A stretch of DNA of 64,000 bases from Octopus bimaculoides (taxonomy: Eukaryota). Positions within the stretch are counted from its first letter, which is position 1. Each line of letters opens with the position of its first letter. Positions 1 to 64,000 of the stretch are shown piece after piece. The stretch spans positions 37,968,989 to 38,032,988 of the forward strand of contig NC_069001.1 of assembly GCF_001194135.2 (NCBI RefSeq), in the 5' to 3' direction. The notes under the pieces are model-generated. The model saw only the letters and a program-made list of their open reading frames with translations. It searched no databases and was not told where the DNA came from. The position numbers were made by a program, and so were the translations under genes.

Positions 1-49
1 ATATATATGTAGGTATGTATATATACACGCATACGTACATACAAAGTAA

Positions 50-1623
50 ATGTCACAGGATTTTCTATGAAGAATAAACACAAAATTGCGTATCACAATT
101 TGGATTCTGCAAAGAGACCTGTGCCTCCCAATGGCAGTCTGCCAATTCCAGTTCCACCAGATGATGGCATTGAAACATCAGATGATGATGCTGACTGTCA
201 CGATGGTGCTGCTGAGGATGATTACGTGGCTGATGACGACAGCTTTGAACCTGAGAAATGTTCCCAAGCTGAACTGAAGGACCCTGTCAGAGACCCACCC
301 ACCTCAAAAGACAAAGCAGAACTGTTGGCACCGTTATTTTCGGTAGAGAAGTGTGGTTCTGCAAACGTGTTTTTCTGTTGAAGGCCAGCTTTTCTCTTGC
401 AGTGACATCGATGGACTTTTCAATTGTTTATCACAAAATCATGATCCTGCAGAGTGGCGTTTGTTTATTGACTCTTCAAAACGAAGTTTAAAAGCTGTAC
501 TTCTCCATAATGGTCATTGGAAGCCCTCCATTCCTCTTCATGAATCATGTGAGAATATTGAACTATTACTTCGTGCCCTTCCCTGTGAAAGATACTCATG
601 GGAAAGATGTGGAGATTTAAAAGTGATTGCAATGTTAATGGGAACACAGTCACGTTTCACAACATATTCTTGGTTCTTGTGCCTGTGGGATTGTCAGGCA
701 ATTGACAGACATTATTCGGAATCAAACTGGCAGACAAGAACATCATACCAGTCAGGACTGTCTAGTGTCAAGAATACACTTCTTGTAAATCCATGTAATG
801 TTTTATTGCCTCTTTTGCACATAAAGCTTGGACTGATGAAGCAATTTGTAAAGACACTGGGGAAGAGAAATGCCAGAGGGTTTGAGTATATTATAGAAAA
901 GTTTGCCAAAATCACACAGGTGAAGTTGTCGGACCCCAAATTAGAGAAGTACTCGAGACAACACTTGAAGAACTGGGACTGCCTGCCTGGAATGCTTTTA
1001 ATTGGATCTGTGAGGATTTCTTGGGCAACAAAGAAGGCAATGGACCACAAGGATGGAATCAAGAACCTTCCGAAACGTTACTCAGGAATGGGTCGTCACA
1101 TGTCCTTGAAAGTTCACTTCTTGGACTCCCATCTGGATTTCTTTGCAGATTAACCTTGGAGCCATGTCTGATAAACATGGTGAAAGATTTCACCAGTGCT
1201 ATGGAGAAACGGTACCAAGGCTTCTGGAATGACAGTATGCTGGCTGACTTCTGCTGGACACTTTACCGTGATCAACCAGATCAGGAACACAGCAGGGAAT
1301 CCAAATCACAATGTTTCTAACTCTGTTGTTCTAACTTTGTCTGTTTCGTCTGATCCATTTCTTGTGTATTCACTCTTTGTAGAATGACTGTGATGATTTT
1401 TAAGTCAATAAACTCATTTACTTTCTAAAACCAACATGTCCTTATTTATTGCGTTAATGGTTTCATATACACAAATATGTAAACATTTGCATGGATCTGC
1501 TGAAAAGCTGGTACATGCTGCATAGAAATGAATTGAAAGTTTGAAATCAGCAAGAAAAACTAGTCTAAAAAAGTTGGTTTGCATTCAGAATAATTATAAT
1601 ACATTTAATTTTGTTGATTAGTG
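50..1623 (+). mobile_element. Degenerate DNA transposon (DDE transposase pseudogene), probably CMC/Chapaev3-like
   Basis: Frameshifted transposase pieces (ORFs 67-381, 353-1153, 1021-1320) with motifs EWRLFIDSSKRSLKAVLLHNG, CGDLKVIA, LHIKLGLMKQFVK, MSLKVHFLDSHLDFF and MEKRYQG. Plausible 3' terminus ...ttttgttgattagtg at 1623. Family assignment is from memory. Confidence 0.8.
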
Positions 1624-2260
1624 GTTATTGGTTTTGAATTCTGGCAGAAGAGCAGTAATTTGGGGGGATGGTACAGGGTAAGTTGATTTTATTGACTCTA
1701 GTGTTCAATTGGGACCTCTTTTATCAACCCCGAGAGGATGAAAGACAAAGCTGACCCTGGCAGAATTTGAACTCAGAACGTAAGAACCAATGAAATACTG
1801 CTGGTATGCTAACGAGTCTGCCAGTTGACCCCCTTAACACAACCACTTATTATCGACAGGATGTCATTTCACAAGCAGACCCACATCCGGTCAATAACCT
1901 TTACCTATCTATCATGCTAGTGATTGATAGGGAACATCAACAAATGCCACGGTTTGTTGGTCAGCACAGAGTGTAAACATACACACGTACAAACACACAC
2001 ACACACACACACACGCAATGTTGATGATGATAGAAGCAAAGCTTAAAACACTTGATATTACACAACACATAAAGAAACATACACTAACGATCCATGGTGT
2101 CCTGCTCATTACACTGCGTTATATAACACCTGTTCTTCAGTATCCCCATCTTTATTTAGAACTAAAATCAAGGATGCTACCTTTCAGGGGATGTAATTTT
2201 GAAATAAATGGACGTAAATTTTCTTCTCATTGACTGACGTAAAGCAATTTTATTTTGCAG

Positions 2261-2375
2261 ACGACAACCAAAAGTGGTGGCTGTGGTATATATCAATGGA
2301 ATGGCCGTATGAGCATGTTCCTCCACGTATTGCTCTTTGGTGCCATTTTCTCCATCCTGGTCTCTGCTATCTAAG
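2261..2375 (+). other. Candidate orphan exon of an unidentified gene
   Basis: Strong acceptor (attttattttgcag) and donor (AAG|gtaagt) around 115 nt of non-repetitive sequence. No product recognised. Confidence 0.3.
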
Positions 2376-2579
2376 GTAAGTATATGCAAATTCTAACATT
2401 GTTTTCATACAAATTCTTCCATTCATTGCTTCCCTGCACTGCTTCTGCTCTCTGCTTTCATCCATTTTCTCTTGTACACTCTTTCCATACAGTGTTCCAA
2501 TACATTGTCTTCCATACAACTTCAATATTACTATGAAAATTAATACAGCTCAGAATCCATAAATTTGGTAGGTTGGCAT

Positions 2580-2800
2580 TTTCCTAGGGGGTATAGATGT
2601 TGTAGGATCATTAACAAAAACTTTTCTTGTAAAAAAAGAAACTTTGCTTCCTTTGTTAATCAATTAAGCACTGAGAGGATCTCAGAAGTTGATGTGAATA
2701 AACAATCCTGTAACTGTACTGATATTAACAACTGCCCATATAATGACAATTGTTTAGATAATGGAATACTACGCAATTGAAAAAGTTCAAATTAACAATG
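2580..2800 (+). mobile_element. Penelope-like element remnant (Cys-rich linker and start of GIY-YIG)
   Basis: SCNCTDINNCPYNDNCL followed by YYA..V resembles the PLE CNC..CPL.G.CL...VY.A.V segment. Confidence 0.55.
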
Positions 2801-2900
2801 CAGGGCTGTCTGAGCAGCATAATAGGCCACTGAACAAACCAATGCACTGGGCTGTCTATTTACTGACAACAAGCTACAGCATACACAGATTAGAATATAT

Positions 2901-2947
<47 letters not shown>

Positions 2948-3936
2948 NNNNNNNNNNNNNNNNNNNNNNNNNNNNNNNNNNNNNNNNNNNNNNNNNNNNN
3001 NNNNNNNNNNNNNNNNNNNNNNNNNNNNNNNNNNNNNNNNNNNNNNNNNNNNNNNNNNNNNNNNNNNNNNNNNNNNNNNNNNNNNNNNNNNNNNNNNNNN
3101 NNNNNNNNNNNNNNNNNNNNNNNNNNNNNNNNNNNNNNNNNNNNNNNNNNNNNNNNNNNNNNNNNNNNNNNNNNNNNNNNNNNNNNNNNNNNNNNNNNNN
3201 NNNNNNNNNNNNNNNNNNNNNNNNNNNNNNNNNNNNNNNNNNNNNNNNNNNNNNNNNNNNNNNNNNNNNNNNNNNNNNNNNNNNNNNNNNNNNNNNNNNN
3301 NNNNNNNNNNNNNNNNNNNNNNNNNNNNNNNNNNNNNNNNNNNNNNNNNNNNNNNNNNNNNNNNNNNNNNNNNNNNNNNNNNNNNNNNNNNNNNNNNNNN
3401 NNNNNNNNNNNNNNNNNNNNNNNNNNNNNNNNNNNNNNNNNNNNATATATGCACGCATGTTTGTATGTATGTATAAATGATTTTTTGTATAATACTTTTT
3501 CTTTTCTTTCCTGAAATTTAGGTCAGCTGCGGTTTGAAGAAAATGTAAATCCCTTGCAGATATGCTGCTGACCACAGAAGAACAACTCGGCACCATTAGA
3601 AATAGAAAACCCATATTCAAATATAATTTCATGCACACACACACACACACACACATAAACATGCACAAAAAATATAATAGATATTATACTTAATTATGGC
3701 AGTTAGTATATTTAAATAGGAATGTTATTGACATATCCATATTCGTAACCTGATATATTATACACAAATATATGCACACATACACATAACACAAGTCACT
3801 ACCCTCCATACCATGGTTTCACATTGCTGTCCAGGAATTTAGACACCTCTTCAGTGAAATCTATGAAAATCACTTTGTCGAAATGTCTGCATACTGTCAC
3901 GAAACCATCGTAGAGAAGTAACTAAATAACTACCAG

Positions 3937-3987
<51 letters not shown>

Positions 3988-4532
3988 TATACACACAAAC
4001 ACACACATACATATATATACACATATACATATATACATACACACACACACACATGCACATATTTGTATATAGTATATCTTGTGTGTACAAACAGATGTAC
4101 AACTGCTACTGGTGAGTTCAGAGCTCCACATAGCTTATCCTCATCCAGTCTGCTTCCAGGTTAGTGGTTTGGTGACTGCTATACTTGCGGGTAGCACTAC
4201 GGGTTATAATATACAGAGCAAATGTAGGAGAAATTACAATAAATGCTTTATTTAACATCGTTTATTCCTACCTGCATTTCCCCATTTTAGTTATTTGCAG
4301 ATGACAGCATTGCACATTCTGAGTGCAGTTGGATGCTTAAACACAACAGGTAACCAGAAGAACACTTTGTTGCATTTTCTCTGTAATGAAATGTTCCTCT
4401 GATGATGATCCGTTGTGGTTAAGCTTCCCGTTATTCTTGGAAGATCCAGTGCAGAATTCCAAATGACCACAATGGTGAAACATACGTCGGGATACTTTAA
4501 ACTCAAACCCATATATTTAATGTAATTTCCCC

Positions 4533-4595
<63 letters not shown>

Positions 4596-5386
4596 NNNNN
4601 NNNNNNNNNNNNNNNNNNNNNNNNNNNNNNNNNNNNNNNNNNNNNNNNNNNNNNNNNNNNNNNNNNNNNNNNNNNNNNNNNNNNNNNNNNNNNNNNNNNN
4701 NNNNNNNNNNNNNNNNNNNNNNNNNNNNNNNNNNNNNNNNNNNNNNNNNNNNNNNNNNNNNNNNNNNNNNNNNNNNNNNNNNNNNNNNNNNNNNNNNNNN
4801 NNNNNNNNNNNNNNNNNNNNNNNNNNNNNNNNNNNNNNNNNNNNNNNNNNNNNNNNNNNNNNNNNNNNNNNNNNNNNNNNNNNNNNNNNNNNNNNNNNNN
4901 NNNNNNNNNNNNNNNNNNNNNNNNNNNNNNNNNNNNNNNNNNNNNNNNNNNNNNNNNNNNNNNNNNNNNNNNNNNNNNNNNNNNNNNNNNNNNNNNNNNN
5001 NNNNNNNNNNNNNNNNNNNNNNNNNNNNNNNNNNNNNNNNNNNNNNNNNNNNNNNNNNNNNNNNNNNNNNNNNNNNNNNNNNNNNNNNNNNNNNNNNNNN
5101 NNNNNNNNNNNNNNNNNNNNNNNNNNNNNNNNNNNNNNNNNNNNNNNNNNNNNNNNNNNNNNNNNNNNNNNNNNNNNNNNNNNNNNNNNNNNNNNNNNNN
5201 NNNNNNNNNNNNNNNNNNNNNNNNNNNNNNNNNNCAATGTTTGACTGGTACTTTTTTTTATCAATCTCAGAAGGATGAAAGGCAAAGTCGACCTTGCCAG
5301 TATTTGAACTCAGAATTTAAAGACAAACACAATGCCACAAAGCATTTTGCCAAGCGTGTTAGCGATTCTGCCAGCTCACAACCTTG

Positions 5387-5459
<73 letters not shown>

Positions 5460-5599
5460 TGATGATGATGATGATGATATGTTCTTTATTGGTCACCAGG
5501 GCCAAACACAAAACGTAGAGGACGATACACAGGTTGAGGGACAGTGAGGTTTAACGTGTAAACAGCCAAGAAACACAGTGATTAACAAAGAGGTTAAAT

Positions 5600-6010
5600 C
5601 CACAAAATGCTTCTACAAGAGGTGTCTGAGAAACTCTAGGTGCCTCACTCCAGTCAGTACATATATTGCAACCAGTCTAAAAACACTGCCTTCATTATCA
5701 TTCACATCCAAGACCACCGACTGACTTCCGGGTCCAGGAAGACAGACCTTATCTCAAGATCCAGGCCTTTTCTGAACAACACTGCCATTCCTGGTCGACT
5801 AAGAGATGTGAAAATCTCAAAGTCATCGAAAATGGGAGCCAAGGCCTGTGTGTCCATCATCCTGCTCTTACTGACGGCAATTATATCCAGACTCAGCCAC
5901 GTGAGGTCATTGCACAAGCGTCCTTGCTTCCACGATGACCGCAGGCCAAGTATAATTATAGAACCTACTTTAAGAACAGCCATACTGGCCAGGAAGTAAG
6001 GAAAGGAAAA
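5600..6010 (-). mobile_element. LINE (L1/Tx1-like) APE endonuclease N-terminal remnant
   Basis: LKVGSIIILGLRSSWKQGRLCNDLTWLSLDIIAVS...GMAVLFRKGL resembles the start of an APE domain. Confidence 0.55.
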
Positions 6011-6089
6011 AAGAGGGAGTGTCACTTACCCCTCCTGGTGCTGTTTGTGGTCAAGTGGTTCTTTGACCTTGTCTGTTTTGCTGAGTTCC

Positions 6090-6540
6090 TCTGGAAACCC
6101 TTTTAAAAGCCATCTGCTGGCTTTTTAACATGTTTCAGCTGACATTTGTCTCTCAGGGACGAGTTCTTGAACCCCTTCCAAGACCTTGGTTTCCTGTTCT
6201 TTGTTATAACTTCAATTGTTTTCTTGATTGTTCGATGACCTCAGCCAAGTTGCTTTGAAATGTTCAAAGCTTAGTTATTTTCTGCTTTTCAGACGCTGTG
6301 ATATCTTTCTTTTTAAACCATGATTATATTGTGACCTGCAAAATAGAGAAAAACATATTATTAACATTGTAAAAATATAAATTCCAACATTTGCATAAAA
6401 CCTTCAGACAGCCAATTTCAGTAAATTCTTAATTACTCACGAAAAACAGATCAGATGTGTGTCGAATTTTAGCCACAATTAACAAAGAGCATTTGTACCA
6501 ACATCCTAGAATTTCAGCTTCCTATGTACATGGACATTCA
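6090..6540 (-). mobile_element. Tc1-like transposon 5' remnant
   Basis: Broken reading from the ATG at 6321: M..KKKDITASEKQKITKL / ISKQLG*GHRTIKKTI...RKPRSWKGFKNSSLRDKCQLKH, typical of a Tc1 paired-like HTH N-terminus. Confidence 0.65.
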
Positions 6541-6692
6541 TTTTATTAAAAAAAAAAAACAATTTGCATAATATCTGTACACACACACACATATGTGTGT
6601 GTGTGTACACACATATATATAGGTATACATATATATATATACATATATACATATATATATATGTATATATATATACATGTATATATATATAC

Positions 6693-6753
<61 letters not shown>

Positions 6754-7539
6754 NNNNNNNNNNNNNNNNNNNNNNNNNNNNNNNNNNNNNNNNNNNNNNN
6801 NNNNNNNNNNNNNNNNNNNNNNNNNNNNNNNNNNNNNNNNNNNNNNNNNNNNNNNNNNNNNNNNNNNNNNNNNNNNNNNNNNNNNNNNNNNNNNNNNNNN
6901 NNNNNNNNNNNNNNNNNNNNNNNNNNNNNNNNNNNNNNNNNNNNNNNNNNNNNNNNNNNNNNNNNNNNNNNNNNNNNNNNNNNNNNNNNNNNNNNNNNNN
7001 NNNNNNNNNNNNNNGTATACATATATATATATACATATATACATATATATATATGTATATATATATATATATGTATGCATACATATACATATATGTGTGA
7101 ATGTATGTATGTACACAAGGCATACACCAGAATTATATATCAATACTCCTAATGAACTATATATTGTATTCACAGATGTGTACATTTTTAATTACTCACA
7201 AATTATTATTCATGTTTAATCTTTTCATTTGAATTACATACATACACACATATATACACATGTGTAAATACCTATCTATAAATATATATATATATATACA
7301 CACACACACATGTATATGTCTATGGTTATATATATATGTGTGTGTGTGTTTATATATGGAATATTAATGATTTAGACTGTAACATATTGAAGCTTCTTTA
7401 ATCATTCTTTGTTCGAGAGTTACTATTTCTATAATGGACACTGCAATATAAAACTATATGTTAGATCTTCCTCCTGGAAGAATCTGTAACAGAATTAGAA
7501 AAGAAATTCCAGGTGTCTTAAAGTAAACTTAGCATAGGT

Positions 7540-8345
7540 CTTAATAAGCAAGAAATCAGACAGGACCCTACCCACTTCACTTTAATGGCCCTACTAGACA
7601 TATAGGAAAAGTGTAGGCAGGAATTCCATTAGGTGTACCCAATGCAAGCTATGGACACACAAGAGGTGCAGTGGAATAGCAGGAGGGCTAACAGAGAAAG
7701 GAGTGTTTGTGTGTGGAAGATGTACAGGAGCCATAAAGACTATAGATGCATGGAAAGCTGGTTTCCTCAAATATTCTGAACGAATAGATAATTTCTACTA
7801 CGCAGGTGACCTAATTCACAGTGGAAGAGGATGTAATGAAAGTGTAGCTGCTAGAATATGAATAGGATGGTGAAAGTTCAAAGAGCTTTTACTTCTGTTG
7901 GCAACCAAAGATCTTTCCCTCTCTCTCTCTCCAAGTGAAAGGAAGATTGTATGATGCATGTGTACTAACAGCAATGCTACATGATAGTGAGATGTGGGCC
8001 CTGAATGCAGAAGACATGCAAAGACGAGAGGAAATAAAACTAGCATGCTCCACTGGATGTGCAATGTCAGGGTAAATGTGTGACAGAGTGTGAGTGTTTT
8101 GAGGGAAAAGTTGAGTGTAAGAGGAATTAGATGCAGTGTGCAAGAAAGAAGATTGTGCTGGTTTTGTCATGTGATGTGTATGGATGAGGACTGTTGCATA
8201 AAAATGTGCTGACCAGTTAAAGTGGATGGGACTTGTGGAAGAGAAAGACCCAGGAGGACATGGGGTGAAGTACTGAAAGCTGATCTCAAAATGCTGAGCC
8301 TTATAAAGGAAATGACAAAGGACCAGGATATCTGGCCCTTGTTCT
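7540..8345 (+). mobile_element. RTE-clade LINE 3' remnant
   Basis: Degenerate GVGRNSIRCTQCKLWTHKRCSG Cys-rich segment, then GW*KFKELL, VKGRLYDACV..MLH.SE.W and RPRRTWGEVLKADL. Confidence 0.8.
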
Positions 8346-8839
8346 ACTCACGAAGATCCACCCACCACAGCAGAAATGACATCCTAAAACCACCCGGGTA
8401 ATTCTTATCCATGAGGAACGCTGACCCGTCAGCCCACTTCTCAACCTCCATTTCATCTTCCAACACTCATCACTTCTTCTGTCAGCTGAGAGCAGAGTAG
8501 ACACATCCTGCATCCCCTGGCTTTTTCAGTTGCCTATCTTCCCCTCTCCTCACACCTCCATTACCTATTGTCTCCACCAATCACCTCCTCCCCTTTCCCT
8601 GTGCTGCTCTCCATCATCAACTCCTCTGCCCTCACACACCCACTGCAAATCCACCCCACATACCAAACCTCTCCTATATTTCTCACCACCATTCGCTACG
8701 GTCGCCTTAATCCTGCCCAAGCCTCTATACCCCCTCACACACCCAATGTCCCTTGGGGTAGGGCCCTGTCCCAACACATCTCTGCCATCATCTCTCTCAC
8801 TCCTGCTCTCTTTACCTTACTTTCCACTTCTTGTCTGTG

Positions 8840-9070
8840 AATTTGATTGATGGAAAATGTTGTGTTGGAGATATTATCTCAGTTCACTTTCAATTCAGCA
8901 GGTTTTCGCTTACCTTGATAACATTGTGTTAGCATAAATTTTCCAATAGATTGATTTCACTGGCATTTTGTACCTCTTATCTACATCTAAGAATGTTGGC
9001 GCAATAGAAATGGTCATCAGTATTATATGGTGTCATCATCAATTGAAGACGTGACTTTCTCCATTCTTGT
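8840..9070 (-). mobile_element. Possible Penelope RT C-terminal remnant
   Basis: MTISIAPTFLDVDKRYKMPVKSIYWKIYANTML resembles the PLE RT F.IE....FLDV......IYRK.T.T motif. Confidence 0.4.
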
Positions 9071-10194
9071 TCATGTTGTTATAGACATACATACATACAT
9101 TCCTACATATATAGGTATATATATATATATNNNNNNNNNNNNNNNNNNNNNNNNNNNNNNNNNNNNNNNNNNNNNNNNNNNNNNNNNNNNNNNNNNNNNN
9201 NNNNNNNNNNNNNNNNNNNNNNNNNNNNNNNNNNNNNNNNNNNNNNNNNNNNNNNNNNNNNNNNNNNNNNNNNNNNNNNNNNNNNNNNNNNNNNNNNNNN
9301 NNNNNNNNNNNNNNNNNNNNNNNNNNNNNNNNNNNNNNNNNNNNNNNNNNNNNNNNNNNNNNNNNNNNNNNNNNNNNNNNNNNNNNNNNNNNNNNNNNNN
9401 NNNNNNNNNNNNNNNNNNNNNNNNNNNNNNNNNNNNNNNNNNNNNNNNNNNNNNNNNNNNNNNNNNNNNNNNNNNNNNNNNNNNNNNNNNNNNNNNNNNN
9501 NNNNNNNNNNNNNNNNNNNNNNNNNNNNNNNNNNNNNNNNNNNNNNNNNNNNNNNNNNNNNNNNNNNNNNNNNNNNNNNNNNNNNNNNNNNNNNNNNNNN
9601 NNNNNNNNNNNNNNNNNNNNNNNNNNNNNNNNNNNNNNNNNNNNNNNNNNNNNNNNNNNNNNNNNNNNNNNNNNNNNNNNNNNNNNNNNNNNNNNNNNNN
9701 NNNNNNNNNNNNNNNNNNNNNNNNNNNNNNNNNNNNNNNNNNNNNNNNNNNNNNNNNNNNNNNNNNNNNNNNNNNNNNNNNNNNNNNNNNNNNNNNNNNN
9801 NNNNNNNNNNNNNNNNNNNNNNNNNNNNNNNNNNNNNNNNNNNNNNNNNNNNNNNNNNNNNNNNNNNNNNNNNNNNNNNNNNNNNNNNNNNNNNNNNNNN
9901 NNNNNNNNNNNNNNNNNNNNNNNNNNNNNNNNNNNNNNNNNNNNNNNNNNNNNNNNNNNNNNNNNNNNNNNNNNNNNNNNNNNNNGTAAATGAGACGCAT
10001 CTTTGCCTCCACTGATTCACTTGCAAAGTGTTGAGTAAAATTATTTCGTTGCAGACCTCCTTTGGGTCTTTTTATTATCACTGCGACACACATAGTCCCC
10101 AGTTGGTAACATTGATTTCAAGGCCCTCCTAGATGAGAGACTGGCATTCCACTTAATGTCTATGTTCCATGCTGGCATGGATTGGAGAGTTATT

Positions 10195-10308
10195 AATGTA
10201 GAAATATGGTATCGTAGCTACTAACAGTTGAGGGTTGCGTAGTCTAGACGGCGTTTTTAGATTTCATTATTCTCTTTAACCCGGGCAAAGCCGGGTATTT
10301 CTGCTAGT
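10195..10308 (+). mobile_element. Helitron 3' terminus
   Basis: GC-rich hairpin ACCCGG-gcaaag-CCGGGT (10279-10296) followed 7 nt later by CTAG|T (10304-10308), the canonical Helitron 3' end. Confidence 0.7.
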
Positions 10309-10403
10309 ATATATATATATATATATGTATACATACAATATAAATGTATATAATATATATATACACACACATTTCATCAAATACATGAGATTAGGTATCA
10401 GTA

Positions 10404-10444
<41 letters not shown>

Positions 10445-11639
10445 ACATGTAATTTGAAAGAACAGTGCTTTTGATATTAGGTGTTCGTAATATTCTAAGG
10501 TTGTTATATTTATAATTTAGTTTAAGCTGTCTTTCAATTGACCTCTCTGCATCACGAACCATGTTCAAACTTGCTTTGTTGAACAATCACCAGATAATAA
10601 GCAACAGGTGTTACCAACTCATTAGCAATGAACCTTATCATGTCTTAGTACATCATTAAATATTTTATTACTACTGTAGTATGTACAAACAATGACGGGG
10701 CTTATTTCTATCTCTTTTTGGCAATTGTGAATGTTTCTGCTCAAATCATTTCTCCATTTTCTTCTGGTGTTTCATTTTATCTTCTTTCAGTTATTCATAT
10801 TATTCCCACTCATTCTCTTCTTCCATTATTTTCGGTGATTCATTCACATCATTATTTCTTCTCTTCTTTTCAACCTATGTGCATGCATAAATATATGTAT
10901 CCCTCTTTATATTTTATTGCTGGTTACAGTCTGCCCTCACCCCTTCCCCTTATTTACCCCCCCCCCATGACTTCAAAATTATGCACAAGCTTTTTATTAG
11001 AAATATATATATATAGTGAGACAGGCAGGCAGACAGTGGAATAGAGAGATAGATAATTAAGTTATTTTCATCTTTTATCATTTAATTGTTTCAGTCAGAA
11101 GACTGCAATTAGGGACTTTTAATTAGGAAATTTGAAATAATTACACATTAAGTGAAAGACAATTCTTTTGATTGATTAATATAACCTTGTTTTAATTATC
11201 ACAGCAAGGGAGATGACTTTGATCAGGTTTTGGTGTAATTGCTACCTCATTAGTGAAGCTTAGGTTTCAGTCTGGTGACATTAGAATCACTAATTAAATC
11301 TAATGTAGACTAATTAACATAATAGTTAGCATATTTATGAGAAGGTGTCTCTTGGTAATTCCTGTGTTAATTAAAATATTTGGTGAACAGCTGTTGCTAG
11401 GTAATCAGCTGAGGATTCGTAATGAATGACTGAAGCCATGTCGGACACTGTCCACCAAAAAGCTTGCTCCAGAACTGGTCTGTAGTTGGGGGTTGCGAGA
11501 GTGGGTGCGAAGAAAAGACATTTTGTCTTAAGCTGCTGATAGAGCTTGATCTGCTAGAAATAGCAGCTAAGTCTACCTTAAATTACATCTGATTGTTGTC
11601 GAGTCAGTGAAGGACATATGAAGTAATGTAGTTTTGTGG

Positions 11640-11910
11640 TACGAAGGCACATGGCTTTGTGGTTAGAATGTTTCATTCGTAATTGTAAGAAAACGATTTC
11701 AGTCCCTGGACTAGGCAGTGCATTGTGTTCTTGCATAAAACACGTCATTGCACTTCATTGCACCAGTCCATTCAGCTGTAAATTAGTTCCAGCAATAGTT
11801 GGGAAGTTAATCCTGCGATGGACTGGTATCCTGTCCAGGAGGAATATTGTAATCTCAGTCACTTACACACCATGAAAACCAAATTAAGCTCCAGTCTTAT
11901 GAGATCCTTG
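11640..11910 (+). mobile_element. tRNA-derived SINE, family E (ccagtccactcagctg core; gcgatggactgg...cctgtccagg motif)
   Basis: A-box-like tggctttgtggtt head. Related copies at about 22010-22160 (+), 22440-22620 (-), 23900-24140 (-) and 61905-62130 (+). Confidence 0.65.
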
Positions 11911-12117
11911 GGCTCACAACAGACCTAAATCCAAACTCCAAAGTCCTGTGGGTGGTTGATCCTCCAATCCAGCTAAGGAAACTAGACTTCCATTTCCCTT
12001 TTATAAATTGCTGACGCAGCGTCCAGATGTGTCATTCTGTTTCAAAGTTTGTCCACCTCGAAGCTGGGCAAGCATGTGCCACGTGGCACGTGCCTTATAT
12101 GCATATATTTATATATT

Positions 12118-12163
<46 letters not shown>

Positions 12164-13369
12164 ATATCATCATCAGCATCAGCATCATTTAATGTCCATT
12201 GTCCATGTTAGCATGGGTTGGACGGGTTGATTGTGTTGGCACACTGGAAGGCTGCACCAGACTCAAGTCTGATTTGGCATGGTTTTCTACAGCCGGATGC
12301 CCTTCCTAATGCCAACCACACTGAGAGTGTAATGGGTGCTTTTATGTGCTGCTGGCACAGGTGCCATTTGCATGACACCAGAGTGCATTTACGCGCCACT
12401 CGCATGGATGCCGTCATGCGTGACACAGGTATCTGCTATGACTACGATTTTACTCAACTTGATGGGTCTTCTTCTCAAGCATCACATAATGACAAAGGTC
12501 TTGGTCATTGCCTCCATATATATATATATATATATATANNNNNNNNNNNNNNNNNNNNNNNNNNNNNNNNNNNNNNNNNNNNNNNNNNNNNNNNNNNNNN
12601 NNNNNNNNNNNNNNNNNNNNNNNNNNNNNNNNNNNNNNNNNNNNNNNNNNNNNNNNNNNNNNNNNNNNNNNNNNNNNNNNNNNNNNNNNNNNNNNNNNNN
12701 NNNNNNNNNNNNNNNNNNNNNNNNNNNNNNNNNNNNNNNNNNNNNNNNNNNNNNNNNNNNNNNNNNNNNNNNNNNNNNNNNNNNNNNNNNNNNNNNNNNN
12801 NNNNNNNNNNNNNNNNNNNNNNNNNNNNNNNNNNNNNNNNNNNNNNNNNNNNNNNNNNNNNNNNNNNNNNNNNNNNNNNNNNNNNNNNNNNNNNNNNNNN
12901 NNNNNNNNNNNNNNNNNNNNNNNNNNNNNNNNNNNNNNNNNNNNNNNNNNNNNNNNNNNNNNNNNNNNNNNNNNNNNNNNNNNNNNNNNNNNNNNNNNNN
13001 NNNNNNNNNNNNNNNNNNNNNNNNNNNNNNNNNNNNNNNNNNNNNNNNNNNNNNNNNNNNNNNNNNNNNNNNNNNNNNNNNNNNNNNNNNNNNNNNNNNN
13101 NNNNNNNNNNNNNNNNNNNNNNNNNNNNNNNNNNNNNNNNNNNNNNNNNNNNNNNNNNNNNNNNNNNNNNNNNNNNNNNNNNNNNNNNNNNNNNNNNNNN
13201 NNNNNNNNNNNNNNNNNNNNNNNNNNNNNNNNNNNNNNNNNNNNNNNNNNGTGAAAGAAAATATAGGAGGAGGATCGGTTAATTATGATTTTATTCAACA
13301 CATTCCCCTCTCAGATTCAGGGGTTCTTCAGTTTTTCTAAGCACGTGAAAAAACATTCAAGCGAGGTCG

Positions 13370-13580
13370 TTGCCAGTACCACTGGACAGGCTCCTGTGCC
13401 GGTGGCACGTAAAAGCACTCACTACACTCTCGGAGTGGTGTTAGGAAGGGCATCCAGCTGTAGAAACTCTGCCAGATCAGATTGGAGCCTGGTGCAGCCA
13501 TCTGGTTCACCAGTCCTCAGTCAAATCGTCCAACCCATGCTAGCATGGAAAGCGGACGTTAAACGATGATGATGATGATG
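13370..13580 (+). mobile_element. RTE-tail SINE or LINE 3' end with (GAT)n tail, family D
   Basis: Recurrent ...gcatccagctgtagaaactctgccagatcagattggagcc...catggaaagcggacgttaaacgatgatg. Other copies at about 12175-12500 (-), 22900-23360, 33085-33405, 38098-38306 (-), 42000-42385 and 43440-43640. Confidence 0.85.
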
Positions 13581-13778
13581 ATATACACACACATATATAT
13601 ATATATACATATAAACACACACATATATATATATACACACACATACATATATATATATATATACACATACATATATACACACATACATATATATATATAT
13701 ATACACATACATATATATATATATATACACATACATATATACACACATACATATATATATATATATATACACATACAT

Positions 13779-13811
<33 letters not shown>

Positions 13812-14237
13812 CACACATATATATACATGATCGTGTATGTACTTGTGAATGTGTGTATATAAATATATATATGTATATGATTGTGTGCATATATATGTGT
13901 GCGTGCGTGAGTGTGTGTGTCTCCTTGTCTTGACATCACATGCTAGTTGCAAATGAATGCTGCCATTGTGCAACCATTGTCTTCCTCGTTTCCTGTCTTT
14001 CACAAAAACATGTCTGTCCATGAGGACATATCGCCTTGGTTGGAACTGGTGAGGTTTGGTGAGGGGAAGGGCATCCAGTCACAGAAAATCTGCCTCAATG
14101 AATTCCTTGTGACTCATGCAAGCATGGGAAACTGGTATATAGCCATTATGTTTTGAAGAATCCGAAAGAAGCAAGGAGACGACAGCTGCAGCAGCAGCAG
14201 CACCAATAACAGCAAGAGTATTTGTTACATTTAGGGG

Positions 14238-14299
14238 GTCTGTAAGGGAGCTGATGAAACCCTATTCACTAATAGGGTTTCATCAGTTTCCTTACAGAC
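14238..14299. repeat. 29-bp inverted repeat (hairpin) with a 4-nt loop
   Basis: Arms 14238-14266 and 14271-14299 differ at only two positions, both G-U pairs on the + strand. Confidence 0.95.
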
Positions 14300-15174
14300 T
14301 ATTAGTGAATAGGGTGACATCTGGTGCTGGCAACACAATTGTTGATGTATGAATGTGATTATCAGAGATAAATGGGATAATCAGGAATTTGAGGGAAATA
14401 ATTTCAGAGGATTAGAAAATAAATAACAGAAATATATTTCTATAAAAAAACCCCAACAAAAACTGAATTTTCTTAGAATTGAAACTGAAATTCTTTGTTT
14501 GGTCATAGCTGTCGTGGAATGAGGTCAAAGGTTAATTTGAACAGAATTTTGGAACATTTGCTTGTGGATATTGCTAACAGATGGAGCCACTACATAGTCA
14601 TTTCATGTGGTAGAAATTGCAGTCAAACCCTCTCTCTCTCCCCCCTTTTCCATATCCCCTTCTCCCCCCTTCCATATCCCCTTCTCCCCCCCCCTCATAT
14701 AATAAGTGCAGGTATGGGTGTGTGGCTAAGTGTGTTTGGAAAATTCCCCAAATGGACAACAACAAAGCATATTATATCAGTATTTTTTTAAAATAAAAAA
14801 GAATGATAAAAAGTTTTATGGTCCAATCCATGGACAACGGATATTAGATGATGATGATGATGATGATGGTGATGAAAAGCATTAAACAGGCAAGTCTTTA
14901 GTCAACGTCAAACATTAAAAAGACATGATGGGGGGTTAATAAAAATGAAATTTCTTGCAGTGAATTTTCCTACAGCAAAAAAGGTGAATGGAGGAATTTC
15001 CGATGAGTGTGGTTAAAAAGTTTGCTTTCCAAACCCACGGTCTTGTGGTTTAGGATTCAGTCCTACTGGACATTGCAGTGGAAAAGTGTTTTCTACTAAA
15101 GACTCAGGCCAGCTAATGTCTTGTGAGTAGATACGGTCGATGTATACGTACATATGTACACACACATACATATA

Positions 15175-15417
15175 GTCCTTTACTTGTTTCAGTCATTTGA
15201 CTACGGCCATGCTGGAGCACCACCTTAAGGGGTTTTAACTAAACAAATCAAGCCTGGGACTTATCCTTTGTAAGTCTAGCACTTATTCTATTGGTCTATT
15301 TTGGTGAATTGCTAAGTTATGGGGACTTAAACACACCAACATGAGTTGTCAAGCAATGGTGGGGGAGACAGACACAGACACAAGCGCACAAATATATACA
15401 TGTATATATACATCCAT

Positions 15418-15456
<39 letters not shown>

Positions 15457-15590
15457 TATGTCCTACCCATGCATGGAAGTTGAACATTAAAAGATGACGA
15501 TAATATATATATATATGTATATATATACACACACACACACAATGGGCTTCTTTCAGTTTCCATCTACCAAATCCACTCAGAAGGCATGTA
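15175..15590 (-). mobile_element. Abundant tRNA-derived SINE, family B (gtggctgtgtggtaag...gactgaaacaagtaaaaga)
   Basis: Many similar copies: about 17785-17975 (-), 26425-26700 (+), 31423-31620 (+), 31605-31810 (-), 32285-32630 (-), 37295-37655 (-), 38855-39022 (-), 47255-47515 (-) and 52490-52690 (-). Confidence 0.85.
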
Positions 15591-16778
15591 ATAATTTAAC
15601 AGAATATTTTACAGAACATACCAATTTAAAAGATCGCGTGTATGTATAGGAACTGTATTGTGTGTAGAATAAACCTACAGATAATGTAGTTGATAGTCTA
15701 AGATGTAGAGAGGGATGATGCAAAATCAGGACAATAGCATACGTTGCAGAGACAGTATGTAGCATAGGTGAATGGATAAATGGACACTGGCAGGAATTCA
15801 AGGAGGAGAGAAGTTTGTCAGTGCTCTAACAACACATTGAATTAGATCACAAAGGCATGGTCGACAACATAGATGTTAGGAACTTATTGATGTATAGAAT
15901 GGACATGACACTCAGACAGATTATAGATGCCACACTCATAATGAAAGATAGACGGAGCCTCAACCGAAAATGTAACTGGAGTAATAACACCCCCCACTCC
16001 ACCACACTACACAACATAAAGACTAAAGACAGAATGAGGAAAATAGATAAATGACATGGGTACTGACAGTGCAATAAGAAACCCTTATACAAGCACACAA
16101 GACATATACTAAAGATGGAATGAGAAAGAGAAGAAAAATAGATAAATAAATAAAAGACACAGGTACAAATAGTGTAAGATAGAAACCCTTACACATGCAC
16201 ATAGGACACACACACACATGTGTAAAGACTTGGGCAGATAGAAATAGATATTACAGAAGGACAGAATAGAATAAGCAGGACAAGAGGGGACAGAGGACAG
16301 AGAGCCATTGATAATGTCACGGAATGTGTGACAAAAGAACTTTGACAAATGTCTAAACTAAAAATAGTATAAAGTAAAATGGAGATCAAACAAACAGTGC
16401 TTGGGTTTAATTAGCAACAAAAAAAAAAAAAAGAAAAAAGAAAGGGTCATATCCTGTCTCCTAGTATAACAATAATAGGTTGGGTTTTGAAAAAGGATTG
16501 ATTCTAGTTGTAGCTATTTGAAGTGGTTTGAAAATTATGTTATAATGAACTTATTGTGCTCAAGTGTTCTAAAAGTGGCTGGGAAAGTTTAAAAAGAGGG
16601 GAGAGAAAGAATAACATTAAAGAATGAGAGTATTGATGGCTAAAAATATATCCATATTACACAGAAAAGACAAATACAAGAAGACCGAAAAGTGAACAGT
16701 AAAGGATAGTGGTGCATATAAGCACCCTTGTTTATATCGCTAGTGGGAGATAATCGACTGCCATCACCACTACTGGGA

Positions 16779-16826
16779 CTACCAGATCATCTGATTTTCA
16801 GCCTTCCCAAACCTCGTCAGTGATAG
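16779..16826 (-). ncRNA. Type I hammerhead ribozyme-like motif
   Basis: CTATCA-CTGACGA-GGTTT GGGA AGGCT-GAAAA-TC AGAT GA-TC^-TGGTAG. Stem I has 6 bp, stems II and III pair, and the triplet is AUC. There is one extra A in the GAAA run. Confidence 0.6.
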
Positions 16827-17980
16827 ACACTCAGACACATCTCTGCTAGAATCTGCTAGAATCACAATGCCCAAACAGGCCAATGGAGTTGGGAATGGCT
16901 GGTGTGTTTATTAAAAAACAATAGTAACAGAAGCTGTATGAATACCAAAATGTATCATTTATTGCCCTCTTAAAAGTGGATGGTGTCTTAGAACACTGAA
17001 TACTGTCAGAGTTATCATGCAAGAAACTCTCATACGTTGTTTCCAGTTACCAGAAGGACTGTCTCATATGTTTAAGCAATTTATCATCTTCGCCAAACCT
17101 TATTTCTGTTGCTAAAGTCTGAATATTGAAGATCCAGTTAGAGTACAAACATTTTAATCTGGAGATAAAAAAATAAATAAATACAAACATTGAGGAAAGT
17201 TAAACATTAAATGAATAAATAAATAAATATATATTGACAGTGTATAAATCTATATATTGATGTCTGTATGAAAAGTTTGGAAGGATAAAAGAAAAAATGT
17301 TTATAGTTATTGATTTTGTGTCAAATGTTTAATAAATTGTGCTAAAGCAGGTGGAGGACCGTATGTGTTTGTGTGTATATACATACGTACACACATATAC
17401 ATACATATATACATGTGTTGTGTGTGCGTGTGTTCATGCGTGTGTGTTTGTGCATGTATGCACTATGTCAGACTAGTTCTCCTTGAGAATTATATTAAGG
17501 TACATGTAATTGAGGATACTCGGCCACTTTTTTAAGGTCAGGATTAGGTCACTTAGTTACAGCAAAGAGAATGGAGGTTCATGAGTCAATATTGATGGGA
17601 GAGAGTAAGAGAATTAATAAAAACAGCTGTTTGCAATGTGATACCATAAAGGAAAACTACAGTCATCAAGTAAATTTGACTAACGATGTTAATAACATGT
17701 ACATTGCAAGAAATAGCAGCTAAACATGGAGCATTTTAGCTCCTATTTCTAGTAATGAAGGTGTTTTTCACACCCTTTACTCTTTTAGTTGTTTCAGTAA
17801 TTTCATTGTGGTCATGCTGGAGCACCACCTTTAGTTGAGAAAATCGACCCCAGGATTTATTCTTTGGATGCCTAGTACTTATTCTATCGGTCTCTTTTGC
17901 CGAACCACTAAGTTACGGGGACGTAAACACACCGGCATCGGTTGTTAAGTGATGTTGGGGGGACAAACACAGACACACAA

Positions 17981-18036
<56 letters not shown>

Positions 18037-18599
18037 ATATNNNNNNNNNNNNNNNNNNNNNNNNNNNNNNNNNNNNNNNNNNNNNNNNNNNNNNNNNNNN
18101 NNNNNNNNNNNNNNNNNNNNNNNNNNNNNNNNNNNNNNNNNNNNNNNNNNNNNNNNNNNNNNNNNNNNNNNNNNNNNNNNNNNNNNNNNNNNNNNNNNNN
18201 NNNNNNNNNNNNNNNNNNNNNNNNNNNNNNNNNNNNNNNNNNNNNNNNNNNNNNNNNNNNNNNNNNNNNNNNNNNNNNNNNNNNNNNNNNNNNNNNNNNN
18301 NNNNNNNNNNNNNNNNNNNNNNNNNNNNNNNNNNNNNNNNNNNNNNNNNNNNNNNNTCTTAATTACCTGCAATGTCGAGATAACGAACCATGTTCCACAG
18401 TGACCAGGTATTTAAGAATTGATAACAGAGTAAGATGAGGGTGAGAGGGAGGGTGGTGGAGATAAATGTTTTATGGCGACTGTGTTATGTTAAATACTGC
18501 ATTAGTGCGTGTGTGTGTGTGCCAGCATCTACATTGTGTGTACGAGTGTGTGGTGTGTGTGTGTAGCTTCTACAGCTTTCATAAACCATTCATCTGATC

Positions 18600-18900
18600 C
18601 TAGTTTTCTCAGCAACCACTAAATCATGGTACGAGGGGAAGGCCCTATCAAAAAACTTCTCTATGTCAATGAACACCATTTTGAGAGGTTTACCCCTAAG
18701 TTCTTCCACCAGTAGTACTACACCCAAGCACGAAGTTGAACTACATAGCATCCACATTAATTCTCATCTTAATCTATCCTTGCTTGAATACGAAATCCAA
18801 CCGATGGAGACCTATAATCCTGTGGAGTGCCCTGGTATCCAAGGAGACAGTGTCCAAGCCTCACAATTATAGAGTAGGACAGGGTGGACCAGAGACCTAA
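18600..18900 (-). mobile_element. RTE-clade LINE RT remnant
   Basis: EELRGKPLKMVFIDIEKFFDRA matches the RT motif HMVFIDLEKAYDRV. Confidence 0.55.
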
Positions 18901-21900
18901 AGACCCAAACTCTTGTCCTCCTGTACAGATACTGGCAGCACCAAACACCCTTCTCTAAGGAGTCTACAAACGCACCAGCTCATCCAGGTTCTTTTAGGAC
19001 TGCAAATTCGCAGCTAATGTCGCTCTGAATCTCACTCGGAAACTGGGATGCATCCTGTTACTTGTTATGATTCCAGAAGTGCCAGCCCAGACTGTTTGGC
19101 CATGTTGCAGGATTTTTGTGAGTTCGACCCTCCTTACTGTGTTCTCTTCACTGAAGATCTGGCTGGGTGTGATAACTCATGTTGCTAAACCACATGCCTG
19201 ATGAGGAAGTATCATAGAGAGACGGGGGCAGAGGGGACTGACTGGGACCCTGCATGATAGATCACTTGAGAGGACCCAGGAATATACTGACAAATGGTGA
19301 ATGCAGCACTCCATTGCACTGGTGCATTCCCACCACTGACCTGACGCAATTCATTGAACTCTTGTTCTTTCAGAAAACTTGTCCAACAGTTTGGCCCTTC
19401 ATAATCCCTTCTCCTTTATCTTTCTAACACTTGCTTACACAGTGGAACATTATTTTTGTCCTTGGGTACCAACTGTTATTTCCTATTTGTTGACCCCTTA
19501 GAAAGTATGAAAAATGGTTAATATTTTCTTCAAACTTTGCTTTTGTTATATTTATTCAAACCCCCTAAGATATGACTGGTGTGTCCTGGAGATCCTCTCA
19601 ATGAATTTTGAGCAAGGAATTACAAATGAAAAGACTTGCAGCAAAATTTGTGCCTCACTTGCTCACAGAAGATCGAAAGCAGTCATGACTGAATGCTTGT
19701 CATGAACTGAAAGAATGGTTGGAAGTTGATCTCACTTCCTGGGACTTTTTTTTGTTTCCCTGAATGACAACAGTCCTTAATGGAAAATGTTTTGCAGATG
19801 TGGAAGAAGAGAAGGAAAAAACGACAGAGGTGTTAAAAAAAAATCACTTGGCAAGAGTTCCAGGACTGCTTCAAAGAGTGGAAATCGCGTCTGGACCAAT
19901 GCATGGCTTCCAATGGAGAAAACTTTGAAGGTGATAGAAAGGGTAAACATATAAAACTAAGTGAATAAAATAATATTGTAAAATTCCGGTCTTTTTTGGG
20001 TATCCACCTCGTAGATAGAAGCAAACAGGAAATAACGCTTACTGACCAAAGACAAAAAAAAAAAGAGGGTTTTGTTACGCTGTTATGATGTTGCTGTCCC
20101 ACCAGTCTTTATTGCTGACGGCTTCTTGAACTACAAGATAGAGTAAATGGATGATTAGCTAATTGTCCTACTCAACCAGACATTTTAAGCATCTCAGTGA
20201 TGTTCATGGACAGGTGAGCCTTCCCTTGCTTCACAGACTTAATTCCCCTTTGTACATTACTGCTATTAACTTGAATGGTTAGCTTCTCTAGAATATACTT
20301 AGTGTAGCTCCTCTTTCTACCATGTCCACTCTTCATTTAGTAACCTCATGAAATAGCACTGCTACACCTCTTTCTGGCATTGGTAATGGATCCACAATCA
20401 TTCCTGATGCTCCTCTCACCAGTGACATTTTGAGTTTCATTGCCAAAAGTCTCAGATTTTCTCATTCCTATCTATATCTAGCATCTTAGCTTCCCTTCTT
20501 GCTATCCTATATTTTTCCTTGCTCCCTACATTTTTCCAGTCTTTCCATGCCTACCTTGTAGCCTTTATGGCTTTGTCAACAGAGCTGTTCTACCACCACA
20601 TCCCCATTTTTTCAAACAGGATCTTGTTCCTACCATATATTCACTCTATCCCCACCTGCAACTCTCAACTTTATGTCTCATTCTCCTCGTCCACCTTTCC
20701 ATATGAATCACTATTTGTCTGAATATGTTACTACTTGAAAGCTCCTTCAGTTTCCATGTTTGCCTTCTCTTGGACAACACAACAGTGACACCACACCCAA
20801 GACCGACAGATGACCAAAGGACTATTTCTATGAAACCTTCTGCAGACCAGTCCAAAGCAAGTGACAATGATCTTGTTATCTGTCCAGTGATGGCATCACT
20901 ACAACCCTGTGTTATATGATGCTTTGTCCTGTGATGTGAGCTTCAATGTCCAAACTGAACAGCAAAATTCACTACTGACTACACCTATTTACAAAATCAA
21001 TTCAGTTTTCTAGAAATAAAAATAGATGATCATGTCATGTCCACCATGTTGACATAGCAAAGCCCTTTTATTGTGCACAGGAGTAAAATACTTCAACGAT
21101 TACTTTTGTATTTGCTTTTTATTTTGTTTAGGGTGTGTGAACTAGTCTGAATTTTATTAAATTTGACTAAACATTCCTTCTCAAGTACCTCATAAATTTT
21201 GCCTCTTATATTAATGATGCACCGAAATGACAGAGAGAGGTAAAGTGTAAAGTGGGTTGTTTATTATTTGCAGCTGGAATTTCATTTGAGACACATCAAT
21301 GATAAAAGAGTTGATCAAAGGTTTTGTGTTGCTATGGTGTTTGTTAACACATTGTGTCAACAATATATATGCCTTAAATTTTAACTTCTGTTTCAATGAT
21401 TGCTATGATAAAGAATGACACAAATGCGTGCCAGGTGTGGCCCTCCAGTCAAGATATTGTTTAACAGATATAAAATATAAAACTCAATGTATTAAAATAT
21501 ATTTTATATTTTGTTTAATGGTTTTTAACATTTATTGTTAGGTGTGTGTATACATAAGAACATATGTAGATACTGAGAGATAATATTGCAAGTAGGAAGT
21601 AAACAAGTGTGCAATTTGGCACCAAAAGCCAATGTGAAGGATTCTCTCATGCTATCTGCTGCAGTGTAGTCTGTTCTAACAGAACATCCAGGTTTAAGTG
21701 GGGGGATAGATATTACCTCTCAGGATTAATACGACCTCTCTTGCTAACATGTACGTGTGTGTGTGTGTATGAAGGTCATGAGTGACCATGGGATCGCACC
21801 TAGAAACTTCCCTTCCAAGGCACAAGTCCAGGCAAGGTTGTTAATGGAAAACCAGCAGTCGCCCCCCCGCATACCAGCCTTCCCTCCCCATGCCACTGAT

Positions 21901-22268
21901 GTAGATAAAAAGAAAAATAATGAATCCACACAACTGTGAGCCAAATATCCCTAACCAGCATTAAGCCATACACCTTCACACACAACATTTATGTGCATGT
22001 GAAGGTACATGGCCTAGTGGTTAGTGTGCTGCATTTATGATTCTGCAATGAAGGTTTCAACTCCTTGACTGTGTATTGTGTCCTCTAGAGCAAAACACTT
22101 CATTTCACACGGCTCCAGTCCACTCAGCTGCAAATGGGTCACACCTGCAATGGAAAGACGTTGATATGCAACTCTGCCAGTGGGCTGGCACCATTTGAAA
22201 GCTGAAACAGTGTTAAGGACATTGTGGCCAACAGTGTACGCCATAATCTGATAATCTGGTCAATACTG

Positions 22269-22301
<33 letters not shown>

Positions 22302-23642
22302 AACATAAACACACATATATACATACATACACACATATATATTATATACACGTACATTTATACATATATATATATATATATACATACATATATACACATA
22401 TGCATATAAGGGTAAAGAACATCACCAACAGTAAACAACATGAAATACGAAAACAAATGAGTTCACCAGTGACCTTGCAACTCATTTCTAGAGTGAACTG
22501 GAGCAGTGTGAAATAAAGTGTCTTGCTCAAGAACACAACATGCAGCCCGGTCCAAAAATCGAACTTACAACCTCAAAGTCATAAGCTCGATCCTCTAACC
22601 ACTGAGCCAGGTGCCTTCACACACACACATATATATATAGGAACCTGTGGTAGAAGTAGACCCAGGAAGACATGGAATGAGGTGGTGAAGCATGACCTTC
22701 AAACATTAGACCTCACACATGCAGTGACAGGAGACTGAGACCTTTGGAGATGTGCTTTGATTGAGATGATCCAGCAACTAAAGTGAGATCGCAGCCACAC
22801 ATGTCTGGCCCAGCTGAGAGTAGACCTGATTTATGGTGCAATATGATATGCTTGAGAAGACCTGTTGAGTCAAGTAAAGCTGATATCGTAGCTGTGGCCA
22901 GTGCTCCCTGACTGGCTCCCATGCTGGTGGCACGTACAAAAAGAATGTAAAAAGCACCCACTACACTCCCGGAGTGGCTGGCGTTAGGAAGGGCATCCAG
23001 CTGTAGAAACCTTGCCAGATCAGATTGNNNNNNNNNNCTGGTTTCCGTGCCAGTGGCATGTAAAAAGCACCAACCGAATGTGGCCGATGCCAGAACCCTG
23101 ACTGGCCCCCCATGCTGGTGGTACGTAAAAAGCACTATCCGAACGTGAGTGATGCCATGTCTGCTTGACAGGCTCCTGTGCCAGTGGCATGTAAAAAGCA
23201 CCCACTACACTCCCGGAGTGGCTGGCGTTAGGAAGGGCATCCAGCTGTAGAAACCTTGCCAGATCAGATTGGAGCCTGGTGCAGCCGCTGGCTCTCCAGA
23301 CCTCAGTCAAACCGTCCAACCCATGCCAGCATGGAAAACGGACGTGAAATGATGATGATACATGAGCACATAAGATTTTTCTGGAGGTTTATCTGCAATT
23401 TTACTATAGTGCTTGTCTACATTTACATCACTTGATATAATCTTAAGACAGGCATACATACGCACATATATAAATACATACAACGCACACACACACACAC
23501 ACACCACATACATGTAGATAACATATGAGATTGAGTTTCCAATAATCACCAAAGAAGAAAATTAACCATGATAACAGAGTTAGATAAAACTCAAAACAGC
23601 AATTATTTAATTAGAAACACGATGATGATAGTGAGGTTGGTG

Positions 23643-23815
23643 TCAGCTGTCACCATCGAGGAATGACAAGTCCAAAGACAGGAAGTTATTCTCCACTTCT
23701 ATCCATTTCGCTGCTGACAGAAGTTCCTGTTCACCAAAACATTTGCCAATTAATTGTATTCCAAGAGGTAATCCCTTGGCAGATAATCGAGTTGGCACGG
23801 TAACGGCTGGTAGTC
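23643..23815 (-). CDS. QRSL1: QRSL1 exon 10, terminal (GLPAVTVP...[10 protein letters not shown]...DGDS*)
   Basis: Amidase C-terminal motif GLPxGxQxIG; TGA stop at 23643-23645. Confidence 0.96.
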
Positions 23816-25542
23816 CTGAAGAGATAAACAAACAATACACTTTAATTATAGGCTATTTGTAATTGTTTAATTATAAAGCATAATAATTAGGTCTGTTGTG
23901 AGTCCCGGGACTTATATGGCTGGAGCTTATGCTCATTTCTATAGTATATAAGTGACTAAAATTACAACACTGCCCCTGGATAGGATGCCAGTCCATCGCA
24001 GAGTTAACTCCTCAATTTACAGCTGAGTGGACTGGGGCAAAATGAAACGAAGTGGCATGCACAAGAATATTACAAACTGTGTGGTCTGGGAATTGATCCT
24101 ACAATTGTGAGTGCCACATCTTTGCCACTAAGCCACATACCACCACAGAACATTTAATTAATTAATTTAATTATGGAATTTCTAGACCAGAGATTAGTAA
24201 CTTCACTTAGTAAAGGTCCACTTGGTGATTTCTTGACATTTATGCACTGGCTTAGGGGTGCAGACATAGTCTTGGATTGAGTTGGATTTAGTAAATGGAA
24301 ACTGATAGAAGCTCATCACCACTTATTCACACACACATACATAAGTACATACGTGTATGTGTGTGATTGTCTGGATATCATGTGATCGATAGTTGGAAAT
24401 GAGTGGCATATGTTTCCAGTATTCTCTGAAACTATGTCTGGCCACAGGGAAATATTACGTTGCAAGGAAACAGGAAATCTTCCGATTGATGTGGGATCCA
24501 AGCTTTGAGCTGACTGACATAAGCAAGTGGATGCCAATGGTTTCCAACACTCAGTTTTGATATTTGGAGGATATCTGCAATCATCCTGGTCGTACAACAG
24601 AGGTTGGCGTTGACTGACTGATTTGATTTTGTTGCTGTTAATCTCAGGTAATTTCAGACAAGAGTGAGGTGCATTTTAAACTGAAAAATTTCCAGATCAA
24701 AATCTTGCTAACCACTTCAGGCACACACATTCCATAATGGCATCCACCTTGCACACAACTGAAGGATAGAGAGAAGCCCATCTTAATATGGGTGCTCCTA
24801 GAAATTGAAAACAAGATCAAACTCTCTCATGAGAGAGAGAGAGAGAGAGAGAGGAGATGTGGACAGCATAAAAACAAATCCCAAAGTTTTCTATAAATCC
24901 ACAAAGGAAACAACTACAATACAATATAAAATAGGACCATTGTTCCCTGGGAATGACTCACTGACGGTGGACCCAGGAAGGATAAGTGAACAATTTAGAA
25001 GTGTCTTCACTTCCCACTTGGACAACATGCAGATAAAAAATCCAGCTGAATTCTTTGATATTGCATCACGAAAAAGGGAGGCACCAGCCATTGATTACAT
25101 CAACACTGAGGGAACAGATGTAACAGTGGCCATAATCGAAATGATGTCGTACTCTGTTTCCCAGCCACTCTCCTGAACTCATGTAAGTAAGCTTTAGCGA
25201 AACCACTTTAAATATTTTTCCAAAGTTTCTTTCAAGTGGTATACTTCCTAAAAAAGCTGAAAGAGGGTATTATATGCCCTATTCACGAAGGTGCAAGTGG
25301 AGCAGAGGCCAAAAACTAGAAGCCAATCTCTCTGACTTTGCATATCAGTAAAGTCATGCAGTGAATTATCAGAAAGAAGTTGATAATGTTCCCAGAAGAA
25401 AATGACCGACTGAACAATACTCAGCATGGCTTCCGTCCAGGAAGAAGCTGCCTCACACACCTCCTACAGCACTACGACTGGGTTTTGATGCATATATGTA
25501 TATACATATATATTTACATACGTATATACATACATACGTACG

Positions 25543-25574
<32 letters not shown>

Positions 25575-28500
25575 NNNNNNNNNNNNNNNNNNNNNNNNNN
25601 NNNNNNNNNNNNNNNNNNNNNNNNNNNNNNNNNNNNNNNNNNNNNNNNNNNNNNNNNNNNNNNNNNNNNNNNNNNNNNNNNNNNNNNNNNNNNNNNNNNN
25701 NNNNNNNNNNNNNNNNNNNNNNNNNNNNNNNNNNNNNNNNNNNNNNNNNNNNNNNNNNNNNNNNNNNNNNNNNNNNNNNNNNNNNNNNNNNNNNNNNNNN
25801 NNNNNNNNNNNNNNNNNNNNNNNNNNNNNNNNNNNNNNNNNNNNNNNNNNNNNNNNNNNNNNNNNNNNNNNNNNNNNNNNNNNNNNNTATATATTTCTCC
25901 AAATTTTTTTTCTCCGTGTTTTTCTCCTTGTCTCCGTATTCTTTCTGTTGAAGAGCGTAGCTCGAAACGTCAAAGACTTTCCGTATTCCCAAGCGTCATA
26001 CTAATATATACTTTTGTTATTTACACCACCTGTCCTCGTCTGTTGTTATTATTTTTCCTAGAGCCAACGACTTACTCGATAGTGATGGTCACTACCCCAC
26101 CACCCCACAAACTGTAGAAGACAAAGAGAGGAGGGGAGGCGAGAGAAAGAGAGAGTGAGGGAGGCAGGAGGCGCGGGGTGATAATGGACTGATCCTCATC
26201 AAACAACGTGGCCAGCTGTGACTACCTTTTTATGGTTTTATTGTATTATTTTTCCTCTGTTCATTGCATGGTTGTGTAGGTAATGATGCCAAGGTAGTTT
26301 GAAAAGCCAGGTGTTACCTTTCTGTCATTCTGATAAGCTAGGTGAGGTTTCAATACAAACCCTGCTGTTACAGCCATCACAGTGTGTTCACATGTCCAGG
26401 TAAGGAACCAAGTTCACTAGCATATGTGCAGGCGTGGTTGTGTGGTAAGAAGCTTGGTTGGCAACCACATGGTTCCAGGTTCAGTCCCACGGCATGGCAT
26501 CTTGGGAAAGTGTCTTCTACTATAGGCTCAAGCCGACCAAAGCCATGTGAGTGGATTTGGTAGACGGAAACTGAAAGAAGCCCATTGCGCATATACGTAT
26601 ACATGCGTGTGCACATGTGTGTGTGTGTGCATCTGTTTGTCCCCCACCACTGTCTGACAACTGCTGTTGGTGTATTTATGTTGGTATGTAGGTAGGGAGG
26701 GAGGGAGGNNNNNNNNNNNNNNNNNNNNNNNNNNNNNNNNNNNNNNNNNNNNNNNNNNNNNNNNNNNNNNNNNNNNNNNNNNNNNNNNNNNNNNNNNNNN
26801 NNNNNNNNNNNNNNNNNNNNNNNNNNNNNNNNNNNNNNNNNNNNNNNNNNNNNNNNNNNNNNNNNNNNNNNNNNNNNNNNNNNNNNNNNNNNNNNNNNNN
26901 NNNNNNNNNNNNNNNNNNNNNNNNNNNNNNNNNNNNNNNNNNNNNNNNNNNNNNNNNNNNNNNNNNNNNNNNNNNNNNNNNNNNNNNNNNNNNNNNNNNN
27001 NNNNNNNNNNNNNNNNNNNNNNNNNNNNNNNNNNNNNNNNNNNNNNNNNNNNNNNNNNNNNNNNNNNNNNNNNNNNNNNNNNNNNNNNGATGATGATGAT
27101 GATGATGATGATATATATATTTGAGTGCATGCATATGTCAGTGGGTGTGTGCATTTGCATACAGACACACACACACACACTGACATCCACACCAACAAAA
27201 GGATGTGTTGTTCTGTTTCAATATTGAATTTATTTTACATTCTTACGTCTTCAATAAACAAACCTTTCCCAAAAAGTTTTATCGCCACAAATCATTATTT
27301 AATGTTTGTTCGACAAATTCTGATGTAGGTGAACAATGACATCAATATCAACAAGAACAAGACACACACACATCAACAACAACAACATTCTTATTGAATT
27401 TCTGTAATGGAAACATAAGCAGCAGATGGCAACATAGATATTATAAGACATGAAAGCTGCATATATTTTAATATTGGATGAAGAAATGGGTGATGGGTTC
27501 AGAAGTTTGTTTTATAACAATGCTGTAATGGGTTCAATTCCTTGGCAAAGCAGCATCTTGGCTAGAGGTCTTCTGCCATAAATCTTGGATTGATTTATGA
27601 TTGAAATCTGAGAAACAGGAATTTGATGGGGAAGAGATTGCCATTCCTGTTTTTGGTTGGTAGTTTTAACCCTTTGCCTGCCGTATGTGTCACATGTGTT
27701 GCACAAGGCATATTTCCCTGATGTTCCTGCATCATTTTTAATACAAATTTCCAAATATTTTTAAATTGCTAGAATAATTTGAGACTTGCAAAAGGAAAGC
27801 TTTATGCAACTCAGAACATATGAAACAAAGGCAAACTAAAAGTCTGGAAACAAGCACAGATTTTTAGGACAAAGCTATGAAAATGTGTTAGACAGGCAAA
27901 GTCTTAAATGTCAAACAATTGTCTCCATAGCTTGTGAGGGGCTGTGATTGCAACAGGAGCCTGATGGTGCGGTTAACCATTTGCCTGTCACATCTGATAC
28001 ACAGAACATATTTGCTTGATGTTCATGCATCACATACAATACACATTTGCAATTATTTCCCCCCCACCAGAGTAATTTGGGACTTGTAAAAGGAAAGCTT
28101 TATCTTACTCAGAATGTATGAAACAAGAACCAACTAAAAACAAGGCTGAAAACAAGAATGGACGTTTAGGACAAAGTTTCGAAAATGTTTTGGACAGGAA
28201 AAATCTTAAATGTCAAACAATTGTCTCCATAGTTTGTGAGGGGCTGTGATTTCAGTGGTGGCTTGAAGCTGGGGTTAACCATTTGCCTTTCACATACGAT
28301 ACACAGGTTACAGTTCCCTGGTACCACGTATGATACTCACTCTCCATTGTTCTTTTTTTTTAACCATTTGAGTAACTTTGGATTTATGAAAAGGAAGCTT
28401 TATATAAGTCAGAAGGAATGAAAGAAGGGCTGACCAAAAGTTTGAAATACAAGAATGGATATTTAGGAGAGATTTATGAGAATGCTTTAAGCAGGTAAAA

Positions 28501-29280
28501 AGGTTAATCTGACATAGATTTAACATCACTGCTTGGTCCTTTGGCCGAAGATGGAATATCTTTGACCACTTTGATCGTATGTCTACCTGACCAACGCTGA
28601 TCTGGAGCTGAACAACAACAACAACAGGAAAAAAAAAAACTACTTGGTTAATCATTCTGTTAGAAATAACAACCAAATTTCTCTGAAACACCAGCATGCT
28701 GTGTGAGAAAAGAAGGACACATTGTTACAGGAAGAGAGAGAGAGAGAGAGAGAAACAAATGGGACAGTCATGGACGGAGCGTTTTTGACTATATGTTTGC
28801 TCATCAATCAGGGCTGACCTGGGATGGAGATTATACAACAACAATAACAACAAAAGCAACAATAACCCCACTAACAACAAAAACATTAATTACAACAATA
28901 ATAAAAGTAACAACAACAACAACAACAAGGAGAATGTGTAAAAGAAGCAAAACCTGCAAGATTCACGGATGTCGTGTAGAGATCCTGCTCAGAGATGCGG
29001 GTACGATTATCCTCCTGGCAGAAATCCCTGTAGAGGGGAGCATCACTCACTGTTACTGGAGTAAGCAGCATGTCCACACCATTGGCAAACACTTGATGGA
29101 AGTCAGTGGTGATGAGTCGGCGGAGTTTCATGGATTGGGCCACATATTTGTTGTAGTTGCTGTAGCATGGACAGTACAGAGAGAAAAAGAGAGAGAGAAA
29201 GGGATTAAAGTTGATGATATATTTGATGAAATATATATTTCATCAAATACATATATATATATATATATACATACAAGTAT

Positions 29281-29361
<81 letters not shown>

Positions 29362-32155
29362 TATGTATATATATAGTTGAACAAACTGTTCCTAGGACTT
29401 ATTTCTTCTTCTTCCTCCTTTCCTTCTCCTCCTCCTTGTACTTCACTTTTGTTTCCTGATCGTTTTCCTCCCTGCTCCTTCCCTTTTTCTCCCACCCACC
29501 ACATCATATCCACCCCATATACTCACCCCGCCTCCACACTTTTAACTTTGTTCTTTCTTTCTCCCCCCCACCAATAGTTCCCCAACAACAAGGTCTGAAG
29601 GACGCACAATGTAACAGTACACCTTTGATGGATGCAGGTCTGAGGAAGATCCCCTCCATTCTCTAAAACCCCAAGTATTACATGATAGAATTTCTGCGTA
29701 AACTGGCATCACAAATGGAGATGGGAGGGAAACATGTGTGACTAATAATTGAAGAGGGGTCAAAGAATTTTCCTTGTCTTCTTTTCATTGGATTATTTAC
29801 TCTTTGCCAATCCATATGATGGTATAATCATCATGAAACTTGGATTTCCTACACCAGAAGTATTCCAGCCTTGGTTTGGATCCTGACAGTGTTCATAGCC
29901 CAGCATTCAGGTCGAGTACTTCTCTGGAAAACCCCCCAACTTCACATCCAACCTGACCGTAGCCATTTGCTCTCTCTCTCTCTCTCATAAATATATGGTT
30001 AGGGCAGCGGACTCGTGGTCGTAGGATCATGGTTTCGATTCCCAGACCGGGCATTGTGAGTGTTTATTGAGCGAAAACACCTTAAAAGCTCCATGAAGCT
30101 CCTGCAGGGGGTGGTGGTGAACCCTGCTGTACTCTTCCACCACAACTTTCTTTCACTCCTTCCTGTTTCTGTTGTGCCTGTATTTCAAAGGGTCAGCCTT
30201 GTCACACTCTGTGTCATGCTAAATCTCCCCGAGAACTACATTAAGGGTACACATGTCTGTGGAGTGCTCAGCCACTTGCACATTAATAAATGAGCTGCAA
30301 CGTCACTAATGCCAAGCTGTATCGGCCCCTTTGCCTTTCCCTTGGATAACATCAGTGGCATGGAGAGGAGAGGCCGGTATGCATGGGCAACTGCTGGTCT
30401 TCCATAAAAAAAACCCTGCCCAGACTTGTGCTTCGGAGGGTAACTTTCTAGGTGCAATCCCATGGTCATTCATGACCGAAGGGGGTCACAACAACAACAA
30501 CACAACAATATAAATAATGTAAATATATATCTTGAAATACAATACTTTATACATACATTGAAGCCAGGATGCTGTACCAAAGAAGTGTGTATATGATTAA
30601 ATTATAATAATGGACCAAAAGAAATAGCAGTTGAATCTTCCTCCAATCACAACTTAAATACTCAACCTGTTAGAAATAGCAGCCAAATCTACCTTACAAC
30701 ATAACCTAGCGACTAAACATCCTAAAAATTGGAGTCATATCCTCCTCTGATCACACAACCAACTAGAAGTTGCAGCTAAATCACCCTCGAATCACATGCA
30801 ATCTGCAAAGACATCATTAAAATCTCCCTCCAGGTGCACCCGACCTGCTAGAAATAGATGCAAAATGCCCTTTCAGTTACACCTTGCCTCCGCAAAAACT
30901 TTCAGAAACAGCAGCCAAATCTACTTCACATTATTTACTACCAAATGAAAATAGGAAGGACACATTAGGAAAAATTAACCCAGAGTGTATATATATACTA
31001 TGCCTGAAAAACAAAGACTAGATGGTCACATATGGAGTGTGTTAGTTAATTGGTCAGATGGATCAGGTCTCACATAGGAAAACAACAACAACAGCAGCAG
31101 CAGCAGTAGCAGCGATGAGACAAAAGTTTTCCATTACCATAACTGTCTTTGAAACATCTGTTACACTGTGTGAATGTGTGTGTGTGAATGCGTGTGTGTG
31201 TTTGTGTGTATTTACACACATACGTATGCTTAGAAGTAGGCTCTGTGTATTGATTTTGTACACACACATGCAAATATATATATGTGTGTGTGTGTGTAAG
31301 TGTGTGTAGAAAATCAATACATAAAATATACTTCTAAACAGTAGTTCATGCTACACATAGACCATCAGAACACACACATACGCATACATACATGCACACA
31401 CACACATACTACATGAAGCACAAGTGTGGCCCAGTGGTTAAGAAACTTACTTCCCAATGACATGGTTTCAGGTTCAGTCCCACATCACAGCACATTGGGC
31501 AAGTGTCTGTCACTACTGCCATTGGACCGACCAAAGCCTTCTGGTTGGATTAGGTTGGCAGAAACTAAAAGAAGCCTACCATGTGTGTGTGTGTGTGTGT
31601 TGTCTTTTACTTGTTTCAGTCATTAGATATATACACACACACATATATATATACGATGGGCTCCTCTCAGTTTCTGTCTATCAAATCCACTCACAAGGCT
31701 TGGTCGGCCCAAGGCTATAGAAGAAGACACTTGCCCAAGGTGCCACGCAGTGGGACTGAACCTGCAACAATCATGTGGCTGGTAAGCAAGCTACTTACCA
31801 CACAGCCACTCCATGTGTGTGTGAGTGTGCATGCTTGTGCCTCTTGTAATGAGCCCCTGAAAGAATGAATGGCAAAACTGTCTAAGGCAGGGTTTGAACT
31901 CAGATTATAGGAATAAAAACTGCAAAATACTGTGTCTTGCATGTTGACAACTCTAAACACACACACCCTATCACAACCGCTACCACACTACATTCTACAG
32001 GTACACTACAACCACAACAGTCTATGCTATACATGCATACAAACACACAATGAATTACATCAACACACACCCACACACACACAGAGCAACATCTGTCACA
32101 CTGAGTAATCAAATATAAAATTTAAATACTAGGATATAAGATAATGTAGTGGTGG

Positions 32156-32189
<34 letters not shown>

Positions 32190-32841
32190 GGTGGTGGTGG
32201 TGGTGAAGGCTAATGAGTCAGCCTTCCCCACCTCCGCCCTCCTTCCACCTTCATTTTTGTATTTTGGGTTTTTCATTTGTTATCTTTTACTTGTTTCAGT
32301 CAGTGGACTGTGGCCATGCTGGAACACCACGCTGAAGAGTCTAGTCGAGCAATTTTGACCCCAGAACTTATTTTCTAAGCTTGGTACTTATTCTATCAGT
32401 GTCGTTTGCCAAACTGCTAAGTCACAGAGACAGACAAACACCAACTGTCAAGCGGTGGTGGGGGACAAACACAAAAACACAAAAACACATACATACATAC
32501 ACACATATATATACAATGAGCTTCTTTCAGTTTCCACCTACCTAGTCCACTCACCAGGCTTTGGCCAGCCTGGGGCTATTGTAGAAGACACTTGCCCAAG
32601 GTGCCAGGCAGTGGATTGAAACCCAAGACCCTCCTTACTAACCAGCTGACCATAAACAGAATATAAATTTATGACAGGTTTAAACTGTAATTCTGTTACC
32701 TTTTTAGTAAAAAATAATTGCCGGCCAGAATCCTTCCTCGGACAACATCGTTGAAACCTTGGTGCCGGCTGGTGGCATACAATTGCTCTGTGGAGGCCAT
32801 AATATTAGCACGGTGACCTGCAAAGATTGAAGGTAAACAAT

Positions 32842-32882
<41 letters not shown>

Positions 32883-32892
32883 NNNNNNNNNN

Positions 32893-32946
<54 letters not shown>

Positions 32947-33981
32947 ACATACCTATATCATCATTATTATTTAACATCCATGAGGATTGCACGAGGCCCC
33001 AGGTGTCTGCTTTGGCTTGGTTTCCATGGTTGGGTGCCCTTTCTGACACCAACCACTTTACAGAAGGTACTGAGCACTTTTTAGGTGGCATCATCATCCT
33101 CATCATCATCTTTTCCATGCTGGCATGGGTTGGCTGGTTTGACAAGATCTGGCAAGGCCAAGGGTTGCACCAGGTTTCATAATCTGTTTTGGCTTGATTT
33201 CTACAGCTGGTTGGCCCTCGTGCTGGTGGCACGTAAAAGCACCCACTACACTCTCAGAGTGGTTGGCATTAGGAAGGGCATCCAGCTGTAGAAACTCTGC
33301 CAGATCAGATCGGAGCCAGGTGCAGCCATCTGGTTCGCCAGTCCTCAGTCAAAGTGTCCAACCCATGCTAGCATGGAAAGCAGACGTTAAACGATGATGA
33401 TGATACACACACATATATGTAGACTGTATGTTGAATGTATAACGCATGTCTCTAGATAAATATGTACACACACACACATTTGTGTCTGTGTTGAGGCTGT
33501 ATGTTGAATGTGTACTGTGTGTAGGTGATATGTATGCCTCTTGTATATATGGTGTGTGTGTAGCTACAAGTAAGACAGAGAGAAGAGAGAAGAGAGAGTC
33601 ACAACTTACCATATTTGATTCCATCATATCTTGCCATGTTGGATGCCACCTCACAACAACACAACACTACATAACAGCTTGAACCGTAATTGAAGTGTGG
33701 TAATGATACATCTACTACCTTGGCGCCAGCCCTCTCTAACTGGTCTGAAACTCTTGTCCATTCCTCAATTATCTCTGAAGAAGCCGCAGACAAGTAAGCT
33801 TCCTGCAAACACAAAAAGTGCCAACGTTTGGGTTATTTCATTAAGAATTTATTTTAATCTTTTCGTTGTCATATTTCGGTTGAAATGCTCTGGCTTTGTT
33901 TCAATTAATTTTGAAAATATTAAAATATTGAAGAATTTAGTAAAGAATATATATATATATCTATATCTATCTATCTATTTA

Positions 33982-34025
<44 letters not shown>

Positions 34026-37000
34026 AATATATATATTGTGTAAGAGATGGGTTGACCAGATATAAAAATTCATAAAAATGTCAAAAGAAAAGAAAATGTA
34101 CTTTACCTTAGGAATGCCCACTGTTATACCAACCATTGAGGGATGCTCATCAATGGAGAGTGGCTGGAATTTATTGGTCACTGTAGTGGAGTCTTTGATG
34201 TCATGACCTCTCAAAATATCTGAAATATATATGATGGATGGTGTAACATGTATAGGTATACATACAGACAGACAAACATACAGACAGACAAACATACACG
34301 CATATACATATACATGTATGTATGTATATTAAGTTGGAAAGAAAGTCCTGTTGCTACTCACTGAATATTAAGGCAGCGTCATCTACTGTTTTAGCCAGGA
34401 TACCAGGGACATCAAAGGAGTTGACGAGAGGGATCAGCCCATATCTTGATAAACTGCCATAGGTTGGCTTCAGACCAACAATGCCACAATATGCAGCAGG
34501 GTTTCTAGTTGAGCCTCCAGTATCTGATCCTAGGGCCCTGGTGTAAAGAAGAAAGGAAGAAAAAATGAGAAAGAGAAAAATAGTTTTGTTAAATAAGTAG
34601 AATATGTGCTGCTGTGAAGGTTTAATAAAGCTGAAACATGTACAGTTCTTCCCTCCCCTCCTCTCAATAAGGGTGGCTCTGCCATGCATTTAATTTCTAA
34701 TTAGCATCCCTATATTTTTCTTGTCCGTCTGTGTCTCACCCCACTCTCTTTATATATATATATGTCACAAAAGTGACAGAGGGTACTAACTAGTATTGCT
34801 TTTGCTAAAAATAAGAGTTAAAACTCCAAAGTCACAAAAGCGCTGTCTTAATGACTGGCAAAGGGAGGTAAGTTAATAGTGTACCTAGATGGATCCCAAT
34901 TTCAGATTTTGATGGAGACCATCTTAATCCTCATCAGCAACTCTTAATGCCTAGGGTTAAACTCAACATATTCTGTCAGTCTTATAAAATTTATCTCCCT
35001 TTGAGACAGTGCTTTTGTTTGGCTTTTGAGTTGTTTTAACTCTTATTTTTAGCAAAAGCGGTGCTAGTCACTACACTCTGTCATTTTTGTGACTTCTTTT
35101 AATTTTGGTTTTGGCTTCTAATTGCTAATAAACCACACCTTTTAATTTGTTGTTTACACTTTTACCATTTTGAAAATCAGCAAATGTTTTCAACGGTTTT
35201 TCTTATAAGACTGATGGAAGTAGTTGAATTTAACCCTAGGCATTAAGAGAAATTGGATGTCTTACCCAAATGCAATTCCTGAAGCCACTGCGACAGCGCT
35301 CCCACCAGAACTTCCTCCAGTAATGAACCAATCCTCATCATCCAGCCACTGTTTGTGTCGCCTTTCATGGCTTAACAAGTTGTCTGTCTGTTGGTCCCAT
35401 GACCTCTGAGGAGGGGCCGAGCTGTCCTTTTCCTCATTTCCTGAGATGGTAGGTTGGATAGGTTTATCATTGTTACTCTCTAAATTTCCTTTCGGACCAG
35501 TCAAATGTTTGGTGCTGGAGCGGTCAAATGGATACTTCCAAGGATTCTTCACTGGCCCAAAATGGCTATCAATGCTGCCGGCCCTGAAAGTAGAAATATT
35601 CCATTTGATAACAAAATAAGAAAGAAACAAGATTTCAAGAAGAAAATCAAACAAAATTGAAAGACAAGACACAAATTTTCTCAGTTTGATCTTTGGGAAC
35701 TGTTGTACCCTTAGATCACAGATCTGTGGAATTACGCAACTGAGGCAGTGAATCATCAGAGTTTAATTAAAGTGTTAAGAAGGATCATCATCGTATGAAA
35801 TCCACTTTTCTGTGCTGGCATGGGTTGGACAGAATTTGTTGAGGCAGATTTTCCACAGCTGGATGCCTTCCCTGTCACCAACCCATACCTGTTTCCTGGC
35901 AAAGTATCTTCCGGTGGTCAGACATGTTTTTCATTGAAGACTAGAAACAAACAACCCCGGCTGTATGATGGTGATATTCGTTTACAACCATCACATGATG
36001 TCAAGACACACATAAACACACAGAGGCATTCATACATATACACAACCACATCTTACCCATGCCAGCATGGAAAGTGGACATTAAATGTTGATGTCCAGCA
36101 GCAGGCTTTTTACAGTTTCTGTCCACCAAATCCATTCTAAAAGGCTGGCCTGAGGCTAAGTGGGATAGTTGGACCCAATGGGAATGCCTTGTGGTGTTTG
36201 TTCCAACATTTTGCACTTTGAATTCAAGTCCCACCGAGGTCAACTTGGCTTTACATCCTTTCAAGGGTTAGAAGAACAGTAGCAATCACAGGTGGTGGGT
36301 TAGTGGGACTAGATACCTTGTGGTATTGGTTCTGGCTCTTTGAAATCATCATCATCAGTATTGCAATAACACTACTTACCCCATGGCAAACTCGTCCATG
36401 TTTGTCTTACCAATTATGGTGGCACCTTGTTGCAGTAATTTCTCTACAACTGTGGCATTGTAGGGTGGCATGTAATTGTGCAACATTGCTGAGGCACATG
36501 TTGTCCGTACACCTTCTGTACTAAAGTTGTCCTTAATGGCAAAAGGCAGACCTTGAAGTATCTTGGAGCAGCTGGTCTCTGAAATGTACATGCAGAAGAA
36601 CATTATTATTATTATTATTATCATCATCATTATTATAAGTATTATTATTATTATTATTATTAAGGTGGGGACCTGGAGGATTGTTAGCACACCCCGAGTA
36701 AAATGCTTAGTGGTATTTTGTCCTTCTGTACGTTCTGAGTTCAAATTCTGTCATCCAAACATTGGATTTGTTAGTTTCTATCCAGTCTCCCTGGCAGATG
36801 TTTGTGCCGAATGTGACTTTGGAGTCCAAGTCAGTGGTGAAAGAGTCATGGGCAGAATTCACACAGGGTGGTCAGTGCAGGTCGAGGATGTTGAAGACGC
36901 TCCTTTCTTCTCCTGTGCTTTACCTCCTCATTCTGTTGTCTGTTCTGCTCAAAGGAGCTGGCTCCATTGTGGATGGCAGTCCTCCAGTCCGTCCTATCCA

Positions 37001-39755
37001 TGGCAATCTGTTCGCATGAGGATGGCTGGATGTTAGTTTGAGCCAGGGCTCGTTTAAGCTGGTCTTTAAAATTGAATTTCGGGCCTCTTCTGGGTCTTGT
37101 TCCAATTGCAAGTTCTCCGTAGAGCATGATCCTCTACAGATATATATATACGGATATATATATATATATACACACACACACAAAAACAAAATATGAGGTA
37201 AGGGAAATAACTCATCAGTTAGTAGCATGTATTGAATAGCACAGACAAATACAGGCCTACCAAATACCATACAACTTGCATGAACTCTTTTAACTGTTTT
37301 ACTTGTTTCAGTCACTGGACTGTGGCTATGCTGGAGCACCACTTTGAAGGGTTATGTGCAAATCAATTCTTGGACTTATTTCAAAACTGGGATTTATTCT
37401 ATTAGTGTTTTTTGGCTGAACTGTTTAAGTACTGAGGACATAAACAAACCAACACCGAATACCAAGAGGTGAAAGGGCAGACACAAAGACACACCCACAC
37501 ACAATGAGCTTCCTCACCGTTTCCATTTATGAAACTCATTGAGAAGGCATTGGTCAGCCCAGGACCATGGTAGAAGACACTTGACCAAGGTGCCCCATGG
37601 CGGGAGTGAACCTGGAACTGCAGGGTCGAGAAGCAAGCTTCCTAACTACACACAGGCTTCAGTACAGTTTCCATCTGTCAAGCTTCATTCATAGAGTTTT
37701 GGCCAAGTTACAGCACAGTGGGATCGATCTTGGAACGATGTGGTTAATCATGAAACAATTTACCTGTGTTGTTGTTAGCAACAGGTGTGTGTGGCTCCGT
37801 CTGGTGGTGAGGATTGGAATAACATTCTGTGATGAACATATTCAACTCTCGTAACTGCTTGGCACGCTGGACACATTTTTTGGAAAGTTCCACAGGACAG
37901 ATCCGGTGCTGTTTGATTTGGTGGAGGGCCTGCAAAAAAACACAAAGGAAACATTGCTGAATGGTTCCACCATGACCACCACCATTTATATATATAAATA
38001 AGAAATAGTGGTACAACAAGGCACCAATGTTTGCTGGAAATAACAGTCAATAACAATACCATACTCTGTAAAGCTTATATTTGCCAGAATATATTTACAT
38101 CATCATCATCATCGTCATTTAATGTCCGCCTTCCATGCTAGCATGGGTTGGACAATTTGACTGGGGACTGGCGAATCAGATGGCTGCACCAGGCTCCAAT
38201 CTGATTTGGCATAGTTTCTTCAGCTGGATGCCCTTTCTAACGCCAACCACTCCGAGAGTGTAGTGGGTGCTTTTACATTCCACTAGCACGAGGGCCAGGC
38301 AGGCGGTAAATATATTCTGGCAAAGATGTATGCGAGCAGCAAGCTTAAAAAATTTTCATCTTGGCAGAACATCATAAAAATGGACAACCCAGAATGGAGA
38401 ATCTAGTATTGCAATGATATTTAAAATTTTTACAGAAACCTTTTCCACTGACCTCAGTTCTGTTAATGGCGTTCAGCCGAATATACTGGCAAGATGTAGT
38501 TATATTTTAAAATTTTGTCACTGGTGAATCCTAGCTGATGAGGACTAATCAAATTTATGATAACAACCTTATTTTGGAAAGTTCGAAATTCAGGTCCTAG
38601 ACTATCCATTCTAGGTTGTCCATTTTTACAATGTTCTGCCTAGAGGTGAGACGAAAATTTTTAAAGTTTGCTGCCTGCATACATCTTTGCCAGAATATAT
38701 TTCAGTGAAGCTTTACATAGAGTCAGATCATTACTGACTGTTATTTCCAGCAAACACTGGTGCCTTGTCATACCACTACCTTTATTTGGCTGGAAAGTGA
38801 TATTATTGTATTGCAATGATATTTAAAATTTATATATATATACACTCTCTCTCTTTACTCATTTACTTGTTTCAGTGATTTTGACTGCGGCCATGCTGGA
38901 GCACCGCCTTTAGTCGAGCAAATCGACCCCATGACTTATTCTTTGTAAGCCTAGTACTTATTCTATCGGTCTCTTTTGCCGAACCGCTAAGTTACGGGGA
39001 CGTAAACACACCAGCATCGGTTGAGCCCCTGGTGCAGCCTTCTGGCTTGCTAGTCCCCAGTCAAACCGTCCAACCCATGTCAGCATGGAAAGTGGACGTT
39101 AAACGACGACGATGATAATGATGATACAGTGAATAAATTGTCGTCTAAATTACGCAAAAATGAAAATAACACTGACATCTCACTTTAACAGATATATGTA
39201 CTGAAATTACATCAAAATATCTTGAAATACTAAAGAGTAAATTTATTCAATAAAATGCCTCTAAACTACGACACCTTGATTATGAGATAAGGACGTAACA
39301 TAACTGTAAATCTGTTAAGGATATTCGCTGCCAGGTTTAGATTGAGCCACGATGTACGTTAGTTTGTATCTGAGTTGTGTACGGCAGGGTGTGGACACGT
39401 TGCCGGTTTCAACACTTTTAGTTCTTTTTGAGACATTTCAGGATCAAACAGGTCAACTTTGTGAACCGGATCGGACACTGAGAATGGATTTTCAATCCGG
39501 GACTGAAATGGGGACTGTCCCGATTGTCCAAGACAAATCGGGACGTATGATGGTAAGTCTAAGATGCTACTCTATACCGTTGTCTCTCTCTCTCTCTTTC
39601 TGTGTGTATGACTGTAGCCCGATGATTGTAACAAGTAAAAAATAAAAGCTAGAAGAGATATATCGGTGCTATTAATGAAACATAAGATAACAAAAGACAC
39701 AAGAGTGGCCGTACAATACCTCCTTGAGTGAGAGAGATAACCAGTGTGTAGTCAT
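23643..39755 (-). CDS. QRSL1: Glutamyl-tRNA(Gln) amidotransferase subunit A, mitochondrial (GatA); complete 10-exon CDS, 1698 nt, 565 aa
   Basis: Exons 39755-39720, 37929-37764, 36578-36380, 35583-35266, 34537-34362, 34219-34107, 33802-33610, 32817-32700, 29159-28954, 23815-23643 join in frame across GT-AG introns. The amidase-signature motifs [23 protein letters not shown] and [12 protein letters not shown] (Lys/cis-Ser/Ser triad) are present, as is [10 protein letters not shown]. Confidence 0.96.
24860..25490 (+). mobile_element. CR1-like LINE RT remnant in QRSL1 intron 9
   Basis: [24 protein letters not shown], and [24 protein letters not shown]. Confidence 0.85.
25940..25976 (+). ncRNA. 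Minimal type I hammerhead-like motif (variant core CUGUUGA)
   Basis: TCTTT-CTGTTGA-A-GAGC GTA GCTC-GAAAC-GTC^-AAAGA. Stems I and II are perfect and stem III is the palindromic ACGT. Confidence 0.55.
27775..28510. repeat. Diverged tandem repeat, about 300-bp period, about 2.5 copies
   Basis: The aaaggaaagctttat anchor recurs at about 27791, 28089 and 28390. The first two units share a near-identical ~48-bp block (cttaaatgtcaaacaattgtctccatag.ttgtgaggggctgtgatt). Confidence 0.9.
28954..29159 (-). CDS. QRSL1: QRSL1 exon 9 ([16 protein letters not shown]...TTSVNLA)
   Basis: Homologous to GatA KAQKVRRLI...VDVLLTP; cag acceptor and G|gttttg donor. Confidence 0.95.
29995..30500 (+). mobile_element. 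tRNA-derived SINE family A, alternative-tail subtype
   Basis: Same head and core as 44946-45330 but a different 3' region, ending gggggtc(aca)n. The same tail occurs at about 21760-21930 (-). Confidence 0.85.
32700..32817 (-). CDS. QRSL1: QRSL1 exon 8 ([39 protein letters not shown])
   Basis: Conserved GFxxxVxxRIxxG motif; cag acceptor and AG|gtaac donor. Confidence 0.96.
33610..33802 (-). CDS. QRSL1: QRSL1 exon 7 ([10 protein letters not shown]...[14 protein letters not shown])
   Basis: Conserved GatA motif; cag acceptor and G|gtaagt donor. Confidence 0.96.
34107..34219 (-). CDS. QRSL1: QRSL1 exon 6 ([13 protein letters not shown]...VGIPK)
   Basis: GxDxxDSTT motif; cag acceptor and AAG|gtaaag donor. 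Confidence 0.95.
34362..34537 (-). CDS. QRSL1: QRSL1 exon 5 ([18 protein letters not shown]...)
   Basis: Nucleophile Ser motif; cag acceptor and A|gtgagt donor. Confidence 0.97.
34764..35093. mobile_element. Non-coding fold-back element with ~87-bp terminal inverted repeats, in QRSL1 intron 4
   Basis: Arms 34764-34850 and 35002-35093 are reverse complements (gtcacaaaa.tgacagag...gcttttgctaaaaataagagttaaaac...gc.ctgtct). No clear target-site duplication. Confidence 0.9.
34887..34942 (-). ncRNA. Type I hammerhead ribozyme-like motif inside the fold-back element
   Basis: AGTTG-CTGATGA-GGATT AA GATGG TCT CCATC AA AATCT-GAAA-T TGGG A-TC^-CATCT. The core is intact, stem II is extended, the triplet is AUC, and stem I pairs 4 of 5. 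Confidence 0.7.
35266..35583 (-). CDS. QRSL1: QRSL1 exon 4 ([15 protein letters not shown]...[21 protein letters not shown])
   Basis: Amidase signature; cag acceptor and GG|gtaag donor; open frame throughout. Confidence 0.97.
36380..36578 (-). CDS. QRSL1: QRSL1 exon 3 ([23 protein letters not shown]...[11 protein letters not shown])
   Basis: Catalytic Lys motif; cag acceptor and GG|gtaagt donor. Confidence 0.97.
36770..37130 (-). mobile_element. RTE-clade LINE 3' end in QRSL1 intron 2
   Basis: [27 protein letters not shown]...[15 protein letters not shown], the typical RTE ORF2 C-terminus. Confidence 0.85.
37764..37929 (-). CDS. QRSL1: QRSL1 exon 2 ([35 protein letters not shown]...)
   Basis: tttttttgcag acceptor and G|gtaaat donor; homologous to the GatA N-terminal helices. 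Confidence 0.9.
38006..38778. mobile_element. Large fold-back element (~170-bp arms) in QRSL1 intron 1, left arm interrupted by a family-D SINE
   Basis: 38006-38076 plus 38307-38406 are reverse-complementary to 38597-38778. Confidence 0.9.
38531..38600 (+). ncRNA. Type I hammerhead ribozyme-like motif inside the fold-back element
   Basis: CTAG-CTGATGA-GGACT...AGTTC-GAAA-T TCAG G-TC^-CTAG. The core is intact, the triplet is GUC, stem I has 4 bp, and stem III is A-U plus U-G. Confidence 0.65.
39720..39755 (-). CDS. QRSL1: QRSL1 exon 1 ([12 protein letters not shown])
   Basis: 36-nt ATG exon ending GAG|gtattg in phase 0, which matches exon 2. It resembles the human N-terminus MLGRSLRE. Confidence 0.8.
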
Positions 39756-40332
39756 TCTTTTAAAAGCGATTTGGAAACAATAATTTCTCTGAAATATTAT
39801 AATTGTTGTTGTTGAAGAATCGAAAAAAAATTTCGACCTTGAACATGCTAACCTGGAACCGGTATCAGAGTAAAACTAGTTCTACCGACTTTGTGATCCG
39901 GCCATGTCGATAGAGAGAGAGAGAGAGAGAGAGAGTAGGAAAGAGATATGAGTGATACGAGAGAGAGAGAGAGAGAGAGAGAGAGTAGGAAAGAGAAAAG
40001 AGTGATACGAGAGAGAGAGAGAGAAAGCGGGTGAGAGATATGAGGTTAGAATGAAAGAGAGAAAGAAAAAAAAAACAGGAAGAGAGAGACGGAGAGAGAA
40101 AGAAAAAGAGGAACAAAGAGACGGAGAGAGAGGATTTGGCTGGTAACAAATTTACAGAGTAGATTAATTGTGTCGACACCGCACCAATATAAACTAAACG
40201 AAGCCGCCGCACGTTGTTTTATTGTCTTGTGTTTTGTAAATGATGCCCAGAGCTGCATCTCGGTTGAGGTTTATGGCCTTTCTCAGGATATACTGTATCT
40301 TTTAGTGCTCCCGCCACCGCTAACGACTGAAT

Positions 40333-40364
<32 letters not shown>

Positions 40365-40365
40365 G
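39756..40365. promoter_or_regulatory. Putative bidirectional promoter and 5' UTRs of QRSL1 and RTN4IP1
   Basis: About 610 bp between two divergent ATGs. It is visibly CpG-richer than the gene bodies and contains a (GA)n-rich block. Transcription start sites cannot be determined from sequence. Confidence 0.7.
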
Positions 40366-40675
40366 ATGATGATGTTGAGGATGTCGAAGTTATATAATAA
40401 CATTTCGTCTTTGAAGCTGTTGTCAAATAATTTCAAGACTGGGGCGCACGGCAGCAGAGTCACCTTGGTGCAGCAGCTCCTCCAATGCCGCAGCTTTTCT
40501 GACGGCGAACAGACCAGCTTCAGCCACCGAATGTCGGCATGGAATATCTATTCTTACGGCTGTGACCAGATGACCTTGTCCAAAACCACTCGTGTCCCGT
40601 CTGTGTTGGACCCTGGAGATGTGTTGGTCGACGTCCATGCTGCCAGCGTCAACCCGATTGATGTCATGATGAGAG
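40366..40675 (+). CDS. RTN4IP1: RTN4IP1 exon 1
   Basis: Presequence plus VHAASVNPIDVMMR; G|gtaag donor. The initiator is uncertain among in-frame ATGs at 40366, 40369, 40372 and 40381. Confidence 0.92.
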
Positions 40676-43600
40676 GTAAGGCTGTTTTCGCTGCTTTACC
40701 TCGCATTTACACCCATCTCCAACTTTTCTTCGTGCCAGAATCATTTACCGACCCTAGTTCAAATCCTGTCGGGTTCAACTGCTTTCCATTCGCTCTGAGT
40801 TTTATAAAATAGATTACCAGTTTACTACCGGAGTTGATTGAAACGACCAACGTCCCGTCCATATCTCCGGCCTTGAGCCCTATATGCTAGAAACAGTTAT
40901 TATTTTCAAAATGTAGTAAATCGGCAGAATTGTTAGCGCGTCGGACAAAATGCTTAGCGGTATTTCTTTCGGCTTTTTGCGTTCAGAGTTCAAATTCCAC
41001 AGAGGTCGACTTTGCCTTTCATCCTTCAGGGCCAGTTAAATACTTCAAAATCGTTAGATTGGAATTAAAATTAGAAGCAATTATTTTAAAGCGGTGGACT
41101 GGCAAAATCGTTAGAGCGCAGAGAAAATATTTTGTGATATTTGTTCTGGTCCTTTGTGTTGTGAGTTCAAATCCTACGCAGGTTAGCGTTGCCTTTCATC
41201 CCCGGCAAAAACAAAATAAATTACAAGAAGACCGTTGTAGTTCTTTGGGAACATTGTACTACAGAAATAGAATAATGAAGGAAATGAAGAAGACTTCGAG
41301 CCATGGAAGTTGAAAAAATCTCGAAAGGTTCTTCAACTTTCATCTCTTGCATCCACATCATGTCTTCATATCAGTGCTGTTTCTTTTTCTCTTGCCCATA
41401 TACTCACTGATCTTCAAGTTCTTTTTCCTGCTTTCATATCCTCAGTTGTACTTTTGACCCTGTAAATTGTCCACTCCAATAACAGCTACCTCTGTTGGGT
41501 CTACTCATTGTAACACTCCTCATTCAGCAATCCTTCATCTAAAAATGTTTCCTCATCTCTTTCCTACCAGCATCAGTGAGTGTAGGTGCATCGCTGTCAT
41601 TTCAACAGCTCCTTCATTCACCCGACACCTTGCTTCTCAACCACGACCCTTCACGTCTCTCTTCCTCTCATCACAGAACGTGGTAAGCCGCTTGTTTTCA
41701 GTTCCTCTCCATGAGAGATATTCCTTACAGTGGACTGAGATGATCGAATGCAGTTTTCTGGACACTGATGATTTGGCTCAGCCAATTATTGGACATTCGG
41801 CCAGTGTTGGCTGCAGTACTTTTTGGTGCTGAAGGCCAACTCCTGCACATATGCATACAGAAATATACACATATAGATAGACAGACAGAAAGATGGAGGG
41901 ATAGATAGATACATACATAGATGGATAGATAGACAGGGAGAAGACCCAGCAAGTAAAGTGAGATCACAGCCATAGCCTACACCAGTGTTGCATAACCAGC
42001 CCACATAAAAAGTACCTTAGGATTGTCAGGTGACATGCTGTGCTTGAGGAAACCTATTGAGTCAAGTAAATCAAAATCAAATGGAAATTGTAATTGTGGC
42101 CGATACCAGTGCTCCCTGACTGGCTTCCGTGCTGGTGTCATGCAATAAGCACCATTCATGTGTGGGTCATTGCCAGTGCCGCCCAACTGGCTCTCATGCT
42201 GGTGGCACGTAAAAAGCACCCATTACACTCTCGGAGTGGTTGGCGTTAGGAAGGGCATCCGGCTGTAGAAACTCTGCCAGATCAGATTGGAGCCTGGTGT
42301 GGCCTCCTGGCTTGCCAGTCCCCAGTCAAACCATCCAACCCATGCCAGCATGGAAAGCGGATGTTAAACGATGATGATGATGACAGACAGACAGATGGAC
42401 GGGTGGATGGCTCGACAGACAGGTAGATGGATAGAAAACATTGCAATTTATTAATTGTACATGATTGATAGAAACACTTTGCCTCTCCTCATTCACTTAA
42501 AAAGAAATATGTTTGCACACATAAATAGAGGGAAAGAGGAGAAACGGTGAGGGAGGGAAAGAGGAGAGCAAGAGAGAGAGAGGGAGAGAGAGAGAGAGCA
42601 AAATATTAAAACATCTGTAATTCCAAAACGGCCAAAATGTCTCCGACCCGCCTGATTCTTAGCTCCTCTTCCAGCTCTCCTGGCGTTTCCTCTTTCCTAT
42701 TTATTCCCATTTTCTTCCAGGTCTGTTCATTATCTGTTATGACCCCCAGGAAAAGACTAACGATTATAATGAATGTTAACCCCAGGTCAGCTTTGTTTTT
42801 TGAACAGACATATGATCAAAGACGTTCCAGGCATGACCAGCCCATTAAAGTTTTATGCAGTCAGTTGTCCTTCTTTTAGGGGTCCACTCATAGATGTCGG
42901 TATGTATGTCTAGCAACATCCCTGTCCCCTAGATGTCAGCAGAACATGTCATTGTGAGTTTTACTTGTTCTTCATTGAAGGTCAGTAAGTGGTCCGAAGT
43001 TGAAGTATTTAGTGACCACCCCTGATGAGGAAACCCAGTCTATTGTGCCATCGTCTTGTAGGATGTCTCAGTGGTTTGATTCTATTAACAGATGGTTACG
43101 GTGAAAAACTCATCAACCTCATCCGATGGCAACTTGGCAGCAAGCATTTTGTTGGTTCTGAATTTCCGCTCATTTTGGGACGAGACTTTTCCGGAACTGT
43201 TGTCTCCGTTGGAAAGAATGTGACCAGCTTTCAGCCGGGCGACGAGGTTTGTCTCTTTCATTCATTTATTCTTTCTGTTATCATCATTGTTGTCATCATC
43301 ATCATCATCACCACCACAACCAACACTGCCACCATCATCATTTACCATGATCTTCAGCATCACAGCTACCACCATCATCATCATCATCATTATGACCAAC
43401 ATCATCACTATCATCACGACTAATGGGTGTGTAAAGGGCTTGTACAGTGCCATATAAAAGCACCCAGTGCCACCCTGTAAAGTGGTTGGAATTAGGAAGG
43501 GCATTCAGCCGTAGAAACCATGCCGAACCAGACTGGATCCTGGGGCAGCTCCCCCAGCTTGCCAGCCTTGGTCAAACCGTCCAGCTCGTGCCAACATGGA

Positions 43601-43876
43601 CAACGGACGTTAAGTGATGACGACGATGATGATGATGCACATTGCTTTTAATTATTCATGCGTCATCTGGTCGCTTTAAGATTTCGATAACATGATTGTA
43701 TATTTTCAAAATGACATTGTAGGGTAAGTGTGAGAAGCCAGATCTGGCTAGTTTGAACATAAAAAAAAAGGTCAAATATTTGATCTGGATATGGACGGTT
43801 TAAATGCTAAAGGCTTAAAGACAGCAAGGTATGATTTGAGGGCAATTATACTTGTACACATGAATGTATACTTGCA

Positions 43877-43919
<43 letters not shown>

Positions 43920-46900
43920 GTATGTGTGTGTGTTTTAAATGAATCTTTCTATTTGTGTTTTTTTCTTTTATTTTCCTTTTTACCCCCTAGGTATGGGGAG
44001 TTGTGGGGGCACACAACCAAGGCAGCCACGCCCAGTTTTGTGTGGCATCAACAAAGGAGGTGAGTTTGAATTAATCATCATCATCATCATCATTATCATC
44101 ACCAGTGAAACAATGGAGTCAATGTAATCGACTCATCCCTTCCCCCCGAAATTGCTGGCCTTGTGCCACAATTTGAAATCATTATTATTATTATTCTTTT
44201 AACCCCAAATTTTGTTGGAACTCCTGGAATCTTGCTTGAGTTGTGGCCTTGCTACCTGTTACCTGTGCTTTTCAACTCTCTGATACCTTCCTGATGGTTC
44301 TGGCCATGCCAAGGAGTTAAACCTTTCGCAACGTCTCTCCTGGGTACTCCATTGGAACCATTTCTTTTATATTTCTCTCAATACCCTTCAATATTGTCCC
44401 CCAAGGCTACAACAATAACTGGCACCATCAGGCTATTTCGTATTTACAAGTCTCCTTTCTTGTCTTCCTTCTTAACAGCCCATGGGACAAATGGGAATGC
44501 AACATCAGTCATGGAACACATGTGGTTTACTTTGTCGTTCGCCACCACCACCACCATGTAGTGGCTGGGCAGAATTGTTAGGGTGTCAGGATGGAGTGTA
44601 AAATCGACTTTGCTGAGATTTGAACTTAGAATGAAGCAAACCTCGTCAAACATTGTTTTTTTCCGATTCTCTCAGGATTCTGCTATCCATCCTTCCATCG
44701 CTCTGTTGACGGAATTGTAAGGTTTGCTGATAGTTGTTGTTTAACCCGTGGTTCATTCTGACCAATGTCTAGGTCGAGAGGCGTTCCAACCATGACCACA
44801 CACTGTCAGTTTAGAAGTATATCCAAGACTTCTTCTTTAGTTGCCATGTTCAGAATGTAGGACGGAGGCGATCATGCCCTACCAGAGTTTTCTGTAGCAG
44901 TTCCACATCCGGGTGTTTAATGCCTCTTTCATCCAACTAGTTCGTGGAGGCGCAATGGCCCAGTGGTTAGGGCAGCGGACTCGCGGTTTCGATTCCCAGA
45001 CCGGGCGTTGTGAGTGTTTATTGAGCGAAAACACCTTAAAAGCTCCATGAGGCTCCGGCAGGGGATGGTGGCGAACCCTGCTCTACTCTTCCACCACATC
45101 TTTCTCTCACTCTTTCTTCCTGTTTCTGTTGTGCCTGTAATTCAAAGGGTCAGCCTTGTCACACTCTGTGTCACGCTGAATGTCCCCGAGAACTACGTTA
45201 AGGGTACACGTGTCTGTGGAGTGCTCAGCCACTTACACGTTAATTTCACGAGCAGGCTGTTCCGTTGATCGGATCAACTGGAACCCTCGACGTCGTAAGC
45301 GACGGAGTGCCAACAACAACAACAACAACAACCAACCAGTTCATTAAGCTTGACATCCAGATCATCCCCCTTCAATCTTTCCAGTCATTGCCCCTTTCTC
45401 CAGGCCCTCTTTCCTCATTACATGACCAAGAAATCTCAGTTGTTTGGCCCTTCTCTCACCAAGCGGCTTCCTATTCGCTGCGGCCCGGCTCATCACTTCT
45501 TCGTTAGTCTCTTAGTCCGTCTATGCTGTTCTCAATATTCGCCTTAAGAATCGCATTTCACAGCTCTCGTAAAATACATTATCGAATAACACCTTTCTTT
45601 ATTTACAGTTGTAATTTGTGGCCGGTTGAGCAACAAGCCAGAGAAGCACTTCCGTTTGGTTTGTGCTGTGTGTGTGTGTAAGCGTATAGAATATATTTAT
45701 CACAGTTAGTAGATCGGTATTAAAAATCGGGGTAAATAACTCTTGCGTTCTTACGATAAAGGAAGATAACTCTTGCGTTCTTACGATAAAGGGAGATAAC
45801 TCTTGTGACAGTTTGTGAGGGGAAAGAATTGGTAGTTAAGCCTGGAAAATATATATTGTATATAAACACACACACATACATACATATATGTGTGTGTGTG
45901 TGTGTGTGTATATAATGAAAGGATATATATTCCGACTAGGTCACTGGCCTGAGTAGAATCGTGTGAGCCCATTGCTATATCAAATGCATTTTCCCTATCT
46001 AACTTACTCCATATTTTATATATTCTAAAACACACACACCCACATCATGCATGCACACACTCAGGTCTAACCATCTATCCATCATCTGTCTGTCTGTCTC
46101 TATCTAAGTTTTGAGTGTGTATGTATTGTATGTGCTTCTTCTCCCTTGCTCTCCAACCATAACTCTTGCACCTCCTCTTACATCCCCCAGATAATCATAT
46201 ATATATATATATATATATATATANNNNNNNNNNNNNNNNNNNNNNNNNNNNNNNNNNNNNNNNNNNNNNNNNNNNNNNNNNNNNNNNNNNNNNNNNNNNN
46301 NNNNNNNNNNNNNNNNNNNNNNNNNNNNNNNNNNNNNNNNNNNNNNNNNNNTATATATTATATATGCATATAAATATACATATCTTTATATATCTTTTTA
46401 TATTATATCTGCATCTATCTCTCTTTATAATTGATTGTCTTTTTGTGTTAGCTGTGCCACAAACCCTCCACTCTCACTCACATTGAGGCTGCTTCTCTGC
46501 CTTACGTGGCACTCACAGCTTGGAGTGCCCTGTGTTCTGTTGGAGAAATCACTCAGCAAAAAGCACCAAACTTGAGGTAAGTCCTTCACTCAACATCATC
46601 TGCGTGTTTTTTGTGTTTGTTTTTATTTCACAGGATCTCTTGTTGTTTTTGTTGTTGTTGTGTAGCCATGGGCTGACTCTGGTTAGAGTAACATCTATGG
46701 GACATAACTTGGTTAGTTCATCAATAGTTGAAGGGCAGAGGCTTGATTAATTGATCCACAGATTTATAGTAGATAAGTGATTAGTTAATCCACTTGTCTA
46801 TGGAACATTGGGGATCAGTTGATCCAAGGGTACATTAGATAATAGAGACCTAGATACACAATGCTCTTTGAAAAAAAGGCAGACTTGATGTTCCCAGCAT

Positions 46901-48028
46901 CACTAACCTTTGATCATGGTTGCGCTTGATCTGGGCTGACCTAGGGTTAAATGCTTCTATCACCACCACCACTACCAACAACAACAACAACACCAGCAAC
47001 AACATTCAGTTGTATTTCTTTATCTTTTCCAGAGTCTTTATTCAAGCTGGTTCTGGTGGAATTGGAACTTTTGCTGTTCAGGTTGGTTTAAACAGAATTT
47101 TGTTTTTGTTTTAATATAGTTCAGTTGTGTGTGTGTGTGTTCATATTCCTGTTTTTTCTTTTTCTTTGTGTCGCACGCCTGTGACATCAGACTAGTATAG
47201 CAACATAAGTTTATAGATACAAAGGAAATGTCAAACATATCTCATCATACTGTACAGTGATGTACACTAAGTGACGGAGGTGTAAACGCACCAACATAGG
47301 TTGTCAAGCGATGGTGGGGGACAAAAACACAGACAAACACACATACACATATATGTATATATACGACAGGCTTCTTTCAGTTTCCGTCTACCAAATCAAC
47401 TCACAAGACTTTGGTCAGCCCAAGACTACTGTCGAAGATACTTGCTCAAGGTGCCATGCAGTGGGACTGAACCTAGAACCTTATAGTTTGGAAGCAAGCT
47501 TCTTACCATGCAGCCATCCCCCCCCCCACATGTATATTTGTCATGTAACCCTCCTTTGTTCTTCCAGCTGATGTCAGCATGGGGTGCCCATGTGACATCA
47601 ACATGCAGTACAGATGCCATTGACCTTGTGAGGTCACTTGGAGCCAATGTGGTCATCGATTATAAAACACAGAATGAAGAAGACGAACTGAGACAGATGG
47701 ATGGGTGAGTTCATTATTCTTTTGTCCTTCTTTTCTCATTCTGTCTCATTTCTCTCTCTCTCTCCCCTCACAATTTTTTTGTCATCTCCCCCTTCTACTC
47801 ACTCTTCTTCCTCTTCCTTTTCAGCTTTCACCTTTACCTTGATGTTCTTGGTAAGAAGCCGTCTCGGAATGTCTTGAAGAATTGGTGCAATGCCAAGTAT
47901 GTGACAATAAAGACGCCATTCCTTGAAGACACAGACACCCATGGTGTACCTGCTGGCTTCCTCCGCTCGGCCGGTTCCCTTGGCTGTAACATTCTCGAGG
48001 TTTGTCAATGCTAATTGGTGATGGTGCC

Positions 48029-48074
<46 letters not shown>

Positions 48075-49833
48075 CATGTGTTTAGTCCTAGGTCAGCCTC
48101 TGAGCTAGCAGACCTGTTGTCAAAGACAATCCAACAATGACCAGCCAGTCTGTTGTTTTTCCAGACTACATAGCCAATGTGTCCTTGTTTTTCTTTAGAC
48201 AGTAGGACATAATTTGAGTGAGAGGTTAGCTGCTATTTCTTGCTGGTCAAGCAACCATGTCGATTCTTTATGGTTGCTGTTTAGCCCCGGGTCACTTCTG
48301 ATCCAAAAGATCTATGATCAAAACTGTCCTAGCTGTGACCATCCTGTCTTTTAGTTAGGCATAGTGTACCTAAGACTACATTATTTAACGTTGCTTTCTT
48401 TGTTGTTGTTGTTGTTTAACCCCGGGTCAGCCCTCATCCAAAATGACCTTTGACCATGGTGTCTTTACCGTGGCCATCCTGTCTGTTACTAACACATAGT
48501 GTACCTAGGACTGTATTATCTAATTTGTCCTTTTTGAAATGAAAGGGTGTGATTTGAAGGAGATTTAGCTGCTGTTTCTAGCAGTTGAATCACACCAGAG
48601 GCTATGGTTCAACTCCCTTTTTAGCACATGCATGCGTGTTTGTGTGTGTCTTTTGTGCTTACATCTGTGTCCATATATGTATGTATGTATGTGTATGTAT
48701 ATTCATATATGTGCATGTCAGTGTGTATGTTTGTGTGTTTGGAAAGGGTTTTTCTGCTACCCTACAGTATGGCCAGTAACCCGTCCACTATTGCCAAGAC
48801 TCTCACACATCACAATAAAATACAGCCCCACCCCCATCCCTTATCTCACACCAAAAAATGTCTTCCTGCATATAATTACGACTTTGTTAGACACAACCCA
48901 CTTCCTTGCCAGACACACCTCTTTACTAGACATGACCTAACTCTTCACTACTAGACACACCCACATTATACTGCGACACACCCACTTCTCAATGTAATTT
49001 CCTTCTTGTACCCTCATCTCTCCTCCCATCTCTATAACAGTTACTCCCACTATCACCTTTATAAAAGAGACCCTCACTACTCCATTGATCCTCTCCTCCC
49101 ACTACCACCTCTGCTACCATGATGTTGGCTTATCATCTTCGGTCATGTTTCAGAATCTAAAGAATGGACAGAGTTATCGCTGGGCGTTCTTCATCCCTGA
49201 TTGGAGGGCACTGAGGTGTATTGGTCAGCTGGTGGACAACGGTCAGGTAAGACAAATATCGTGCATGCACACAAAACACACACACACCCCCCTATCGCCT
49301 AATATCACCCCTGTGTCTGGAGTGGCTCTACCATTGCTCTCTCTGTATTGTTCTAGATGAAAACGCACCCACGTCTACACACATGTACAACACACATTCT
49401 ACACACACATGCACATGCACTACACACACACATACACACTACATACACACTACATACACACACACATTCTACACACACACACACCTCCCTATACCCTATA
49501 CATCCCCCTTTTCCTGGTATGACTCCACCTTCTCCCCATCTGTATCTATTGTACCACATTGAACCAGTCACACCCATACCTTCACCTGATCTACACACAC
49601 ACACGTCCCCACATACATTTACACCCCATACATGTGCACACCCACACACCTACACCTTCATATCTTCCACTCCCATATCCAGTGTCCCTCTCCTATCTCT
49701 CTCTCTCTTGTACCAGATCAAACCAGTCATCGACAAGGTGTTTCCCTTTCATCAACTGCCTCACGCCTACAACCATGTCGAGGCCGGACACAGTCGAGGT
49801 AAAACAGTCATTGATGTAAAGTGTACAGAGTAA
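40366..49833 (+). CDS. RTN4IP1: Reticulon-4-interacting protein 1, mitochondrial (NAD(P)H quinone oxidoreductase, MDR family); complete 9-exon CDS, 1230 nt, 409 aa from the first ATG
   Basis: Exons 40366-40675, 43092-43246, 43991-44059, 46452-46576, 47033-47081, 47568-47704, 47825-47999, 49154-49246, 49717-49833 join in frame. Motifs [51 protein letters not shown] and GHSRGKTVI are present. The N-terminus is basic and Ser-rich like a mitochondrial presequence (..CRSFS). Confidence 0.96.
43092..43246 (+). CDS. RTN4IP1: RTN4IP1 exon 2
   Basis: DGYGEKLINL...[12 protein letters not shown]...PGDE; acag acceptor and GAG|gtttgt donor. Confidence 0.96.
43991..44059 (+). CDS. RTN4IP1: RTN4IP1 exon 3
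   Basis: VWGVVGAHNQGSHAQFCVASTKE; tag acceptor and gtgagt donor. Confidence 0.93.
44946..45330 (+). mobile_element. tRNA-derived SINE family A, full length, with (CAA)n tail
   Basis: A-box tggcccagtgg and B-box ggtttcgattccc. Degenerate 13-bp target-site duplication ccaactagttcgt / ccaaccagttcat. Confidence 0.9.
45900..46030 (-). mobile_element. Penelope RT remnant in RTN4IP1 intron 3
   Basis: WSKLDRENAFDIAMGSHDSTQASDLVGIYIL matches the PLE motif FDV.MGS.DGAE..ELVG.Y.L. Confidence 0.7.
46452..46576 (+). CDS. RTN4IP1: RTN4IP1 exon 4
   Basis: [27 protein letters not shown]...; tag acceptor and gtaagt donor. Confidence 0.96.
47033..47081 (+). CDS. RTN4IP1: RTN4IP1 exon 5
   Basis: [16 protein letters not shown] nucleotide-binding motif; cag acceptor and gttggt donor. 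Confidence 0.95.
47568..47704 (+). CDS. RTN4IP1: RTN4IP1 exon 6
   Basis: LMSAWGAHVTSTCSTDAIDLVRSLGANVVIDYK...; cag acceptor and gtgagt donor. Confidence 0.96.
47825..47999 (+). CDS. RTN4IP1: RTN4IP1 exon 7
   Basis: FHLYLDVLG...KYVTIKTPFLEDTDTHG...; cag acceptor and gtttgt donor; phases fit both neighbours. Confidence 0.92.
48080..48600 (+). repeat. Three diverged tandem modules of a dispersed repeat family (gtttaaccccaggtcagccctgatc...gaccatcctgtc)
   Basis: Modules start at about 48081, 48280 and 48415. Related pieces lie at about 28560-28700, 30620-30980, 42770-42850 and 44730-44800. Confidence 0.7.
49154..49246 (+). CDS. RTN4IP1: RTN4IP1 exon 8
   Basis: NLKNGQSYRWAFFIPDWRALRCIGQLVDNGQ; cag acceptor and gtaaga donor. 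Confidence 0.95.
49717..49833 (+). CDS. RTN4IP1: RTN4IP1 exon 9, terminal
   Basis: IKPVIDKVFPF...GHSRGKTVIDVKCTE*; cag acceptor and TAA stop. Confidence 0.96.
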   Translation: MKPVIDKVFPFHQLPHAYNHVEAGHSRGKTVIDVKCTE

Positions 49834-49963
49834 CAGCACCAACGCCCAGTGCAGGGATTGATCCGATGCCCTATAGAACCGACGTTGAGGATGATGTTGT
49901 TGTTATTGTTGATATTTAGCTGAAACCTTTTTTTTCCTTTTTTTTTTATTAAATTTCTTTTTA

Positions 49964-49969
49964 AATAAA
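49964..49969 (+). terminator. Candidate polyadenylation signal (AATAAA) of RTN4IP1
   Basis: AATAAA about 130 nt after the stop, in T-rich context. An ATTAAA also occurs at about 49948. Confidence 0.45.
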
Positions 49970-51616
49970 ATCAAAATTATTTTTATTTCATCTCTGTCAT
50001 TTTACTCGCTTAACATTTTACTCTTTTATTAGTTCAGTCACTGGACTGTGGCCATACTGGAGTACTGCCTTGAAGAGGACATTGACCCGGGGTACTTTTT
50101 CTCCAAATTTAGTACTTTATTTATTTATAAATTGGTCTTTATTTTGTTGAACCATCAAGCGCTAGGTACATAAACGACCTCTAACCATTTGTCCAGCAGT
50201 GTCCTCTGACCACAGATTATGCAGATGGACACACACACTACACACATATATGCATGCATGCATATATACATACATACTTATTTTTCACATTGCATCTCTT
50301 ATAAAGGGTTTCCGCGCAGCTGCCATCTACCAAATTCCCTCACAAAGCATTGTTTTGCTCTGAAGTTGTTGTAGAAAACATTTCTCCGGTGTACCACTGT
50401 GCAGTGGGACTGAACCTGAAACGACACGGTTACAGAGCTTGCAACTGGCTCTCTGCCGGGTTTGCAACTCTGCATGTGATAGGTTTTCAGTATGGGCCCT
50501 GCAAATCTTGAATTTGGACACTTGATTGACTTGTAATAGTGCACGAGGTGGATAGGAAGTGGGGCAGGGGTAAAAAGATAGGCTGGCTAATGTCACATAA
50601 AAACGTGCTGAGGAAGCCACAGATGAAATGTCAGCCAGATGTGGTGAACTCCTCCATCAATTCTGTAGTTTTAGTAGAGCTGACTTGTGTACCTTACTGC
50701 AGGTTTCATCTAACCTGACTGAGATGTTTGATCTTTTACTCATTGGAGAAAAATTGGGTTCCCTTAGTCTGAATAACCCTCTGCTGCCCTCACTGTCTGC
50801 ATGGAGGGCTTGTGCGGCCATGGGTGATGATATGTATGTAAGTCCTGAAGCTGTGACATCTGTCGAAGATAAGAAGTTGTGGTCACTATTTGTATAGTGC
50901 CGTCTCTCCCAAATCGTTTGTAAAGCACAATCTTCTACATCATTTATATAGCATATTATCCTACATCGTTTATATAGCATAATCTATAGCCCATTCTTTT
51001 GGCTGAGTTGCTGTTCTGAGTCAATAATTGAACAATGTTGGGTGTTCAGCAACACATCTGGGACATTCCCACCACTAAACCTCTATCGTCTGTAGAGGTT
51101 TTATGGTGAGAGGAACGATTGTGTGTTGGGTTTCAACTGAGACAATGTCTGGTTATCCTTAGATTATCTCGGCTAGAATCAGATATTACTGGATTGGGAT
51201 AAGCTGTATACCCACCATTCACAGCATAAACGACGCACACAAAACGAAAACTCTGAGTAACGTCAGAGTGAATCATTAGTTTTATACAAATTGTGTGTGT
51301 GTGTGTGTGTGTGGATACATATATATGTAATATGTATGCATACGTATGTTTATGTGTATATTTAGGTGTATACATATATATATATATGCATACATATGTG
51401 CGTATATAGGTGTATATATGTAAATATATATACTTGTATACATATATGTACATAAAAATATATGTATATATATGTGTGTGCATACGTCTATGTATGCATG
51501 TATATATTATACATGTATAAGAATGTACATATAGACATATATGTACATCTATATGCACACACACATACACACGTATACAGACCTATATATTCATATATAT
51601 ATGTATGCATGTGTGA

Positions 51617-51655
<39 letters not shown>

Positions 51656-52030
51656 TGCCAAAATGACTATACAATTAAGTGAAATGCTGTTGAGGAGGGT
51701 TAAGATTAGTTAAATACTCAAGTCGACTGGATTGACGCTAGCTGCAGTGTACACGTGCGCACACGGACAAACATGTACAATGTGTATATATAGGCATATA
51801 TGTATGCATAAACGTCTGTGTGTGTGTGTGTGTGTGTGTGTGCGCCAAGGGGCTGGAGTGATTCTTCAAGTGTGTATCTTGTTTGTTCATCAGTAAAATT
51901 GTAATTAAATTGGGAAAGATTTCCTGCAAGACGTTTTAAGTAAATAGTTTTGAAGTAGACAACACAATTAAACAACAATAGCTTCATTAATCTATCTATC
52001 TATCTATCAGTGTGTGTTCACATATCTCTA

Positions 52031-52067
<37 letters not shown>

Positions 52068-52133
52068 TATGCATATATGTGTGTATATGTGTATATATAT
52101 GTGTGTGTGTATATGTATGTGTGTATATATATG

Positions 52134-52225
<92 letters not shown>

Positions 52226-52699
52226 TATGTATATATATTAATTTAGAGATATACACACATCCTCTGTTTGATGTTCGTGTGTGTATGCGTGTAAACGTGT
52301 ATATGTGTGTATGAGTGGATGTCTGTGTGCATATATATATATATGTGTGTGTGTGTAATAGTGTTTTATTTATGACATATCAAGAAAGAGAAAGAGAGAG
52401 AGAGGTGGCGGGGTTGTATGGCAATATGTGTATACATTGACAAGTTAATGATATAATTAAATTTATGTATCTTATTTAATTGTATCTGTTGTTGGACTGT
52501 GGCCATGCTGGAGCACCGCCTTGAAGGATTTTAAGTGGAACAAATTAACCCCAGCACTTACTTCTTAAACCTGACACTTATACTGTCATATATACTGTCA
52601 TATATGCCGAACCGCTAATTACGGGGACGTAAACAAACCAATACCGGTTGTCAGGCAGTAATGGGTAACAAACGGAAACACAAAGACAAACGCACGCAT

Positions 52700-52763
<64 letters not shown>

Positions 52764-52884
52764 GTGTGTGCATATATATCTCTTGTCTTCCACTTGTATA
52801 TAAATCGTACTGGAAAACCGAAGGTAGAGTAACATGCTTTTGATTCAAACAGCTTGTGAAAATTCTTATCGGCTTTTATAAAAA

Positions 52885-52924
<40 letters not shown>

Positions 52925-53440
52925 TTGGTACCAGCCTTGTCTATCTTTACACACACACACATGCACACGTACAGGTAGTGGGTGCGAGAGCTGGATGTGC
53001 TCAGATAGAATACACATCGAAGTGCTCAAGTGAATTTGAGCATAAACTCTGAATTCGTCATGGATTAGGTCCACGACATCAAGAGCAGTTATGAGAGAAA
53101 TCCAAGAATGGCCTGATATGGAACTAGTGGTGCAGACGAACGCAGTTACCTTTCGCACACACACGCACACGCACACACTCATACATGCTCAAACATATAC
53201 ATACATGCATACACATACGGTGTGTGTGTGTGTGACGCCAGCATCAGGTAATCAGTGAGCTGAACTAATTAATTCTCTCACCGCCATTACTGACATATTA
53301 AACATCAACAATAGGAAGTGGTATTGGTCGTAGTAGACAGAGTGGTGGTTCTGGCTGTGGTGTGAAGAGTCCAGAAGAGTGAGACACCAGAGAAAAGATA
53401 GGGGAGAGGAGGAGAAAAAAGAAAAATAATAATGAAATCG

Positions 53441-53475
<35 letters not shown>

Positions 53476-54704
53476 CCTTTTTAGACACCATAGGCACGAG
53501 GGTTGAGATTTAGCGTGGGGGATGGGGTTTAGTCGATTAAATCGACCCTGTTACGTGACTGGTACTTTATTTGTTACGACCCCGAAAGGATAAGAGGCAA
53601 AGTTGACCTCGACGGAATTTGAACTCAGAACGTAAAGTTTGTCCGGCATGCTAACGATTCTGCCAGCTCACCACCTTAATAACGATGATGATGATGATGA
53701 TAATAATAACCTTTTCTACTAAAGGCAGAAAGCCTGAAATTTTTGGAGGGGGGGGGGCTAGTCGATTACATCCACCCCTGGGTCTCACTGATACTTAATT
53801 TGTCGACCCCGAAAATATTAAGAGCAAAGTCGACCTCGGCAGAATTTGAACGCAGAACAAAAAGATGGAACGAAATGCCGCTAAGCATTTTNNNNNNNNN
53901 NNNNNNNNNNNNNNNNNNNNNNNNNNNNNNNNNNNNNNNNNNNNNNNNNNNNNNNNNNNNNNNNNNNNNNNNNNNNNNNNNNNNNNNNNNNNNNNNNNNN
54001 NNNNNNNNNNNNNNNNNNNNNNNNNNNNNNNNNNNNNNNNNNNNNNNNNNNNNNNNNNNNNNNNNNNNNNNNNNNNNNNNNNNNNNNNNNNNNNNNNNNN
54101 NNNNNNNNNNNNNNNNNNNNNNNNNNNNNNNNNNNNNNNNNNNNNNNNNNNNNNNNNNNNNNNNNNNNNNNNNNNNNNNNNNNNNNNNNNNNNNNNNNNN
54201 NNNNNNNNNNNNNNNNNNNNNNNNNNNNNNNNNNNNNNNNNNNNNNNNNNNNNNNNNNNNNNNNNNNNNNNNNNNNNNNNNNNNNNNNNNNNNNNNNNNN
54301 NNNNNNNNNNNNNNNNNNNNNNNNNNNNNNNNNNNNNNNNNNNNNNNNNNNNNNNNNNNNNNNNNNNNNNNNNNNNNNNNNNNNNNNNNNNNNNNNNNNN
54401 NNNNNNNNNNNNNNNNNNNNNNNNNNNNNNNNNNNNNNNNNNNNNNNNNNNNNNNNNNNNNNNNNNNNNNNNNNNNNNNNNNNNNNNNNNNNNNNNNNNN
54501 NNNNNNNNNNNNNNNNNNNNNNNNNNNNNNNNNNNNNNNNNNNNNNNNNNNNNNNNNNNNNNNNNNNNNNNNNNNNNNNNNNNNNNNNGATGAAGAAGCT
54601 GTGAGGAGAGAAATGGAAAAGATGTGGTCAATGAGAAGAAAGGATGGTGTTGCAATGATTGTGGGTGTCTTGGAGAGAAAGAGAGAGAGAGAGAGAGAGG
54701 GAGG

Positions 54705-54754
<50 letters not shown>

Positions 54755-54819
54755 TTTATAAGGATGATTATTGTTTGGATTGCTGTAGTGGGACATAGCC
54801 TTGGAAAAAGGGAACAGCT

Positions 54820-54854
<35 letters not shown>

Positions 54855-55695
54855 AATGATGATAATGATGATTACAACAACTACCACCAACTACAACAAC
54901 TACAACAACACCAACAAAGTCCATTTCGATGTCAGACCAAGGTTATCACATGTCATTGATCTTTTGTTATCTGCTTAAGAAGAACAAGAACAACAGCGAC
55001 AACACAGACATCAGATCTAACATCACAATCCCCCCAGCCCCCACCCCATCTCCAACACCAACACCATTGCCTCCCCATCATCCTCGTCATCTTTCTCATC
55101 CTCTTCATGACGACGACGACGACGGCGACCACCACCACCACCACCACTTCTACTGCCAGAAAACNNNNNNNNNNNNNNNNNNNNNNNNNNNNNNNNNNNN
55201 NNNNNNNNATAAATATATATATATATATACATACATAAACATACACACACATATACGTATACGTATATATGTATTAATCATAAAAGCGGTAATAGACATT
55301 TCCCGTTAATATCGTAAATATATAATTCAAATATTTGTGCATATAAAGTATTTAGTGTGTGCCCTGCAAAGACGAATAATTTGAAATCGTTCAAAGCAAT
55401 AATCAGCTAATCTAGGAAGTTGGCCTGAGAGATAAGGCACGAGAAAATAAAGACGAGCTGTATAAACTAAAACTACACACAGAGACACGTACACACGCAC
55501 CGCGCACACACACACACACACATACACACACACATATATATATATATATATGTATAAATATTTCGCTTTTGGATTTGGTTTGCAAGATTCTTTATGTGAG
55601 TTTGTTTCTTGAAGCATATTCTATTGTCTGGGGAGAGTCATTCTCTTTTCGTGCCTTATAATTTAACACGACTGTCCCCAGATACAATGGTATAT

Positions 55696-55734
<39 letters not shown>

Positions 55735-55960
55735 CATACATACGCATATATTAGACGAACATGACATCGCGTTTCCTGGTTCGCTTGTGTATTTCGGTCG
55801 TCTGTCGGTTGTAGAAAGACTTTTATAAGAAATTCTGTTTGTTTTAAGAAACAACCGGTGTGTATAACAATGACGTAAACAGCCGGAATAATGATGAAAG
55901 CGGCCGGAGTAATGACGTAAGCAGACGGGATATTCAGGATTGATATACTGTACATAAGGT

Positions 55961-56306
55961 GGAGGCGCAATGGCCCAGTGGTTAGGGTAGCGGACTCGCG
56001 GTCATAGGATCGCGGTTATTGAGCGAAAACACCTAAAAGCTCCACGAGGCTCCGGCAGGGGATGGTGGCGAACTCTGCTGTACTCTTTCACCACAACTTT
56101 CTCTCACTCTTACTTCCTGTTGTGCCTGTAATTCAAAGGGTCAGCCTGGTCACACTGTGTCACGCTGAATATCCCCCGAGAACTACGTTAAGGGTACACG
56201 TGTCTGTGGAGTGCTCAGCCACTTGCACGTTAATTTCACGAGCAGGCTGTTCCGTTGATCGCATCAACTGGAACCCTCGACGTCGTAAGCGACGGAGTGC
56301 CAACAA
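55961..56306 (+). mobile_element. tRNA-derived SINE family A with 10-bp target-site duplication
   Basis: Near-identical to 44946-45330. CTGTACATAA occurs at 55948-55957 and 56307-56316. Confidence 0.9.
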
Positions 56307-56759
56307 CTGTACATAAAATTGGACAGGTAAAACAACTAATGGACTTGGGTCCTTCGCAAGATAAAATGACAGGAAAGACTGTTAAATTGAAAAGAAAATG
56401 GACCTTCACCGGCCTAGAAGACAAAACCTTGATAGGTTTCTGTTAACAGGTGTAGCATATGGCAGAAGAACAAGAAGAAAGATCTAAAACCAGATTTTGT
56501 GATAACATCAAAGAAGTTAGTGGCGGGAGTTTTGCAGAACTGTGCAGATTGGTACAGGGTAGACATGGATGGAACGCCACGGTGACTCAGTTTTTTAATA
56601 TTCTCCATGTGATAAAACTGTACATGAGATTGCTCCACTCGCAGAGATTTTTATCTTCTATTTTCTACCTGTAATCGGTCATTCGATTGAGGCCATGTCT
56701 TGGAGAAAATCAAGTGGTATTACCGGTATTAACCGTGACACCACGTGACCTTTCTTATT

Positions 56760-56985
56760 TCTTTATTGCCCACAAGGGGCTAAACATAGAGGGAACAAAC
56801 AAGGACAGGCAAAGGGATTAAGTCGATTACATCGACCCAGTGCGTAACTGGTACCTAATTTATCGACCCCAAAAGGATGAAAGGCAAAGTCAACCTCGGC
56901 GGAATTTGAACTCAGAACGTGGCGGCAGACGAAATACTGCTAAGCATTTCGCCCGGCCCCCTAACGTCTCTGCCAGCTCGGCGCC
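56760..56985 (-). mobile_element. SINE family C (ggcgagctggcaga...gtcgatgtaatcgact)
   Basis: Recurrent; other copies at about 1665-1835 (-), 5240-5375 (-), 40920-41035 (+), 53510-53680 (-), 53750-53890 (-) and 63841-64000 (+). Confidence 0.85.
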
Positions 56986-57281
56986 TTGACCTTTCTTGAC
57001 CAATCACAACCCACCTTACCGTTAATAACATTTGACTTTCTTGTTCTCATGTGTAACTTCCCCTGCCTGAGGTTACCGAAGTCTTTACCGTCGGCTTTTC
57101 ATTCCACGGGGATAAACCTTTTACATTTTTACGCTGTTCTTTTTTTTTTTTTGCTGTTTTATACGTCATAAACATTTTCGATCCCTTTTGATGTTTGTTC
57201 TTCTTTCTTTTGAAAAGTTCTACTTTGTATTGTCCCCTCTGTGTTCGGCCCTGCGTGGCTAATAAAGATATCTATCTATCC

Positions 57282-57328
<47 letters not shown>

Positions 57329-57349
57329 AACTCTCTTTCTTTCTTTCGT

Positions 57350-57436
<87 letters not shown>

Positions 57437-58141
57437 NNNNNNNNNNNNNNNNNNNNNNNNNNNNNNNNNNNNNNNNNNNNNNNNNNNNNNNNNNNNNNNN
57501 NNNNNNNNNNNNNNNNNNNNNNNNNNNNNNNNNNNNNNNNNNNNNNNNNNNNNNNNNNNNNNNNNNNNNNNNNNNNNNNNNNNNNNNNNNNNNNNNNNNN
57601 NNNNNNNNNNNNNNNNNNNNNNNNNNNNNNNNNNNNNNNNNNNNNNNNNNNNNNNNNNNNNNNNNNNNNNNNNNNNNNNNNNNNNNNNNNNNNNNNNNNN
57701 NNNNNNNNNNNNNNNNNNNNNNNNNNNNNNNNNNNNNNNNNNNNNNNNNNNNNNNNNNNNNNNNNNNNNNNNNNNNNNNNNNNNNNNNNNNNNNNNNNNN
57801 NNNNNNNNNNNNNNNNNNNNNNNNNNNNNNNNNNNNNNNNNNNNNNNNNNNNNNNNNNNNNNNNNNNNNNNNNNNNNNNNNNNNNNNNNNNNNNNNNNNN
57901 NNNNNNNNNNNNNNNNNNNNNNNNNNNNNNNNNNNNNNNNNNNNNNNNNNNNNNNNNNNNNNNNNGATGGCGGCGGCGGCGGGGACGGTGGCGCTGGTGG
58001 TGGTGATGGTTGTGATAGTGGTGGCGGTGGCGGTACTGATGACGGTGATAGTGATAATGGTGGTAGCGATGATTGTGGTGGTGGTGGTGGTGGTGGTGGT
58101 GGTGGAGGGTGGCGGCGGCGGCATGGAGGTTCTCTACTCTA

Positions 58142-58373
58142 TTATGTAGCATTCACAATAGCTAACACCTGATTGTCAAAGCAGAGCAGTTTGAAACAAT
58201 GTAATGTAGTAGTAGTAGCAGCAGTAGTAGTGGTGGTGGTGGTGGTGGTGTTACTAATAATAGTAGTGATAATAATGGTGATGGCACTAACAGTAGCATT
58301 AGCAGTGGTAGATGTAGAGATAGTAGTAGTAGTAGTAGTGGAATTATTATTATTATCATTATTATTATTATCA

Positions 58374-58404
<31 letters not shown>

Positions 58405-58520
58405 TATTATTATCATTATTATTATTATTATTATTGTGTTGTGTAGTAGCATTAGTAGTGGTTGTGGTGGTTGTGTTGTTGTTGGTGTTGGTAGTAGTAG
58501 TGGTTGTGGTGGTGGTGGTA
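58142..58520. repeat. Compound trinucleotide microsatellite field (GTA/GTG/TTA/TCA)
   Basis: Direct observation. It represents the many (TA)n, (CA)n, (GA)n, (TAA)n, (TATC)n and (GAA)n tracts, most of which border N gaps. Confidence 0.95.
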
Positions 58521-60174
58521 GATGCCTCCATTGTCGTCGCCACTAATCCTCTCCCCAGACCCAACAATGGAGGGAAACTTACAGGAATCTCTTTTGTTCT
58601 TTCCAGTTTTCTGATTCTCTTGTTTTTGTTTTCGTTTTGTTTTGTTTACCGTCCACCTCCTCCTCTCCCCATACCACCTTCTACCCCCCACCCATCTCCC
58701 TATCACCCTCAACAACCCCATTCACCCACACACCTCCCACGCAGCCATACACGCGTACACAACTAAACACGCGTGCACACACACACACGCACACACACAC
58801 ACACACGCACACACACACACACAAACATTGAATCGTCAGCAAAAAGATTTCAATGACGATGATGATAATGAAGAAGCTGATGGTGATGGTAATGATGACG
58901 CTGATGATGTTGATGATGACAATGATGATGATGCCGCTAGTTACGGCATTCAACATGTCCATCTATGTCCCTCTATTCCTGTCAGTTTTTGCTTTCCCCA
59001 TCACTTGAGCCACGCCATCGCAACTCTGCAAACGACTTTTTACTCTCTCATTTTACTTCAGCCAAGAGTTCTCGATTTCCTTTCGAAAGCGACTCGAATG
59101 CGCAGTACTGACAAGCTGCAACTGCAGCGAAATACGTATATCTACCGCTCTCGTGATCACTTTCGGGTCGAATTCCGATGTATATTGTGTAATATAACAT
59201 GTGTATGGGAAGAGTTTATCTCAGACAATTCTACGGCATCAAGTCATCTAACGGTGTCTTTTAGTTTAATGCTCTTTCAATTTCGTATAACGAATACACA
59301 CACATACATACATACAGACACACACACACATACATACATACATACATACAATGCATACAATACATACATACGTACGTACGTACGTACATACGTACTTATG
59401 CATGTACAGATAGACAGATACATGCAAACATGCTCCCTCCACACCTTTTCAAACTCCACTTGCCACCTTACACTATCCATTGTGCATACAATTAAACATA
59501 TTCCTGCACCGCCAAAACCATCAGATGAATAACGAAGTGTTATTTTTCGCTCCTATTACATCTCTGCTTTATATAACACTCCGGCAACAAAATATAACCC
59601 CCCCCCCTCTTTGCGATTATCATATCACAGTTTTCTCTAAAACGTATTCCTCTCTGTTTGTTCAGCAACACAATTCTACACATTTTGTTAATATTCTCTC
59701 GACAATGAATTTATTAAACACGAATTCATTCATTTTTAAAAACATTTCTCTCCAATATTGTTTCGCTTCTATCGTTTTCCGGTGGTTTTTGTTTTATTCA
59801 CAACTTCAGAAGTGATTTCTTCGGATTGAAACACCTTCGAAGGTACTTAGTGCGATGTATGTATTGTATGCATTGTATGTGTGTATGTATGTATGTATGT
59901 ATGTATGTATGTATGTATGTATGTATGTATGTATGTGTGTATGTATGTATGTATGCATATGTGTGTATGTATGCATATGGAATTGCATGTACATATATAT
60001 ACACACACACAAATATATACTTAAACATACATTTATATATGTGTATATATATAAATATATATATACTGTGTGTGTGCATACACCCGTACGCATAAATATA
60101 TACTCTTACACACACACATATATATATGTGTGTGTGTGTGATTATATGGACAAATGTATACATACATATGTGAA

Positions 60175-60211
<37 letters not shown>

Positions 60212-64000: not shown

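Follow-up and report, generated by a model that had tools for sequence, protein, structure and literature searches.

Conserved ancestral microsyntenic pairs (CAMPs) are enriched for 5′-5′ orientation, short spacers and co-expression, and such an orientation, when kept across phyla and combined with a spacer under 1 kb, is taken to mark a bidirectional promoter (Irimia et al., 2012, Genome Res 22:2356). HSPD1-HSPE1 is given as the model case of a co-regulated pair of this kind (PMC2871058; Irimia et al., 2012). Another conserved head-to-head pair is RTN4IP1-QRSL1 on human 6q21, one of the ten best conserved among 924 conserved human bidirectional pairs. It was listed for human (80 bp between annotated gene ends), mouse, chicken, Xenopus, five teleosts and Daphnia pulex, and no occurrence was given for insects, Nematostella or Trichoplax, in a survey that included no lophotrochozoan and no cephalochordate (Dávila López, Martínez Guerra & Samuelsson, 2010, PLoS One 5:e10654, Table 2 / Table S5; PMC2871058). 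The protostome-deuterostome age of the pair is thus documented since 2010, and its deep conservation, put forward as an insight in a preliminary description of the octopus locus, is not new.

Here we analysed a 64-kb stretch of the Octopus bimaculoides genome (the window) in which the two genes lie head to head. The RefSeq proteins of both are 100% identical to the window: QRSL1 isoform X1 (XP_014784695.1, 565 aa) on the minus strand and the RTN4IP1 homolog (XP_014784767.1, 409 aa) on the plus strand. As 19 exons match exactly, chance cannot explain the mapping. This confirms the gene identities and the divergent orientation given in the preliminary description, whose two ATGs, at 39755 (minus) and 40366 (plus), are the RefSeq-mapped start codons of QRSL1 X1 and RTN4IP1. 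RefSeq already annotates both genes. The coding features are as follows.

23643–39755, minus strand: coding span of QRSL1 isoform X1, 10 coding exons plus stop codon, exact match to XP_014784695.1
39755–39720, 37929–37765, 36579–36379, 35582–35265, 34536–34363, minus strand: QRSL1 coding exons 1–5
34217–34107, 33802–33608, 32815–32702, 29161–28952, 23813–23646, minus strand: QRSL1 coding exons 6–10
39720–39755, minus strand: QRSL1 coding exon 1, a 12-codon mini-exon, then a GT donor
40366–49833, plus strand: coding span of the RTN4IP1 homolog, 9 coding exons plus stop codon, exact match to XP_014784767.1
40366–40675, 43091–43249, 43994–44059, 46452–46577, 47034–47081, plus strand: RTN4IP1 coding exons 1–5
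47568–47705, 47826–47999, 49154–49246, 49717–49830, plus strand: RTN4IP1 coding exons 6–9
40366–40675, plus strand: RTN4IP1 coding exon 1, presequence-like N-terminus and start of ADH_N, then GTAAG

The QRSL1 splice junctions carry an uncertainty of about 2 nt, and its last codon ends at 23646. For RTN4IP1 the first exon ends at 40674/5 and the last codon at 49830. Positions 39720 and 40675 are exactly the splice donors of the two first exons. The ATG-to-ATG distance is 610 bp, which limits the distance between transcription start sites only where both genes lack non-coding exons further upstream.

QRSL1 is the GatA subunit of the mitochondrial Glu-tRNA(Gln) amidotransferase GatCAB. The octopus protein matches the Pfam Amidase family (PF01425) along its whole length (E 3.5e-115), and its top NCBIfam match is gatA (TIGR00132) with 455 bits, the next family scoring 269 bits. 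The gatA score falls just short of the bacterial equivalog cut-off (481), and an octopod insertion of ∼70 aa interrupts the alignment. All of its top database relatives carry the name mitochondrial GatA. The amidase motifs KDNF, GGSSGGS and GSDTGGS, which we take to represent the Ser-cisSer-Lys catalytic triad of the amidase-signature family, are encoded by exons 3–5. From its sequence, octopus QRSL1 is predicted to be a member of the mitochondrial GatCAB heterotrimer with GATB and GATC, the genes for which are absent from the 64-kb window.

The RTN4IP1 protein, a member of the MDR superfamily, contains the Pfam domains ADH_N (PF08240, GroES-like), ADH_zinc_N (PF00107, Rossmann) and ADH_zinc_N_2 (PF13602), and its best matches, from molluscs, vertebrates, Lingula and Exaiptasia, carry the name RTN4IP1 throughout (38–65% identity). 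It carries a glycine-rich dinucleotide-binding motif, AGSGGIGTFAVQ, and a C-terminal GHxRGKxVI-type motif, EAGHSRGKTVIDV, both of which presumably correspond to motifs of human RTN4IP1. Residues 1–45 include no acidic residue and a high share of K, R, S and L, a composition consistent with a putative mitochondrial presequence. RTN4IP1 has been described as a mitochondrial NAD(P)H oxidoreductase on which CoQ synthesis and the late stage of complex I assembly depend (PMC10830421, PMC12489013).

The octopus locus shares orthologous genes, 5′-5′ orientation and a sub-kilobase spacer with the human pair, in agreement with the homology proposed in the preliminary description. Like HSPD1-HSPE1, it is a head-to-head arrangement of nuclear genes for mitochondrial proteins, the HSPD1-HSPE1 products being matrix proteins whose genes lie a very short spacer apart, in a pair conserved across animals. 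The two cases differ in several respects. HSP60 and HSP10 are both subunits of a single machine, whereas QRSL1 and RTN4IP1 act in different pathways; the shared HSPD1-HSPE1 promoter has been shown experimentally, whereas to our knowledge no promoter experiment exists for QRSL1-RTN4IP1. HSPD1-HSPE1 also reaches fungi and unicellular holozoans, whereas QRSL1-RTN4IP1 is much patchier (conservation score 0.13, vs. 0.39 for HSPD1-HSPE1). With the co-regulation class of CAMPs (Irimia et al., 2012) the octopus pair has in common its cross-phylum 5′-5′ orientation and a spacer below 1 kb; the conserved intergenic sequence predicted for this class is seen within octopods only.

To the published distribution we can add a second octopod, Argonauta, the chiton Liolophura, the brachiopod Lingula and amphioxus, all of which have the 5′-5′ pair with ATGs 0.5–3 kb apart (Argonauta 1034 bp, Liolophura 3041 bp, Branchiostoma lanceolatum 512 bp, Lingula 532 bp). 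In O. vulgaris the protein accessions of the two genes are consecutive. The pair thus occurs in Lophotrochozoa (Octopus, Argonauta, Liolophura, Lingula) and Deuterostomia (Branchiostoma), and, from the 2010 survey, in vertebrates and the ecdysozoan Daphnia (PMC2871058), so that the origin in the bilaterian ancestor that the preliminary description had proposed is well supported. Its appeal to the heavy rearrangement of coleoid genomes carries little weight, since squid keep as many ancient microsyntenies as scallop.

The linkage can also be lost. We found no pair within 10 kb in the scallop Pecten, the clam Mya, the gastropods Babylonia and Lottia, the annelid Owenia, the horseshoe crab Tachypleus and the sea anemone Exaiptasia, and separate contigs carry the two genes in Potamilus, Batillaria, Nucella, Saccostrea and Ylistrum. 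A linkage held in place by a shared promoter had been expected to persist through intermediate lineages; the pair is indeed present in several phyla, but the genes are unlinked within 10 kb in many of the lineages between them, which comes near to contradicting an obligatory linkage. With the pair published in 2010, the octopus adds one lineage rather than a discovery, and mainly corrects the emphasis. Our additions to the 2010 survey outline, for the first time, how the pair is distributed in Lophotrochozoa and cephalochordates: it is kept in cephalopods, chiton, brachiopod and amphioxus and broken in the sampled bivalves, gastropods and annelid. This patchiness makes the pair usable as a natural experiment on shared regulation versus small breakpoint target size.

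The sequence between and around the two start codons contains the following features, the repeats being detected with Tandem Repeats Finder.

38800–41200, no strand: CpG-undepleted island over both 5′ ends, o/e about 0.8–1.5
39756–40365, no strand: QRSL1-RTN4IP1 spacer, 610 bp, presumed divergent promoter region and both 5′ UTRs
39833–39885, minus strand: octopod-conserved block 1, 77–129 nt upstream of the QRSL1 ATG
39908–40131, no strand: (AG)n-rich microsatellite and 50-bp repeat tract, mid-spacer
40117–40181, plus strand: octopod-conserved block 2, 185–249 nt upstream of the RTN4IP1 ATG
40333–40364, no strand: (AC)16 microsatellite directly before the RTN4IP1 ATG

About half of the spacer is microsatellite, and its CpG o/e is 0.97. 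Block 1 aligns to the Argonauta spacer over 54 nt (70% identity, E 2.6e-4 to 2e-3) and contains ACCGGTT (39863–39857) and CAAGGTCG (39841–39834), the latter resembling a nuclear-receptor half-site. Block 2, followed by CCAATATAAA at 40184–40193, aligns to Argonauta over 65 nt (68% identity, E 1.4e-4), a score reached by 0 of 100 shuffles. The 5′ third of block 2 is GA-repeat-like. The two blocks are collinear in Octopus and Argonauta and flank a variable repeat spacer, with (TC)n/(TA)n arrays in Argonauta at the place equivalent to the octopus repeat tract. Conserved non-coding sequence in the spacer is limited to these gene-proximal blocks, which are seen within octopods only; comparison of the spacer between phyla detected no shared motif or conservation. 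NRF1, YY1, ETS/GABP and CRE motifs, which are typical of vertebrate bidirectional or mitochondrial promoters, do not occur in the octopus spacer, and in lacking the first three as well as in its richness in microsatellites it differs from the human pair. The lengths differ too, 610 bp from ATG to ATG in octopus and 80 bp between annotated gene ends in human.

The CpG profile marks the same region. Across the 23–50 kb genic span, CpG o/e has its maximum exactly on the 5′ ends of QRSL1 and RTN4IP1, and 38.8–41.2 kb forms a single undepleted island, a sequence proxy for an unmethylated promoter, between two depleted gene bodies (o/e mostly 0.1–0.56, with one 1-kb bin at 0.81).

We consider it probable (roughly 0.75) that the octopus locus is a copy of the ancestral bilaterian head-to-head pair, kept under moderate constraint by the cost of breaking a promoter. 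Transcription of the two genes would start divergently within a single CpG island, unmethylated in the germline and poor in nucleosomes, with each gene having its own core promoter beside its own conserved block (39833–39885 for QRSL1, 40117–40181 for RTN4IP1), and the purine/pyrimidine microsatellite between the blocks would evolve freely. A break inside the spacer of ∼1 kb or shorter would then leave at least one essential housekeeping gene with a harmed promoter, and we propose that the pair persists for this reason. The constraint would be moderate rather than absolute, because several lineages have separated the genes. One common region of open chromatin may also yield broadly correlated housekeeping expression.

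It is possible, though we favor it considerably less, that the ancestral pair simply survives as a tiny breakpoint target (spacer ≤1 kb) between two essential genes, with no shared regulation or functional coupling and with the common mitochondrial theme being incidental. At least several independent separations have occurred with neither gene lost, and in bivalves and Babylonia the two genes share a chromosome yet stand apart, as expected under random intrachromosomal scrambling. The chiton spacer has been enlarged to 3 kb by SINE-like insertions, each gene has a separate proximal block, and a motif conserved across phyla was not found in the spacer. However, the pair has been kept in all three bilaterian superclades for >550 My and its published rank among human pairs is high (PMC2871058), conserved 5′-5′ pairs of this class are co-expressed above background (Irimia et al., 2012), and a single CpG island covers both 5′ ends.

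A shared promoter co-regulating QRSL1 and RTN4IP1, as the preliminary description had it, is plausible, with the short spacer and the single CpG island pointing to it indirectly. The stronger version, in which the spacer would be a bidirectional promoter coupling mitochondrial translation, via Gln-tRNA(Gln) supply, to CoQ and complex I assembly, relying in octopods on blocks 1 and 2 including ACCGGTT and CAAGGTCG, appears unlikely to us. If it were true, lineages that split the pair would show decoupled expression of the two genes. The report of QRSL1/RTN4IP1 co-expression in human comes from tumours, and as the other top co-varying genes presumably map largely to 6q, copy-number co-variation fits as well as promoter sharing. 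Both are human mitochondrial-disease genes, and whether they share regulatory elements therefore bears somewhat on non-coding variants at 6q21. ACCGGTT recurs upstream of a distal predicted QRSL1 first exon, an exon that would nest RTN4IP1 inside QRSL1.

This exon belongs to a predicted RefSeq transcript.

55744–55767, minus strand: alternative first coding exon of QRSL1 isoform X2, encoding MSCSSNIC, with GT donor

The X2 protein, a computational model, maps exactly to the window. Its first exon lies 5.9 kb past the RTN4IP1 3′ end and 16 kb from the proximal exon 1, placing RTN4IP1 inside intron 1 of the predicted transcript; the proximal QRSL1 promoter may therefore not be the sole one. The distal region has a CpG o/e of 1.16, and its ACCGGTT, 86–92 nt upstream of the ATG, matches that of the proximal promoter in strand and roughly in distance. 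These features would fit a structural lock in octopods, with an intronic RTN4IP1 inseparable from QRSL1 without breaking the X2 transcript. We regard such a lock as improbable. The distal region showed no homology when compared with the proximal promoter and Argonauta, and part of the sequence upstream of the exon looks SINE-like. Moreover, the pair is conserved in phyla with no known exon of this type, so nesting cannot account for its deep conservation.

The patchy distribution, with many lineages lacking the pair, might instead suggest that the adjacency arose separately in molluscs, brachiopods, chordates and crustaceans, but we give this almost no credence, as assembling one specific pair from ∼10^4 genes independently in at least five lineages is vanishingly unlikely, orientation and compact spacing agree wherever the pair occurs, and in Octopus, Argonauta, amphioxus and Lingula alike the spacer is bordered by a QRSL1 mini first exon that ends in ..LKE|GT.

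The exons of the two genes were located by tblastn using approximate human QRSL1 and RTN4IP1 queries, which were later replaced by database proteins. Near 40 kb, a QRSL1-like gene (minus strand) and an RTN4IP1-like gene (plus strand) were found to face each other with their 5′ ends. When the translated exons were joined and used as database queries, the best matches were Octopus bimaculoides proteins, and the two RefSeq proteins listed below mapped onto the window with zero mismatches, which identifies it as O. bimaculoides sequence.

Gene models around the divergent start codons
39755 down to 23646, minus strand: QRSL1 isoform X1 (P0242, XP_014784695.1, 565 aa), ten coding exons, exact mapping
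39755–39720, minus strand: QRSL1 exon 1, a 12-codon mini-exon followed by GT
40366–49830, plus strand: RTN4IP1 homolog (P0121, XP_014784767.1, 409 aa), nine coding exons, exact mapping
40366–40675, plus strand: RTN4IP1 exon 1, starting with the ATG at 40366 and followed by GTAAG

The preliminary description had placed divergent ATGs at 39755 (minus) and 40366 (plus). Both coordinates are exact, and the limits it gave, 39720 and 40675, are the ends of the first exons. The QRSL1 protein matches Pfam Amidase (E 3.5e-115); its top-ranking NCBIfam model is gatA, and it contains the KDNF, GGSSGGS and GSDTGGS motifs. RTN4IP1 has ADH_N and ADH_zinc_N domains, the dinucleotide-binding motif AGSGGIG and an N-terminus without acidic residues. 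Judged from their sequences, we regard both family assignments as solid. In octopod QRSL1, a low-complexity insertion of ~70 residues between the GatA core motifs (35265–35582, minus strand) cuts the HMM match in two, and in the 633-aa Argonauta protein this insertion is longer still and more repetitive. The assembly of the window has many N gaps, numerous of which are bordered by (TA)n/(TATG)n microsatellites. At the start of the window, a 266-aa ORF (353–1153, plus strand) looks transposon-derived by eye, as does a fragmentary ORF (36849–37133, minus strand) within intron 2 of QRSL1; Pfam gave no matches for either.

The preliminary description had called for a survey of synteny. We inspected the genomic neighborhood of orthologues within ±10 kb, and the octopus proteins then served as tblastn queries to re-check all loci. 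As the called gene ranges begin at the ATG, distances are from ATG to ATG. The pair was present in the 5′–5′ orientation in four further species.

Species with the pair, and spacer length
Argonauta hians: 1034 bp
Chiton Liolophura sinensis: 3041 bp
Brachiopod Lingula anatina: 532 bp
Amphioxus Branchiostoma lanceolatum: 512 bp

In O. vulgaris the protein accessions of the two genes are consecutive. The spacer adjoins a tiny QRSL1 first exon, ending in LKE before the GT, in Octopus, Argonauta, amphioxus and Lingula, an argument that the 5′ arrangement as a whole was inherited from a common ancestor. In the chiton, the spacer (6960–10000 of the Liolophura locus) owes its 3-kb length to a SINE-like repeat present in several copies. 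The Argonauta spacer carries a tRNA-like 3′ half (GGTACCTACACCAGGGATTGAACG, at ~9760–9880 of that locus); ARAGORN made no tRNA call there, and a tRNA scan of the octopus window likewise found none.

The survey found no partner within 10 kb in seven other species: Pecten maximus, Mya arenaria, Babylonia areolata, Lottia gigantea, Owenia fusiformis, Tachypleus tridentatus and the sea anemone Exaiptasia. Pecten, Mya and Babylonia keep the two genes on one chromosome, evidently at a distance from each other. Database matches put them on separate contigs in Potamilus, Batillaria, Nucella, Saccostrea and Ylistrum, and, by chromosome assignment alone, on one chromosome in Argopecten and Mercenaria. 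The teleosts Centropristis and Symphorus, with the genes on different chromosomes, were not counted as losses, because their RTN4IP1 entries are labeled “-like” and may be whole-genome-duplication paralogues. There was no sign of a wider conserved block, as tblastx of the window against FAM76, MRPS9, Utp14, Cep57, transaldolase, RPB2-like and ERM returned microsatellite noise only. A FAM76 gene follows RTN4IP1 tail-to-tail in Lottia (locus positions 19548–24545) and Owenia (26326–28200), where QRSL1 is not a neighbor; RTN4IP1–FAM76 may be another conserved pair, and the octopus window gave no FAM76 signal. RTN4IP1 ends in a coding exon (IKPVID...GHxRGKxVI) that is doubled in tandem in Lingula (13256–13363 and 15853–15960) and in Exaiptasia (23753–23860 and 27449–27556). 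Both copies are equally similar to the octopus exon, of which the window holds one copy; these two species may therefore have terminal exons that are duplicated or alternatively used.

Since the pair occurs in Deuterostomia, Ecdysozoa and Lophotrochozoa, parsimony places it in the bilaterian ancestor, as the preliminary description had claimed. Our survey extends this linkage to new phyla, and its protostome–deuterostome age is already published. Dávila López et al. (2010; PMC2871058) put the human genes 80 bp apart and assign the pair a conservation score of 0.13; it is listed in their supplementary table for human, mouse, chicken, Xenopus, zebrafish, fugu, Tetraodon, medaka, stickleback and Daphnia pulex. 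Their species set has no lophotrochozoan or amphioxus; it includes Drosophila, Anopheles, Aedes, Nematostella, Trichoplax and Monosiga, and the pair was reported in none of these six. Among non-bilaterians, the pair was seen neither in Exaiptasia here nor in the last three of these in the 2010 survey. What we add are the cephalopod, chiton, brachiopod and cephalochordate occurrences together with the bivalve, gastropod and annelid losses. The idea that retention is notable in the heavily rearranged coleoid genomes was not borne out: 275 metazoan microsyntenies are kept in Euprymna vs. 216 in a scallop (Schmidbaur et al., 2022), so coleoid rearrangement makes the retention of this pair nothing remarkable. 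The supplements of that study mention neither QRSL1 nor RTN4IP1.

About half of the 610-bp spacer is simple repeat. Phylogenetic footprinting of the Octopus and Argonauta spacers revealed two collinear conserved blocks.

Features of the spacer (39756–40365)
39833–39885: conserved block 1, 54 nt, 77–129 nt upstream of the QRSL1 ATG, 70% identical, E about 3e-4 to 2e-3
39908–40131: (AG)n/50-bp array
40117–40181: conserved block 2, 65 nt, 185–249 nt upstream of the RTN4IP1 ATG, 68% identical
40240–40305, plus strand: upstream ORF MMPRAASRLRFMAFLRIYCIF*, in frame with the RTN4IP1 ATG and closed by a stop
40333–40364: (AC)16 run adjoining the RTN4IP1 ATG

The score of block 2 was reached by none of 100 shuffles. 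Block 1 includes ACCGGTT and CAAGGTCG, and in octopus block 2 is followed by CCAATATAAA. Between the blocks both species have a microsatellite, differing in length and composition. Most “bidirectional promoters” are now understood as a pair of promoters, each close to its own gene, that occupy opposite edges of a common open region, and the layout here looks like such an arrangement rather than one overlapping element. As ACCGGTT and CAAGGTCR show no window-wide enrichment, their promoter-proximal positions are only a lead. The upstream ORF would be a uORF if transcription begins near the CCAAT/TATAAA at 40184–40193; despite this stop-closed in-frame ORF, the ATG at 40366 is kept in O. vulgaris and Argonauta.

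The CpG observed/expected ratio is about 0.9–1.0 over roughly 38.8–41.2 kb, compared with 0.46 window-wide. In both gene bodies (23–50 kb) it is mostly 0.1–0.56, with a single 1-kb bin at 0.81. As a proxy, this profile is what would be expected if a single promoter island, unmethylated in the germline, lay between the methylated bodies of two housekeeping genes, and the pattern of the window is of the kind usual where invertebrates methylate the bodies of such genes. The ratio is also mostly 0.1–0.56 across 1–23 kb, and 0.7–1.2 in most of 51–64 kb.

A shared co-regulating promoter, which the preliminary description took to hold the pair together, is a reasonable hypothesis. Spacers are ~1 kb or less in four of the five invertebrates and 80 bp in human, and conserved 5′–5′ pairs with spacers below 1 kb tend toward co-expression as a class (Irimia et al., 2012). 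Together with the single CpG island, we count this in favor of a shared promoter, indirectly. Several observations argue against a strong claim of co-regulation. A scan of the octopus spacer for motifs that mark bidirectional or mitochondrial promoters in vertebrates found no NRF1, YY1, ETS/GABP or CRE motif, and no motif was common to the five spacers compared. The linkage has been broken repeatedly with neither gene lost. The sole statement of human co-expression that we found for QRSL1 and RTN4IP1 comes from breast tumors. Most of the other top-correlated genes reported there also map to 6q, a pattern pointing to copy-number co-variation. The shared promoter has a simpler rival, in which the spacer between the two essential genes is so small that breaks in it are rare. 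The pair is real, ordinary and already known, and its modest value is that the patchy retention could test selection vs. passive persistence.

QRSL1 isoform X2 (P0001, RefSeq predicted) replaces the mini-exon by a distal first exon.

55767–55744, minus strand: first coding exon of isoform X2, MSCSSNIC, followed by GTATGT

This exon lies 5.9 kb past the RTN4IP1 stop and 16 kb upstream of the proximal QRSL1 first exon, so the whole of RTN4IP1 would sit in intron 1 of the predicted X2 transcript. The region is CpG-rich (observed/expected 1.16), and the 120 nt upstream of the exon contain two CRE-like TTACGTCA, two TCCGGC and one ACCGGTT. The latter, 86–92 nt upstream of the ATG, is one of three ACCGGTT sites in the window; another lies about as far upstream of the proximal QRSL1 ATG. 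The idea that the distal promoter copies the proximal one was rejected, since the two show no significant similarity. The stretch described here is 55744–55960 (minus strand); beyond these 120 nt the sequence looks like a tRNA-derived SINE.
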